Assembly (NCBI GenBank): GCA_002269645.1 | Contig: NIVC01002913.1 | Location: 24,646-88,645, forward strand | Direction: 5' to 3' | DNA length: 64,000 nt | Source: Macrostomum lignano | Lineage: Eukaryota | In this document: positions 1 through 64,000 of the stretch, piece by piece | Numbering within the stretch: position 1 is the stretch's first letter | Layout: each line of letters opens with the position of its first letter | The notes under the pieces: generated by a model | Databases searched by the model: none | Told to the model about the DNA's origin: nothing | What the model saw: the letters and a program-made list of their open reading frames with translations, nothing else | Program-made: the position numbers and the translations under genes

Positions 1-821
1 TCACACAACTGTCGTATGGATTGCAACTGGGTTCACACAACTGTCGTATGGATTGCAACTGAGTTCACACACTGTTTTATGTTGGTGTTCTTACAAAAAT
101 TTAGATTTGCTCTGTCAGAAACTACTCGTACTTGCAGAGCAACTAGACTTGTACAGTCTATACAATTATCAGACCTATAATAATAAAACTGTGAAGTTTG
201 CCCAGAGCCCTGTTATCATGCTGCGCCCAAATCGTCAGTGTTATCTCGTGCTAGCAAATTCTATTAAAAGCAGCAGTTACCTAATTGCTATTTATGCATT
301 TTGGCGAATTCTGATAAGTTTAGTCCTGTTTAAACTCATTTTTTGAAAATAAAATTTCTTACTGGCTGGTTTAAGTAGCAAAGTGAGAATTTTATTTTAA
401 AATAAGTTTCAATTTATTTATATATTTAAATGAGTTCCGAGTTAAGTTAATTTGCTGTCCCAATTTTTGATGAGGCTAAAATAGCGCAAGCCAAATTTTA
501 ATGCAATTATTCAGTTGGTCATGCAAATTTAATTATCTTAATTGATCAGTGGCGCTAGAATAAAAACTTCCTTGACTTTTAGCAAAGTAAAACGATTGTG
601 TTCTTTACCTGGGTGGCAACGTATGGCTCTTAACAATATTGAATTATTGATTTGACATTTCTCGTCAATTTAGTTACGATGGGCATATTTTGAGAACGGA
701 AGAAGCCATTTCGTTCTCGTTCAAGTATCTAACACAAGTAATTCTGCCTTTTTTAGATATTGAAACTTTTTAAGAAAAAGTAAGATAGTAGAATTTCTCC
801 CTTTTATCAGCACTTTCGATA

Positions 822-1200
822 GGGACAGCTGAAGCAGAAGGCCGCTGCACTCGAAAACCGTGCAGATTTCGCTGCGAACTGCACTGGCGAGGTGGGAAGT
901 TTCCAGTTCTTCAGCACTGAATTCCCAATATCTCACCTGCTGGACTCCCGAATTGCAGATGCAGCCAGCAGGTGTTTTGTCCGAGCTGCGCTCACAAGTT
1001 TATCAAGCTGCTTTTTCATGAACTGCTGCCGGAGACCGGCAAGCAAGCAAAGTTGCGGCGAAATTGCAGCTGCTCCTGTCTCTGCAGTGTTTTGTCTGGA
1101 CGGATTTGTCTATGGCCAAACCCCAGTCAGCGCTGTGCAGAAAAACGAATCATTGGAAGTTCAGTTGAGATATCGGGAGTTCAGTGCTGAAAAATTTCAG
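822..1200. mobile_element. Foldback/long-TIR non-coding element, copy A (family shared with 28520-29455)
   Basis: 822-1140 is a close reverse complement of 29135-29455. A degenerate inverted copy of 900-950 sits at about 1153-1195. No credible ORF. Confidence 0.7.
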
Positions 1201-1919
1201 CGGCGTTCTACTTGAGTTTTCTGTACAAAGCAAATTATAACCAATTTGTTCACCTTTTCTGCATATCCTGACTTTCAGTCGGTTATGTGTCATCACTCCC
1301 GCTTCTACTCGTAATTACAGGTTCTGGAATTTTTAACAAAAGCTTTAAAACAGGAAAAAATCATAGCCTATGTCTAACTCCTACCTCAAATTTTCTTCTG
1401 GCTGGGTTTCCTCCAGTTAAGATAACAACCATTTATCATGGCGATGATCGCAATGTGTATAATTATTAATATGCGACATGTAAAGCAACATCATTTGTGT
1501 GCTTTTGCCATGCTAAGTTAGAAAACGGAGACATCCAAAGCTGAGATCCTATAGAGCAGAGACGGCTTGGGCCATAGACAACACAGATTTCTGACTGAGA
1601 AACTCGACTGAGAGATCAGCAAGCCTAGAATTAAGCATCCAAACTTAGAAAATATGTTTAATCCCCGCTTTGGCCCGGCCAGCTGCCTATCTTCTCTGTG
1701 TATTTCATTTCTTGGACTCCAAGAAATAATTGTCTATGGCTAAAAAACATTATTTAAATGAGTTGAGGCTCCCATCAGGCGTTTCTTGGAGGCCAAGAAA
1801 TAATTGTCTATGGTAGAAACACAAAGATGCTGTTGTACTTTTGAAACAAGACCGGTTTCACAACACTGAATAGCAACAAATGGGGATCGAAAGTGAAAAA
1901 TCTAACTCTCAACTCTTAC

Positions 1920-2140
1920 GGAGACTGATTCGAGTAGCGTCCAGTGTCAGAGGGAGCAACCACGGCCACGGCGTCCTTGACGACGGTTGCCAATGAATGA
2001 CGTCCAATTGAAGAGCGGCTTCAATAGGTCCAGCGTTATCCCCAAGCTTCAGGATGAAATCCAGTAGGTCCGGCGAAATCTCCATATCCGGGGCTTCAAC
2101 AACGACAGCAGCAGAGATGTCACCCATATTCGGTACCAAG
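1920..2140 (-). CDS. Candidate isolated coding exon, unknown product
   Basis: Open frame LVPNMGDISAAVVVEAPDMEISPDLLDFILKLG...WPWLLPLTLDATRISL, bounded on the minus strand by tgtgtgtag| (2141-2142) and |gtaaga (1914-1919). No homology recognised and partner exons not found. Confidence 0.3.
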
Positions 2141-2410
2141 CTACACACAACTGAAGCTTTTCTGATCTTACACAGAATATTCGGCTTTATAGAGCTTTAT
2201 AGCCTTTATAGTCTAGTATATGGCCAAGGCTTAGTCTCATTTCCTCCCGCTGGCTGCGGCAATTAAATATTATAATCCCCACTTGATTTCGTTTCTTTGG
2301 CCTAGGAACGGCTGAGGACTGCGTTTCTAGGCCGAGGCGAGGCCTTAGACTTCTGTTGCTAATTCTAATTAATTACTCTTTCACTTGAGTTTCTGAGTCA
2401 GGAATCTGCG

Positions 2411-3145
2411 TGTTGTCCATGGCCAAAGTATCAACCTATCTGCGTGTTGTCTATGGCTCAACCTATCTGCGTGTTGTCTATGGCCCAACCTGTCAACCTA
2501 TCTGCGCGTTGTCTAATGACCCAACCTATCAACCTATCTGCGCGTTGTCTAATGACCCAACCTATCAACCTATCTGCGTGTTGTCTATGGCCCAACCTGT
2601 CAACCTATCTGCGTGTTGTCTAATGGCCCAACCTATCAACCTATCTGCGCGTTGTCTAATGACCCAACCTATCAACCTATCTGCGTGTTGTCTAATGGCC
2701 CAACCTATCAACCTATCTGCGTGTTGTCTATGGCCCAACCTATCAACCTATCTGCGCGTTGTCTCATGACCCAACCTATCAACCTATCTGCGTGTTGTCT
2801 AATGGCCCAACCTATCAACCTATCTGCGTGTTGTCTAATGGCCCAACCTATCAACCTATCTGCGCGTTGTCTAATGACCCAACCTATCAACCTATCTGCG
2901 TGTTGTCTATGGCCCAACCTGTCAACCTATCTGCGCGTTGTCTAATGGCCCAACCTATCAACCTATCTGCGCGTTGTCTAATGACCCAACCTATCAACCT
3001 ATCTGCGTGTTGTCTATGGCCCAACCTGTCAACCTATCTGCGCGTTGTCTAATGACCCAACATATCAACCTATCTGTGTGTTGTCTATGACCCAACCTAT
3101 CAACCTATCTGTGTTGTCTATGACCCAATCTATCAATCTATCTTT
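2411..3145. repeat. 35/36-bp minisatellite (TGTTGTCTA(A)TGRCCCAACCTATCAACCTATCTGCG), ~20 copies
   Basis: Period 36 read directly (tctgcgcg at 2501 and 2537). It explains the repetitive ORFs 2410-3052. Confidence 0.95.
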
Positions 3146-3439
3146 TGTCGTCTATGGTCCAAACTCTAATTTTATTATACCTATTGAGATTTTACGAACG
3201 TATATTTTGGAGAAATCTAGCTAAATGTATAAGTCATTGTATTTTGGCTGTATAGCTATCTCGTAAAACTGTGTTCACTAGAAAGTTCACAGGCCTATCT
3301 GTTAACCTGTGTTCACTTGAAGGTTGAACGATGAACGTTTGTTAGCCCATACGTGTAAGTGTTTGAGGATGTAATCGGATACTTGGAAGGCCTGTTGAAT
3401 TTGTAACACGCAAAACAGGCCGTGCTGCCCTGCATAGTA

Positions 3440-5240
3440 GAATTAAATATGCACGAGGCCAACTCCTCCGTTGGCGGAGTAAGGGGATAGAACTCCCATC
3501 GCCAGAATTTCATTCCCTGAAATCCATCAGCTAAATCCAATGACACGAATCCCATCGTCCAAATCCTCTCCAAATCCTCTATTAACCTCCCAAAAACCAT
3601 GTTGTTTTACCTGTTAGCAAAAATTGACTGCCTGCCATTGTCCAGACTGAGACTCTCGTCTGTCCCTCTCTCCTCTTTGCTCTCTCATCTCTAATCTCTC
3701 CTATCTCCTCTCTGCTCTCATCTGCTCGTTTATCAATCATTTCTCATCTCATCTCTCATCTCTCATCTCTACTCTCTTATCTCTCCTTTCTGCGCTCTCA
3801 TATCTACTCTCTTCTTTCTCCTCACTACTTTCTCCTCTCTACTTTTTCCTCTCTCCTCTTTTATCTCTTCTCTCTCCTCTCCTTTATCTCCTCTCTGCTC
3901 TCTCATCTCTCCACTTTCTCCCCTCTCCTTTCTCCCTTATCCTCTCGCTTCTCTCTCCTCTCTCTCCCCTCATCTCTACTCATTTATCTCTTCTCTCTCG
4001 TCTTTTGGCTCTACTCCCTCCTGTCTCCTCTTTCTCCTCTCTTACCCCTTCTCCTCTCTCCTCTCAATTCCCTCATCTCTTCTCTCGCCTTTATTCTCTT
4101 TTTCTTTTCTTTAATTTGTCCCTTTTGATTCTCTCTTTTCATGTTCTCTTTCATCTAATTATTTATCTACTCTTTCCTTTTCTCTTTTCTCTATTCCCTT
4201 TCATTTAGCCATTTCATCCTCTCCATGAAACAGATATCATCAAAATCATTTTCGTTAAATGCAATCCAGCGTGTATCATCTCCTTCAAGCTACAATCCAT
4301 CAATTTAAAAAATATTATCTCTATCAAATTTCAGTCACTCAAGACTATGAAACTGAAGTCTATAAAAATATGCTTTTTACTTGTCTAGGTATACGTCAAA
4401 AAATTTAAAAAATCCTCCATAAAACCTCTGATATATCATAGCATGTTTTCCCTGTTTGCAAAAATTGACTGCCATCGTCCAGACTGAGACTCTCTCCTGT
4501 CTCCTCTCTCCTCTTTGCTCCTTTATCTAATCTCTTCTCTCTGCTCTCATCTTCTCTCTCCTCTCTACTCTTACTTTCTTATCAATCACCTCCTATCTCT
4601 CATCTCTCCTCTCTGCGCTCTCTATTTTCTCATCTCTATTCTCTCATCTTTCCCCTCTCCTCTCTACCGTCTCCTGTCTCATCTCTCCTCTCTCTTCTAT
4701 CTCCTCTGTACTCTCTTATCCCTCCTCTCTCCTCCCATCTTTCCTCCCTCCTTTGCTCTCTCATTTTCCTCTCCCCTCCTTTCTTCCCTCTACATTCTCT
4801 TCTCTTCACTTTCCCTCTTCATCATTCCTGCCTCACTCCCCTCTTCTCTCCCCTCTTTCGTCGACGGACTGAAAGCACCGATATAATTAAACCAATTGAA
4901 ATTTGTCACCCGCCTCCTCCATTACTGAAATTACTCAAATGACAGCTGGCTTGAATTTCTGTACGCAACCCCCCTCCAAGTACAATCTTGGCAGAAAGTT
5001 TAAAAGTATGGAAATCGTTTTTTCAATGCTGTGCTTTTTGTTTTCATATTTAAAGCAAATAACTTATATCCCCAAACTCAGCGTTGCAAGATCTTTCCAG
5101 CAATATAAATTCTCTCCTCTCAAAGCTTAAAACTCGAGGAACAGTTAGCGTTTAAACTTCCCGATTTAAAGCATTGAAGTATCTATCGAGTGTACATTCA
5201 CTGCCTGCTAGCTAGTAAGAGGCTCGCAAGTTTATTCATT
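3440..5240. repeat. Old diverged copies of the 1.2-kb array unit plus CT-rich low-complexity blocks
   Basis: 3455-3580 resembles 8200-8345 (gaggccaactcctcc...cattccctgaaatccatcagct). 5000-5240 resembles 6300-6520. Segment 3608-3670 is repeated at 4450-4500. CT-rich tracts at 3655-4210 and 4490-4860. Confidence 0.8.
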
Positions 5241-5749
5241 GAATTAGCTGCCCAGCTAAATACACAGTCTTGAAAGACGCCGATAATAAAACCAATTGAA
5301 TCTCGACACAGTCCTTATCTATCTGTTTACACAGTACATTGCTATGTACACTCAGCCCAAACCAACCCCCCCTATTCCGGGCCGGGGGGAATCATTAAAT
5401 TTTACTTCACCCCCAACACGCGGGGTTTTATTAGCATTGAACCCAGAACACGCGTCACCCACCCCTCCAAAACACAGCGACCCGCGGGAGGAGGTTGGGG
5501 TGGTTGTTTTTACAATTATGCCACTACCCCTCCACTGGAGAGGCAAAGTGGCCAAAGAAGGTTAAGAAAACAGTTTTCTGCTTTTTTAACTGACTTAATT
5601 TTGGAAATTTCAACATTAAAATAGCCTATTTGTTGCGTAGGAAAATTCTGGATTGATATATATAAGTCCCGCATTTGAGTTGCCAGCCGTCTAGGAGGAG
5701 ATACGCGTTAAACCCGGCCGGTCGATCGATCCACTCAGCTTTAGATATA

Positions 5750-8700
5750 ACGAGGCCAACTCCTCCTTCGGAGAAGAAAGGGGAAGAACATCAGCGGAAT
5801 TCCATTCCCTGAACTCCATCAGCGGAATCCCATTTTCCAACACCTCTCCGCGCAACAGAAATCGTCTCCGTGAAACTGAACACTATCGAAATCCTCTCCG
5901 TGAAACTGAACACCATCGAAATATTCTCCGCGAAATAGAAATCCTCTCCGTGAAACTGGACTAAATCGAAATTTCTACGTCAAACAGCCTAGCTCTCAGA
6001 ATTCATTGGTTAGGGTTAGGGTTAGGGTTAGAGCTACACACAGCTGCGTGTTGAAAGGCGCCGTAAAAACATTGAACCAATTAAATTGCGCAACTTATTT
6101 CTCAGGCAGTCAGTATCAGCCTCAGTTAAAGTTAACACAAAGATTGCGCAATCTAAATCAACCCTCCAATACACAGCAACCGACCCCCCTTCCAATACGC
6201 AGTGCAGCTAGAAATTGAACCCCCCCTACTAACTATTGGGGGGGGGGGGTCGGTCGAACCCCCATTGAACTCCAAAATGAGCAAAATCTTTGCAGAAAGC
6301 TAAAAGTATGAAAATCTTTTCTTGAATGCTGTGAATTTAATTTTCATATTTAAAGCAAAAAACTTATATCCCCGAACTCATCGCAGCAAGATCTTTCCAG
6401 CAATATAAGTCTCTCCTCTCTAAGTTCAAAACTCGAGCAACAGTTAGTGTTTGAAACTTTCTGATTTTAAGCATTGAAATATCGAGTGTACGTTCACTGC
6501 CTGCTAAAGATGCTCGCAAGTTTATGCATTAAAATGCACTGAATTTCACTGTGCAAAAAATACACAGGGCTTCCTGTTAAAAAACAGAACACAAATAGTT
6601 GCGCAATTGTCTATAAAGTCAGCCAGTGAGCCAGGGTCCAATTGTACACACGCCGCCAATGAGAACGCGCCCATTCCCCCACAGGAGAGAAAATGCACTG
6701 GCGACATAGGAAAAAGTTGTGGCGTAATCACTCAAAATTCATGCAAATTTTCAGCTCCGAGCAGAAAGAGGGTACAATTAAGATTATCAAAGGTCAGAAT
6801 TGCCGTTTTCTGCTTTTTTAGGGATCTTAAAATGTAAAAATAAAAGATTAAAATAGCCTAAAGCCATCCTCGGAAAATTTGCAGTTTTCCCACATAAGTT
6901 TCAACGCTGACTTGCAAGTATTCTAGGAGGAGTTATCCAACAAACACACACACACACGGACAAACAACGCACCAACTTTAGTATTAACGACGAGGCCAAC
7001 TCCTCCTTCGGAGAAGAAAGGGGAAGAACTCCAATCAGCGGAATTCCATTCCCTGAACTCCATCAGCGGAATCCCATTTTCCAACACCTCTCCGCGCAAC
7101 AGAAATCGTCTCCGTGAAACTGAACACAATCGAAATCCTCTCCGTGAAACTGAACACCATCGAAATATTCTCCGCGAAATAGAAATCCTCTCCGTGAAAC
7201 TGGACTAAATCGAAATTTCTACGTCAAATAGCCCAGCTCTCAGAATTCATTGGTTAGGGTTAGGGTTAGGGTTGACAGCTGCGTGTTGAAAGGCGCCGTA
7301 AAAACATTGAACCAATTAAATTGCGCAACTTATTTCTCAGGCAGTCAGTATCAGCCTCAGTTAAAGTTAACAAAAAGATTGCGCAATCTAAATCAACCCT
7401 CAAATACACAGCAACCGACCCCCCTTCCAATACGCAGTGCAGCTAGAAATTGAACTTCCCCCACCAACTATTGGGGGGTCGGTCGAACCCCCATTGAACT
7501 CCAAAATGAGCACAATCTTTGCAGAAAGCTAAAAGTATGAAAATCTTTTTTTGAATGCTGTGAATTTAATTTTCATATTTAAAGCAAAAAACTTATATCC
7601 CCGAACTCATTGCAGCAAGATCTTTCCAGCAATATAAGTCTCTCCTCTCTAAGTTCAAAACTCGAGCAACAGTTAGTGTTTGAAACTTTCTGATTTTAAG
7701 CATTGAAATATCGAGTGTACGTTCACTGCCTGCTAAAGATGCTCGCAAGTTTATGCATTAAAATGCACTGAATTTCACTGTGCAAAAAATACACAGGGCT
7801 TCCTGTTAAAAAACAGAACACAAATAGTTGCGCAATTGTCTATAAAGTTAGTCAGTGAGCCAGGGTTCAAGTGTACACACGCAGCCACTGAGAACGCGAC
7901 CATCCCCCCACTTGAGAGAAAATACACTGCCAAGATAGAAAAATTTTATGGCGCAATCACTAAAATTGATGCAAATTTTCAGCTCCAAGCAGAAAGAGGG
8001 GACAATTAAGATTATCAAAGGTCAAGACCGCCATTTTCTGCTTTTTTAGGGATCTTAAAAATTGAAAATGAAAGATTAAAATAGCCTAAAGCCATCCTCG
8101 GAAAATTTGCAGTTTTCCCATATAAGTTTCAACGCTGACTTGCAAGTATTCTAGGAGGAGTTATCCAACAAACACACACACACACAGACAAACAACGCAC
8201 CAACTTTAGTATTAAGAGTGGAACTCCTCCTTCGGAGGAGAAAGGGGAAGAACTCCCATCACCGGAATTCCATTCCCTGAAATCCATCAGCTGAAACTCC
8301 ATGACTTGAATCCCATCTTCCAAATCGTCTCCAAATTCTTTACAAAATTTTGAAAGACCATAGCTCAAAGACTCTCACGTCTCTCATATCTCCTCTCTCC
8401 TCTCTTCGCTATTATCGTGACTCTCTTCTCTCTCCTCTCTCTCCTCTCATCTCTACCCCTACTCCCTTATTTATATCTTCTCCCTGGTCTTTCGTCTCTA
8501 CTCTCTCCTGTCTCATTTCTCCCCTCTTTTCTCCTCTCTTCTCTCTCCCCTCTCCTCCCTCATCCCTCATCCTTCATCTCACTCTTTCTTTCTTCTCTAC
8601 TCTCCCCTCTCATCTATTTCCCCTGTACGCTCTTATCCCTCATCTCTATTCTCTCTCCTATCATCTCTCCAAATTCTTTACAAAACCTTTCAAAGACCAT

Positions 8701-11700
8701 AGCTCAAAGACTCTCACGTCTCTCATATCTCCTCTCTCATATCTCTTCCCTCATCTCACTCTTTCTTTCTCCTCTACTCTCCCCTCTCTTCTATTTCCTC
8801 TGTACGCTCTTATCCGTCATCTATTCTCTTTCCTATTATCTCTCTTGTCTCCCTCTGCTATCTCATATCTCCCCTCTCATCTCCTCTCTCCTCTTCTCTT
8901 CTCTCTCCCTCTTCGTTTCCGCCTTACTCCCCTCTTCTCTTCCATCGGTCATGTCTAATCTATCCACTCATTTCTACTCTGTTTTATACCATCTCATGTC
9001 TCTTCTCTTTTTGATCTTCTCTTTACTCTCTTTTATGACTGATTGAAGATGCCAAATCTATCAAGATCCTCTCCGCGAAGCAGAAATCCTCTCCGTGAAA
9101 CTGAAAACCATTGAAATCCTCTCCGCGAAACAGAAATCCTCTCCGTGAAACTGAAAACCATCGAAATTATCTCTTTAAAACTGGACTCAATCGAAATTTT
9201 CTCCGTCAAAAAGAATAAAATATTAGGATTCATTGGTTAGGGTTATTGTTAGGGTTAGGGTTAGGGTTAGAGCTACACACAGCTGCGTGTTTAAATAAAA
9301 AATTGAGCCAATTGAATCAATTGATAGCGCAACCGATTTCAAAGTCAGTCAGTATCAGTCTCAGGTAAAGTGAACAAAAAGATTGCGCAATTTAAATCAA
9401 CCCTCCAGTACACAGAGACCGGCCCCTTTTCAATACGCAGTGGCAGTTAGAAATTGAACCCGGGTGTTGGGGCATTGAACTAAAAATGAGTACAATCTTT
9501 GCAGAAAGCTAAAAGTATGGAAATAGTTTTTGTATGCTGTGTTTTTAGTCTTTATATTTAAAGCAAACAATTTATATCCCCGAACTCAGCGTTGCAAGAT
9601 CTTTCCAGCAATATAAGTCTCTTCTTTCAAAGTTTAAAACTCGAGGAACAGTTAGCGTTTGAAACTGTCTGATTTATAGCATTGAAGTATCGAGTGTACG
9701 TTCACTGCCTGCTTGCAAGTTGATGCATTGAATTTCAATGTCCAACAAATACACAGGACTGCCCATTGAAAGGCAGGAAAACTTATCAGTAGCCATATCA
9801 TTGCGCAATTATCTATACAGTCAGCCAGTGAGCCAGGGTCCAAGTGTACACACGCAGCCACTGAGAACGCTCCCACCCCCCACTGGAAAGAAAATGCACT
9901 GCATAGATAGGGAAAAGTTGTGGCGCAATCACTTGAAATCATGAAATTTTCAGCTCCAAGCAGAAAGAGGGGACAATTAAGATTATCAAAGGTCAAGACC
10001 GCCGTTTTCTGCTTTTTTGAGGATCTTAGAAATTAAAATTTCAGAATTAAAATAGCCTATAGCCGACCTCGGATAATTTCCAATCTTCCCATATAAGTTT
10101 CAACGCTGAGTTGCCACTATTCAAGGAGGAGTTGTCGAAATGACACACACACACACACACACACACAGACAGACAGACAAACAACACGTCAACTTTAGTA
10201 TATATAGACGAGGCCAACTCCTCCTTCGGAGAAGAAAGGGGAAGAACTCCAATCAGCGGAATTCCATTCCCTGAACTCCATAAGCGGAATCCCATTTTCC
10301 AACACCTCTCCGCGCAACAGAAATCGTCTCCGTGAAACTGAACACTATCGAAATCCTCTCCGTGAAACTGAACACCATCGAAATATTCTCCGCGAAATAG
10401 AAATCCTCTCCGTGAAACTGGACTAAATCGAAATTTCTACGTCAAATAGCCCAGCTCTCAGAATTCATTGGTTAGGGTTAGGGTTAGGGTTGACAGCTGC
10501 GTGTTGAAAGGCGCCGTAAAAACATTGAACCAATTAAATTGCGCAACTTATTTCTCAGGCAGTCAGTATCAGCCTCAGTTAAAGTTAACAAAAAGATTGC
10601 GCAATCTAAATCAACCCTCAAATACACAGCAACCGACCCCCCTTCCAATACGCAGTGCAGCTAGAAATTGAACTCCCCCCCACCAACTATTGGGGGTCGG
10701 TCGAACCCCCATTGAACTCCAAAATGAGAACAATCTTTGCAGAAAGCTAAAAGTATGAAAATCTTTTCTTGAATGCTGTGAATTTAATTTTCATATTTAA
10801 AGCAAAAAACTTATATCCCCGAACTCATTGCAGCAAGATCTTTCCAGCAATATAAGTCTCTCCTCTCTAAGTTCAAAACTCGAGCAACAGTTAGTGTTTG
10901 AAACTTTCTGATTTTAAGCATTGAAATATCGAGTGTACGTTCACTGCCTGCTAAAGATGCTCGCAAGTTTATGCATTAAAATGCACTGAATTTCACTGTG
11001 CAAAAAATACACAGGGCTTCCTGTTAAAAAACAGAACACAAATAGTTGCGCAATTGTCTATAAAGTCAGTCAGTGAGCCAGGGTTCAAGTGTACACACGC
11101 AGCCACTGAGAACGCGACCATCCCCCACTTGAGAGAAAATACACTGCCAAGATAGAAAAATTTTATGGCGCAATCACTAAAATTGATGCAAATTTTCAGC
11201 TCCAAGCAGAAAGAGGGGACAATTAAGATTATCAAAGGTCAAGACCGCCATTTTCTGCTTTTTTAGGGATCTTAAAATGTAAAAATAAAAGATTAAAATA
11301 GCCTAAAGCCATCCTCGGAAAATTTGCAGTTTTCCCACATAAGTTTCAACGCTGACTTGCAAGTATTCTAGGAGGTACACAGGGCTTCCTGTTAAAAAAC
11401 AGAACACAAATAGTTGCGCAATTGTCTATAAAGTCAGTCAGTGAGCCAGGGTTCAAGTGTACACACGCAGCCACTGAGAACGCGACCATCCCCCCACTTG
11501 AGAGAAAATACACTGCCAAGATAGAAAAATTTTATGGCGCAATCACTAAAATTGATGCAAATTTTCAGCTCCAAGCAGAAAGAGGGGACAATTAAGATTA
11601 TCAAAGGTCAAGACCGCCATTTTCTGCTTTTTTAGGGATCTTAAAATGTAAAAATAAAAGATTAAAATAGCCTAAAGCCATCCTCGGAAAATTTGCAGTT

Positions 11701-14700
11701 TTTCCACATAAGTTTCAACGCTGACTTGCAAGTATTCTAGGAGGAGTTATCCAACAAACACACACACACACAGACAAACAACGCACCAACTTTATTATTA
11801 ACGAGGCCAACTCCTCCTTCGGAGAAGAAAGGGGAAGAACTCCAATCAGCGGAATTCCATTCCCTGAACTCCATCAGCGGAATCCCATTTTCCAACACCT
11901 CTCCGCGCAACAGAAATCGTCTCCGTGAAACTGAACACTATCGAAATCCTCTCCGTGAAACTGAACACCATCGAAATATTCTCCGCGAAATAGAAATCCT
12001 CTCCGTGAAACTGGACTAAATCGAAATTTCTACGTCAAACAGCCTAGCTCTCAGAATTCATTGGTTAGGGTTAGGGTTAGGGTTAGAGCTACACACAGCT
12101 GCGTGTTGAAAGGCGCCGTAAAAACATTGAACCAATTAAATTGCGCAACTTATTTCTCAGGCAGTCAGTATCAGCCTCAGTTAAAGTTAACAAAAGATTG
12201 CGCAATCTAAATCAACCCTCCAATACACAGCAACCGACCCCCCTTCCAATACGCAGTGCAGCTAGAAATTGAACCCCCCCCACCAACTATTGGGGGGTCG
12301 GTCGAACCCCCATTGAACTCCAAAATGAGAACAATCTTTGCAGAAAGCTAAAAGTATGAAAATCTTTTCTTGAATGCTGTGAATTTAATTTTCATATTTA
12401 AAGCAAAAAACTTATATCCCCGAACTCAGCGCTGCAAGCTCTTTCCAGCAATAAAAGTCTCGTCTCTCAAAGTTAAAAAATCGAGCAACAGTTAGCGTTT
12501 GAAACTTTCTGATTTTAAGCATTGAAATATCGAGTGTACCTTCACTGCCTGCTAAAGATGCTCGCGAGTTTATGCATTAAAATGCACTGAATTTCACTGT
12601 GCAAAAAATACACAGGGCTTCCTGTTAAAAAACAGAACACAAATAGTTGCGCAATTGTCTATAAAGTCAGCCAGTGAGCCAGGGTCCGATTGTACACACG
12701 CCGCTAATGAGAACGCGCCCATTCCCCCACAGGAGAGAAAATGCACTGGCGACATAGGAAAAAGTTGTGGCGTAATCACTCAAAATTTATGCCAATTTTC
12801 AGCTCCGAGCAGAAAAAGTGTCCAGAGAAGGTTAGGAAATCAGATTTCTGCTTTTTTAGGGATCTTAAAATTAAAAATGAAAGATTAAAACAGCCTAAAG
12901 CCGATTCCGGAAAATTTGCAGTATTCCCATATAAGTTTCAACGCTGAGTTGCACGTAGTCTAGGAGGATATCCTACAAACAAACAGACAAACAAACAAAC
13001 AAACAACGCACCAACTTTAGTATTAACGAGGCCAACTCCTCCTTCGGAGAAGAAAGGGGAAGAACTCCAATCAGCGGAATTCCATTCCCTGAACTCCATC
13101 AGCGGAATCCCATTTTCCAACACCTCTCCGCGCAACAGAAATCGTCTCCGTGAAACTGAACACTATCGAAATCCTCTCCGTGAAACTGAACACCATCGAA
13201 ATATTCTCCGCGAAATAGAAATCCTCTCCGTGAAACTGGACTAAATCGAAATTTCTACGTCAAACAGCCTAGCTCTCAGAATTCATTGGTTAGGGTTAGG
13301 GTTAGGGTTAGAGCTACACACAGCTGCGTGTTGAAAGGCGCCGTAAAAACATTGAACCAATTAAATTGCGCAACTTATTTCTCAGGCAGTCAGTATCAGC
13401 CTCAGTTAAAGTTAACACAAAGATTGCGCAATCTAAATCAACCCTCCAATACACAGCAACCGACCCCCTTCCAATACGCAGTGCAGCTAGAAATTGAACC
13501 CCCCCCCAACTATTGGGGGTCGGTCGAACCCCCATTGAACTCCAAAATGAGAACAATCTTTGCAGAAAGCTAAAAGTATGAAAATCTTTTCTTGAATGCT
13601 GTGAATTTAATTTTCATATTTAAAGCAAAAAACTTATATCCCCGAACTCAGCGCTGCAAGCTCTTTCCAGCAATAAAAGTCTCGTCTCTCAAAGTTAAAA
13701 ATCGAGCAACAGTTAGCGTTTGAAACTTTCTGATTTTAAGCATTGAAATATCGAGTGTACCTTCACTGCCTGCTAAAGATGCTCGCGAGTTTATGCATTA
13801 AAATGCACTGAATTTCACTGTGCAAAAAATACACAGGGCTTCCTGTTAAAAAACAGAACACAAATAGTTGCGCAATTGTCTATAAAGTCAGCCAGTGAGC
13901 CAGGGTCCGATTGTACACACGCCGCCAATGAGAACGCGCCCATTCCCCCACAGGAGAGAAAATGCACTGGCGACATAGGAAAAAGTTGTGGCGTAATCAC
14001 TCAAAATTTATGCCAATTTTCAGCTCCGAGCAGAAAAAGTGTCCAGAGAAGGTTAGGAAATCAGATTTCTGCTTTTTTAGGGATCTTAAAATTAAAAAAT
14101 GAAAGATTAAAACAGCCTAAAGCCGATTCCGGAAAATTTGCAGTATTCCCATATAAGTTTCAACGCTGAGTTGCACGTAGTCTAGGAGGAGATATCCTAC
14201 AAACAAACAGACAAACAAACAAACAAACAACGCACCAACTTTAGTATTAAGACGAGGCCAACTCCTCCTTCGGAGAAGAAAGGGGAAGAACTCCAATCAG
14301 CGGAATTCCATTCCCTGAACTCCATCAGCGGAATCCCATTTTCCAACACCTCTCCGCGCAACAGAAATCGTCTCCGTGAAACTGAACACTATCGAAATCC
14401 TCTCCGTGAAACTGAACACCATCGAAATATTCTCCGCGAAATAGAAATCCTCTCCGTGAAACTGGACTAAATCGAAATTTCTACGTCAAATAGCCCAGCT
14501 CTCAGAATTCATTGGTTAGGGTTAGGGTTAGGGTTGACAGCTGCGTGTTGAAAGGCGCCGTAAAAACATTGAACCAATTAAATTGCGCAACTTATTTCTC
14601 AGGCAGTCAGTATCAGCCTCAGTTAAAGTTAACAAAAAGATTGCGCAATCTAAATCAACCCTCAAATACACAGCAACCGACCCCCTTCCAATACGCAGTG

Positions 14701-16706
14701 CAGCTAGAAATTGAACTCCCCCCACCAACTATTGGGGGGTCGGTCGAACCCCCATTGAACTCCAAAATGAGCACAATCTTTGCAGAAAGCTAAAAGTATG
14801 AAAATCTTTTCTTGAATGCTGTGAATTTAATTTTCATATTTAAAGCAAAAAACTTATATCCCCGAACTCATTGCAGCAAGATCTTTCCAGCAATATAAGT
14901 CTCTCCTCTCTAAGTTCAAAACTCGAGCAACAGTTAGTGTTTGAAACTTTCTGATTTTAAGCATTGAAAAATCGAGTGTACGTTCACTGCCTGCTAAAGA
15001 TGCTCGCAAGTTTATGCATTAAAATGCACTGAATTTCACTGTGCAAAAAATACACAGGGCTTCCTGTTAAAAAACAGAACACAAATAGTTGCGCAATTGT
15101 CTATAAAGTCAGTCAGTGAGCCAGGGTTCAAGTGTACACACGCAGCCACTGAGAACGCGACCATCCCCCACTTGAGAGAAAATACACTGCCAAGATAGAA
15201 AAATTTTATGGCGCAATCACTAAAATTGATGCAAATTTTCAGCTCCAAGCAGAAAGAGGGGACAATTAAGATTATCAAAGGTCAAGACCGCCATTTTCTG
15301 CTTTTTTAGGGATCTTAAAAATTGAAAATGAAAGATTAAAATAGCCTAAAGCCATCCTCGGAAAATTTGCAGTTTTCCCATATAAGTTTCAACGCTGACT
15401 TGCAAGTATTCTAGGAGAGTTATCCAACAAACACACACACACACAGACAAACAACGCACCAACTTTAGTATTAACGAGGCCAACTCCTCCTTCGGAGAAG
15501 AAAGGGGAAGAACTCCAATCAGCGGAATTCCATTCCCTGAACTCCATCAGCGGAATCCCATTTTCCAACACCTCTCCGCGCAACAGAAATCGTCTCCGTG
15601 AAACTGAACACTATCGAAATCCTCTCCGTGAAACTGAACACCATCGAAATATTCTCCGCGAAATAGAAATCCTCTCCGTGAAACTGGACTAAATCGAAAT
15701 TTCTACGTCAAACAGCCTAGCTCTCAGAATTCATTGGTTAGGGTTAGGGTTAGGGTTAGAGCTACACACAGCTGCGTGTTGAAAGGCGCCGTAAAAACAT
15801 TGAACCAATTAAATTGCGCAACTTATTTCTCAGGCAGTCAGTATCAGCCTCAGTTAAAGTTAACACAAAGATTGCGCAATCTAAATCAACCCTCCAATAC
15901 ACAGCAACCGACCCCCCTTCCAATACGCAGTGCAGCTAGAAATTGAACCCCCCCCCCACCAACTATTGGGGGGTCGGTCGAACCCCCATTGAACTCCAAA
16001 ATGAGAACAATCTTTGCAGAAAGCTAAAAGTATGAAAATCTTTTCTTGAATGCTGTGAATTTAATTTTCATATTTAAAGCAAAAAACTTATATCCCCGAA
16101 CTCAGCGCTGCAAGCTCTTTCCAGCAATAAAAGTCTCGTCTCTCAAAGTTAAAAAATCGAGCAACAGTTAGCGTTTGAAACTTTCTGATTTTAAGCATTG
16201 AAATATCGAGTGTACCTTCACTGCCTGCTAAAGATGCTCGCGAGTTTATGCATTAAAATGCACTGAATTTCACTGTGCAAAAAATACACAGGGCTTCCTG
16301 TTAAAAAACAGAACACAAATAGTTGCGCAATTGTCTATAAAGTCAGCCAGTGAGCCAGGGTCCGATTGTACACACGCCGCCAATGAGAACGCGCCCATTC
16401 CCCCACAGGAGAGAAAATGCACTGGCGACATAGGAAAAAGTTGTGGCGTAATCACTCAAAATTTATGCCAATTTTCAGCTCCGAGCAGAAAAAGTGTCCA
16501 GAGAAGGTTAGGAAATCAGATTTCTGCTTTTTTAGGGATCTTAAAATTAAAAAATGAAAGATTAAAACAGCCTAAAGCCGATTCCGGAAAATTTGCAGTA
16601 TTCCCATATAAGTTTCAACGCTGAGTTGCACGTAGTCTAGGAGGAGATATCCTACAAACAAACAGACAAACAAACAAACAAACAACGCACCAACTTTAGT
16701 ATTAAG
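5750..16706. repeat. Tandem array of ~1.22-kb units, each with (TTAGGG)3, ~30-bp subrepeats and a GC hairpin
   Basis: TTAGGG clusters begin at 6010, 7254, 9237, 10472, 12065, 13290, 14516 and 15738 (spacings 1244, 1983, 1235, 1593, 1225, 1226, 1222). The same short ORFs recur in each unit. CT-rich insert at 8350-9040 and a ~368-bp internal duplication (11008-11375 at 11376-11744). Confidence 0.97.
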
Positions 16707-17630
16707 AGAGAGAAGAGAGAGAGACGATATGAGTATATTGGTACCAAACAGGCTTAAATTTACCGTTTTTGTTTACGCATCCTCACGTGACCCATCGATA
16801 CTGCGGCTTTATAAGTACGTATGCATCAATTCTTGTCTCTAGTCAGTCTGTGTTTTCAATCGAGGCACTATAGAGATGGCAGCTGTCTGCATTGATTATT
16901 CATTTTCACCAACTTATTTCCCGTGTTAGTTCTTTATTATCAGGTGCTTGAAGTGAAGCCTAACTGTCATGAAACAATTCGCAGCGATTGAATGATTTAT
17001 TAAAAATGATTGAAATTTTTTTCTAAGTCAAAGTCGACTGCAAATTTTCAATGTCAGCGGTCAATCAAGCTGTCAAAATTGTCACGTATTCCAGAGTTGA
17101 CTGGTGAAGAAAGGATTAAGTATATGCCATAAAAGCTCATACGAGGATGCTTAAAAATTTCAGGCATATCGCGTTTGAGATTTGGTGGAATCAGTTCAAT
17201 ATGGTGGTCCAGGCTTCGGTTTTATGACTCTGAGCAATGCATAGTTGATTATAAATTCGAATTGGCTGAACTCTGTCAGAATGAGATTAGAAATCAAATC
17301 GGTCAATTGCGCCATGCGCTAATGCACTTAGGCCCCGAAAACCCCTGGGTTAGGGCCACAGACACCAGCTACTGCTGCTACTAATGCTTGAGAGCTTATT
17401 TCTAATTGTTTTCAGGCTATTAACAGTTGTTGCTTTTGGCTTTAAGCTAATAAAATTGATGCTGGGAATTTGTTAAGGCTTGTGGGGGAATTGCTGAGAT
17501 GTCAAGGCTTACAAGGGATTGCTGAGGTTATTGCAAAGAGACACTACATGTAGTTTATTACGAAACTTGTATTGCATTTTTTGGCTCCCCAACGGGGGGC
17601 GCTGATGGCTACTAGTGAACTCTGACCAGA

Positions 17631-18450
17631 TAGAGTTAGTAATAATAATAATAATAATAATTGATTACACCTGCCCTAATAGGCAGACGTGCAACCGACA
17701 GCTCAGCCGCAGCTATTGCGCGGCGCATCTGAAGGCTGCGTACGGCTGTTCAGTCCAAGGACTGCAGGGGGTCGCCACACACGCCCTCAATTATCCCAGC
17801 TAATGCTGGCACCCATTTTACAGCTGGGGGAACTGAAGCAATGCAGAGTTCAGCAGTGGTGTGATTCAGGCGCAAATTCGCGCCAGGCGCGAAAATGGCG
17901 CGAATGCGCGAATCCTGGGGGTCTGGCGCGAAATTTTGTGGAACCATGGGCGCGAAAATTGCATTCTTATTTTCTGCTTTTTACACTTATTCTCTTGTCA
18001 GACAGTATGAAATACAAGAATGTCATAGCTTAGGATATTAATCTAACAAACTGAGTTCAATCTCAGGCGTCAGCAGCAGAATGTGCAGAAGAAGAAACAG
18101 AAGGAGGCAGAGAAGCTAGCTGAGCTCGTCTTAAAGCGCAAGGCTGCTGAGCTGCTGTCAACGTCGTCAATCACCAGCACGAGCAGTCGTCTGCCTGCAG
18201 ACATCGCCAACAAGAAGTTCAGGGGGACACGGCTGTGACTTAAGAGACATGCTAATTGGTAGCCAGACGCATCTTCAAAAGTGTCATCAATTGACTTATT
18301 TGGCTGTCAGTAGAATATTATTGGCATGGCGCGAAAATTTTCAGTCGGCGCGAAATTTGGCAAACTTTCCAATCACACCACTGGAGTTCAGTGTCTTGCT
18401 CAAGGACATAAATTGTTCCGAATAGGTCGAGAATCGAACCCCGACCTTTT
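17631..18450 (-). mobile_element. tRNA-derived CORE-SINE (interrupted by hAT MITE 17854-18383)
   Basis: Reverse complement of the SINE at 37689-37985. (AAT)n tail at 17631-17660, body to 17853, resuming at 18384 with B-box complement gaatcgaacc at 18431-18440. Confidence 0.88.
17854..18383. mobile_element. Non-autonomous hAT-type MITE, 530 bp
   Basis: Perfect 13-bp TIRs CAGTGGTGTGATT/AATCACACCACTG. Perfect 8-bp TSD GAGTTCAG (17846-17853, 18384-18391). Multiple subterminal GGCGCGAA motifs at both ends. Confidence 0.92.
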
Positions 18451-18878
18451 CCTGTAGCGTATACATTGTTGAGTCTGAGGGGTGGACCCATGAATATGGA
18501 GCACTTATTGAGACTCCATATCTACCTCCATGTACGAGTTCAAACTTTATGAAGAAAATGTCAGAGTTGAGCTAGAGAAAATCCCATTGGAGGAGCGACT
18601 CGGAGACCAGTCCTCTCCCAAATGCTTCCCCTCTCTCCTCGACAGTCCTGCTAAATTTGCATTGCCCACCTCTGCGCATAGTCTCTCTCGCGCGAACCCT
18701 CGGCCAACCGACTGACTGCCTCTTCTCTCTGTCTATCCCTATTTATCATTTCAATCTTTTGTGAAAGCAACTTGCTGTAAGTTTAAAAATCAGACTGTCG
18801 CAGACAGGGACTTGAGTCAGATTACTCCGTTGCTACTACTCGTATTTTCTTAACGCTTTCAGGTAGGCGCCTAAGAAG

Positions 18879-18948
18879 ATGCATCTTCTACAGTTGGCTG
18901 CGCTAGTCGGGTCGCTAATCTCCGCGTCTGTCATCGTTGCTAGCGAAG
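18879..18948 (+). CDS. Neuropeptide precursor, coding exon 1 (signal peptide MHLLQLAALVGSLISASVIVASE)
   Basis: ATG at 18879, hydrophobic signal peptide, phase-1 donor G|gt at 18949. Upstream acceptor ttttcttaacgctttcag (18862) and donor gtaagt (18777) suggest a 5'UTR intron. Confidence 0.88.
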
Positions 18949-19088
18949 GTCTGTTGTTGACAAGGCCTACTGTCTACCAATTATATATACTTTTTCGTAT
19001 CTAAAGTAATCACCATTTAATAATTAAACTTGAGGTTCGAAATTTATGCAAACACAGCATAGTAAAGTACTTTTTATCCTTTCTGTAG

Positions 19089-19408
19089 CTTCATCAACAT
19101 CTCGACGGGATATCTACAACAATGATGACTTGGCCCGTTCGTTAGCAGCCTATCCATCATATTCGAAGCGCCAGCAGCGCTGGTCGAGCTCGTTCGGAAA
19201 GCGCCAGCCCCAGGTGTGGTCGAGCTCGTTCGGAAAGCGCCAGCAGCGCTGGTCGAGCTCGTTCGGAAAGCGCCAGCCCCAGGTGTGGTCGAGCTCCTTC
19301 GGTAAGCGACAGCGCCAGATGTGGTCGAGCTCCTTCGGCAAGCGACGTCAGCGATGGTCGAGCTCATTTGGAAAGCGCGACTCTGGATTCGAAGATAACG
19401 ACGAGTAA
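19089..19408 (+). CDS. Neuropeptide precursor, exon 2: six KR-flanked, Gly-extended WSSSFamide peptides
   Basis: Acceptor ttctgtag (19088) is phase-compatible with exon 1. Encodes KR-QQRWSSSFG-KR-QPQVWSSSFG-KR-QQRWSSSFG-KR-QPQVWSSSFG-KR-QRQMWSSSFG-KR-RQRWSSSFG-KR and an acidic tail. AATAAA at 19540. Confidence 0.93.
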
Positions 19409-19759
19409 AGTTGTTTTAAAAAATGGCGTCTAAACTCCCGTCGATGAGAATCAGTTACAGACCATTTTGGCATCAAATATCGAATTGATATGCGCTCCTC
19501 TCTTCCCAGCTCTGTCGGATTCGGTCCAACTGAACTTTGAATAAAAATAGACGCCTATAAGTTAAAGAACTCTAGCGATGCAGATCACGAGATTTGATTT
19601 TGAGTTCATTAAACTATTGCGCCTTGCGTTTGAGTCTGGTTATTTTTTATATGATTTCGAAGAAACACTTCTTAGAAACTATAGTACGGCATGGCACTGA
19701 GCTGCTGGGAAAGATTTTTAAAATTTAACAAAATTCCTGACGTTTTAAATTTATTGCAC

Positions 19760-22700
19760 AAGTAGTATGAAGACGCACACGTCTTTTTGCCACCAGTGAA
19801 CGGGCTTCTTTTTAGACGTGGGTCTTCATACTACTTGATAAACCTAGTTTTGTACCGATGAAAAAGAACTTTGAGAAGCTCAATAAAAATCTAAATCTCT
19901 ACTTCTCCCATTTTCTCTCTTTGTCTGTTCTGTTTCTCTCCACTCTAATCTCTCTCTAGTTCCACCAGTGAACGAGCCGAGCCCGGCGCCGCCGAAGGCG
20001 GCGTCGGGCGAGAGCGAGAGAACCCGAGGCCCCGCCAGGGGCCGAGCGCGAGTGAATAATTTCTACCCATGGCGGCCGAAGGCCGACATGGGCTAGAAAG
20101 TATTTACGAGTAAATAAGTTAGACTCTAATGCATTTTGAAATTTCACGTTTTTCCGCCAAAAAATGCTCCTGTTTTGCAACCACTGCACCGATTGAGTTG
20201 AGTGAGGTGTCGATCGATAGAAAACTTTTAGATCTATCGAATGAAGGTACTTTAAAATGCAGAGATTTTTTAAATGAGCCGTAAATTAACTGGAAAGACG
20301 ATTTTTTCAAAAGTGCTTCTAGGAGATCTCAAAATTCTGGTACACCTTACGAGATACAGCTTCGACATCTGAGAATCAAAGTTGTAAAACTAAATTTCCT
20401 ACAAAATGGTATATGGCGCTTTGATTTATTTTGGTATCTTTATGTAGTTTTGGTGGGTTTTTTGGGTAAAAAAATGACCCTCATTTTATTATTTCCCCAC
20501 TTTTTCCTACGAACCTTTTTAAGTTTCGGCTTCAAAGCAGTGCATTTGGATGCGCAATGCAAATATCTACAAGTGTCTAAAGCTTTGTTTTCCTACGCTT
20601 CTGCAGTGCTGAGAAAATTGACAAAAATCGATTTTTCAAAAAATCACATGTCTTTCGCATTATTGCTCATTATAATTTAGAGAACATGGTGCGAATAAGC
20701 CAATATCGAATTTCTATAGCATAGTTGCTGTACTATATTGGTGTAAATTGCTGCCGTCTGCTTTCGCTGCTTTCGGATTGAAAAATCGATCAGAAATCGA
20801 TAATTTGTGATTTTTGGCTGATGGAGTGCCAGAAAATGGGTGATTAAAATTTTAAAAGAATGCTAGATCAAATGTGGATACTGCAACGAGTTGTACTAAT
20901 GTCTGGCTAAAATTGACCAAGTTTTTGAGTGTCTGCAACAAGTGCTCATGTGTCAAAAGTGATTGGAAATCGATCAGAGTAGTGATTTTTTAATATTTTG
21001 CTTGAAATCAGGCAAAAAAACGCAATAAGACGGCATTATTTTTATGACGGCTGATTTCCCAAAAAACGAGGTATATTTGTGTGCAATTTCTAGTGATTCG
21101 GTTTATTTAGTAAAAAATTATCGATAAAAAACTGAAAACTTGACTTTTTACTTTCATGTTAGTTCCGGGGCTATTTAAACTGGAAATGGTAGGAATTTCG
21201 CACTGAAACCAATGCACAGTGTTCCATATAGTTAATTTAACAAATTTCTTGAATTTCATAACCATTCGATGTTTTTTTTCATGTAAAAAATGCCTTTTTT
21301 GCATCGAAATTCATCACATTAAGCTGCATACCGCTTTGCATAATCTGCATTTGCATGTGATTGCTTGCATGGCTTTGGCATTGGGCTGAGTTAAGCTGGT
21401 TAGAAAGGAAGGAAAGGAAAGGAAAGGAAGGAATAATCGTACATACAATGTACACACCCGTCCCTTCCAAGTGGGGTTGTGGCAACGCGAGAGGGCTTGG
21501 CGGCTTGGTTTGGAGGGCGTGTAATAGAGCTTCATTTGACTCGCACACAGACCAAGGGAAATTAGATCGATAAACGGGCGTCACGTGATTAGAATTTCGT
21601 ATTAAATTTAGCTCTTTAACTGCACATTTGAATTGCAAGCCCAGTACAAAGTTTGTCGGGCGCAAGATCCAAGTCACTACGTGTACAATCCTCCCCCCGG
21701 CTAAAAAGTCAGGCGATACGGCTTCTGAAGTAGGAATGTACAGTGTTTTGGAAAGACTTTATTTATAGCTTTCTTTGCAAAATATAACCCTGCTACGCTC
21801 TGGAGTCATTAGAAATTTTTTTATATCGAGGCCTTCTAAAGCCTATTATAGAAGACTCGATTCCAGCTCATGGCTGCGGGTCAGATGAGAGAGAAAGAGA
21901 ATAGAGAAGAGATAAGACTAAAGAGAAGATAAGAGATAAAACGAGAGCTAGAAGCGAGAGGAGAGGAGAGGGGAGACTAGAGAGAGATTAGAGTGGAGAG
22001 AAACAGAACAGACAAAGAGAGAAAATGGGAGAAGTAGAGATTTACATTTTTATTGAGCTTCTCAAAGTTCTTTTTCATCGGTACAAAACTAGGTTTATCA
22101 AGTAGTATGAAGACCCACGTCTAAAAAGAAGCCCGTTCACTGGTGGCAAAAAGACGTGTGCGTCTTCATACTACTTGTCTCCCCTCTCCTCTCCTCTCGC
22201 TTCTAGCTCTCGTTTTATCTCTTATCTTCTCTTTAGTCTTATCTCTTCTCTATTCTCTTTCTCTCTCATCTGACCCGCAGCCATGAGCTGGAATCGAGTC
22301 TTCTATAATAGGCTTTAGAAGGCCTCGATATAAAAAAATTTCTAATGACTCCAGAGCGTAGCAGGGTTATATTTTGCAAAGAAAGCTATAAATAAAGTCT
22401 TTCCAAAACACTGTACATTCCTACTTCAGAAGCCGTATCGCCTGACTTTTTAGTCGGGGGAGGATTGTACACGTAGTGACTTGGATCTTGCGCCCGACAA
22501 ACTTTGTACTGGGCTTGCAATTCAAATGTGCAGTTAAAGAGCTAAATTTAATACGAAATTCTAATCACGTGACGCCCGTTTATCGATCTAATTTCCCTTG
22601 GTCTGTGTGCGAGTAAAATGAAGCTCTATTACACGCCCTCCAAACCAAGCCGCCAAGCCCTCTCGCGTTGCCACAACCCCACTTGGAAGGGACGGGTGTG

Positions 22701-24190
22701 TACATTGTATGTACGATTATTCCTTCCTTTCCTTTCCTTTCTAACCAGCTTAACTCAGCCCAACGCCAAAGCCATGCAAGCAATCGCATGCAAATGCAAA
22801 TTATGCAAAGCGGTATGCGGCTTATTCTGATGAATTTTGGTGCAAAAAAGGCATAATTTTTGCCTGAAAAGAACATCGAATGGTTATGAAACTCAAGAAA
22901 TCTGTTAAATTAGCTGTATGGAATACTGTGCATTGGTTTCAGTGCAAAATTCTTACCATTTCCAGTTTAAATAGCCCCGAAACTAACATAAAAGTAAAAA
23001 GTCAAGTTTTCAGTTTTTTATCGATAATTTTTTACCCAATGAACCGAATCTCTAGAAATTGCACACAAATATGCCTCATTATGTGGGAAATCAGATTTCA
23101 TAAAAATCTTGTCGTCCTATTGCGTTATTTTGCCTGATTTCAAGCAAAATATTAAAAAATCACTACTCTGATCGATTTCCAATCACTTTTTTTGACACAT
23201 GAGCACTTGTTGCAGACACTCAAAAACTTGGTAAATTTTAGCCAGACATTAGTACAACTAATTGCAGTGTCCGCATTTGATTTACCATTCTTTTAAAAAT
23301 TTAATCACCCTTTTTTCTGGCACCCAATCAGCCAAAAATCACAAATTATCGATTTCTGATCGATTTTTCAACCCGAAAGCAGCGAAATCAGACGGCGGCA
23401 ATTTAAACCAATATAGTACAGCAACTATGCTATAGAAATTCGAAGTCGGATTATTCGCACCATGTTCTCAAAATTATAATGAGCAATAATGCGAAAGTCA
23501 TGTAATTTTTTGAAAAATCGATTTTTGTCAATTTTCTCAGCACTGCAGAAGCGTAGGAAAACAAAGCTTTAGACACTTGTAGATATTTGCATTGCGCATC
23601 CAACTGCACTGCTTTGAAGCCGAAACTCAAAAAGCTTCGTAGGAAAAAGTGGGGAAATAATAAAATGAGGGTCATTTTTTTACCCAAAAAACCCACCAAA
23701 ACTACATAAAGATACCAAAATAAATCAAAGCGCCATATACCATTTTGTAGGAAATTTAGTTTTACAACTTTGATTCTCAGATGTCGAAGCTGTATCTCGT
23801 AAGGTGTACCAGAATTTTGAGATCTCCTAGAAGCACTTTTGAAAAAATCGTCTTTCCAGTTAATTTACGGCTCATTTAAAAAATCTCTGCATTTTAAAGT
23901 ACCTTCATTCGATAGATCTAAAAGTTTTCTATCGATCGACACCTCACTCAACTCAATCGGTGCAGTGGTTGCAAAATAGGAGCATTTTTTAGCAAAAAAA
24001 CGTGAAATTTCAAAATGCATAAGAGTCTAACTTATTTACTCGTAAATACTTTCTAGCCCATGTCGGCCTTCGGCCGCCATGGGTAGAAATTATTCACTCG
24101 CCCTCGGCCCCTGGCGGGGCCTCGGGTTCTCTCGCTCTCGCCCGACGCCGCCTTCGGCGGCGCCGGGCTCGGCTCGTTCACTGGTGGAAC
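19760..24190 (-). mobile_element. Helentron/Helitron2-like non-autonomous element, copy 1 (split by self-insertion 19960-22177)
   Basis: 19760-19959 plus 22178-24190 reassemble into the same element as 24190-26569. Asymmetric subTIR CCACCAGTGAACG and terminal hairpins, no ORF of substance. Confidence 0.75.
19960..22177 (+). mobile_element. Helentron/Helitron2-like element, copy 2, inserted in reverse orientation into copy 1
   Basis: Starts CTAG|TTCCACCAGTGAACG (subTIR 19962-19974) followed by a GCCGCC-GAA-GGCGGC hairpin. Ends with a 16-bp-stem foldback (22099-22114/22162-22177) enclosing the second subTIR, then CTTG|T. No TSD. Confidence 0.8.
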
Positions 24191-26569
24191 AAGTAGTATG
24201 AAGACGCACACGTCTTTTTGCCACCAGTGAACGGGCTTCTTTTTAGACGTGGGTCTTCATACTACTTGATAAACCTAGTTTTGTACCGATGAAAAAACTT
24301 TGAGAAGCTCAAAAAATATAAATGTAAATCTCTAGTCTCTACTTCTCCCATTTTATCTGTCTGTCTGTTTGTTCTGTTTCTCTCATCTCTAATCTCTCTA
24401 GTCTCCCCTCTCCTCTCGCTTCTCTCTCGCCTTATCTTTTATCTCCTTTTTTCTCTTCTCCCTTTATTCCCTTTCATTTCCTTCCTTATCTGGCCCGAAG
24501 CCATGAGCTGGATTCTTCTATAATAGGCCCTCGATCTAAAAAATTGTCTAAATTAAAGTCTCCAGAGCGTAGCAGCTAGCAGGGTTATACCACCCCATTA
24601 AGCTGGTTGTTTCGGCGCAAGATCCTCTTAGCATCAGCTTAAGTGAAGTGCTTGGAAAGCCAGGCCAGTTTTGTGGGATATAATACTCGTACTCTCAATC
24701 AGATAAACGAGATAGTAAGTACACTTAAGATACCCTAAGCCTCTTCTCCAATGGGGTTGCAAAGAAAGCTAAAAATTAAGTCATTCCAAAACACTGTACA
24801 TAGCTGCTTCATAAGTCGTATCGCCTGACCTTTTAGTCTGGGTGGATTGTACACGTAGTGACTTGGAGCTTGCCACCGGCCAAACTTTGTACTGGGCTTG
24901 CAATTCAAATGTTGAGTTAAAGAGCTAAATTTAATACGAAATTCTAATCACGTGACGCCCGTTTATCGATCTAATTTTCCTTGGTCTGTGCGCGAGTCAA
25001 ATGAAGCTCTATTACACGCCCTCCAAACCAAGCCGCCAAGCCCTCACGCCACAGCCCCCCACTTAGAATGGACGGGAGCGTGTGTACATTCTACGATTAT
25101 TCCTTCCTTTCCTTTCCTTTCTAACCAGCTTAACTCAGCCCAACGCCAAAGCCATGCAAGCAATCGCATGCAAATGCAAATTATGCAAAGCGGTATGCGG
25201 CTTATTCTGATGAATTTTGGTGCAAAAAAGGCATAATTTTTGCCTGAAAAGAACATCGAATGGTTATGAAACTCAAGAAATCTGTTAAATTAGCTGTATG
25301 GAACACTGTGCATTGGTTCCAGTGCAAAATTCCTACAATTTCCCGGTTATTTAGCCCCGGAAGTAACAAAAGTATCAAAAGTCAAATTTTCTGTTTTTTA
25401 TCGATAAATTTTTACCTAATGAACCGAATCTCTAGAAATTGCACACAAATATGCCTCATTATGTGGGAAATCAGATTTCATAAAAATCTTGTCGTCCTAT
25501 TGCGTTATTTTGCCTGATTTCAAGCAAAATATTAAAAAATCACTACTCTGATCGATTTCCAATCACTTTTTTTGACACATGAGCACTTGTTGCAGACACT
25601 CAAAAACTTGGTCAATTTTAGCCAGACATTAGTACAACTCGTTGCAGTATCCGCATTTGATCTAGCATTCTTTTAAAATTTTAATCACCCATTTTTCTGG
25701 CACCCAATCAGCCAAAAATCACAAATTATCGATATCTGATCGATTTTTCAATCCGAAAGCAGCGAAAGCAGACGGCAGCAATTTACACCAATATAGTACA
25801 GCAACTATGCCATAGAAATTCGATATTGGCTTATTCGCACCATGTTCTCAAAATTATAATGAGCAATAATGCGAAAGTCATGTAATTTTTTGAAAAATCG
25901 ATTTTTGTCAATTTTCTCAGCACTGCAGAAGCGTAGGAAAACAAAACTTTAGACACTTGTAGATATTTGCATTGCGCATCCAACTGCACTGCTTTGAAGC
26001 CGAAACTCAAAAAGGTTCGTAGGAAAAAGTGGGAAAATAATAAAATGAGGGTCATTTTTTTACCCAAAAAACCCACCAAAACTACATAAAGATACCAAAA
26101 TAAATCAAAGCGCCATATACCATTTTGTAGGAAATTTAGTTTTAAAACTTTGATTCTCAGATGTCGAAGCTGTATCTCGTAAGGTGTACCAGAATTTTGA
26201 GATCTCCTAGAAGCACTTTTGAAAAAATCGTCTTTTCAGTTAATTTACGGCTCATTTAAAAAATCTCTGCATTTAAAAGTACATTCATTCGATAGATCTA
26301 AAAGTTTTCTATCGATCGACACCTCACTCAACTCAATCGGTGCAGTGGTTGCAAAATAGGAGCATTTTTTAGCAAAAAAACGTGAAATTTCAAAATGCAT
26401 AAGAGTCTAACTTATTTACTCGTAAATACTTTCTAGCCCATGTCGGCCTTCGGCCGCCATGGGTAGAAATTATTCACTCGCCCTCGGCCCCTGGCGGGGC
26501 CTCGGGTTCTCTCGCTCTCGCCCGACGCCGCCTTCGGCGGCGCCGGGCTCGGCTCGTTCACTGGTGGAA
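24190..26569 (-). mobile_element. Helentron/Helitron2-like element, copy 3 (intact, head-to-tail with copy 1)
   Basis: subTIRs at 24221-24233 and 26555-26567. Head-to-tail junction ggtggaa|caagtagt at 24189/24190, right flank ctag. Carries ~170 bp extra at 24589-24758. Confidence 0.8.
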
Positions 26570-26918
26570 CTAGTTCAACACAGCTTTACTGTTTGATTCT
26601 AGGTATGCCTTTCGAAGAAATATATAATCTGGTTGAAGTTTCCAACTCGCAAATTCAATTCCGACACTTTTCAATCGATTAAGACAATTAGCTTGGCTGA
26701 GTTGAGGGAGGGGGCAGACGCAGACCGCTTTAGGGTTTGAGAGGTTGACATACAGATTGCAGCGATACAATAAACTGGGGCATCAGTTGGAGAGAAGGTT
26801 AGGCAAGAAAACTAATCGATAGCATGTACACAAGCTAATGTTAACCCTCCAATGGGTTTGCAATGTGGATACGTACATTTGAATTAAATTGATAAGATCG
26901 ACTTTAGAGTACTGTGTG

Positions 26919-27125
26919 CACCCTGGCGCACATTAAGCGACATTGTGAGGCGCATTACTGCCTATTCCGCCGACTCCCCTGAGCACACAAGCCAGTGTAC
27001 AGCGGCCCTAACTTAATTTATCGTTAGGCATGTACACTTCACTGTGCCTTGGGGTTGGGGGTTGGGCCTCAAAAGTGTTAATTGCACGAGCAGAGCCAAA
27101 CCGAGATTCTAATCAGACCACTAGG
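26919..27125 (-). mobile_element. Second dispersed SINE-like family, diverged copy
   Basis: caccctggcgcac...ccattccgccgactc(c)cctgagca...gtgtacagcggccct is shared with 43071-43313/44070-44150, 44595-44690, 46908-47095 and (inverted) 48700-48905. Confidence 0.55.
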
Positions 27126-28519
27126 CTGTACTAGCGAAGGAAGTTCTGGAAATGAACTAAAAACTAAAATTATTAAACACACAGACGCGTTGCAACTATT
27201 AATAGAACGTTGCAAACTACCGTTTGAAAGAAAAAACTACCGAAATCAGGACGAATATTCCTTTCGTGAACTCTAAATATTACGATTTTGACGTTTTGAC
27301 AAAAGATTTATTCAGAATTTTTTTATAAAATCGTAATTAGATTCACGAACGACTGAACGCAAAATTCGCATTAGCGTGTCAATTAAATGAAGATTTAAAA
27401 AATAGGACTGAATCTAATTATTCTACGACCTAATTCAAATTAATCAAATACGCTTGTAACTAGAGAAAAATCTTGTAGAATAGAAAAAAATTGATGCAGC
27501 GCAGGCCGACGGAATGTCGTGACAGAGTTAAACGGAAATGAATAAGCTTATCCGAGAATGCCGAACCAAATCAAGCAGTTTTTTCTACCTTTTCACCCAC
27601 CGTCCGAGTTGCGAATCTTTTTTGCCAACAATTTTTTTGCTTTGCAGTCGTATCGAATTAAATATTAATTGCCAATTATATTGTTTCCTACTACTCGTCA
27701 CCAGTAGGAAAGAATAGACAAAATCTAAAATTCAGCAGCCAGCGTCTTGTCAGCCAAAGACGATTGTAGTATACCAGCTTTTCTTGCGAGCTAATCGAAA
27801 TTTCTGCTGTTTGGGCTCGTTCAGCTAATTAATGACTTATGCCAGAGAACTTGCGACCTGGCTCATTCAGATAGGTCTCACGAAGAGCAAAGCCTTCGGT
27901 TTCTGCCTTGAGTCCTTAAATAAGAGAAACTTGTCAGACAAGCATTGCTATGATGTGGGCAGGGTTTATCCTTGATCCTCGGGTCTCTCTCCAAGCACAG
28001 GTAGCTCTCACGTGCACGCTCGGCTAAGCATTTGAATTACCGTTCCATTAGTAATTTCTAATTCAAGGTTTTAATTCAGCTCTAAGACGCGGAACTGTTC
28101 AGGTGGTTACAGCGTACTGGTTTCGAATCTGGTGCACTGAATCGCTGTCGGAATGTCTGCCCCAACGCTTGCGGACATGTCCGAGTCTGACATCGACATA
28201 TGCTGCCTCACACCGCCAACTGACATGCAAAACAATCGAGTGTCAAATTTCCTGGTGTTGCATTTCGCCCATATCTGGTTTCTGAATTTTGTCTTTGCTT
28301 TTTTTCTTTGGAATAATTCATTTCATAATTTCGCCTCAAGGCATGAAAATCAAAATAATCAGTAAAGGGCTTGCAGAAGCATTTTTTGTTTAGTCCATTC
28401 TGCCTATCGGTTCCACACCAAATCATGGGCTGCTTTCTTGAGATCAAGATTTCATGAGCTCCAAGTATCGTCGAGAAGTCACTTTCAGGATTACAAGAAG
28501 TTTCGAGCGTGCACAACAC

Positions 28520-29455
28520 AAGTAGAAGGCCGGACACTGCACTCGCAAACCGTGCAGATTTGGCTTAGGGATTGCAATCCCGGGATCTCGAAATCACGTT
28601 ATTATTTTTTCAAAAAGTTTTATAATATGAACATAATTGGGCCCACAGCTAGTTCATTATACTGCGCTAATTTTCGTTAATTGCCTCACGTAGCGTGGCG
28701 CCTTTTTTAAACCCCGCATCACAGATTTAAATGTCAAATTTATTCCAATGTAAATTTGATATTTGATTTGCTTCTTAACTACTAATTAGTACTTTTTATA
28801 CTACTTATTAACTTACTTAAATACGTCACAAGATAATGCTGTTTTTCATCTGCAAAAAGATAACTATCTCTATAACAATCGAAAATGAAAGCAAAAATAC
28901 GTTTAGCGCATATTTTGCCATTTTGTCTTGAAATTTCAACCCAGAAGCTTAAAAATCTGTATTTTTCTGATCACGGGATCGCGAAAAACCGGGATTTTGC
29001 AATCCCTAATTTCACTGCGAAATGCACTGGCGAGATGGGAAGTTTTCAGTTTTTCAGCACTGAATTCCCAATATCTCACCTGCTAGACTTCCGAATTGCA
29101 ACAGCCAGCAGGTGTTTTTTGTCAAATATTTGCATATTGCACAGCGCTGACTGGGGTTTGGCCATAGACAAATCCGTCCAGACAAAACACTGCAGAGACA
29201 GGAGCGGCTGCAATCTCGCCGCAACTTTGCTTGCTTGCCGGTCTCCGGCAGCAGTTCATGAAAAAAGCAGCTTGATAAACTTGTGAGCGCAGCTCGGACA
29301 AAACACCTGCTGGCTGCATTTGCAATTCGGAAGTCCAGCAGGTGAGATGTTAGGAATTCAGTGCTGAATAACTGGAAACTTCCCATCTCGCCAGTGCATT
29401 TCGCAGCGAAATCTGCACGATCTGCAAGTGCAGCGGCCCTCTGCTTTAGCTGTCC
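28520..29455. mobile_element. Foldback/long-TIR element, copy B (left arm interrupted by MITE 28566-29008)
   Basis: Left arm 28520-28565 plus 29009-29113 is the reverse complement of right arm 29297-29455. Related to 822-1200. Confidence 0.78.
28566..29008. mobile_element. Non-autonomous hAT-type MITE, 443 bp
   Basis: 12-bp TIRs TAGGGATTGCAA/TTGCAATCCCTA. Flanks ATTTGGCT and ATTTCACT both derive from the empty-site ATTTCGCT seen in copy A (~873-880), giving an 8-bp TSD. Confidence 0.85.
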
Positions 29456-30213
29456 ATGACTTCAACCTTGTAAAACTTCGAGCATATGAAATGTCCCCCA
29501 ACTCATGACCTAATTTTGGTTTAGTAGTCCACGAATAAATTAAGAATATTTGAATAACAAAAATCAGCTGATTGTTAAGCATTATGATTCTATTTATAAT
29601 ATAAGTGGGCAAACGAAGGCAGACATGTACAATGGCATCAAAATAATTGTTGTTTTTAATGAAAGAAAAGTTCAGAAGAGCCTATTTACACCACCACTAT
29701 ACTCGGCAACAGTCAAAGTGAGCACCCCTAGCGATAGGGGCGACTTTTGCGGCTCGAAAGAGAGGGAAATTCATGCCCTCGATAGGGTGCTTGCCTGATT
29801 TGAACTGAGAGTTGAGAAGTAGCCTCACGCTAAAGATTATGCTATTTACTGTTGTCCTAGCAAAACGATAAATATACGTTCCTTACCGGCCTTTATAAGA
29901 AAACCTGTTGCGCCTTTCTTCTCCAGTTTCGGATTGCAACAAGCATAAAATTCAAAAAAAGCATTTTTTGCTTCTGACTTCTTTGGCTGAGCAAAAATAA
30001 CTCAGATGAATACGAGGTGTTGCTCGCAGCATACTACTCAGCGTTACGACCTTAGCAGTAGAAGGATGCGAATATTTCTTCATAATTGAACAATGCCCAA
30101 CCAGACGGTATCTACAGGATCGCAAAGCAATTATTTGGATCGGACAGATCAAATTTGGGGAGGAAGTTTGAAAACCGACGGGATCGCAAAATCCAGCTGC
30201 CGTGGCGTGCCGT

Positions 30214-31020
30214 TTTGAAGAGAGGAGAGGAGAGCAGAGGAGGAGAGGAGAGGAGAGAAGAGGAGAGGAGAGGAGAGGAGAGGAGAGGAGGAGAGGAGAG
30301 GAGAGGAGAGGAGAGGAGAGGAGAGTAGAAGAGGAGGAGAGGAGAGGAGAGGAGAGGAGAGGAGAGGAGGAGAGGAGATGAGGAGAGGAGAGGAGAGGAG
30401 AGGAGAGGAGAGGAGGAGAGCAGAGCAGAGGAGAGGAGAGGAGAGGAGAGCAGAGCAGAGGAGAGGAGAGGAGAGGAGAGGAGAGGAGAGGAGAGGAGAG
30501 CAGAGCAGAGGAGAGGAGAGGAGAGGAGAGGAGGAGAGCAGAGCAGAGGAGAGGAGAGGAGAGGAGAGGAGAGGAGAGGAGAGGAGAGGAGAGGAGAGGA
30601 GAGGAGAGGAGATGAGGAGAGGAGAGGTGAGGAGAGGAGAGGAGAGGAGAGGAGAGGAGAGGAGAGGAGGAGAGCAGAGCAGAGGAGAGGAGAGGAGAGG
30701 AGAGGAGAGCAGAGCAGAGGAGAGGAGAGGAGAGGAGAGGAGAGGAGGAGAGCAGAGCAGAGGAGAGGAGAGGAGAGGAGAGGAGAGGAGAGGTGAGGAG
30801 AGGAGAGGAGAGGAGAGGAGAGGAGAGGAGAGGAGAGGAGGAGAGCAGAGCAGAGGAGAGGAGAGGAGAGGAGAGGAGAGGAGAGGAGAGGAGAGGAGAT
30901 GAGGAGAGGAGAGGTGAGGAGAGGAGAGGAGAGGAGAGGAGAGGAGAGGAGAGGAGAGGAGAGCAGAGCAGAGCAGAGGAGAGGAGAGGAGAGAAGAGAA
31001 GAAGAGGGGAGAGGAGAGGA
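30214..31020. repeat. (GGAGA)n purine-rich pentamer satellite
   Basis: Visible directly. It produces the spurious EERRG/SPLLS ORFs. Confidence 0.97.
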
Positions 31021-31150
31021 GACGTGTGCGCGCCTTTTTTAGCCGTCCCTCTCACGGGGTCCTCTTGTGACACCGCTGTGCCACAGCCCAACCCCAATAA
31101 CTGGTGGCCATCGCAGTCTTCCATGCATTTGAGCAGCGCTCTATCTGAGC

Positions 31151-31906
31151 TCAAACATATCGCGGCGAATCCAGCCCGGTCAGCAGTCTGTACACCGCCT
31201 CCGGCATGGTTCTCAGTCGGATTTCGCCCACAGCCGAGGCCAGGGCGGCCACGATCCGGTCGTGCGGGGCGGCCGCCACCGACCGACCGTCGATCTCCAC
31301 TATCCGGTGGCCGATTCGGACGCCGCCGCGCTCGGCCACGCCGCCGCGGAGCAGGGCGCAGACGACGCCGTCGCGGACGCTGAAGCCGAGCGGCCGGCGA
31401 GGATCCAAACGCTGGATGACGGCCTCGGACACGGGCGGCCGGGGCAGTACGCGTAGTCGGACAGTAGCGGCCGAGCGGCAGGCCCGAAGCCGACGTCTGC
31501 AGGCGGCCAGCGGCAGGCCGACCAGACTGGTGCCGTCCACCGCCAGCAAAAAGTCGCCGACGCTGAGCTGTCCGGAGCGAACAGCCGGGCCGCCTGGCCG
31601 GAGGTTGGCCAGTAGAACGGACGGCAGCAGGGCGCCCCAGCCGCTATCGACAAGGGCGATGCCGAGTGCTTCGCCGCGCTCCTTATAGATTGTCACCTCT
31701 AACGGCGCGGTGTCCTCCAAGCCGTTGTTGCTGTCGTCAACCTGGTCGTTGTCGTTGTCGAAGTCGACTCTGACAGCGGAGGTGCCGCTGACGCTGTCGC
31801 CGTCGTTGCCCGGCGTCGTCTTTGGCGGCACGGCGCCGCCGCGGTGCACGAATTGCGCGTAGGCGGCGTTGAACGCGCAGCCAATGGTGTGCGCCACCTG
31901 CGAGGC
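31151..31906 (-). CDS. lin-10: Mint/X11 (APBA/lin-10) adaptor, last exon: end of PTB, PDZ1, PDZ2
   Basis: GEALGIALVDSGWGALLPSVLLANLRPGGPAVRSGQLSVGD and LGFSVRDGVVCALLRGGVAERGGVRIGHRIVEI...GEIRLRTMPEAVYRLLTG match Mint PDZ1/PDZ2. Acceptor ccgccag at 31907-31908, TGA at 31151. Confidence 0.95.
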   Translation of the reverse strand, partial: ASQVAHTIGCAFNAAYAQFVHRGGAVPPKTTPGNDGDSVSGTSAVRVDFDNDNDQVDDSNNGLEDTAPLEVTIYKERGEALGIALVDSGWGALLPSVLLANLRPGGPAVRSGQLSVGDFLLAVDGTSLVGLPLAACRRRLRACRSAATVRLRVLPRPPVSEAVIQRLDPRRPLGFSVRDGVVCALLRGGVAERGGVRIGHRIVEIDGRSVAAAPHDRIVAALASAVGEIRLRTMPEAVYRLLTGLDSPRYV

Positions 31907-32064
31907 CTGGCGGGTGTGGTGCGTGGAATTGGCGCCAATTCAAATTATTAATTTACCGCATGCACGCGGACAAGTACGTACGTGCCCAGGAAGTGAACCC
32001 AATGTACTTTAGCACTAGAATCGGACGCGGCGCCAGTGTGCTGCCCTGTCCCCTTATTGCTCAC

Positions 32065-32298
32065 CTGGTCTGTGTGGAACAGGTGGCAAACCACTTTGCA
32101 CGGGCCGGCAGTCCCTGTGGGGCAGCCGGCTCGCCTGACCATGAGCACCAGCAGGTTGTCCATGTCGGCCGTGTGAGTCACCGTCCGCAGGGCGTGGTCC
32201 ATCATGGCCAGCCTGGATGTCGGGTTCAGCACCATCAGGCGTTCGATGGACACGAATAGATCTACAGGCACACTGGGCTGCTTCTCGCCCTCTGGTGC
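32065..32298 (-). CDS. lin-10: Mint/X11 exon, PTB domain core
   Basis: APEGEKQPSVPVDLFVSIERLMVLN...MMDHALRTVTHTADMDNLLVLMVRR...VCHLF matches Mint APEGESQPMTEVDLFIS...MMDHPLRTISYIADIG. Phase 0/0 with cag| and |gtgag sites. Confidence 0.93.
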
Positions 32299-32458
32299 CT
32301 GTGGTGGCAGAGAAATTAGCGTGAAAATATTGTTGACCTTTGTAGGACTAAAAGTACTAGTAATATGCTGATTGGAAACAGCAGCGCTTCAGGCAAACTG
32401 AAGTCTTTAATCGACTGTAGCTGATGGTTGAACTAACCAATGAATCAACAACAGCAGC

Positions 32459-33638
32459 AAGGTGCTAAAACAGTCTCAAAGGTGCTAAAACAGTCCCAAA
32501 GGTGCTAAAACAGTCCCAAAGGTGCTAAAACAGTCTCAAAGGTACTAAAACAGTCCCAAAGGTGCTAAAACAGTCCCAAAGGTGCTAAAGCAGTCCCAAA
32601 GGTGCTAAAACAGTCCCAAAGGTGCTAAAACAGTCCCAAAGGTGCTAAAGCAGTCCCAAAGGTGCTAAAACAGTCCCAAAGGTGCTAAAACAGTCCCAAA
32701 GGTGCTAAAACAGTCTCAAAGGTACTAAAACAGTCCCAAAGGTGCTAAAACAGTCCCAAAGGTGCTAAAACAGTCCCAAAGGTGCTAAAACAGTCCCAAA
32801 GGAGCTAAAACAGTCTCAAAGGTGCTAAAACAGTCTCAAAAGTGCTAAAACAGTCTCAAAGGTGCTAAAACAGTCCCAAAGGTGCTAAAACAGTCCCAAA
32901 GGTCCTAAAACAGTCTCAAAGGTACTAAAACAGTCACAAAGGTGCTAAAACAGTCCCAAAGGTGCTAAAACAGTCTCAAAGGTGCTAAAACAGTCCCAAA
33001 GGTGCTAAAACAGTCTCAAAGGTGCTAAAACAGTCCCAAAGGTGCTAAAACAGTCTCAAAGGTGCTAAAACAGTCCCAAAGGTGCTAAAACAGTCTCAAA
33101 GGTGCTAAAACAGTCCCAAAGGTCCTAAAACAGTCTCAAAGGTACTAAAACAGTCTCAAAGGTGCTAAAACAGTCCCAAAGGTGCTAAAACAGTCCCAAA
33201 GGTGCTAAAACAGTCCCAAAGGAGCTAAAACAGTCTCAAAGGTGCTAAAACAGTCCCAAAGGTGCTAAAACAGTCCCAAAGGTGCTAAAACAGTCCCAAA
33301 GGAGCTAAAACAGTCTCAAAGGTGCTAAAACAGTCCCAAAGGAGCTAAAACAGTCTCAAAGGTGCTAAAACAGTCTCAAAAGTGCTAAAACAGTCTCAAA
33401 GGTGCTAAAACAGTCTCAAAGGTGCTAAAACAGTCTCAAAAGTGCTAAAACAGTCTCAAAAGTGCTAAAACAGTCTCAAAGGTGCTAAAACAGTCTCAAA
33501 GGTGCTAAAACAGTCTCAAAGGTGCTAAAACAGTCTCAAAAGTGCTAAAACAGTCTCAAAAGTGCTAAAACAGTCTCAAAGGTGCTAAAACAGTCTCAAA
33601 GGTGCTAAAACAGTCTCAAAAGTGCTAAAACAGTCTCA
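32459..33638. repeat. 20-bp minisatellite GGTGCTAAAACAGTCYCAAA, ~59 copies (Mint intron)
   Basis: Exact 20-bp period visible across lines 32461-33601. Confidence 0.97.
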
Positions 33639-33728
33639 AGGTACCGGCGGTTGATCTTCAATGCTGAACGCATCCGAACAGCAATAAACAACCATAGACT
33701 TCGCTATGTGCCTCGCTGCCCGGCTCAC

Positions 33729-33883
33729 CTTGATGCGCACGACCGCCTCCTGAGCCAGGGCCATTCGCGTTGCCCGACTCGGCCGCGCCTCCAGCGCCAG
33801 CTGCGTGGAGCCCAGGTAGGCCGCCCGGTGCAGCAGGCCGCGCAGGCGGGCCGACGGCGGCTTCTCCGGGTGCCGCATCGAGA
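33729..33883 (-). CDS. lin-10: Mint/X11 exon, start of PTB domain
   Basis: GLLHRAAYLGSTQLALEARPSRATRMALAQEAVVRIK matches Mint GIIFAANYLGSTQL...RMMQAQEAVSRIK. Acceptor ttccag (33884-33885), donor gtgag (33728). Confidence 0.9.
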
Positions 33884-35235
33884 CTGGAATGCGTTTCCAT
33901 GATAAGACGCTTCACAAGCTCGAAACTTTATGCATGTATTGTCCAAGTTTTCAAGTATTATTTATGAATTATGAATTTCGAATTATTGATGAATATTATT
34001 GATGAATTTAGAATTTAAAATTTTGCATTTTGACTTCTGATATTACACTAAAAAACTGTGCATCTATTGCTACTCACAGTAGACGAAAATATTTCTGACA
34101 AGTTTTCAGTTTCTAGGTTGATGATTCAGAAGTAGAATAGCACCATAAAAGTTTGGAAAGATATAGCCTTTTGCAGCTCATTTGGGTTTACACGCATTGA
34201 ATTTAATCCAAGATACGTTTGCCGAAGTACTGGAGCTTTTGTCTGTGGTGGCAAGGCTGGCGGCAGTTAATGGAGGCTTTGCAGGAGCCAGATGAGACCC
34301 ATGAGAATCGTGGACCTGATTCTAGACTGTCGAACGAACGACAAGGGCTTGTGATCGAATTTGTTTTTGTTAAAATTGACCAGATTGTATTTTTGACGTC
34401 ACCTTGTATTGGTGCAGTGAAAAGAGCTGAAAATTCACACGAGTTTCCAGTGCAGGCTGGCAAATTAGACGTGGTGCATGATCAGCAATACTGCGCTCCC
34501 AGGTCTATACAGAGCCAGATGTATCAATAGACGAAGCTAAGACTTCCCGAAAACATTTATATCCCATTTTTCTCCGGCAAGATAATCCCAGTCGTGGGCC
34601 GAGATCCCACTAGAAGATTAAGGGAACGTCGCACGCAACTGGGGGGGGGAGATCGGGTGTTGAGTCCTCTTTACTCATCTCCTTCTCCTCCCCCGACTCC
34701 GCTCCCAGCTGCTCAGCTGTCCCATATTATGCAGCGGCGGCAACCTCTCTCTCTCTCCTCTCCTCTCTCCAGAATCTCTCCAAGGGGGATTTTAAATTTC
34801 GGGCCGACACAGAGACAGGGATCCGGCTCTATCCCGGATGCGGAGGCCGGGGTTCGCGTGTTTTAAAGCAACGAATGGCGCACAAGTATTAAAATTGAAA
34901 ACCTGGGATGGCTGCACCTGGGGACAGCAAAAGCCTCCCTTAAGCCTCCATCTCGTGCAGCTTAGCGTCTTTTTTCCTTCTTTATAGGATTTTTCTGCCC
35001 GCCCAAAGAACCAGAGACTTTTGGGGTTGTTCCCGAAAGCTAGGCATGAAATGAGGGAGCTGAGTAAGAGTTAGTTTTTCGCCGCGGTTTTAACCACGTG
35101 GGGTGTGGGTCAAGTCAAGGGCTCCTGCACTTATCAATAAATTTAAAGTCCATTGTCAGACTTACCGTCATACTTTCATTTCTCATGCTTGCACCCTCCC
35201 CAACTTTTCACCTCGAACACGAAAACTGCTTCTGG

Positions 35236-36324
35236 CACTGTCAGTGTGTGTGCCAATCAAACTGCCAGTGTGTGTGCCAATCAAACTGCCAGTGTGTGTG
35301 TGCCAATCAAACTGCCAGTGTGTGTGCCAATCAAACTGCCAGTGTGCGTGTGCCAATCAAACTGCCAGTGTGTGTGCCAATCAAACTGCCAGTGTGTGTG
35401 CCAATCAAACTGCCAGTGTGTGTGCTAATCAAACTGCCAGTGTGTGTGCCAATCAAACTGCCAGTGTGTGTGCTAATCAAACTGCCAGTGTGTGTGCCAA
35501 TCAAACTGCCAGTGTGTGTGTGCCAATCAAACTGCCAGTGTGTGTGCCAATCAAACTGCCAGTGTGTGTGCCAATCAAACTGCCAGTGTGTGTGCCAATC
35601 AAACTGCCAGTGTGTGTGCCAATCAAACTGCCAGTGTGTGTGCCAATCAAACTGCCAGTGTGTGTGCCAATCAAACTGCCAGTGTGTGTGCCAATCAAAC
35701 TGCCAGTGTGTGTGCCAATCAAACTGCCAGTGTGTGTGCTAATCAAACTGCCAGTGTGTGTGCCAATCAAACTGCCAGTGTGTGTGTGCCAATCAAACTG
35801 CCAGTGTGTGTGCCAATCAAACTGCCAGTGTGTGTGCCAATCAAACTGCCAGTGTGTGTGCCAATCAAACTGCCAGTGTGTGTGCCAATCAAACTGCCAG
35901 TGTGTGTGCTAATCAAACTGCCAGTGTGTGTGCCAATCAAACTGCCAGTGTGTGTGTGCCAATCATACTGCCAGTGTGTGTGCCAATCAAACTGCCAGTG
36001 TGTGTGCCAATCAAACTGCCAGTGTGTGTGCCAATCAAACTGCCAGTGTGTGTGCTAATCAAACTGCCAGTGTGTGTGCCAATCATACTGCCAGTGTGTG
36101 TGCCAATCAAACTGCCAGTGTGTGTGCCAATCATACTGCCAGTGTGTGTGCCAATCATACTGCCAGTGTGTGTGCCAATAAAACTGCCAGTGTGTGTGCC
36201 AATCATACTGCCAGTGTGTGTGCCAATCATACTGCCAGTGTGTGTGCCAATCATACTGCCAGTGTGTGTGCCAATCATACTGCCAGTGTGTGTGCCAATC
36301 ATACTGCCAGTGTGTGTGTGCCAA
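35236..36324. repeat. 24-bp minisatellite GCCAATCAAACTGCCAGTGTGTGT, ~44 copies
   Basis: Visible directly, with occasional 26-bp units and a CAATCATAC variant enriched at the right end. Confidence 0.97.
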
Positions 36325-36723
36325 CCAAAAGCCTCATAGTAACAGATGAAGTTTATTCTCAACTGCAGTCAGCCTATAGCTGTCTGAACGTATATTCTGT
36401 GGTCTGAACAAGGGAAACATGCGGAAGAGCCTTGAATTTGCTGCGTAACGGCTAGGAGAAGAAGATAGAAATTGAAGAGACACGAAAAGCATTGGAAAAG
36501 AGGCTTTCTTGCGCGCAGCATCTGGTCCTTTCTCGGCCATCTGCGCACGAGCGAAATGGCCGTTGAGGGAGCCTTTTGCTGTCCGGGTCCAATTATTTCT
36601 TCGGCTATTAAAGCTGCTTGGAAATTGGCTGTCAGCTAGGAAAATAATGGAAATCTCCATTCGCTTTCAAGGAAAGGTAAAATATTTTTACTTGTCCTGC
36701 TCTGTCCAGTGCCTTGCAGTTTG

Positions 36724-38297
36724 ACAGTCTGACAGTCTGACAGTGTCTTGTAGAATCTGACAGTGTCCTGTAGAATCTGACAGTATCCTGTAGAATCTGA
36801 CAGTATCCTGTAGAATCTGACAGTGTCTTGTAGAATCTGACAGTGTCCTGTAGAATCTGACAGTATCCTGTAGAATCTGACAGTATCCTGTAGAATCTGA
36901 CAGTGTCTTGTAGAATCTGACAGTGTCCTGTAGAATCTGACAGTATCCTGTAGAATCTGACAGTATCCTGTAGAATCTGACAGTGTCTTGTAGAATCTGA
37001 CAGTGTCTTGTAGAATCTGACACTATCCTGTAGAATCTGACAGTATCCTGTAGAATCTGACAGTATCCTGTAGAATCTGACAGTGTCTTGTAGAATCTGA
37101 CAGTGTCCTGTAGAATCTGACAGTGTCTTGTAGAATCTGACAGTGTCTTTTAGAATCTGACAGTGTCATGTAGAATCTGACAGTATCCTGTAGAATCTGA
37201 CAGTGTCTTTTAGAATCTGACAGTGTCTTGTAGAATCTGACAGTGTCTTGAAGAATCTGACAGTGTCCTGTAGAATCTGACAGTGTCTTTTAGAATCTGA
37301 CAGTGTCATGTAGAATCTGACAGTATCCTGTAGAATCTGACAGTGTCTTTTAGAATCTGACAGTGTCTTGTAGAATCTGACAGTGTCTTGTAGAATCTGA
37401 CAGTGTCTTGTAGAATCTGACAGTGTCCTGTAGAATCTGACAGTATCTTGTAGAGTCTGACAGTCTCCTGTAGAGTCTGACAGTGTCATGTAGAATCTGA
37501 CAGTGTCCTGTAGAATCTGACAGTTTCTTGTAGAATCTGACAGTGTCTTGTAGAGTCTGACAGTGTCCTGTAGAGTCTGACAGTGTCCTGTAGAGTCTGA
37601 CAGTGTCTTGTAGAATCTGACAGTGACTTGTAGAATCTGACAGTGTCCTGTAGAGTCTGACAGTGTCTTGTAGAATCTGACAGTGACTATGTAGCCTAGT
37701 GGTCAGAGCGTCGGACTCACGACTTGAAGGTCGGGGGTTCGATTCCCGATCCTACTGGAACAATTTGTGTCCTTGAGCAAGACACTTAACTCTGCATTGC
37801 TTCAGTTCACCCAGCTGTAAAATGGGTGCCAGCATTAGCTGGGGTAATTGAGGGTGTGTGTGGCGACCCCCTGCAGTCCTTGGACTGAACAGCGTACTCA
37901 GCCTCAGATGCGCTGCGCAATGGCTGCGGCTGAGCTGTCGGTTGCACATCTGGCCCAATTGGGGCAGGTGTAATCAATTGTTATTATTGTTATAATTATA
38001 ATAATAATAGTATAATAGTATTAATAATATAATAGTATAATAGTATAATAGTATAATAGTATTAGTATTAATTATATTGACACCTAATTGTAGACTATAA
38101 TAATAATAGAATATTATTAATCTATTAGAATAGACACAGTATTCAGACTATACGAGCGTATTATTATAGTCTGACAGTGTCTTGTAGAATCTGACAGCAT
38201 CTTAAAGAGTCTGACAGTGTCTTGTAGAATCTGACAGCATCTTAAAGAGTCTGACAGTGTCCTGTAGAATCTGACAGCATCTTAAAGAGTCTGACAG
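36724..38297. repeat. 20-bp minisatellite CTGACAGTGTCYTGTAGAAT, interrupted by the SINE at 37689-38110
   Basis: Array 36724-37686 resumes at 38169-38297 after the SINE tail. Confidence 0.95.
37689..38110 (+). mobile_element. tRNA-derived CORE-SINE with AT-rich tail
   Basis: A box TAGCCTAGTGG and B box GGTTCGATTCC. 37766-37826 (tgtgtccttgagcaagacacttaac...cagctgtaaaatggg) aligns with the MIR CORE domain. (AAT/TATAA) tail, and a second copy at 17631-18450. Confidence 0.88.
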
Positions 38298-38367
38298 TAA
38301 CTCTAACCTGTAGAACCTGTAGATTCTACAAGAAGCAAGAGGTTCGAACCAATGAAAATCAACTCAC

Positions 38368-38508
38368 ATTTTTTGCCGCAGCTTCTTGGCGTCTGCATCA
38401 TCCAATCGTCATCGCTGTCAGCTTCATCCATTTTCGGCGGCTTTCCAGCAGTCTCCGCTGTTGCTAAGCCTTCATCGCCCGCATCCGATGAGTCCGTGCC
38501 CACTGAGC
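38368..38508 (-). CDS. lin-10: Probable Mint/X11 N-terminal exon (acidic)
   Basis: Acceptor ccgcag and donor gtgagt. Open 141-bp phase 1-1 exon (SVGTDSSDAGDEG...DDDWMMQTPRSCGKK) that splices in frame to 33883. Confidence 0.6.
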
Positions 38509-39010
38509 CTGCGGTTTGGAGTGAAAAAAAATCCGATCAATTATAAAGTCGTAGAAATTCGCTAGCTATGGCAGAAAACGGCGATAAACGCTAATTATGC
38601 TACTTAAAATAAGCGTTAAATGTCTGCAGGAAAAATCAAGCATTATTTTAGTAAATTTCTAGAAAGAGTAGCTAGAAAATCTTATATGGAATATGAGAGC
38701 AGTGCATAACTACAAAATTCAAATATGCAATGAGAAAAATACGGCAGGTGCATTTAGTCGGGTAACTACATGTACGGGCTTTAGAAATCAACAAATAGTC
38801 AACCCCGGAAGGAGCCCTTGTTTACACTGCGTGCGTTTGCCAATGGTGTCCCATACCGCCGCTTCTTCCCTAACCCGTAGCCTCTAACAGGCTTGTCAAA
38901 ATTTGCTGGTGACAAAATTGAGCTGCAGAAATCTTTTAATTTTTCATTGAAAAGTTTTCGCGATAATCGACAAATGATGTTGTCATTTTTATGTGGTGGG
39001 AGCGCTTTTA

Positions 39011-41005
39011 CGAGACCTAAACTACATGAGACCTAAACTTCATAAGACCTAAACTTCATGAGACCTAAACTACACTAGACCTAAACTTCATGAGACCTAA
39101 ACTTCATGAGACCTAAACTACACTAGACCTAAACTTCATAAGACCTAAAATTCATGAGACCTAAACTATATGAGACCTAAACTTCATGAGACCTAAACTT
39201 CATAAGACCTAAGCTTCATGGGACCTAAACTTCATGAGACCTAAACTACATGAGACCTAAACTACATGAGACCTAAACTACATGAGACCTAAACTATATG
39301 AGACCTAAACTTTATGAGACCTAAACTTCATGAGACCTAAACTTTATGAGACCTAAACTTCATGAGACCTAAACTTCATGAGATCTAAACTACACTAGAC
39401 CTAAACTTCATGAGACCTAAACTTCATGAGATCTAAACTACACTAGACCTAAACTTCATGAGACCTAAACTTCATGAGATCTAAACTACACTAGACCTAA
39501 ACTTCATGTGACCTAAACTTCATAAGACCTAAACTTCATGAGACCTAAACTACACTAGACCTAAACTTCATGAGACCTAAACTTCATGAGACCTAAACTA
39601 CATGAGACCTAAACTACATGAGACCTAAACTATATGAGACCTAAACTTTATGAGACCTAAACTTCATGAGACCTAAACTTTATGAGACCTAAACTTTATG
39701 AGACCTAAACTTCATGAGACCTAAATTTCATGAGATCTAAACTACACTAGACCTAAACTTCATGAGACCTAAACTTCATGAGATCTAAACTACACTAGAC
39801 CTAAACTTCATGAGATCTAAACTTCATGAGATCTAAACTATATGAGACCTAAAATTCATGAGACCTAAACTTCATGAGACCTAAACTACATGAGACCTAA
39901 ACTACACTAGACCTAAACTTCATGAGACCTAAACTTCATGAGATCTAAACTTCATGAGATCTAAACTATATGAGACCTAAAATTCATGAGACCTAAACTT
40001 CATGAGACTTAAACTACATGAGACCTAAACTTCATGAGACCTAAACTTCATGAGACCTAAACTACATGAGACCTAAACTACACTAGACCTAAACTTCATG
40101 AGACCTAAACTTCATGAGATCTAAACTTCATGAGATCTAAACTATATGAGACCTAAAATTCATGAGACCTAAACTTCATGAGACCTAAACTACATGAGAC
40201 CTAAACTACACTAGACCTAAACTTCATGAGACCTAAACTTCATGAGATCTAAACTTCATGAGATCTAAACTATATGAGACCTAAAATTCATGAGACCTAA
40301 ACTTCATGAGACCTAAACTACATGAGACCTAAACTACACTAGACCTAAACTTCATGAGACCTAAACTTCATGAGATCTAAACTTCATGAGATCTAAACTA
40401 TATGAGACCTAAAATTCATGAGACCTAAACTTCATGAGACTTAAACTACATGAGACCTAAACTTCATGAGACCTAAACTACACTAGACCTAAACTTCATG
40501 AGACCTAAACTTCATAAGACCTAAACTTCATAAGACCTAAGCTTCATGGGACCTAAACTACATGAGACCTAAACTACATGAGACCTAAACTACATGAGAC
40601 CTAAACTATATGAGACCTAAACTTTATGAGACCTAAACTTCATGAGACCTAAACTTTATGAGACCTAAACTTCATGAGACCTAAACTACATGAGACCTAA
40701 ACTTCATGAGACCTAAACTTCATGAGACCTAAACTACACTAGACCTAAACTTCATGAGACCTAAACTACATGAGACCTAAACTACACTAGACCTAAACTT
40801 CATGAGACCTAAACTTCATGAGACTTAAACTACATGAGACCTAAACTTCATGAGACCTAAACTACACTAGACCTAAACTTCATGAGACCTAAACTTCATA
40901 AGACCTAAACTTCATAAGACCTAAGCTTCATGGGACCTAAACTTCATGAGACCTAAACTACATGAGTTTTAAACTACATGAGACCTAGGCTTCATGAGAC
41001 CTAAA
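39011..41005. repeat. 16-bp minisatellite GAGACCTAAACTWCAT, ~125 copies with recurring variant blocks
   Basis: Visible directly. Variant order (e.g. ...gagatctaaactatat gagacctaaaattcat...) recurs at about 128-bp intervals around 39830-40420. Confidence 0.97.
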
Positions 41006-41774
41006 TTTCCCAAAGCTTTTTCACGGTTAGGTGAAATTTAAGCGTCATGATAGTAGAGGCTTTAAACTTTTAGGCAATATGAAATTCAGTGTCATATGAA
41101 ACACTTCCCCCTTTGTGGAAGAGCTGGCAATTCTGGTTGGCCTCCGCTGCCGCTTGCTAAAGCGGGTTTTAAAACCACCGATTGCAAAGAGCATGTACAC
41201 CGCATAAAAAACAGCACACACACACACAGAGCTGAGGGAGACTCGGCTCAACTGGGCAACTCCCTGTGAGACACCCGCACCGCACTGCACCAGTGCTGGT
41301 TCAGGCACCGGGCCTGCCCACCTCACCTCCTTCGAAACCTTCCTCTATAAATCACCCTCTATACAGTGGGCGAATAGCAGTTGCACTTTAGCCCAACACA
41401 CAGAGTGTGTGGGAGTTGGAGCTGATCCTTCTTTGCCAGTCGCAGCTGTCTACTCTCCCCCCTCTCTCTCTCAGCGCTTAGTCACTCACTCGCTCCCACT
41501 CCATATAGTCTTATTCTTTACTTAATTCGTACTGCATGGCTTTATGTTTTTTGTGCATATCTGTATTGTAGCTGTACTCTGCAGGACTCTTGTACGAGCT
41601 ATTAAATGCCTGTATGCCGTAATTTTCCTTGGGCATGTTGCTTAATCTTGTGTACTCTTAGTTTGACCCTTTGCCAGTTCACGTAGTTATCTTTAAATCA
41701 TTGTGTGTCATTTTTAGCGCATACAGAGGCAAACTGTGATCGTTGTGTGAAAGATGGCTAGCAGGGAGAGTAAA

Positions 41775-42105
41775 GGGATAGTGGCAGGGAGAGTGGCAGG
41801 GAGAGAGGAGGGAGAGGTCCAGGCTGTTTAAGAGACAGGGAGAGAGGAGGGAGAGGTCCAGGCAGTTTAAGAGACAGGGAGAGAGGAGGCAGAGGTCCAG
41901 GCTGTTTAAGAGACAGGGAGAGAGGAGGGAGAGGTCCAGGCTGTTTAAGAGACAGGGAGAGAGGAGGGAGAGGTCCAGGCTGTTTAAGAGACAGGGAGAG
42001 AGGAGGCAGAGGTCCAGGCAGTTTAAGAGACAGGGAGAGAGGAGGCAGAGGTCCAGGCAGTTAAGAGACAGGGAGAGAGGAGGCAGAGGTCCAGGCAGTT
42101 TAAGA
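41775..42105. repeat. 39-bp minisatellite (AGGTCCAGGCWGTTTAAGAGACAGGGAGAGAGGAGGSAG), ~8 copies
   Basis: 13-aa periodicity in ORF 41679-42116. Confidence 0.92.
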
Positions 42106-43070
42106 ATATCCTTCACGACGAAGCTGGTAGATTTTCACCTATCCACTATCTTTATCTCCTCTCATCCTCGTCGATTCCACTGCCCCGAATTCCTTCCCTC
42201 CTAATCTTGGCCAAACTCCACATCTTTGTCTGCATAAATTTATGATGCCATGCGGTGGGTAGGCAGCAGATCAATGCCAGTCGTTTCGCCCAGTATTTTT
42301 ATCGCTGCTCTCCCGTTTTTGGCAATAAAAGCCTCACGCCGAGCACTTAGCTTACTGGCAGAAGCCAGCTGAACTGACGATCCTGTTGCTAACTGTGTCT
42401 TACGTTCGACTGAGTACAGGAGCAGTCGGATTCGGCAGTATAGCTTGCAGGAATTAATTGGATCAACTGAGCAATGAGCATGCTTCCATTTCTATGCGAG
42501 GAGACAGAGAGGTGGTTAGGGAAGTGAGAGGCGGATCTGCTCACTGTAGCGAGCAGGTGGGGCGCTATCGGGGACAAATTGTGATTCCTCAGGGATAAAT
42601 CCCTGCCAACTCAATTAGGACTGCGGAACCGCTCGGAGACAATCGCGGAAATGAACAAACAGGTTTGCGTTCCCGAAATCCGCATGAATATTTGGCTTTG
42701 TGAATATCTGCAGAATACAGATGACTAAGCGCTAGTAACAATGATGCATGCGTGGTCAGGTGCATTCACATGTGAAATATAGAAATTCTAATAGCAATAA
42801 GACAGGGTAAACTGAAGCTCCGGTTATTTTTCCACTCTTCATCTTACCTGAGTTTCCATTCAACAGCGTACTAACCCAGGTCAATTCCGCTTAACTTAAA
42901 AGAGCTGGCGGCGAATACGTCAAACCACTTGGCTAGCGACTTAGCGTGTGTCAGAACCCATTCGTTAGACTTTATTCATACAACTTAACCCCTGGACCTA
43001 CCGCTTAAGGAAAAATACAGAGAGATCTGCTTGGATTACAGGAATGACTCGTAGGAAGGAGGGCTTCGGG

Positions 43071-44150
43071 CACCCTGGCGCAACGCTCTCGGAAACATCG
43101 GGCCACAAGCAGCGCTGACGGAAATTCTGGCCATTCCGCTAACTCCCTGAGCACAAACAAGCTCGCCAATACTGTACACAAGCACGCACTCATGCACACG
43201 CTCACACAGGGTGTACAGCGGTCCTTTGACTTTCTAATCGTCAGGCATGTACATTCTCTGTGTCTTGGGGGGCTGGCCCTCATGGCTGTGAACCGCACGA
43301 CAACCCCCTGGGCCAGGGGTCGGCAAAAGTTTTTTACCTCAAGGCCGGATGAAGAATCCAGCTCATGGCTACGGCCCAGGTTAGAGAGGAAAGGAGAGGG
43401 AGTAGAAGAGATAAGAAACAAGACAAGATGAGAAAAGAGGGGAGGGACGAGAGAAGGGAGAGAAGAGAGAGGGGAGATAGAGGGGAGAGAGAAGAAAGAG
43501 GAGAGAGGAGAGAGGAGAGAGGATAGACGGGGAGAAGAGAGGAGAGAGTAGAGAGGAGAGAGAGAGAGGAGAGAGGAGAGAGGATAGACGGGGAGAAGAG
43601 AGGAGAGAGTAGAGAGGAGAGAGAGAGAGAGGAGAGAGGAGAGAGGAGAGAGGATAGACGGGGAGAAGAGAGGAGAGAGTAGAGAGGAGAGAGAGAGAGA
43701 GAGGAGAGATAGAGAGGAGAGAGGAGAGAGGAGAGAGGAGAGAGAGAGGAGAGAGGAGAGGGTAGAGAGGAGAGAGGAGAGAGGAGAGGGAGAGAGGAGA
43801 GAGGAGAGAGGAGAGGGGAGAGAGGAGAGGGGAGAGAGGAGAGAGTAGAGAGGAGAGAGGAGAGAGGAGAGAGAGAGGAGAGAGGAGAGAGGAGAGAGAG
43901 AGAGAGGAGAGAGGAGAGAGGAGAGAGGAGAGACGGGGAGAAGAGAGGAGAGAGGAGAGAGGAGAGAAGAGACAAAAACATTTTAGCGAGCCGGATTGCT
44001 ATTGTGAAGTTTCAAAGGACCCGAGGGCCGGATAGAGACGCTTCGCGGGCCGGAGTTTGCCGACCCCTGCCCTAGGCCAATTTTCGTGCACAAACAAGCC
44101 CCAACTGAATGTGGCCTAGCACGGAATCAAACCAGGGGTCATGAGAGTTG
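43071..44150 (-). mobile_element. Second SINE-like family copy, split by hAT MITE 43314-44069
   Basis: Body 43071-43313 continues at 44070 (ccctaggccaattttcg...). B-box-like complement ggaatcaaacc at ~44123. The empty site is seen inverted at 48725-48750. Confidence 0.6.
43314..44069. mobile_element. Non-autonomous hAT (Buster/Charlie-like) MITE, 756 bp, with GA-rich core
   Basis: 14-bp TIRs CAGGGGTCGGCAAA/TTTGCCGACCCCTG. 8-bp TSD CCCTGGGC/CCCTAGGC (nnnTAnnn type). GGGCCGG subterminal motifs and a GA microsatellite at 43380-43975. Confidence 0.9.
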
Positions 44151-44200
44151 GCGTTGGCGGTAGAATCCTGACGAAATGTACATGTACATTTAGATGTCAC

Positions 44201-44431
44201 CTGAGTTTTGGCTACTGCAACTGCTGCAGCTGCAGCTGCTGCTGATGCTGCAGTTGTCGCCGCCGCTACGATGGCGGCTGCACTGAAGTCGACGCTTTCG
44301 ATGGTTGCGGCGGCAGGCGTCCGGAGTCAGGCGCTGGTAGCCTCCGCAGCCGACTGTCGGAAATAATCCGGCCAGCTTTGCCGCCGCCGCCTCCGCAGAC
44401 GAAGTGGTTGGCGCGGGGCTGCAGCCGCGGC
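44201..44431 (-). CDS. lin-10: Candidate Mint/X11 N-terminal exon (low complexity)
   Basis: Acceptor gcacag and donor gtgaca. 231-bp open phase 1-1 exon in frame with 38508. No conserved motif. Confidence 0.5.
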
Positions 44432-44917
44432 CTGTGCGCAAGTTGCAATTTCCATGAAAGCACGAAATTCTAATAAAAACCTCAACCTCTCACAGCCCGG
44501 ACGAGAGTAAATGAAATTTTCCAAGTACCTCAAAAAATCAGTTAAAAAATTTCACCGCAATTTAAAAACTATTCATCGAGAAGGCAAGCAGTCAGGCCCG
44601 TTCCGCTGACGCCTCAAACACACGGATACGTTCGCAGGCACACGCTCACACGGGTGTACATCGGCCCTGACTTTCTAATCTTTCTAATCATTTACACACT
44701 CTGTGCATTGAGTGTTAGCCTTCATAAATGCGAATTGCACGAAACAACTGAACCTCTGAAGGTCAGACACGTCAACCGCTGAACTGCTCTGCTCCTTTAT
44801 TTTATTGCTTTTTTTTAAGTTTTGGTGCTGGCTAATATAATCAAAGCAAAGAAATGTCCAATCAACCAGCAAAGAAAATCCATCCCATGACAACTCATTG
44901 CTTGTTCTTGTGCTCAC

Positions 44918-45126
44918 CCTCGGCAATGGTTGAGCTTGGCTTCGAGTTTTGCTGCCACCTCGCTGGCGACGCGGTGGACGAGCCGACGAGCAAATTGCCG
45001 GGCGTCAGGCGGGCCCGGCCGTTCACGGAGGGCAGGTTGCCATAGAACGGGTGCGAGTGCGCGAACAGTCCGACTGGGTGCTGCGGCGGCGGCGGCTCTG
45101 AGATTGACAACTCGGATCGCGGCGTC
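44918..45126 (-). CDS. lin-10: Candidate Mint/X11 N-terminal exon
   Basis: Acceptor tttcaaag and donor gtgagc. Phase 2-1, in frame with both neighbours (TPRSELSISEPPPPQHPVGLF...STIAEG). Confidence 0.5.
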
Positions 45127-45391
45127 CTTTGAAATGCGATCGCGATTATAAAGGGAATTTTGCGAATTCTACCACTTCGGGTGTAGGGCAGATAACAGAA
45201 AATAATGGAACTCTTTAACGAAACAGCATCTACCATATTAATTGTTTTAAATTTGTTTACAAAAGGGCAAATTGGACTTGCATTAAATTTTCAAAATCAT
45301 TAAGTGTTATGTCATTTTATTAATCTAGTGGTCTTATAATTTCAAATTTTAGGTAGATAACACTAGACACGAGTCCTTCAGGTGTACTCAC

Positions 45392-45543
45392 ATATTCACC
45401 CATACACCCAGCGGGCTGGTGGGACTCGCATCAAGCTGACAAGTTTTTTCTGACAAACCAACGGCGTCGACTTTTTGCGCTGTCCCAGGCGCCGTCGCAG
45501 CTCCGCAGTCCAAATTCTGGATTTTTGACGCAGCCGTTTTCAT
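45392..45543 (-). CDS. lin-10: Candidate Mint/X11 first coding exon
   Basis: gcaATG at 45543 (MKTAASKIQNLDCG...) and phase-2 donor gtgagt at 45391. The full 7-exon join totals 1878 nt = 625 aa plus stop. Confidence 0.42.
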
Positions 45544-46907
45544 TGCTAATAGCTGCAAAGGAGCTCCAACGATTACAGATGCTCCGTTTGCTGTCAAAGC
45601 TACAGTGAAGTGAATCTCACATTCTGCAATTTTTAATGCAATTAACATGTCTGCATTGATTCTGAATTGTATATTTTTTCAAAATATTTTTGCTCTGTAT
45701 TCTTTTGCCTTTGCTTTTATTTTTAGGTATTTAGAAATTTCCCTGAGAGCTTGGAAGAGAAAAACAAGAAGCAAAACCTTAATTTTTAAGCTCAAATTCC
45801 ATTAAAAATATTATATGTCCATTCCAAAATATATACGTAATGTCAACTACCTCGAAGTACTTACACGATAAAAATATTGTGGTTTCTTTACTTTGATTCG
45901 TTCGTTATGCAATATTATACACTCTGCAGACAATAATTTTCACGCCGAGAAAGCTGTTCTTTGAAATACGTAAAGTCAAAAATACACGGTTCAAAATACT
46001 AAAACAAAACTTTTGAATATAAATGCTTGTTTTCTCAATGAAATGTAAAATATACCAGCTGAAAATAAAAAAAAATTTTATATATCATTTTGAGGTTTAA
46101 AGTTACAAAACTTGTCGCGATAAAAAATAACGTTAATGAAATAGTTTTCGCCGATCATAATTCACGACATGTACAAGAGCTCATATTACATTTACGAAAC
46201 CACAATTTTATTTATTAAACTGGATACATCGAATACAATTAAGTGTAGAATTACAGTGCAGCCAAATTTTCTTGTATTCTCGTTTTCTACATACAAACAG
46301 TAGGAAAATAAGGTTTACAATCTTGTCAGAAAAATTAGCATATAAAGAAATTCCACGAGTACAATATCATTTTGAAAAGAAAATAAACCTTTTCGAAATA
46401 ATGTGATATTAAAAGTGAAATTTATCAACATGCAGTATAAAATGTAATCGAATATGGTTTATTTTTTATATCTTCTTATGAAAAAACGAAATTTGTATAT
46501 TCGTAGATTTCATTATTATTCAGGGTATTTTATTGTGTAACAAAATAATTATAGCAATAAAATATATGAATAACACCACATCAATTTGTGAGATGCAAGA
46601 AATTTTGTTAAGCAGGGGTCGCATAGTTATATACGGCCCTGATAAATCGTAAAATTTTGAAAGACGATCGAGAATCAAATATTTTGTTGTTTACTTGTGT
46701 TAAAAGTTATATTTTCAGCTAGATTTTATTTAGGTCACAAATGATGTGTCCGATTTTCCGATTTCAATTTAAACTGACCCGTAAATATACAGATTTATTT
46801 TTCACTTTCTACACGAATGGATACATTGTAGCAAAAACATTACGCATAAACAGCGTAGGTTCTTGCTTGTTTTTCAAGCTACTATCAACTTCCAAAACGT
46901 ACTTTTG

Positions 46908-47095
46908 TACCCTGGCGCACTTTAAGCGACATTGTCGCACAACCGTTGAGAGACATTGCTGCCCATTCCGCCGACTCTCTTGAGCAGGCACACAAATTCA
47001 CATTAATTTCACGAGCAGAGCCTAGCTGAGACTCCAATTTAGCCCCAAATTAATGTGACTGCACTTGGAATCGAGCCTGGGCCGCTGACACATAA
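46908..47095 (-). mobile_element. Second SINE-like family copy
   Basis: taccctggcgcactttaagcgacattgt...ccattccgccgactc shared with 26919. B-box-like complement ggaatcgagcc at ~47067. Confidence 0.55.
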
Positions 47096-48699
47096 AGTAC
47101 TTTTTTGTTTTCAGTTCTATAAAAATTTGACAATTAAACTTTTATCGGCTTGTGCAGTTGACTAGATTTACGGTAATTAGCTTGATTTAGCCTCTAAAGT
47201 CAAAAAGATAACAAAACTGCGGATTTATGACTCCAGGACCAAATAGCTGAAGTAACCGTGCTATATACCATGACCCCATTTAAACTATTATAGTTACTCA
47301 GATGCGACGTAGACCTGCACCGTGCAAGGTTTTACATGGTTTCATATAAAATTTATATTATCAGATGCGAGACTGTACGAAGATTGTGTCATTTTCAGAA
47401 TCATGTGGAGTACATGGCGTAGACGCAGAAGCAGGGGTTGAAACAGGTGGCGCAAGGCTCCTCCCGGATAAGTGCCTGGGAAAATTTTCCTGATTGTTGC
47501 TTCCTCTGTCGCGCGAAACCTGCTTCCTTTTAATTACAAGCCCTCGACGAGAGAAGACAGCTTTCAATCAGAGTAATTTGAGAGGCCAGCTGGGAGGGAA
47601 ATCTTAAACAGGAACTAATCTCAATAATTTTTTTCGTTTTTTTTTTTTTTTCCTTTATCCGCCTGCAGCTAGCTTTTAGTTTAGTTAGACCCGACCAGCG
47701 GATTGGCTGCTGCTGCAGGGGCCTCATGGATGCAGTCAGAGAGAGAGATGGATAGGCTGGAGACTGGACTATAGATGATGCTGCCCGGGTTGGTGGGGTA
47801 AGGCCTGAATGCGCGGTGTTTAAGACAGCCCTCCCCATTCCTTCTTCATCCCTCTCAATAGGATAAGAAATGATGCTGCAGCGCTGAGGGGGAACGGCGA
47901 TAGGAGAGCGGCGCACACAGTCCCTTATAAGCGAATCGGTCTCCTGTGTAAATACATACCGTCTCTCGCTCGCTCTACCAATAAAGTCAAGCCTTCCCCC
48001 CAGATTCAATTGGGGATCCAGTACCTCTCTCTAATCTTTCCATTATTATCCACTGCGGCTGGGGCCGGGCACAGCAGCCTGCAAAAAGCAGGAGAATAGA
48101 ATCTCAGCACAGAAAGTCCAGTTGCTTTAATCTAAGGTAAGGTAAGAAACGATTGAGTCTGCTGTGAGAGTATTGAATTTTACCTAGACTAGTTAAGCGT
48201 CACCCAAAAACCCCCCATCATCTCATACTCCCATTCCCTCTCTCTCTCCCACGCCACTTTAGTTGCCAAGCGCTGCCAAAATCTACCACCACTTGTCCCT
48301 TCAACCCCCCCCCTTCTAATCTCACGAGGTGGACACGTGCATTCAATGATGCTAGTTAGATAGAGAGTGAGTGGGTGAGCACTAGGCTGAAAATATTCAT
48401 GCACTTTTACAACAGAGCAGCCAGCATGAGCGCGCGGGATCATGGAAGGGGTCGCTCCAGTGCTGCTCCCAGCGCTCATGCGACAGGAAGCAGTCCCTCT
48501 TTTAAGGGGAGAGGGCAGAGGGAGGCAGTGGAAGCCACGGGGCTCCCAAGTTGCTGTTGAATCTCATCTTATGTTAGAATTGAGAGGTCCGTATATGCAG
48601 CTCACCAGCTATCAATAGTGTTCCAGTCTGTTTTAGTTCACAGTGTACTGTCAGACACTTGGAACTGAGCATTTCTCGGAGGGCACTGTACATTTATGG

Positions 48700-48905
48700 A
48701 GCATCATTCGGGGCTGGTCGTTCACGAAAATTGGCCTAGGGGGGGGGGTTGTTGTGCGATTCACAGACATGAGAGGTCAACAGGTCATGAGAGCGTGTGT
48801 ATCATTGCGAGCTTGTGTACAGCATTGGCGCGCTTGCAGGTGCTCAGGAGTCAACAGAATGGGGAGAATTGCCGTCAGCGCAGGTTGTGGAACCGATGTC
48901 TCCGA
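48700..48905 (+). mobile_element. Second SINE-like family copy (opposite orientation)
   Basis: Reverse-complement similarity to 43090-43313/44070-44100. Confidence 0.5.
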
Positions 48906-49134
48906 AGGCCTGCAGCCCTCTTGAAAACATTATTATGCATTCCTTGGTCCCTAGATGTGTGTAGAAACTTGTCGTGTCATATATTCAGCAACAGTGAAAA
49001 GTTCCACCCCACTAAGCGAGATGATTTTTTCACTTTTTGCGAGTGACGCAACCTACGGCACGCGCAAAGCTTATTGCGGCTTGGGGTTGGCTTGGGTCTG
49101 CTTAATGGTCCAGGCCTGGACATTAAGCAGACCC

Positions 49135-49385
49135 AAGCCCAGGAACAACGCCCCGCAACACCAAGCCGATGCTGTTAGTCAACTGAAGGAACAGCTACGC
49201 AGCTGCGCACTCTGCGCTGGCCTTCCCGGTCCCCAGACATGGATCCCATCGAGCATGCTTGGGACTTCCTAAAACGTAGCATTCGAAAAGAGAATCCACC
49301 ATAGAATGTTGCGGAGAGCTCTGCATCATTCTGCGCTGCCTCATCCTTGGGATGCCCGGCAGAGTCGTCGCACTTCTGCGTGCGA
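49135..49385 (+). pseudogene. Tc1-like DD34E transposase relic
   Basis: RNNAPQHQA (decayed QDNAPxH) followed after a frameshift by WPSRSPDMDPIEHAWDFLKRSIR (Tc1 WPxxSPDLNPIExxW motif). In-frame stop at ~49302. Confidence 0.8.
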
Positions 49386-49716
49386 GGGAGGGGATCCCAC
49401 ACGCATCGCGATTCTAACTGAATATTGCAAAAAATTTATGATTTTGTGCGACCGACGTTTACTACGAGTATTGATATTCGAAGGTTGAATTGTGAGTGTG
49501 AAGTTTCCGCAATTTGGAGGGTGGAACTTTTGACTGTTGCTGAGTTACACGCCCATGATGGTTGCTTGCCAGCTCGATTTTTAAACTAATTATTTACCCG
49601 AACAACCTGACAATTTCAGAGTTCAGCCCCATCAAACAGTCGGGGGTTTCAACCATAGACAGACACCCCTGTGACAACAAATTGAAGAGTTCAAACTGTC
49701 AGAAGTTGAACCGCAA

Positions 49717-50347
49717 ATGGCTGAGAAAGGTGGCGGCCAAAACGGGGTGGATCAAGTCGCCTCAGCCGTGTCCAAGATGCAGCTGCAGCAGCAGCAGCAG
49801 CCGCTCATCAGCGGAACCCAATCCGCCGTTGACTGGCAGAAATTCTCCCTTCGCCAAGCGGAGCTGCTGCGCACCGTGGGCACCGGGACCTTCGGCCGCG
49901 TCATGGTCATCAGGGAGAAAACTTCTGGCGAGTATTTCGCATTGAAAATCCTCATCATAGAGGACGTGATGCGGCTCAAACAGGTTGAGCACGTCAAGAA
50001 TGAGAAATCGATTCTGAAGATGGTTAATCACCCATTCCTGGTTAGCCTGTTCTGGACCAATCACGACGTCAAGTTCCTGTACATGATCTTCGACTTCGTG
50101 TGCGGCGGCGAGATCTTCTCTTACTTGAGAACGGCCGGAACGTTCTCGAACTCCAGCGCACAGTTCTACTCGGCCGAGATTCTCACCGCCGTCATCTACC
50201 TGCACGACCTGTCGGTTGTCTACCGCGATTTGAAGCCGGAAAACTTGCTGCTAGACACGCAGGGCCACCTCAAGATAACGGACTTTGGATTCGCCAAGGT
50301 ACTGAAGGACCGGACTTACACGATGTGCGGCACGCCAGAGTATCTCG
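49717..50347 (+). CDS. PRKX: PRKX-type cAMP-dependent protein kinase catalytic subunit, exon 1
   Basis: GTGTFGRV, FALK, RLKQVEHVKNEK, YRDLKPEN, DFG and RTYTMCGTPEYL motifs. LFWT and VGTGTFG are closer to PRKX/Pka-C3 than to PKA-Calpha. Phase-1 donor G|gtgag at 50348. Confidence 0.95.
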
Positions 50348-50676
50348 GTGAGCGCTGATGGACCAGGGCGGGAAGAGGAGGGGGAGAGGCGGAGACGCAG
50401 CGATTGCAGGCACTCGAGCCTGCGGGTTCAGACAGAGGCAGCTGCAGCAGAAAGCGCTCGATGCCAAGCTGAGGTTTGAGAGAAAAATATTGCAATCCGA
50501 TAGATGGGTTCCAGCAGGTGCTGGCGACGCGGCCCTCTGTTCGATGAGATTGGATTGGCTTCAGATCTGCTCACACATCCTACGGGCGGCCTAGTATGCG
50601 GGATAGCTGGTATAATTTATATGGTATAAATACATTCTAATACTAAATTCAGTATACAGAAATCCGAAAAAATCGT

Positions 50677-50998
<322 letters not shown>

Positions 50999-52191
50999 CG
51001 CGAAAATCGAAGGCGAGGAGAGGCCAGCTGAGGAGCAACTCCGGGGACTCGCTCAGCTCGCAACTCACCCCTCCGGCTCCATCAAAATAGTGGCTGAATT
51101 TTTAATGGGCAAATTTCAAATTCCTTTTTTCCCTGGAAGTAGTGCACGGGGAGCTGAATGTGCAGTGCCGTGGGCCCCTCCCACTCCGGGAAAGAATTCT
51201 CTAGGGCTGCTCCTGCTCGACCAAGGAGACTTGTGCTGCACTTTTTTTCTTTCTTCTCCATCATCGCTTGAGCAGTCTTGTTGTCATGCTTTCTGCGAAC
51301 TTTCTGCGAACTTTAGTCTCCGGTCTGTAACTAGGCCAGGAAGTCAGTCCCGCATTACTCGTATTTGGCCGATTTTGGTTAATTATTAATGCTACAGATT
51401 CTGGTAAAAATCTTGGACTTTTTTGCCTCGCAACCCTGCACGCCAGCTCTGCTTGTGTCGGAGTGCTTATCATCTCACTGTCTTGCGTCTCCCGCCTCTT
51501 CGCTTCTATCAATCTGGCGCATTCGATTCAGCCTCTTCTTCATCAGCTCGTCCTTTCCCAACCCCAAAATAATATATGTTCCCCCAATGGTTGACGTCCC
51601 GGCCTCGCCCTCTCCTTTACTGCCACCCTCCAAAGCGACTGACCCCCGCTGGGAGCGGAGGCTCCGGCAGCCCTGTGGCCGTTTCTGAAATAAACTGCCC
51701 ATCCGACTTCTTGAAAACGAAGGCTGATGATTCTGTTCCCATTCTTGGGAACTTTTTCCTCCCTTCTTCTCTTCCCCTCCTCTTGGTTTACGAGCGAACA
51801 CCCCCTAGCCGTACTAGAAAATAGTTGCTGTGTGCTAAAAAGTTCGATGTTGGCAAACGGCAGACGGCTTCATCTGTAGTGCAGTGTGTGCTCAGCCGCC
51901 AGGCACTCCCCAATTCTAGTCCCTCTTTGGAAATCGATTTGGCCGCTGTGGAGGAAGCGGTTATTAGGAAGTGGGATTTTTCCCCGCTGTTACAAAGTTC
52001 GGCCACTAGTTTCTTCCCCTGGGGCCGCTGGCTGGGTAATCGAGGACTTGGGCTGCCCCCAGTGCCTGTCTGCAGACATGGCCTTATCTACTGCAGTATT
52101 TTTCCGCTTTTCAGATATGCTCCAGTTGGTTAAAACAAATTTATTCAGAAAAATTTTCTTATAAAATACAGACAATATTCACTATTTATCG

Positions 52192-52500
52192 TGCACTCAG
52201 TCTCACTAGCAATCTCACTCTCTCTCATCTCCCATCACTCAGTCTCACTAACAAGCTCACTCTCTCTCTTCTCCCATCACTCAGTCTCACTAGCAATCTC
52301 ACTCTCTCTCATCTCCCATCACTCAGTCTCACTAGCAATCTCACTCTCTATCTTCTCCCATCACTCAGTCTCACTAGCAATCTCACTCTCTCTCTTCTCC
52401 CATCACTCAGTCTCACTAGCAATCTCACTCTCTCTCTTCTCCCATCACTCAGTCTCACTAGCAGTCTCACTCTCATCCCTCATCACTCAGTGTCACTCTA
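52192..52500. repeat. 42-bp minisatellite (CACTCAGTCTCACTAGCAATCTCACTCTCTCTCTTCTCCCAT), ~7 copies
   Basis: 14-aa periodicity in ORF 52191-52601. Confidence 0.92.
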
Positions 52501-53067
52501 ATCTCACTCTCATTCACTATCTCTCACAATCTCACTCTGACTTTCATCCACTATCTCTCCTAATCTCAATTTCTACTACTATCTTTCAATCTTATTCTTA
52601 GCTCGTAATTTCTCTAATTAATCTCACCTACTATGTGCAGCACACTCTCAATCTATCTCAGTCAAGTCTCCAGTTCTTGCTTTTGCAGCCTATACTGTAC
52701 TTTATATTTTTCACTAATTGCAACAGAGGACACTAGGCAGAGAATAGCTACCCTCACCCGCCACAAAAGTCACTTAAATTCACGCTTCACACACGGAGCA
52801 ATTAGTAAGTCTATCAAGGAGGCTTCTTCACTCTATAACAATCATTCATGTCCAATCACCATCAAAGCCAGCGTGAACTCTCATCATCCTTGTCGAGCTT
52901 TTCGTGTTTGCACTTGCGCGTTGTGTGGAGTGCTTCCATCATTTTAGGATGGAGCTCTATAATTAGGGAAAGCTCCCATTTTCACTTTTAGCTTCTATTC
53001 TCTTGTCCTTACAATACGCTGGTCTCGTAAACAAATATCTTTCTCCTTCCAAGCAAAATTCCCTACA

Positions 53068-53177
53068 AGCGTGCAGGATTGATTATGTCTATGGTAAATC
53101 TCTCCCAGAGCGTGCAGGATTGATTATGTCTATGGTAAATCTCTCCCCAGAGCGTGCAGGATTGATTATGTCTATGG
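53068..53177. repeat. ~43-bp tandem repeat, ~2.5 copies
   Basis: agcgtgcaggattgattatgtctatgg occurs three times. Confidence 0.85.
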
Positions 53178-54194
53178 CCTAGCTTCATATGAGCTCAAAA
53201 CCTCGCAATGCTCTCACTATCAGTTATATAAACACTCATCTAGCCAGATTAAAAAGTTACTTTTCTATATTTATGCGCTTTCCTAAACTGCTTCCTAATT
53301 TTGTCTGTGAGGCCACTGCCGTGATGCCGTACTTACATGTATGAGGCCTATATACAATGATCCTGTGGAGTCAAACGGACATCAACTGATCATGCCTGAT
53401 TATTTGGCAATCTCATACAGCCTGGGGAAGCAGCTGTACGGTTTCTGTGGGGAATATCTAGATAGGCGAAGATATCCTACGGATGTTATAATTGCTTTCA
53501 GCGGACAGAGGCAAAAGAAGAGCTGAGTGAAAGAGACCTCGCAAACTCGCTTGCCCGAACAGGGACTGGGAGGTGGCTTTGTCGTATTACAGAAAATTAT
53601 CTCAATTAGGACAAGCGTTCGACCTAGTTCCCAGCCAGCCATGCCAAAAACATTGGACCTTTTTCGGGCGGTCAGCCAAGTCTGCTTTCCCGAAGCAATT
53701 CACAGCAGCGCTTAGGCCCCCTGCCCCCCCCCCCTATTTTTTTGCTTTCACTTTGTAGTCCGTAGGTAAACACGCAGCGGCTCCTGGGTTATGGGCATCG
53801 AATGGCTGGCAGAGCGCTTCTGTGTATTCGGTGCTTGCAGCTTGGCAGCAAGCCGTTCGCCAAAGACGCCTGACGGAGAAAAAGATGGAGAGAGGGAGAG
53901 AGAGAGGCAGGAAGAGAAGGTCGCTATACAGTTATGCTCCAATATGCTGGCTCTAAATCTGGAGCCCAATAAGCCAACACAAACAGCCTGTTTGCGCTGT
54001 ACCGCACAGAGTTCTTCTGTTCAGCGATTGACTCTTTAAGAAGACATTGATGTAGATAGAGAGACTGGCGCAGTCAACAAACACAAACTTTGAGAGATGC
54101 ATTGTCTGGCTAATGTGGAGCACCGTATTTGCAATACAAGCTGTGCTGACCTGCTGTTCACAAAACAAGCATTATCAATAACTCACGAATGCTC

Positions 54195-54598
<404 letters not shown>

Positions 54599-55294
54599 AA
54601 TTTTCTTGTTAGTTACATTTAATGTATCTCTCTGCAAAAGCAAGCCATGAAGACAAAATAAGAAATGGGAAGAGGAAAATTTCTAGAAGAAGAAATAACA
54701 ATCCGATTCAGATCGCCCTCGGCAAGCGGCCCGGTCGCCGGGGGATTTGGGAGTCGCCATGAAGGAGTAATGCGCATCTTTTTGCGGGTCGCTGCCAGTC
54801 TTGCCCCAGCTAGAGCACTGCATGGGAAATCTATGCGCTCAGGCAGACTCTCTTTCTCATCTCAGCCGTTAGTAGCCGTTTGGGACTGTTTGAGCACCGG
54901 GTCTGTGAGAACCCACTCAGACCACCCCCCCCCCTGCTTCACGTTCCGCCATCGCAGAACTCTCTGCTCTGACAGTGAATTATGGATTTGCCCACAGTCC
55001 CATCTCTCCTGATCTGTATAATCAAAGAGGTCCAATCGAATAAAAATATTGTACATCAGATTGAATGGCTTTGAGCAGTCGGACTCAGATGATGAATATC
55101 AAGTACCCTGGCCAGCACGATTCGAGCCAATCATTTTCGTTCACCCGTCGGTCACGCCAGTGAGCCAGAAAGCTCTGCTGAACAGATAATCCAAAGACAG
55201 TTTAATTTTAGTCGGCAAGAACTTGTACTTTCCCGAGCCGCAAAAGTGCAGAGCATCACTGAGAGCAGATACCGACGGGAGCCGCTTATCTGTC

Positions 55295-55709
55295 TGACTG
55301 TCTCAGTGGCTGTTAGTGACTGTCTCAGTGGCTGTTAGTGACTGTTTTAGTGACTGTCTCAGTGGCTGTTAGTGACTGTTTTAGTGACTGTCTCAGTGGC
55401 TGTTAGTGACTGTTTTAGTGACTGTCTCAGTGGCTGTTAGTGACTGTTTTAGTGACTGTCTCAGTGGCTGTTAGTGACTGTCTCAGTGGCTGTTAGTGAC
55501 TGTCTCAGTGGCTGTTAGTGACTGTTTTAGTGACTGTCCCAGTGGCTGTTAGTGACTGTCTCAGTGGCTGTTAGTGACTGTCTCAGTGGCTGTTAGTGAC
55601 TGTCTCAGTGGCTGTTAGTGACTGTCTCAGTGGCTGTTAGTGACTGTCTCAGTGGCTGTTAGTGACTGTTTTAGTGACTGTCTCAGTGGCTTTTAGTGAC
55701 TGTCTCAGT
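55295..55709. repeat. 22-bp minisatellite TGACTGTCTCAGTGGCTGTTAG with 12-bp TGACTGTTTTAG inserts
   Basis: Visible directly. Confidence 0.95.
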
Positions 55710-55879
55710 GTATCAGTGCCCCGCCTGCCTGTCTAAACAAACACAGAGGGAAGGACTGTCGATCAGCCCGAATTCATAGCCGCGATCGCAGTGAATCAGC
55801 TCTCATAGCTTGTATATTTCTCAGCAGAGGTCGGCACATATCGGTCAGCAGAGCTAAAATCTCAAAGCTCTGAAGCTAC

Positions 55880-56505
55880 TCAGATCTTTTTGCTCAGAAT
55901 ACGCAGAGCAGTGGCCTCGAAGAACTTCAGCACCACCTGGACGTCCTGCTCGTCGACTTCGCCAGGCAGTCGCTCGGTCTCCAGCTCCTCTCTCTCCAGG
56001 CTGATCTCTCCAGTGCGCTTGTTTTGGATCACCAGCACGTCCCTGGCCAGCTTGAACGAGGCCCGGACCTCCAGCACCACCAAGTCGAAGTTTCCATCAT
56101 TCCTGACGAAGCCGTAGACGCAGATGTACTTGGTGTTCTCCGGGTCGCTGGCCGGGTTGAACAGCATCTTGTGCTCGAACCACTTGCCCGGCTCGGCCTC
56201 CTTGATCTGGTCGAACACCTTCTCCTTGATCTCCGCCTGGTCGGCCGGCGGAATGTCGAACCTCGGCACCATGATGTCGACGTACCTGTCGTAGAAGCTG
56301 GCCCGGAGACCATTCACCTTAGACAGGCTGGATGACTGGGAGAAGTACTCGTAGCCCTGGCCAACAATGCGCCCGATCACCTCGCTGGAGTTGCGCCGTT
56401 CCTCAACCAGACGGTCGACGGCGTCCAGACCCGAGATGGCCTTCCTGATGAGGCCACGCAGCGCCTCGTGCGACTCCTGAGCGCTGGCGCCCGACCAGGC
56501 CAGGG
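55880..56505 (-). CDS. Nested secreted protein of unknown family, exon 2
   Basis: Non-repetitive 208-codon open frame with strong GC3 bias. The supplied ORF starts at GTG with an in-frame TGA just upstream, so splicing is required. Acceptor ttttcccgcag at 56506-56507, phase 1. Confidence 0.88.
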
Positions 56506-56589
56506 CTGCGGGAAAACCGGAGTTGATGTCGGATTGCACAGTGCGAGTTCAGGCTTACAGATTCTGAATTCTTTGGGTTTACACAATTT

Positions 56590-57365
56590 TAGGATTAGAG
56601 ATTATCCAGGATTGGGGAATATTCAGGATTAGGGAATATATAAAAGATTAGGGAATATTCTGGATTAGGGAATATATAAGGAATTAGGGAATATTCTGGA
56701 TTAGGGAATATATAAGGGATTAGGGAATATATAAGGGATTAGGGAATATATAAGGGATTAGGGAATATATAAGGGATTAGGGAATATATAAGGGATTAGG
56801 GAATATATAAGGGATTAGGGAATATATAAGGGATTAGGGAATATATAAGGGATTAGGGAATATATAAGGGATTAGGGAATATATAAGGGATTAGGGAATA
56901 TATAAGGGATTAGGGAATATATAAGGGATTAGGGAATATATAAGGGATTAGGGAATATATAAGGGATTAGGGAATATATAAGGGATTAGGGAATATATAA
57001 GGGATTAGGGAATATATAAGGGATTAGGGAATATATAAGGGATTAGGGAATATATAAGGGATTAGGGAATATATAAGGGATTAGGGAATATATAAGGGAT
57101 TAGGGAATATTCTGGATGGGGAATATTCTGGATTAGGGAATATTCTGGATAGGGAATATTCTGGATTAGGGAATATTCGGGGTTAGGGAATATTCGGGGT
57201 TAGGGAAAAATTCGGGATTAGGGAATATTCGGGATTGGGAAAAATTCGAGATTAGGGAATATTCGGGATTGGGGAATATTCGGGATTAGGGAATATTCGG
57301 GATTGGGGAATATTCGGGATTAGGGAATATTCGGGATTGGGGAATATTCGGGATAGGGAATATTG
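56590..57365. repeat. 19-bp telomere-motif satellite (TTAGGGAATATATAAGGGA)n with degenerate flanks
   Basis: Homogeneous core at 56701-57108. Flanks carry ttagggaatattc(t/g)gga variants. Confidence 0.97.
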
Positions 57366-58084
57366 GGAACTAGTAAACAGCGGACCCAGTTATTTTATGA
57401 TGAAATGAAACCATTTTTACGAGCTATATCACCCAATTTTGCTACACGCAGTTCAAAATGATACCCGCTAAGTGAAGCGAAATGCCTACACATTCGAGCT
57501 GTTCGCACACTGCTATCTTTTTTCGCCCTCCCTCGCTTTCCCTCTCGATTTTGTTTTCGGCTCCGCTTGGCAACACGGCTAACCGAAGCTTCGTCCGGAT
57601 AAATTCGTCCTGCCAACTTCGCTTAAAACTGCGGGCCCAGTGCTTGGCCGCGGGAGCATTGCGTAGGGAAGACAGGGTGCAACTTCTTATATAGTTACAA
57701 GCTTTAGTCCTCGGAGAGGCAGAACCGCTTTAGAAAAAGCAGAGGCGACACTTTTTCTGCCCCAAAGACCCCGGTCCTATCCTCCCAATGTTGGAACATT
57801 TTTCACTCGATATTCTCTCTCCCCCATCCACTAATTCTCTTAGGCTTCTGCATCTTTCTGGGTTTTTCAGTCTTCTTCTTTCGCCTCAATTATTTTCTTC
57901 TATTTTGTGCCCGCCTTTCTCAGCTCTCGTTCGGTAGCGAAATCAATTTTTGGGCATCTGACAGGGTCTGAATCGAGTTTTAATTAAATAAACTTGTTAA
58001 TTTGTTGCTAATATAGATAGTAATACTAGGAATTTAAAAAGAAATATAGAAAAATAACTAATATACCTAAACAACAGATTGTAC

Positions 58085-58800
58085 ATTATATACAATAAAC
58101 AAAAAACCAATCGACAAAAAATCGCAAACCACAGACAGCAAATTACAAACCACAGATGAGTAACAAACCACAAGACAACAAATCACAAAACAATTGACAA
58201 CAAATCACAAACCACAGACAACAAATCACATACCAATTGACAACAAATCACAAACCAATTGACAACAAATTTCAAACCAATTGACAATAAATCACAAACC
58301 ACAGACAACAAATCACAAACCACGGACAACAAATCACAAACCACAGACAACAAATCACAAATCACAGACAAAAAATCACAAACCACAGACAACAAATAAC
58401 ATACCAATTGACAACAAATCACAAACCAATTGACAACAAATTGCAAACCAATTGACAATAAATCACAAACCACAGACAACAAATGACAAACCACAGACAA
58501 CAAATGACAAACCACAGACAACAAATCACAAACCACAGACAACAAATCACAAACCACAGACAACAAATCACAAACCACAGACAACAAATCACAAACCACA
58601 GACAACAAATCACAAACCACAGACAACAAATCACAAACCAATTGACAACAAATTGCAAACCAATTGACAATAAATGACAAACCACAGACAACAAATCACA
58701 AACCACAGACAACAAATCACAAACCACAGACAACAAATCACAAACCACGGACAACAAATGACAAACCACAGACAACAAATGACAAACCACGGACAAATCA
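58085..58800. repeat. 21-bp minisatellite ACAAATCACAAACCACAGACA
   Basis: 7-aa periodicity of the ORFs here. Confidence 0.95.
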
Positions 58801-58811
58801 CAATAACTTAC

Positions 58812-58848
58812 CAAAGGCAAGGGCAAAAATCAGAGCGCAATACTTCAT
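58812..58848 (-). CDS. Nested secreted protein, exon 1 (signal peptide MKYCALIFALAF)
   Basis: aaaATG at 58848, 37 nt, consensus donor G|gtaagt (58811-58806). Joins to 56505 to give MKYCALIFALAFALAWSGASA|QESHE. Confidence 0.85.
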
Positions 58849-59478
58849 TTTGCTAGTAGAAGTTTTTCAATTTCAACAGACAATCGTAGAGTCCAGGGAC
58901 AACAAACAGCAAGACACGACTTCAGTAAAGTTGATTGCAGCGCAAATTTATGCTTGACTCCCGCCCAACTGCTCCCGAGCTTGCTTATCTCGCACCACTG
59001 CCTGCTCGATTCCCACATTTCGACATTTCCAGTTTTTTTGTCGTCAAGCATTTCTAAGACGTTTCTTCCGCTAACTTGAGCAGTTCAAATTGCTTTTTCT
59101 TGTCAGCGGGAAGATCGCGCGAGAAGTTTTTTTACATAATTCTGCCTCCACACCTGTCAGAGTCTGGGAGTCGTCTCAGCTGGTGCCTCCGGCTGTCATT
59201 CACAGCCAGGCGGCCCCTACCTGTCAACTACATGTTCTTCTTGCTGAGCTCCCCATTTCACCGGCGCTCTGGCATTCGGCGACAGGTGGCAACAAATGTC
59301 ACTGCTGGCAATTGTGTTATTGATGGCTGGCGTTTGGCGCGTTCTGTAATGTCTGTTCTGTCTAATATTTGTCCATTCTGTAACCCTGCATGCATACATT
59401 TCTTTGCATTTTTGAGTCGGTCTGTCCGTCTGTCTATGTGTCTTAGTGTCTTAGTGTCTTAGTGTCTTAGTGTCTTTG

Positions 59479-59933
<455 letters not shown>

Positions 59934-60656
59934 ATCTGTCTTTCTTACTTCCTCACTCGTATGATTGCTTCTTTCCCACAGTCTAGTAAAGCCAAGCCTA
60001 GACTCTTTTCTCAGGTCGTTTTTTGCCATAGTGTTCCGAGAAACATGGAGAAAGCAGGGGTTTTTACGCCAAAATCAACTTGATATCAGAAATGTTAGTC
60101 TGATTTTGTCATTCGAAGCCTTAGTCACAAATTTTTACTTCAAGTTTTCTTTGAATGTCCACTAATTTTGCTCCACCGCGGATTCAATTGCTTTCTTTTT
60201 TTCCTCTAGCATTGCTTGCCTCTATCCCGCCTACTTAATTACTGCTTATTTAGTTTGCAAGGAACTTTTGAACTTTTTTGCCAGTTCTCTGCCGTCTGCG
60301 CGGTTTGCCAGAAACGGTGATTACTTCTGGCTCGTGTTCTCCCGTTCCACACGCACCCTTCGCCAGCTTCAAGGCTGTCTGCTGCATCAGCGAATAAAAG
60401 TGCTTCCTCCGGGGGGGATTTTCCAGGTGCAGCGATCCCCAAAGCCGGAATATTTTTTAGCACCTCTCCTCTTCCAGTCTTGAATAAATCTATTCCGACG
60501 GACAGACTGGCCGAAAGAAGCTTGATTGACGGCTTTGGATGCAGAGTTAAATTGATTGGATTACCGAAATGCGCGGCTGCTGGCGTCAGTCTGATAGCGC
60601 ACTGGCACTGGGCTGCTAGCGCGAATGGCCTGCTTGACTTCAAAGGCTAAAAACAC

Positions 60657-61426
60657 TTTGAGCACAGTCAGTATTTGAGCACAGTCAGTATTTGAGCACA
60701 GTCAGTATTTGAGCACAGTTAGTATTTGAGCACAGTCAGTATTTGAGCACAGTCAGTATTTGAGCACAGTCAGTATTTGAGCACAGTCAGTATTTGAGCA
60801 CAGTCAGTATTTGAGCACAGTCAGTACTTGAGCACAGTCAGTATTTAAGCCCAGTCAGTACTTAAGCACAGTCAGTACTTTAGCTTAGTAAGTATTTGAG
60901 CACAGTCAGTACTTGAGCACAGTCAGTATTTGAGCACAGTCAGTACTTGAGCACAGTCAGTATTTGAGCACAGTCAGTATTTGAGCACAGTCAGTATTTG
61001 AGCACAGTCAGGATTTGAGCACAGTCAGTATTTAAGCACAGTCAGTATCTGAGCACAGTCAGTATTTGAGCACAGTCAGTACTTGAGCACAGTCAGTACT
61101 TGAGCACAGTCAGTACTTGAGCTTAGTCAGTATTTGAGCACAGTCAGTACTTGAGCACAGTCAGTATTTGAGCACAGTCAGTATTTGAGCACAGTCAGTA
61201 CTTGAGCACAGTCAGTATTTGAGCACAGTCAGTGCTTTTGCTGTTTCTCTGAATGTCCGGGTTTGTTATTCCGAACGTATTTACGAACGTTATTACGCTC
61301 GTAGTATTGTCTCTAGTTTGCTATAGCCATTTACGACAATAATCTGATCCAACTTGAGCACACTCAGTACTTGAGCACAGTCAGTATTTGAGCACAGTCA
61401 GTACTTGAGCACAGTCAGTATTTGAG
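60657..61426. repeat. 17-bp minisatellite TTGAGCACAGTCAGTAY, interrupted at 61232-61352
   Basis: Period 17. A non-repetitive insert matches 62983-63071. Confidence 0.95.
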
Positions 61427-61789
61427 TCATTTTTCCAGGGAAACTCCTACAGGAACATTCGATTGGGACTCGAACGAAAAACGAACCATGGAAATTCGAG
61501 AAATTTGACAAAGCCGAAATGCATGTTCGTGACTGAGGCTCAAGCGCAAAAATTTTGTGAATGAATTTGGATAGATAAAGGGCGAGGCAGTTCCGAGCGG
61601 CCAGAACACGCGATGCCTCATAGCCTCAAATCTCATCCTGGAGCTCCCAGTCATATGAGCAACCCACCAGTGGGGGCGGGGATTAATTGCTATTCCTAAA
61701 GATCCCTCTTCCCCAAAAATAGAGTTCGTGCTGGAAAAGAACGCGTCAGGGATTCGAAAAGCTCAAAGAGCTCAAAGAGCATGGCTGAT

Positions 61790-62345
61790 ATGGAGTGCGG
61801 AGTGAGGTGCGAAGTGAGGTAGATGTGGAGTGGGGTGGTTGCGGAGTGGGGTGAGTGCAGAGTGAGGTAGTTGCGGAATGAGGTTGGTGCGGAGTGAGTT
61901 AGTTGCGGAATGAGGTGGTTGCGGAGTGAGGTTGGTGCGAAGTGAGGTTGGTGCGGAGTGAGGTTGGTGCGGAGTGAGGTTGGTGCGGAGTGAGGTTGGT
62001 GCGGAGTGAGGTTGGTGCGGAGTGAGTTAGTTGCGGAATGAGGTGGTTGCGGAGTGAGGTTGGTGCGAAGAGAGGTTGGTGCGGAGTGAGGTTGGTGCGG
62101 AGTGAGGTTGGTGCGGAGTGAGGTTGGTGCGGAGTGAGGTTGGTGCGGAGTGAGGTTGGTGCGGAGTGAGGTTGGTGCGGAGTGAGGTTGGTGCGAAGAG
62201 AGGTTGGTGCGGAGTGAGGTTGGTGCGGAGTGAGGTTGGTGCGGAGTGAGGTTGGTGCGGAGTGAGGTTGGTGCGGAGTGAGGTTGGTGCGTAGTGAGGT
62301 TGGTGCGGAGTGAGGTGGGTGCAGAATGAGGTGGGTGCAGATTGG
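61790..62345. repeat. 16-bp G-rich minisatellite GTGAGGTTGGTGCGGA
   Basis: Visible directly. A related array lies at 63072-63540. Confidence 0.93.
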
Positions 62346-62484
62346 GGTGGCGTGGATGAGATGTGCGTAGCAAACACAATTGTACTTTTTAGGAATATTA
62401 GAAACAGTTACTGCTTTTAAGGAGCAAGCAAACGCATACCATATTGAAATCTGCTAATCCGCACCAAATCTGCTTTCTCTTCAG

Positions 62485-62933
62485 CACCGGAGATCATCCA
62501 AGGCAAGGGCTACAACCGCGCTGTAGATTACTGGGCCCTCGGGGTTCTAATCTACGAAATGCTGGTCGGCACTCCCCCGTTCTACGACGACAATCCGATG
62601 CAGATCTACCAGAAGATTCTGTCCGGCAAGTTCGACTTTCCTCGTGACAGTCCGGTGGATCCGGTCGCTCGCGACATTGTCCGCAAACTGCTGGTGCAGG
62701 ACCGCACCAAGCGGCTGGGCAATATGAAGAGCGGGCCAGACGATGTCCGCAACCATCGCTGGTTCAAGGGAGTCAACTGGCTGGACGTGGAGCTGCGCAA
62801 GATGGCGCCCCCCATTGTGCCCCAGGTGCAGCATCCCGGGGATACGCGCTGCTACGATGTCTACGACGAGCAGGATTGGAAGAAGGTGCCGTCAGCTAGC
62901 GCCGCGGGCCAGGAGCACTTCAGAGATTTTTAA
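62485..62933 (+). CDS. PRKX: PRKX-type kinase, exon 2
   Basis: Acceptor tttctcttcag (62484) restores G|CA = A of APE. Encodes APEIIQGKGYNRAVDYWALG...PPFYDDNP..IYQKIL...DRTKRLGNMK.G..DV..HRWF and a C-terminal FRDF hydrophobic motif. Join gives 359 aa. Confidence 0.95.
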
Positions 62934-63071
62934 AAATATCCCATTGGTTCTGTCACCCTGTCTGTGCTGTTTCCGAGCCCGTGTGCTTTTGCTGTTTCTC
63001 TGAATGTCCGGGTTTGTTACTAGTATTGTCTCCAGTTTGCTATAGCCATTTACGACAATAATCTGATCCAA

Positions 63072-63540
63072 AATGAGGTAGGTGCGAAGTTTTGTTGGTG
63101 CGGAGTGAGGTAGGTACGGAGTGAGGTGGTTTCTGAGTAGGTGGTTGCGGAGTGAGGTGGGTGCGGAGTGAGTGGGTACGGAGTGAGGTGGTTTCTGAGT
63201 GGTGTGGTTGCGGAGTGAGGTGGGTGCGGAGTGTTGTGGTTGCGGAGTGAGGTGGGTGGGGAGTGAGGTAGGTGCGGAGTGAGGTAGGTGCGAGTGAGGT
63301 GGGTGCGGAGTGAGGTGGGTGCGGAGTGAGGTGGGTGCGAAGTGAGGTAGGTACGGAGTGAGGTGGTTTCTGAGTAGGGTGGTTGCGGAGTGAGGTGGGT
63401 GCGGAGTGAAGTGGGTACGGAGTGAGGTGGTTTCTGAGTGAGGTGGGTGCGGAGTGGTGGTTGCAGAGTGAGTGGGTGGGGAGTGAGGTAGGTGCGGAGT
63501 GAGGTGGGTGGGGAGTGAGGTGGTTTCGGAGTTGGGTTGG
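63072..63540. repeat. Degenerate 16-bp G-rich minisatellite (same family as 61790-62345)
   Basis: gtgaggt(a/g)ggtgcgga units. Confidence 0.9.
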
Positions 63541-64000
63541 TGCTGGGAGAAGTAGTTCTACCGAATCTTCTACCGACTAGCTTAGTCACTAGAAAAGTAG
63601 AAAATAATTTCAAATTAGGAAAAACGGCAAAACTTCACTCCTACAGTGTGTGCTAAGTCTGAGATTCAGACTAATACAAATTCTACACGTTTGTATGTGT
63701 GCTGCTTTGTGAATGCCTCACTAGCTCTGTAAAATATCCCCAGAATTCCCTCGAATGCGCCACTGTGCACGGCTGCGTATTTAACTGTAAATTTTCCCTA
63801 TTTTGTTCTTAGAAATGTCACAAAACTTTGTTTGCATTGGAATCAACCCCTGTCCTCCCCCGAAACCACCAGTGCCCAAACGTTATTCTGTTCCATTGTA
63901 GAATCACAGGACATCTGTCCCATCACTAGATAGCATGTGACTACTGTTGCTTGATTATCGTGTGTGAATCAGATTTAACTGCAAAGCTGAGAGCTCGATG

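What the first reader, a model, noticed from the sequence alone, without database searches (positions are those of the whole stretch)
18879..19408. Neuropeptide precursor releasing six (pGlu)-x-WSSSFamide peptides of unassigned family
Seen in sequence: a two-exon, 129-aa prepropeptide with a signal peptide, an RR/KR-bounded spacer (DIYNNDDLARSLAAYPSYS) and six KR-flanked peptides ending in WSSSF-G. These are QQRWSSSF x2, QPQVWSSSF x2, QRQMWSSSF and RQRWSSSF. A 69-bp dimer (19166-19234) is duplicated almost exactly, so copy number grew recently. The ORF track misses the signal-peptide exon. Established: prohormone convertase cleavage at KR, PAM amidation of C-terminal Gly and pyroglutamate formation from N-terminal Gln. 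Inference: a WSSSFamide C-terminus does not match the FMRFamide/RFamide, NPF, MIP (W-x6-Wamide), kinin or allatostatin-A consensus motifs I know, so this may be a lineage-specific signalling peptide with an orphan GPCR.
Basis: partly seen in the sequence, partly recalled or inferred. Interest (0 to 1): 0.82.

Follow-up and report, generated by a model that had tools for sequence, protein, structure and literature searches.

The report
WSSSF-amide multi-copy neuropeptide precursor gene
A small two-exon animal gene encodes a secreted precursor that should be cut into six near-identical amidated peptides ending in WSSSF. The gene looks real and under selection, but it is not family-less: it closely resembles the little-studied mollusc 'Wx3Yamide' and acoel 'SSxxxF' peptides, whose receptors and functions are also unknown.

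Summary
Exon 1 (18879-18948) and exon 2 (19089-19408) join in frame across a GT..AG intron to give a 129-aa protein. It has a hydrophobic N-terminus, an RR/KR-bounded spacer and six KR-flanked x-WSSSF-G units, and the 69-bp dimer is duplicated at 67/69 identity. All 6 or more nucleotide differences among the six WSSSFGKR cores are synonymous third-position changes, so the peptide is under purifying selection. This is not one of the window's many non-coding minisatellites.

The 'unassigned family' inference is only partly right. An exhaustive HMMER search found one unnamed close relative (UniParc UPI0007A1322A, 7x GQRWSSGF-G-KR). Below it came about twenty mollusc Wx3Yamide precursors (QQGWHSDY-G-KR, some QQGWHSGF-G-KR). 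Oyster pQQGWHIAYamide is MS-verified, and the mollusc genes share the same two-exon, phase-1 layout. The acoel C. macropyga SSxxxF precursor (KRSQQRWSSFRSFRKR) is even closer at the peptide-core level.

No catalogue I could search contains WSSSF or WSSGF. The source organism could not be identified, and expression, processing and receptor are untested. Verdict: a genuine new member of a known kind, a multi-copy aromatic-x3-aromatic-amide neuropeptide precursor. It is moderately interesting.

The parts
18879..18948 (+). Coding exon 1: start codon (context AAGAAGATGC) plus 23 codons and 1 nt (phase 1). Encodes MHLLQLAALVGSLISASVIVASE, the signal-peptide-like N-terminus.
   Evidence: 17-residue uncharged stretch LAALVGSLISASVIVAS, maximum Kyte-Doolittle(15) 2.37, no upstream ATG in 18700-18878. 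GC 0.53.
18949..19088 (+). Intron, 140 nt, GT..AG, phase 1, AT-rich.
   Evidence: Donor AAG|GTCTGT and acceptor TTATCCTTTCTGTAG|C. GC 0.29-0.31 against 0.57 for the CDS. Same position and phase as the intron in the Haliotis and Mya Wx3Yamide genes.
19089..19408 (+). Coding exon 2: end of the signal region, RR, spacer, six peptide units, acidic tail and stop codon.
   Evidence: It lies within the mechanical ORF 19046-19408.
19109..19165 (+). Spacer DIYNNDDLARSLAAYPSYS between the RR (19103-19108) and the first KR (19166-19171).
   Evidence: Its similarity to the spacers of P0004 and Cmac_1299.1 is not significant.
19172..19198 (+). Peptide unit 1, QQRWSSSF-G (predicted pGlu-QRWSSSF-NH2, written as pQQRWSSSFamide, monoisotopic mass 1006.462), followed by KR at 19199-19204.
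19205..19234 (+). Peptide unit 2, QPQVWSSSF-G (predicted mass 1046.482), followed by KR at 19235-19240.
19241..19267 (+). Peptide unit 3, QQRWSSSF-G, followed by KR at 19268-19273.
19274..19303 (+). Peptide unit 4, QPQVWSSSF-G, followed by KR at 19304-19309.
19310..19339 (+). Peptide unit 5, QRQMWSSSF-G (predicted mass 1137.503), followed by KR at 19340-19345.
19346..19372 (+). Peptide unit 6, RQRWSSSF-G. It yields RQRWSSSFamide (1051.531), or pQRWSSSFamide (878.404) if the KRR site is cut after the third basic residue. Followed by KR at 19373-19378.
19379..19408 (+). Acidic C-terminal tail DSGFEDNDE and the stop codon.
19166..19303 (+). Two tandem copies of a 69-bp two-peptide module (19166-19234 and 19235-19303).
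   Evidence: 67/69 identical and both differences synonymous. TRF reports period 69.
19540..19545 (+). AATAAA, the likely polyadenylation signal, 132 nt after the stop codon.
   Evidence: Pattern match only.

Best explanation
This is a real protein-coding gene for a small secreted prepropeptide of 129 aa, with two coding exons.

Inferred mechanism, from established knowledge of the regulated secretory pathway:
1. The N-terminal about 20-24 residues direct the protein into the ER and are removed.
2. Prohormone convertases cut after RR and after each KR.
3. A carboxypeptidase trims the basic residues.
4. Peptidylglycine alpha-amidating monooxygenase converts each C-terminal Gly into an amide.
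5. N-terminal Gln cyclises to pyro-Glu.

The products would be six 7-9-residue peptides with an invariant W-S-S-S-F-NH2 end: 2x pQQRWSSSFa, 2x pQPQVWSSSFa, pQRQMWSSSFa and (R)QRWSSSFa. These most likely act as a neuropeptide on a still unknown GPCR.

The gene is not family-less. It belongs to the class of multi-copy aromatic-x3-aromatic-amide peptides. Its nearest relatives are an unnamed precursor with 7x GQRWSSGF-G-KR (UniParc UPI0007A1322A), the acoel SSxxxF precursor Cmac_1299.1 (QQRWSSFRSF) and the mollusc Wx3Yamide precursors (pQQGWHIAYamide). Copy number grew by a recent tandem duplication of a 69-bp two-peptide module.

Shown here: the anatomy, the selection on the core, the relatives and the shared gene structure. 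Inferred: secretion, processing, neuronal expression, the receptor, and common descent with the named families.
For: - Anatomy and in-frame splice.
- GC contrast between exons and intron.
- Six of six inferred substitutions in the WSSSFGKR cores are synonymous in the coding frame and none is synonymous in the other frames. Unit lengths differ only by multiples of 3 (33 or 36 nt).
- A polyA signal follows the stop codon.
- Relative in another species: P0004 is 71% identical over the repeats and has the same signal-end, acidic spacer, K(K)R and repeats order.
- In an index-free HMMER search of 1.84 billion proteins, 21 of the top 23 hits are W-x3-[Y/F]-G-KR multi-copy precursors (P0004 plus 20 with W-x3-Y copies). 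All those that carry names come from molluscs. Generic GKR-repeat families such as AstA-like, PxFVamide and MRFamide score lower.
- Mollusc P0008 mixes Y-ending and F-ending copies (QQGWHSGF, QQGWHSHF).
- With processing sites excluded, peptide-core scores are P0004 30.2 (0/5000 nulls reach it), Cmac_1299.1 27.0 (0/5000), P0008 24.0 (4/5000), other gastropod QQGW types 17-21 (about 1-5%).
- Smith-Waterman score against Cmac_1299.1 is 72, versus 30 +/- 6 for shuffles.
- Haliotis rubra and Mya arenaria Wx3Yamide genes have exon 1 = signal peptide + 1 nt (phase 1) and exon 2 = the rest, as in the window.
- Oyster pQQGWHIAYamide was detected by LC-MS/MS with pyro-Glu and amidation. Acoel SSxxxF peptides were MS-confirmed.
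Against: - There is no transcript, peptide or expression evidence of any kind, and the source organism is unknown.
- No signal-peptide predictor was available.
- A single-exon start at ATG 19046 (MQTQHSKVLFILSVASSTS...) also gives a short hydrophobic N-terminus and cannot be excluded. It has a poorer start context and lies in the AT-rich trough.
- Similarity to the named families rests on 5-8 residues. The spacers are not significantly similar (p about 0.3).
- All six copies end in F rather than the Y that defines Wx3Yamide.
- The window peptide has S-S-S-F, not S-S-x-x-x-F, and is amidated, whereas Cmac_1299.1 peptides are not.
- The conserved bivalve N-terminal peptide (LPGWxVYYGKR) is absent.
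- A phase-1 intron at the end of a signal peptide is common among secreted-protein genes, so the gene-structure match is weak evidence.
- The compared sequences were selected because they are similar, so the p-values are optimistic.
- The minisatellite negative control had few usable events.
Confidence: 0.66

Rival explanations
1. This is a genuine neuropeptide precursor, but a lineage-restricted invention. On this view the resemblance to mollusc Wx3Yamide, acoel SSxxxF/FxxxFamide and nematode F-S-S-[SA]-F-amide peptides is convergence on a short aromatic-x3-aromatic-amide motif.
For: - Only the repeat units align. The spacers are not significantly similar.
- Only one clear relative (P0004) was found in 1.84 billion proteins. 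Nothing was found in the word-indexed protein search or in two metagenome scans.
- The C-terminal residue is F rather than Y, and the precursor is much shorter (129 aa against 250-700 aa in molluscs).
- Several unrelated-looking families score about equally at the core level (Childia FSSSF 19.0, nematode 18.5-18.8, bivalves 14-20). That shows how easily such motifs recur.
Against: - The QQxW start, the W at position -5, the aromatic amide and the 8-residue length are all shared with gastropod and oyster peptides. F-ending copies occur inside mollusc precursors.
- The QQRWSS hexamer is shared with Cmac_1299.1. It was the only 'RWSS' in about 113,000 characters of acoel sequences.
- Intron position and phase are the same as in the mollusc genes.
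- Wx3Y-type proteins outrank every other GKR-repeat family.
Confidence: 0.25
2. This is a secreted multi-copy amidated peptide that is not neuronal, for example an exocrine pheromone, a gland, venom or adhesive secretion, or an antimicrobial peptide made through the same convertase and amidation pathway.
For: The sequence anatomy indicates only secretion and processing, not the cell type. No expression data exist. The relatives are all annotated 'uncharacterized', and no function is known for Wx3Yamide.
Against: - Short pGlu-...-aromatic-amide peptides in abutting KR-flanked copies are the typical neuropeptide format.
- The oyster counterpart was recovered from ganglia by MS, and its precursor was profiled in visceral-ganglia transcriptomes.
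- Acoel SSxxxF peptides were catalogued as neuropeptide multi-copy peptides.
- The peptides are neither cationic-amphipathic nor Cys-rich, as antimicrobial peptides or toxins would be.
Confidence: 0.07
3. This is a non-functional ORF created by one of the window's many tandem repeats, with a chance signal-like exon upstream.
For: The window contains about twenty tandem arrays that generate long spurious ORFs. Other frames and the opposite strand across 19074-19367 are also open.
Against: - All 6 inferred core substitutions are synonymous in one frame only.
- Unit length changes keep the reading frame.
- Every unit has Gly plus a dibasic site.
- An in-frame exon with canonical splice sites and a hydrophobic N-terminus precedes the repeats.
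- The peptide is conserved in the same frame in another species.
- The motif is expected 1.5e-5 times by chance.
Confidence: 0.02

Closest known systems
Unnamed precursor embedded in UniParc UPI0007A1322A (P0004, a 1305-aa chimeric gene model, organism not given by the tools)
   Same: It has seven abutting KR-flanked copies of (A/P/D)(G/D)QRWSSGF-G. It is 71% identical to the window over the repeats. It has the same order of hydrophobic signal end, acidic spacer, K(K)R and repeats, and the highest core score of all (30.2).
   Different: The peptides end in WSSGF rather than WSSSF and have no N-terminal Gln, so no pyro-Glu. The model is fused to transposon-like sequence that is absent from the window. 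Spacer similarity is not significant.
Acoel SSxxxF(amide) multi-copy peptides, specifically Convolutriloba macropyga Cmac_1299.1 'SSFRSF peptide' (Thiel et al. 2018, PMC6188537)
   Same: It is a short precursor (97 aa) with a signal peptide, a spacer and KR/RR-flanked copies NWSSLRGF, NWSSFRSF and SQQRWSSFRSF. The QQRWSS hexamer is identical to the window's. KRSQQRWSSFRSFRKR aligns with KR-QQRWSS--SFGKR. The core score is 27.0, with 0 of 5000 nulls reaching it.
   Different: The core is two residues longer (W-S-S-x-x-x-F). There is no Gly, so the peptides are not amidated. It has only three copies. The group is described as acoel-specific, and whether the window comes from an acoel is unknown.
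Mollusc Wx3Yamide precursors (Stewart et al. 2014, PMC4200219; scallop, PMC5996578)
   Same: They are multi-copy, KR-flanked and Gly-amidated, with W four residues before an aromatic C-terminus. Gastropod and oyster copies are 8-mers that start QQ-x-W (pQQGWHIAYamide, MS-verified). Some copies end in F (QQGWHSGF). The genes have two coding exons with a phase-1 intron at the end of the signal peptide. They were the top-scoring family in the exhaustive search.
   Different: The defining residue is Tyr, not Phe. The middle residues differ (H/N/S-T/S/A-x against S-S-S). The precursors are 2-5 times longer and often have spacers and a conserved extra N-terminal peptide. No similarity exists outside the repeats. 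The family is regarded as molluscan.
Acoelomorph FxxxFamide peptides (Thiel et al. 2018), for example the Childia submaculatum precursor with KR-FSSSF-(G)KR and FTASF
   Same: They have an aromatic-x3-Phe-amide end, and one Childia copy has the identical S-S-S-F end.
   Different: F replaces W at position -5. They are 5-residue peptides with no QQ-x extension. The core score is only 19.0 (about 2% of nulls reach it).
Nematode F/L-S-S-[SA]-F-amide precursors (P0048 from Mesorhabditis spiculigera CAJ0571716, and P0026). From memory, these resemble the C. elegans NLP-7 / 'MSFamide' group.
   Same: They are KR-flanked amidated copies such as DPRFFSSSF-G and DPRFLSSAF-G, with the same S-S-S-F end.
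   Different: F or L replaces W. They have a DPR N-terminal motif. Core scores are 18.5-18.8 (about 2%). The link to NLP-7 rests on my recall only, and the literature search found nothing.

Membership tests
Amidated multi-copy neuropeptide precursor (generic class) | N-terminal signal peptide | tested here: inconclusive
   A 17-residue uncharged h-region follows MH, and small residues (A-S-E-A) lie near the exon junction. No SignalP-type predictor was available, and an alternative start at 19046 exists.
Amidated multi-copy neuropeptide precursor (generic class) | Repeated peptides bounded by dibasic convertase sites, each followed by a Gly amide donor | tested here: met
   Six of six units are KR-...-G-KR.
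Amidated multi-copy neuropeptide precursor (generic class) | Selective constraint on the mature peptide rather than on the DNA repeat | tested here: met
   6 synonymous and 0 non-synonymous changes in the WSSSFGKR cores. The variable N-terminal halves change in whole codons.
Amidated multi-copy neuropeptide precursor (generic class) | Expression in neurons or endocrine cells, and detection of the processed peptides | not testable with these tools
   No RNA-seq, in situ or MS data exist for the unknown source organism.
Mollusc Wx3Yamide (Stewart 2014) | Trp four residues before the C-terminal aromatic residue (W-x-x-x-aromatic), with Gly and a dibasic site, in multiple copies | tested here: met
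   W-S-S-S-F-G-KR occurs six times. The same pattern is in 21 of the top 23 database hits.
Mollusc Wx3Yamide (Stewart 2014) | C-terminal residue is Tyr (Y-amide) | tested here: not met
   All six copies end in Phe. Mollusc P0008 has 2 F-ending copies out of 9, so the position tolerates F, but no mollusc precursor is all-F.
Mollusc Wx3Yamide (Stewart 2014) | N-terminal Gln-Gln-x-Trp (pyro-Glu) 8-mer format, as seen in gastropods, oysters and scallop | tested here: met
   QQRWSSSF twice, and five of six units start with Gln. Compare QQGWHSDY, QQGWHIAY and QQGWHSGF.
Mollusc Wx3Yamide (Stewart 2014) | Gene structure: signal-peptide exon, phase-1 intron, then a single exon with all the peptides | tested here: met
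   Window 23 codons + 1 nt, Haliotis 30 + 1, Mya 20 + 1. This layout is common among secreted-protein genes, so it is weak evidence.
Mollusc Wx3Yamide (Stewart 2014) | Sequence similarity outside the repeated peptides (spacer; conserved N-terminal LPGWxVYYGKR peptide of bivalves) | tested here: not met
   No such peptide is in the window precursor, and alignments cover only the repeats.
Mollusc Wx3Yamide (Stewart 2014) | Shared cognate receptor | not testable with these tools
   No receptor is known for Wx3Yamide.
Acoel SSxxxF(amide) peptides (Thiel 2018) | S-S-x-x-x-F core motif | tested here: not met
   The window has S-S-S-F, that is S-S-x-F, two residues shorter. Aligning it to Cmac_1299.1 needs a 2-residue gap.
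Acoel SSxxxF(amide) peptides (Thiel 2018) | Significant peptide-level similarity to a listed member | tested here: met
   The QQRWSS hexamer is shared with Cmac_1299.1. Core score 27.0 (0/5000 nulls reach it); Smith-Waterman 72 against 30 +/- 6. Caveat: the match was found by a text search for 'RWSS'.
Acoel SSxxxF(amide) peptides (Thiel 2018) | Acoel origin (the group is reported only from Acoela) | not testable with these tools
   The source organism was not identifiable. The best hit to the PRKX exon is 62% identical and unnamed.
Acoelomorph FxxxFamide (Thiel 2018) | F-x-x-x-F-amide | tested here: not met
   Position -5 is Trp in all six copies. Only the S-S-S-F-amide end matches Childia FSSSF.
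FMRFamide/RFamide, MIP (W-x6-W-amide), kinin (F-x-x-W-G-amide), allatostatin-A (Y/F-x-F-G-L-amide), SALMFamide (S-x-[LF]-x-F-amide) | The respective C-terminal consensus motif (as I know them from established literature) | tested here: not met
   -W-S-S-S-F-NH2 has no Arg at -2, no second Trp, no FGL and no L/F at -3. AstA-like, MRFamide and PxFVamide precursors appear only as low-ranking generic hits.

The most novel reading that the evidence does not exclude
The WSSSF-amide gene could be a bridging member showing that four groups are one ancient bilaterian aromatic-x3-aromatic-amide neuropeptide family with a single, still orphan, receptor lineage. The four groups are mollusc Wx3Yamide, acoel SSxxxF/FxxxFamide, the P0004-type WSSGFamide and perhaps nematode F-S-S-[SA]-F-amide peptides. 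The receptor may lie in the aromatic-amide-activated GPCR expansion related to GPR139/142 that Thiel et al. 2021 describe. The window peptide combines the QQxW head of the mollusc and acoel forms with the SSSF-amide tail of the acoel and nematode forms.
Probability: 0.15. Interest if true: 0.6.

Novelty: new member of a known kind. Interest (0 to 1): 0.36.

Why it matters
Wx3Yamide and the acoel multi-copy peptides are among the neuropeptide groups still treated as clade-specific, with no receptor and no function (PMC8398477, PMC6188537). This precursor has a mollusc/acoel-type head (QQxW) and an acoel/nematode-type tail (SSSF-amide). It also shares the intron position and phase of the mollusc genes. 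That makes a concrete question testable: are these 'lineage-specific' peptides one old family?

The precursor also supplies defined ligands, with exact masses, for peptidomics and GPCR deorphanisation in whatever animal this is. On its own, though, finding one more multi-copy amidated precursor in an animal genome is routine. Its value depends on identifying the organism and the receptor.

Tried and rejected
1. Word-indexed protein search with the precursor found nothing.
2. Three further homologous-protein runs (kinase N-lobe, PDZ ORF, 219-aa ORF) timed out.
3. The one neighbour search that ran (last PRKX exon) returned only short fragments, at most 62% identical. The named ones were insects and the best came from an unnamed ENA assembly, ERZ25070786. 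The organism therefore could not be identified. Because only fragments of 214 aa or less were listed, I do not treat the absence of mollusc or flatworm hits as evidence about the taxon.
4. Exact-product look-ups of P0004 and of ORF 19046-19408 found nothing on record.
5. Two metagenome scans, one with the protein and one with a degenerate two-unit DNA pattern, found nothing.
6. Rfam (gathering and E <= 1) and tRNA scans gave no lineage-diagnostic RNA.
7. Pfam on the precursor gave only sub-threshold low-complexity matches (Mucin-like, Nucleoporin_FG), which I rejected.
8. Apparent spacer similarity (DIYNNDDL / DYYPTDLD / DGFDADEL) looked suggestive by eye but is not significant (p about 0.3), so I dropped it.
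9. The transposon part of P0004 is absent from the window, so it gives no clue to relatedness.
10. Literature searches for WSSSF, WSSGF, SSFamide and FSSAF found nothing relevant. The same holds for the supplements of the planarian (Collins 2010), spiralian (Thiel 2021), Fasciola and Taenia npp papers and the main text of a schistosome paper. Koziol 2016 and McVeigh 2009 are not held in the library.
11. A negative control on other period-3n minisatellites worked for only two arrays, with 2 and 4 events. Two others fell out of register.
12. I considered a fungal alpha-factor-like pheromone precursor and rejected it. The window has animal gene content (a Mint/X11 orthologue, PRKX with an intron longer than 12 kb) and very low gene density.
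Full report
OBSERVATION. An ATG at 18879 opens a 70-nt exon that ends at AAG|GTCTGT. A 140-nt AT-rich intron ends at TTATCCTTTCTGTAG|C, and the frame continues from 19089 to a stop codon at 19406-19408. The 129-aa product is MHLLQLAALVGSLISASVIVASE/ASSTS-RR-DIYNNDDLARSLAAYPSYS-KR, followed by QQRWSSSFG, QPQVWSSSFG, QQRWSSSFG, QPQVWSSSFG, QRQMWSSSFG and RQRWSSSFG, each followed by KR, and then DSGFEDNDE. The mechanical ORF list starts only at ATG 19046 and so misses exon 1. The 69-bp two-peptide module 19166-19234 is repeated at 19235-19303 with 67/69 identity.

IS IT MORE THAN CHANCE? The window is full of tandem arrays that create long meaningless ORFs, so this question matters. Four points separate this array from those.

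- WSSSFGKR is expected 1.5e-5 times in the six-frame translation and occurs six times in one frame.
- The six 24-nt cores differ at four columns. All four are third codon positions, and all 6 inferred changes are synonymous in the coding frame, while none is synonymous in the other two frames. Only 21% of possible single-base changes there would be synonymous. A control on two other period-3n minisatellites showed no such bias, but it had only 2 and 4 events.
- Unit length varies only by whole codons.
- The same peptide frame is conserved in another species (P0004, 71% identity over the repeats).

I conclude that the coding frame is real and the WSSSF-G-KR unit is under purifying selection.

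GENE MODEL. GC content is 0.53 in exon 1, 0.29-0.30 in the intron, 0.63-0.67 in exon 2 and about 0.40 downstream. The start context is AAGAAGATGC, and there is no upstream ATG in 18700-18878. AATAAA lies 132 nt after the stop codon. The N-terminus has a 17-residue uncharged stretch. A single-exon alternative starting at ATG 19046 (MQTQHSKVLFILSVASSTS) would also give a short hydrophobic N-terminus and the same peptides. It has a poorer start context and lies in the AT-rich trough, so I rank it second, but I cannot exclude it without RNA data. No signal-peptide predictor was available.

SURROUNDINGS AND ORGANISM. The window is animal DNA with very low gene density.

- The C-terminal part of a Mint/X11 (APBA) orthologue lies at 31151-31897 on the minus strand (E = 2.5e-68 to human APBA2).
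- A PRKX/DC2-type PKA-family kinase is split between 49717-50349 and 62559-62933, with an intron longer than 12 kb.
- There are no tRNAs and no Rfam families.

I could not identify the species. Three neighbour-gene searches timed out. The one that ran returned only short fragments, at most 62% identical, and the best came from an unnamed ENA assembly.

RELATIVES. The word-indexed search found nothing. The index-free HMMER search of 1.84 billion representative proteins gave 56 hits.

- The closest is P0004 (UniParc UPI0007A1322A). It is a chimeric 1305-aa model whose C-terminal part reads ...IALIIECTAALTSEDGFDADEL...KKR followed by seven copies of (A/P/D)(G/D)QRWSSGF-G-KR.
- Twenty of the other top-23 hits, and one lower-ranked hit, are multi-copy precursors whose KR-flanked, Gly-ending peptides all fit W-x3-Y, occasionally W-x3-F. 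Examples are QQGWHSDY (Haliotis rubra), QQGWHTMY (Littorina), QQGWETAY (Batillaria) and APGWGATY / APQWLATY (Dreissena, Mya and others). P0008 mixes QQGWHSGF and QQGWHSHF with Y-ending copies.
- Every named hit of this type is a mollusc protein annotated 'uncharacterized'.
- Generic GKR-repeat families (AstA-like YSFGL, PxFVamide, GTMRF) rank lower.

WHAT IS THIS MOLLUSC FAMILY? It is the 'Wx3Yamide' family, named by Stewart et al. 2014 from oysters as a novel, possibly lophotrochozoan family (PMC4200219). It was found again in scallop as SNKWSIAYamide, LRQGWNIAYamide and QQGWHIAYamide (PMC5996578). In 2021 it was still called a molluscan peptide with no known function (PMC8398477). The oyster supplement records pQQGWHIAYamide detected by LC-MS/MS with N-terminal pyro-Glu and C-terminal amidation. 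Those are exactly the modifications predicted for QQRWSSSF-G. I also compared gene structures. In Haliotis rubra, exon 1 is 30 codons + 1 nt and ends at the end of the signal peptide. In Mya arenaria it is 20 codons + 1 nt. In both, a single second exon holds everything else. The window has 23 codons + 1 nt. The match in position and phase is consistent with homology, but such introns are common in genes for secreted proteins.

A SECOND, CLOSER LITERATURE MATCH. The xenacoelomorph neuropeptidome paper (Thiel et al. 2018, PMC6188537) lists an acoel-specific, MS-supported group of 'SSxxxF(amide)' peptides. One Convolutriloba macropyga precursor, Cmac_1299.1, reads ...RNNWSSLRGFNRRNWSSFRSFRKRSQQRWSSFRSFRKRSTDNPLD*. 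KRSQQRWSSFRSFRKR aligns with the window's KR-QQRWSS--SFGKR. The same supplement has a Childia FxxxFamide precursor with KR-FSSSF-(G)KR. The Smith-Waterman score of the window against Cmac_1299.1 is 72, versus 30 +/- 6 for shuffles (0 of 2000 reach it). With a single window unit it is 54 versus 26 +/- 5 (1 of 2000). The spacers alone are not significantly similar.

Because shuffling also destroys the processing sites, I scored peptide cores only, against composition-matched synthetic families:

- P0004: 30.2 (0/5000 nulls reach it)
- Cmac_1299.1: 27.0 (0/5000)
- P0008: 24.0 (4/5000)
- Other gastropod QQGW types: 17-21 (about 1-5%)
- Childia FSSSF: 19.0 (2%)
- Nematode DPRFFSSSF/DPRFLSSAF: 18.5-18.8 (2%)
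- Bivalve types: 14-20

These comparisons were chosen because the sequences look similar, so the p-values are optimistic.

INTERPRETATION. The gene most likely encodes a neuropeptide precursor processed by the standard route of signal peptidase, convertase, carboxypeptidase, PAM and glutaminyl cyclisation. These steps are inferred from established pathway knowledge, not tested here. The products would be six W-S-S-S-F-amide peptides, and one search gives exact masses, validated against the published oyster value.

The exact peptides are not in any text or supplement I could search. However, the format falls squarely in the aromatic-x3-aromatic-amide class, with three independent named neighbours. 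It fails one defining feature of each: F instead of Y for Wx3Yamide, S-S-x-F instead of S-S-x-x-x-F for the acoel group, and W instead of F for FxxxFamide. So I do not file it as a member of any one of them. I file it as a new member of that broader, known kind.

Rivals are ranked as follows. A lineage-specific neuropeptide with a convergent motif gets 0.25. A non-neuronal secreted peptide gets 0.07. A meaningless repeat ORF gets 0.02.

NOVELTY AND INTEREST. The gene is a new member of a known kind. The interesting possibility, at probability about 0.15, is that it bridges mollusc Wx3Yamide and the acoel (and perhaps nematode) peptides into one old bilaterian family with an orphan receptor. 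Thiel et al. 2021 (PMC8557429) point to a GPCR expansion activated by aromatic-amide peptides as a place to look. Everything decisive (organism, transcript, peptides, cell type, receptor) remains to be done.

Noticed in passing
window 18740-18862: A TATA-like TATTTAT lies at 18740. There is a possible 86-nt 5'-UTR intron at 18777-18862 (CTG|GTAAGT ... CGCTTTCAG|G) just upstream of the start codon. If real, the gene would have three exons. These are pattern matches only.
   Followed up: partly
window 49717-50349 and 62559-62933 (+): A PRKX/DC2-type PKA-family kinase is split by an intron longer than 12 kb. The first exon ends near ...GTPEYL and the last exon encodes LVGTPPFYDD...HFRDF*. The best database identity is only 62%, to contigs of ENA assembly ERZ25070786 that show the same two-exon layout.
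   Followed up: partly
window 55880-56539 (-): A 219-aa ORF lies inside the kinase intron. It is not low-complexity and has no Pfam or PDB match. The database search with it timed out, so its status as a real gene or a transposon remnant is unknown.
   Followed up: partly
window 31151-31897 (-): This is the C-terminal exon of a Mint/X11 (APBA) orthologue, with the end of the PTB domain plus two PDZ domains, ending ...DSPRYV* (E = 2.5e-68 to human APBA2). It is very GC-rich and abuts a (GAGAG)n array at 30220-31022 that creates long fake ORFs on both strands.
   Followed up: partly
window, about 20 loci (e.g. 2404-3162, 32459-33639, 35237-36318, 36736-37694, 39012-41009, 50677-50998, 54195-54599, 56609-57363, 58113-58796, 59471-59933, 60657-61233, 61806-62338, 63074-63543): The density of micro- and minisatellite arrays is exceptional (periods 2-143 bp, up to 2 kb long). 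They account for most of the long ORFs in the mechanical ORF list. There is also a 369-bp unit duplicated at 99% identity at 11008-11744.
   Followed up: partly
window 19960-20055: An isolated stretch of about 95 bp is very GC-rich (GC up to 0.74), 550 nt downstream of the precursor's stop codon. It is flanked by CT-rich sequence and its nature is unknown.
   Followed up: no
window 44194-44451 (+): A sub-threshold Rfam match to the bacterial sRNA isrG (26.8 bits against a gathering score of 100, E = 0.003). It is almost certainly a chance match in eukaryotic DNA.
   Followed up: no
P0031 (JGI metatranscriptome protein, 306 aa): An unidentified environmental precursor carries W-x3-F-G-KR copies (NENPWLGGF, DENPWVGGF, DGNQPWAYGF). 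It may be another F-ending relative of the class, from an unknown organism.
   Followed up: no

What the first reader, a model, noticed from the sequence alone, without database searches (positions are those of the whole stretch)
55880..58848. Hidden antisense gene for a 220-aa secreted protein nested in the PRKX intron
Seen in sequence: the 219-aa ORF has no ATG (GTG start, upstream stop). A 37-nt exon 2.3 kb away (58848-58812, aaaATG...G|gtaagt) splices in phase to give a textbook signal peptide MKYCALIFALAFALAWSGASA followed by QESHE. The mature ~199-aa protein has one Cys, predicted helical ends and a beta-rich middle (KYICVYGFVRNDGNFDLVVLEVRASFKLARDVLVI). Its intron is filled by two satellites. 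I recognise no named domain. My unverified recollection is that similar FKLAxDV(L/I)V-containing unannotated secreted proteins occur patchily in small invertebrates. Inference: a candidate member of an uncharacterised secreted family (mucus, defence or pore-forming effector), possibly of patchy or horizontal distribution.
Basis: partly seen in the sequence, partly recalled or inferred. Interest (0 to 1): 0.78.

Follow-up and report, generated by a model that had tools for sequence, protein, structure and literature searches.

The report
Secreted flatworm protein, protist-type orphan family
A real two-exon gene hidden inside a kinase intron of the flatworm Macrostomum lignano encodes a small secreted protein. 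It belongs to an unnamed family otherwise seen mainly in ciliates and environmental protists; the fold resembles only uncharacterised giant-virus proteins and the function is unknown.

Summary
A 37-nt exon (58848-58812, minus strand) splices in phase to the 626-nt exon (56505-55880). The product is a 220-aa protein with a classical signal peptide, and two satellites fill the 2.3-kb intron.

The window is Macrostomum lignano (assembly GCA_002269645.1). The gene lies antisense in the 12.1-kb intron of a PKA-catalytic-like kinase gene, and a near-identical second copy exists on another contig.

The mature 199 aa form one copy of a ~190-aa domain. An exhaustive HMMER search found 122 cluster representatives (E down to 4e-33). 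About 70% of those that start with Met have an N-terminal signal-like stretch, and many carry two or three tandem copies.

Of 30 representatives looked up, only two carry organism names: an M. lignano paralogue and the ciliate Trimyema finlayi. A neighbouring gene places one further homologue-bearing metagenome contig in ciliates.

There is no Pfam match in 52 members, no PDB match by sequence profile and no PDB match by Foldseek. The AlphaFold2 model (pLDDT 88) matches only uncharacterised giant-virus proteins (E 3e-7, TM 0.56).

The conserved residues are core or turn residues, so the protein is probably non-enzymatic. Function, expression and origin (vertical or horizontal) remain open. I found no evidence for pore formation.

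The parts
58812..58848 (-). Exon 1 coding part: ATG plus the first 12 codons and 1 nt of the signal peptide. Donor is G|GTAAGT.
   Evidence: It is identical in the second genomic copy, L001.
56506..58811 (-). Intron, 2,306 nt, GT...AG, phase 1. It consists mostly of two satellites plus a 749-nt unique core.
   Evidence: The intron is 2,125 nt in L001, so the satellite copy number differs between the copies.
58113..58796 (.). Intronic satellite: 21-bp unit x32 (GACAACAAATCACAAACCACA).
56609..57363 (.). Intronic satellite: 19-bp unit x41.7 (GGATTAGGGAATATATAAG).
55880..56505 (-). Exon 2 coding part including the TGA stop (55880-55882). Acceptor is ttttcccgcag|CC.
   Evidence: The collection's gene call P0001 covers it from 5 nt inside the exon.
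56480..56505 (-). Last 26 nt of the signal-peptide coding sequence (..ALAWSGASA). Predicted cleavage is after ASA21.
   Evidence: hydrophobicity and the -3/-1 rule; heuristic only.
55883..56479 (-). Mature protein of 199 aa, forming one copy of the uncharacterised ~190-aa alpha/beta domain ('D' domain, F-x-LAPD-x-LVI motif).
   Evidence: phmmer found 122 hits with best E 4e-33. The family HMM matches positions 3-193 at E 5e-45. The AlphaFold2 model has pLDDT 87.9.
49717..50347 (+). Host gene exon A: PKA-catalytic-like AGC kinase, N-terminal 210 codons.
   Evidence: The gene call in L002 maps to window 49717-62933.
50348..62484 (+). Host gene intron, 12,137 nt, phase 1. It contains the whole antisense gene.
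62485..62933 (+). Host gene exon B: kinase C-lobe and tail, ending ..EHFRDF*.

Best explanation
This is a genuine, intact, two-exon M. lignano gene, nested antisense in the single large intron of a PKA-like kinase gene.

Shown:
- Splicing the 37-nt first exon to the main exon creates an N-terminal signal peptide.
- The remaining 199 aa are one copy of a ~190-aa alpha/beta domain.
- That domain defines an un-curated family of secretory proteins with one to three tandem copies. The named or placeable members are ciliates and marine or environmental eukaryotes, plus at least one other M. lignano gene (PAA93599.1, architecture SP-X-D-D).

Inferred:
- The protein enters the ER, loses residues 1-21, and leaves the cell or fills a secretory organelle as an acidic ~23-kDa non-enzymatic module.
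- The family-wide conserved positions are aromatic core residues, hairpin turns (LAPD, S..GG) and a helix cap. There is no catalytic-type constellation.

My preferred mechanism, of low certainty, is a structural or binding cargo of regulated secretory organelles or mucus. By analogy this would be extrusome or mucocyst-type granules in ciliates and gland or rhabdite-type secretions in the worm.

The family probably shares ancestry with uncharacterised giant-virus proteins of the same predicted fold.
For: - Gene model. The model is identical in the second copy.
- Organism and nesting.
- Native codon usage: GC3 is 0.86, against 0.85 for paralogue P0003 and 0.78 for the host kinase.
- Family: 122 representatives, 33 of them at E<=1e-10. 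The domain spans the whole mature protein and 36 proteins have two copies. The N-terminal 'X' domain is a third, divergent copy (hhalign probability 91%, E 1e-6).
- Secretory character: 76 of 110 Met-starting hits have a hydrophobic N-terminus, against 1 of 110 in an internal control.
- Taxa: M. lignano PAA93599.1, PAA78934.1 and PAA93605.1; Trimyema finlayi and a Tara/MERC sequence. RuvBL1 next to homologue P0044 is closest to ciliate sequences, 82-83% identical to Tetrahymena, Ichthyophthirius and Pseudocohnilembus. The same sample, at similar coverage, carries P0022, P0044 and P0127.
- No characterised relative: Pfam negative for the protein and 52 members; PDB by sequence and profile negative; Foldseek against PDB gave best E 0.12 and TM <=0.27.
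- Giant-virus matches: E 2.9e-7 to 2.7e-4; TM 0.56-0.58 for the best three and 0.34 for the fourth, over 173-208 aligned columns.
- Conserved positions.
Against: - No transcript, junction read or protein evidence could be accessed.
- The existing gene call lacks exon 1.
- The two genomic copies are 99.7-100% identical, intron included. They give no test of purifying selection.
- The protein sits on a long branch (23-28% identity to everything, even its own paralogue).
- It has lost some of the best-conserved family residues: P146R, GG159-160 to IS, and G114E. A decaying or neo-functionalised copy is therefore not excluded.
- The granule or mucus-cargo role rests on analogy only.
- No downstream AATAAA is visible in the 180 nt after the stop codon, on visual reading only.
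- Ninety-two of the 122 family representatives were never taxon-labelled.
Confidence: 0.6

Rival explanations
1. Origin rival: the family entered the Macrostomum lineage by horizontal transfer from a phagotrophic protist (for example a ciliate) or a giant virus. It then duplicated and diverged. The window gene is an old, fully domesticated single-domain descendant.
For: - The named or placeable relatives outside M. lignano are ciliates.
- No other named animal appeared among the 30 clusters looked up.
- The full SP-X-D-D architecture is shared between M. lignano P0003 and AT-rich protist-type proteins.
- P0003 is intronless.
- The fold matches giant-virus proteins.
Against: - Codon usage is fully native (GC3 0.85-0.86).
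- The gene has a spliceosomal intron.
- M. lignano paralogues are only ~26% identical to each other, so any transfer is ancient.
- Ninety-two of the 122 representatives are unlabelled and may include other invertebrates. The closest relative of P0003 is P0004, 37% identical and of unknown taxon.
- The neighbour-joining tree is uninformative.
Confidence: 0.3
2. Function rival: the domain is a small-ligand or lipid carrier. The order of secondary-structure elements (helix, beta-hairpin, two helices, five strands, long C-terminal helix) recalls helix-grip (START/Bet v 1) and PAS or Cache-like binding modules. The secreted protein would shuttle or sense a hydrophobic molecule.
For: - Element order from the model.
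- Weak local Foldseek hits to ARNT/AHR PAS-B domains (probability 0.54-0.63) and to a PYL1 Bet v 1-fold protein (ranks 30 and 45-48).
- There are no catalytic-type conserved residues.
Against: - None of these hits is significant (E 0.3-0.44, TM <=0.27).
- No Pfam START, Bet v 1, PAS or Cache signal appeared in 52 members, even at E<=10.
- I had no coordinates to look for a cavity.
Confidence: 0.2
3. One reading: a pore-forming or defence effector.
For: Only generic features support it: the protein is secreted, small, beta-rich in its core and has an amphipathic N-terminal helix.
Against: - No similarity to aerolysin/ETX-MTX2, MACPF, actinoporin or ClyA-type families by Pfam, by PDB profile or by Foldseek.
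- The family forms tandem multi-domain proteins with pro-regions. To my knowledge that is not typical of pore-forming toxins.
Confidence: 0.06
4. The locus is a decaying or unexpressed relic, and the apparent first exon is a coincidence.
For: - There is no accessible expression evidence.
- Several highly conserved family residues are lost.
- The locus is embedded in satellite-rich intronic DNA.
Against: - The 199-codon domain is uninterrupted and matches the family HMM end to end (E 5e-45).
- The donor and acceptor are consensus sites, and the only strong in-phase candidate exon encodes exactly the element that homologues have.
- GC3 is 0.86, like expressed genes.
Confidence: 0.1
5. Assembly contamination by protist DNA.
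For: The relatives are protist-type.
Against: The gene lies inside an intron of a metazoan PKA-like gene on two contigs (88.6 kb and 365.6 kb). It has host-like GC and GC3, whereas the ciliate contigs have 26-28% GC.
Confidence: 0.01

Closest known systems
M. lignano hypothetical protein BOX15_Mlig000053g1 (PAA93599.1 / A0A267H7R2; P0003). Related entries: PAA78934.1 and PAA93605.1.
   Same: Same species and the best hit (E 4e-33). It has the same domain, a signal peptide and the same codon bias.
   Different: It is 622 aa and intronless, with the architecture SP-X-D-D (three divergent repeats). It is only ~26% identical. The window gene has a single D domain and one intron.
Ciliate and environmental homologues, such as Trimyema finlayi EP00827_P006333 (P0060) and P0022, P0044 and P0127 from ERZ4201065.
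   Same: Full-length domain match with the motifs GF..F, W, KY, F.LAPD.LVI and P..T..D..FF, and a secretory N-terminus.
   Different: Many have a pro-region with a recurrent x-F-L-[G/D/E] motif and acidic or Pro-rich linkers, tandem domains, and AT-rich genes. The flatworm protein starts its domain directly after the signal peptide.
Uncharacterised Mimiviridae proteins in BFVD: Hyperionvirus A0A3G5A862, A0A650DA38, Terrestrivirus A0A3G4ZN21, Borely moumouvirus A0A6G6ADX5.
   Same: Similar length (192-266 aa). Foldseek gives significant matches over 173-208 aligned columns (E 2.9e-7 to 2.7e-4), with TM 0.56-0.58 for the first three and 0.34 for the fourth.
   Different: Only 9-12% identity. No sequence-level link was shown: the IMG/VR pattern scan was negative. 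Their function is also unknown.
Ciliate dense-core granule cargo (Paramecium trichocyst matrix proteins, Tetrahymena Grl proteins). This is an analogy recalled from my own knowledge.
   Same: Signal peptide, pro-region, tandem ~20-kDa acidic modules, large paralogue families and non-enzymatic character.
   Different: From memory, those proteins are described as coiled-coil or heptad-rich, whereas this domain has a beta-sheet core. I had no sequences for a comparison, so membership is untested.
UniProt A0A1I8HHY5, 'NERD domain-containing protein' (P0002).
   Same: It covers the same locus or allele (84% identity over 94% of the query).
   Different: It is a faulty 353-aa model: unrelated N- and C-terminal extensions, internal deletions and no signal peptide. 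The NERD name was not reproduced by Pfam even at E<=10.

Membership tests
Un-curated ~190-aa secretory 'D' domain family (F-x-LAPD-x-LVI motif; no Pfam entry) | End-to-end profile match to the domain | tested here: met
   phmmer found 122 hits, with best non-self E 4e-33. The family HMM covers positions 3-193 at E 5e-45.
Un-curated ~190-aa secretory 'D' domain family (F-x-LAPD-x-LVI motif; no Pfam entry) | Conserved core and turn residues (G42, F46, G57, P77, W100, F107, K117-Y118, F142-x-L-A-P-D, S..GG, P172, D179, F186-F187) | tested here: inconclusive
   Most are present. P146 is R, GG159-160 is IS, S156 is T and G114 is E.
Un-curated ~190-aa secretory 'D' domain family (F-x-LAPD-x-LVI motif; no Pfam entry) | N-terminal signal peptide | tested here: met
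   It is present only after splicing exon 1. By the same hydrophobicity heuristic, 76 of 110 homologues have one.
NERD (nuclease-related) domain, the name carried by the UniProt entry | Match to the NERD profile | tested here: not met
   There was no Pfam hit for P0002 at E<=10 or for the window protein. The PROSITE profile was not available.
Pore-forming toxins (aerolysin/ETX-MTX2, MACPF, actinoporin, ClyA-type) | Sequence or fold similarity to any such family | tested here: not met
   Pfam was negative for 52 members. The PDB profile search was negative. No such family appeared among the listed top 50 Foldseek PDB hits.
Helix-grip (START / Bet v 1, SRPBCC) | Three-dimensional superposition on a helix-grip structure | tested here: not met
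   Only PYL1 (8ay7) appeared, at E 0.41, TM 0.23 and rmsd 13 A. The order of elements is similar.
PAS / Cache-like binding domains | Five-stranded PAS core that superposes | tested here: inconclusive
   There were local hits to ARNT/AHR PAS-B over 63-67 residues, with rmsd 3.5-3.9 A, probability 0.60-0.63 and E 0.3-0.44. No Pfam PAS or Cache signal was found.
Giant-virus uncharacterised protein cluster (BFVD A0A3G5A862 and others) | Shared full-length fold | tested here: met
   Foldseek gave E 2.9e-7, 6.8e-7 and 1.9e-5, TM 0.56-0.58, over 196-208 aligned columns.
Giant-virus uncharacterised protein cluster (BFVD A0A3G5A862 and others) | Detectable sequence homology | not testable with these tools
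   The viral sequences could not be retrieved. The IMG/VR motif scan found no relative.
Ciliate trichocyst-matrix / Grl granule-lattice proteins | Sequence homology to TMP or Grl | not tested
   No TMP or Grl sequence was available. The one paper I opened (PMC2133959) holds no sequence text.
PKA catalytic / PRKX subfamily (host gene) | AGC kinase domain closest to PKA-C | tested here: met
   The 359-aa spliced product matches PKA C-alpha at E 3.4e-110. PRKX versus PKA-C was not resolved.

The most novel reading that the evidence does not exclude
The D domain would be a new fold family shared by alveolate-type protists and giant viruses, serving as self-assembling cargo of extrusive secretory organelles. 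An ancestor of Macrostomum would have captured it horizontally and redeployed it in flatworm gland or rhabdite secretions. That would be a rare protist- or virus-to-animal transfer of a secretory-organelle building block.
Probability: 0.12. Interest if true: 0.75.

Novelty: categorically new. Interest (0 to 1): 0.5.

Why it matters
The locus corrects a public gene model. The true product has a signal peptide, and the 'NERD domain' name is unfounded.

It also brings to light a sizeable 'dark' family: at least 122 clusters at 50% identity, with one to three repeats per protein. The family has no Pfam entry and no solved relative, and it links ciliates, marine protists, giant viruses (at fold level) and one animal.

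If the animal copies prove horizontally acquired, or if the family proves to build secretory granules, it would bear on how secretory organelles and mucus or adhesive secretions evolve.

'Categorically new' here means only that no characterised family could be matched. The biology may turn out to be ordinary once a structure or an expression pattern exists.

Tried and rejected
1. Word-indexed search with the family profile A1. It was flooded by 8,000 candidates and returned only 4 hits, so it gave no taxon names.
2. Scans for relatives in public collections. The IMG/VR scan was negative. The JGI metagenome scan with the window protein found no close relative.
3. Single-sequence AlphaFold2. The model was too poor to use (pLDDT 49).
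4. Selection test between the two genomic copies. It was impossible: they are 99.7-100% identical, intron included.
5. Neighbour-joining tree of 130 domains. The window protein sits on a long branch and its placement is not trustworthy.
6. Looking up the spliced 220-aa protein in transcript-derived assemblies.
7. Literature searches for sample accessions, for gene and protein identifiers, and for Macrostomum horizontal transfer. None returned anything relevant.
8. The trichocyst/Grl literature gave no sequence to compare.
9. Telomere repeats on the homologue contigs: none found.
10. Ciliate nuclear code in ERZ4201065. No TAA or TAG reads as Gln in the RuvBL1 exons, and P0022 ends at TAA, so this organism uses a standard-like code.
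11. A second family copy in the window: none found.
Full report
**1. The observation**

On the minus strand the window holds a 219-codon ORF (55880-56539). It has a GTG start and no usable in-frame ATG.

A mini-exon lies 2.3 kb upstream. It reads aaaATGAAGTATTGCGCTCTGATTTTTGCCCTTGCCTTTG|gtaagt at 58848-58812. The acceptor ttttcccgcag|CC lies at 56505. Joining the two gives a 663-nt CDS in frame, encoding 220 aa that begin MKYCALIFALAFALAWSGASA|QESHE.

I enumerated every in-phase, stop-free ATG..GT candidate in the 5,978 nt upstream, which is the rest of the host intron. There were 48 candidates and two had a GTRAG donor. Only the proposed exon produces a hydrophobic N-terminus.

Tandem Repeats Finder confirms the two intronic satellites: a 19-bp unit x41.7 at 56609-57363 and a 21-bp unit x32 at 58113-58796. 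The mature protein is 22.8 kDa, pI 5.2, with one Cys and one N-x-S site.

**2. Where it is**

The exon-2 product is carried by two contigs of GCA_002269645.1. The related UniProt entry and the paralogues are named Macrostomum lignano.

The window is the end of NIVC01002913.1 (100% match over 14 kb). The second copy, on NIVC01001965.1, has identical exons and a 99.7%-identical unique intron core. It differs in satellite length, with an intron of 2,125 nt against 2,306 nt. The two are therefore alleles or very recent duplicates, and they give no test of selection.

The host gene on the plus strand has two exons (49717-50347 and 62485-62933) separated by a 12,137-nt phase-1 intron. Its 359-aa product matches PKA C-alpha at E 3e-110. 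From memory, the C-terminal tail looks PRKX-like, but I did not resolve PRKX from PKA-C.

The nested gene has GC3 0.86. That compares with 0.85 for its M. lignano paralogue and 0.78 for the kinase. The composition is native, so this is not contamination.

**3. What the protein is**

Pfam finds nothing, even at E<=1. The word-indexed search found only the existing exon-2 gene call (P0001, 206 aa, no signal peptide) and UniProt A0A1I8HHY5. The latter is a 353-aa mis-model of the same locus named 'NERD domain-containing'. I could not reproduce that name.

The exhaustive HMMER search of 1.84 billion cluster representatives gave 122 hits at E<=1e-3, 33 at E<=1e-10, and a best non-self hit of 4e-33. 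Identities were 17-30%.

An iterated local search shows that the homologous unit is about 190 aa and spans the whole mature protein. Thirty-six proteins have two copies. Thirteen long proteins (nine of 600-770 aa) add a ~170-aa N-terminal 'X' domain. Profile-profile comparison shows X to be a third, divergent copy of the same domain (probability 91%, E 1e-6, 145 columns).

The best-conserved positions are G42, F46, G57, P77, W100, F107, K-Y, F-x-L-A-P-D-x-x-V-I, S-x-x-G-G, P172, D179 and F-F. They map to strands, hairpin turns and a helix cap of the model. I see no catalytic-type pattern, which suggests a non-enzymatic module; this is an inference.

The window protein keeps most of these positions but has R for the Pro of LAPD, IS for GG and E for G114. 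It sits on a long branch.

**4. The family is secretory**

Of 110 hits that start with Met, 76 have a hydrophobic stretch in their first 30 residues. Only 1 of 110 has one in an internal control segment. Most of the others start inside the domain or pro-region and look like truncated calls.

Many homologues carry a pro-region between the signal peptide and the domain. It contains a recurrent x-F-L-[G/D/E] motif, such as LRFLAD, SLRFLGE, LSFLGDDD and TKFLDES, followed by acidic or Pro-rich linkers. The flatworm protein has no pro-region.

This independently supports the first-exon model: the element that splicing adds is the element the family has.

**5. Who has it**

I could look up 30 of the 122 representatives.

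- Named members are M. lignano PAA93599.1, PAA78934.1 and PAA93605.1 and the anaerobic ciliate Trimyema finlayi (EukProt EP00827). One cluster also holds a Tara/MERC marine sequence.
- The rest are unnamed contigs from ENA, Logan and JGI.
- For the 63.9-kb contig that carries P0044, I spliced the neighbouring RuvBL1 gene. Its best named matches are Tetrahymena (83%), Ichthyophthirius (83%), Pseudocohnilembus (82%) and Paramecium (78%).
- That sample (ERZ4201065) carries P0022, P0044 and the X-D-D protein P0127 at similar coverage. I take these as one organism; this is an inference.
- The contigs are 26-28% GC. The organism appears to use TAA as a stop and has no TAA/TAG-as-Gln in the RuvBL1 exons.
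- The closest relative of the M. lignano paralogue is P0004 (37% over 590 aa), of unknown taxon.

The distribution is therefore protist-rich, with M. lignano the only named animal. But 92 representatives were not labelled, so 'patchy' is an impression rather than a result.

**6. Structure**

With 52 family sequences, AlphaFold2 gave pLDDT 87.9 and pTM 0.67. The elements in order are helix 2-29, hairpin 30-58, helices 60-73 and 78-93, five antiparallel strands 100-171, and helix 177-198. The single-sequence model was unusable.

Foldseek against the PDB found nothing better than E 0.12 and TM 0.27. The top weak hits are actin-capping protein alpha. There are also local PAS-B hits at probability <=0.63 and a Bet v 1-fold protein at E 0.41. 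Sequence and profile searches of the PDB were empty.

Against predicted viral structures there are four significant matches, all uncharacterised Mimiviridae proteins of 192-266 aa: Hyperionvirus, an unnamed entry, Terrestrivirus and Borely moumouvirus. E-values run from 2.9e-7 to 2.7e-4. TM is 0.56-0.58 for the first three and 0.34 for the fourth, and identity is 9-12%. A motif scan of IMG/VR found no sequence-level relative.

**7. How it most likely works**

Shown:
- an intact two-exon gene;
- a signal-peptide-like N-terminus;
- a single copy of a conserved secretory domain;
- no enzyme-like conservation.

Inferred: the protein is imported into the ER, cleaved after ASA21, possibly glycosylated at N30, and released or stored as an acidic ~23-kDa module.

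My preferred role is non-enzymatic cargo of regulated secretory organelles or mucus, at roughly 0.3-0.35. The grounds are the family's pro-regions, its tandem modules, its paralogue numbers and its abundance in ciliates. This rests on analogy with ciliate granule proteins recalled from my own knowledge, and I could not test that link.

A ligand- or lipid-carrier role is the main functional rival (~0.2). It rests on element order and non-significant PAS or helix-grip hits. A pore-forming role has no support.

The origin question is separate. Horizontal acquisition from a protist or giant virus is plausible (~0.3). It would be ancient, given the native codon usage, the intron and the 26% identity between paralogues.

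**8. Novelty and verdict**

The locus is partly in databases, but mis-modelled and misnamed. The family has no Pfam model and no solved or characterised relative. I therefore rate it as lying outside known kinds, with the caveat that 'dark' families are common and the biology may be ordinary. Interest is moderate (0.5): the finding is a clean gene-model correction plus an uncharacterised family with an unusual ciliate, giant-virus and flatworm spread, but function and expression are unproven.

Noticed in passing
window 31154-32388 (-): Two adjacent ORFs encode a PTB/PID domain (E 2e-8) followed by two PDZ domains (E 9e-23). That is the domain set of an X11/Mint (APBA)-like adaptor gene. A 563-aa ORF overlapping 29955-31643 (-) is mostly low-complexity repeat.
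   Followed up: partly
window 55527-55710: A 22-bp tandem repeat (TTAGTGACTGTCTCAGTGGCTG, x7) starts about 170 nt downstream of the stop codon and bounds the likely 3' UTR.
   Followed up: no
window 3600-4940, 8300-9040, 30100-31050, 35070-37750, 41680-42200, 43000-44010, 50590-51100, 59455-60080, 61700-63630: The window is very rich in short-unit satellites. They create many long spurious ORFs of the SLLSPL, CLSV, YLSI and TDRQ types. ORF length alone is meaningless here.
   Followed up: no
window 20285-20677 (+), 23454-23864 (-), 25834-26235 (-); also 13777-14166 and 16232-16621 (+): There are repeated near-identical ORFs: INWKDDFFKSASRRSQNSGTPYEIQL... in three copies, and RCSRVYALKCTEFHCAKN... 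in two copies about 2.45 kb apart. Neither has a Pfam hit. They are probably dispersed or tandem repeat elements.
   Followed up: partly
homologues P0026, P0034, P0033, P0075, P0117, P0122 and others (N-terminal 30-90 residues): A recurrent x-F-L-[G/D/E] motif follows the signal peptide and is often followed by acidic or Pro-Lys-rich linkers. It may be a pro-peptide sorting or cleavage signal. Some instances fit an R-x-L-x-[E/D] pattern.
   Followed up: partly
P0003 residues 21-207 and the equivalent regions of P0004, P0005, P0010-12, P0015, P0025, P0029, P0040, P0050 and P0085: The N-terminal 'X' domain, with two conserved Cys, is a remote homologue of the D domain (hhalign probability 91%). 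The long proteins are therefore triple repeats.
   Followed up: yes
L007 (ERZ4201065 NODE_307) 360-3110 (-): The RuvBL1 gene has at least six exons. Its closest named relatives are oligohymenophorean ciliates, yet none of its Gln codons is TAA or TAG. A family member in the same sample ends at TAA. This looks like a ciliate with a standard-like genetic code.
   Followed up: partly
UniProt A0A1I8HHY5 (P0002): The public entry for this locus is a faulty model. It has about 100 unrelated N-terminal residues, internal deletions and a read-through C-terminus. Its 'NERD domain' name is not reproducible with Pfam.
   Followed up: yes
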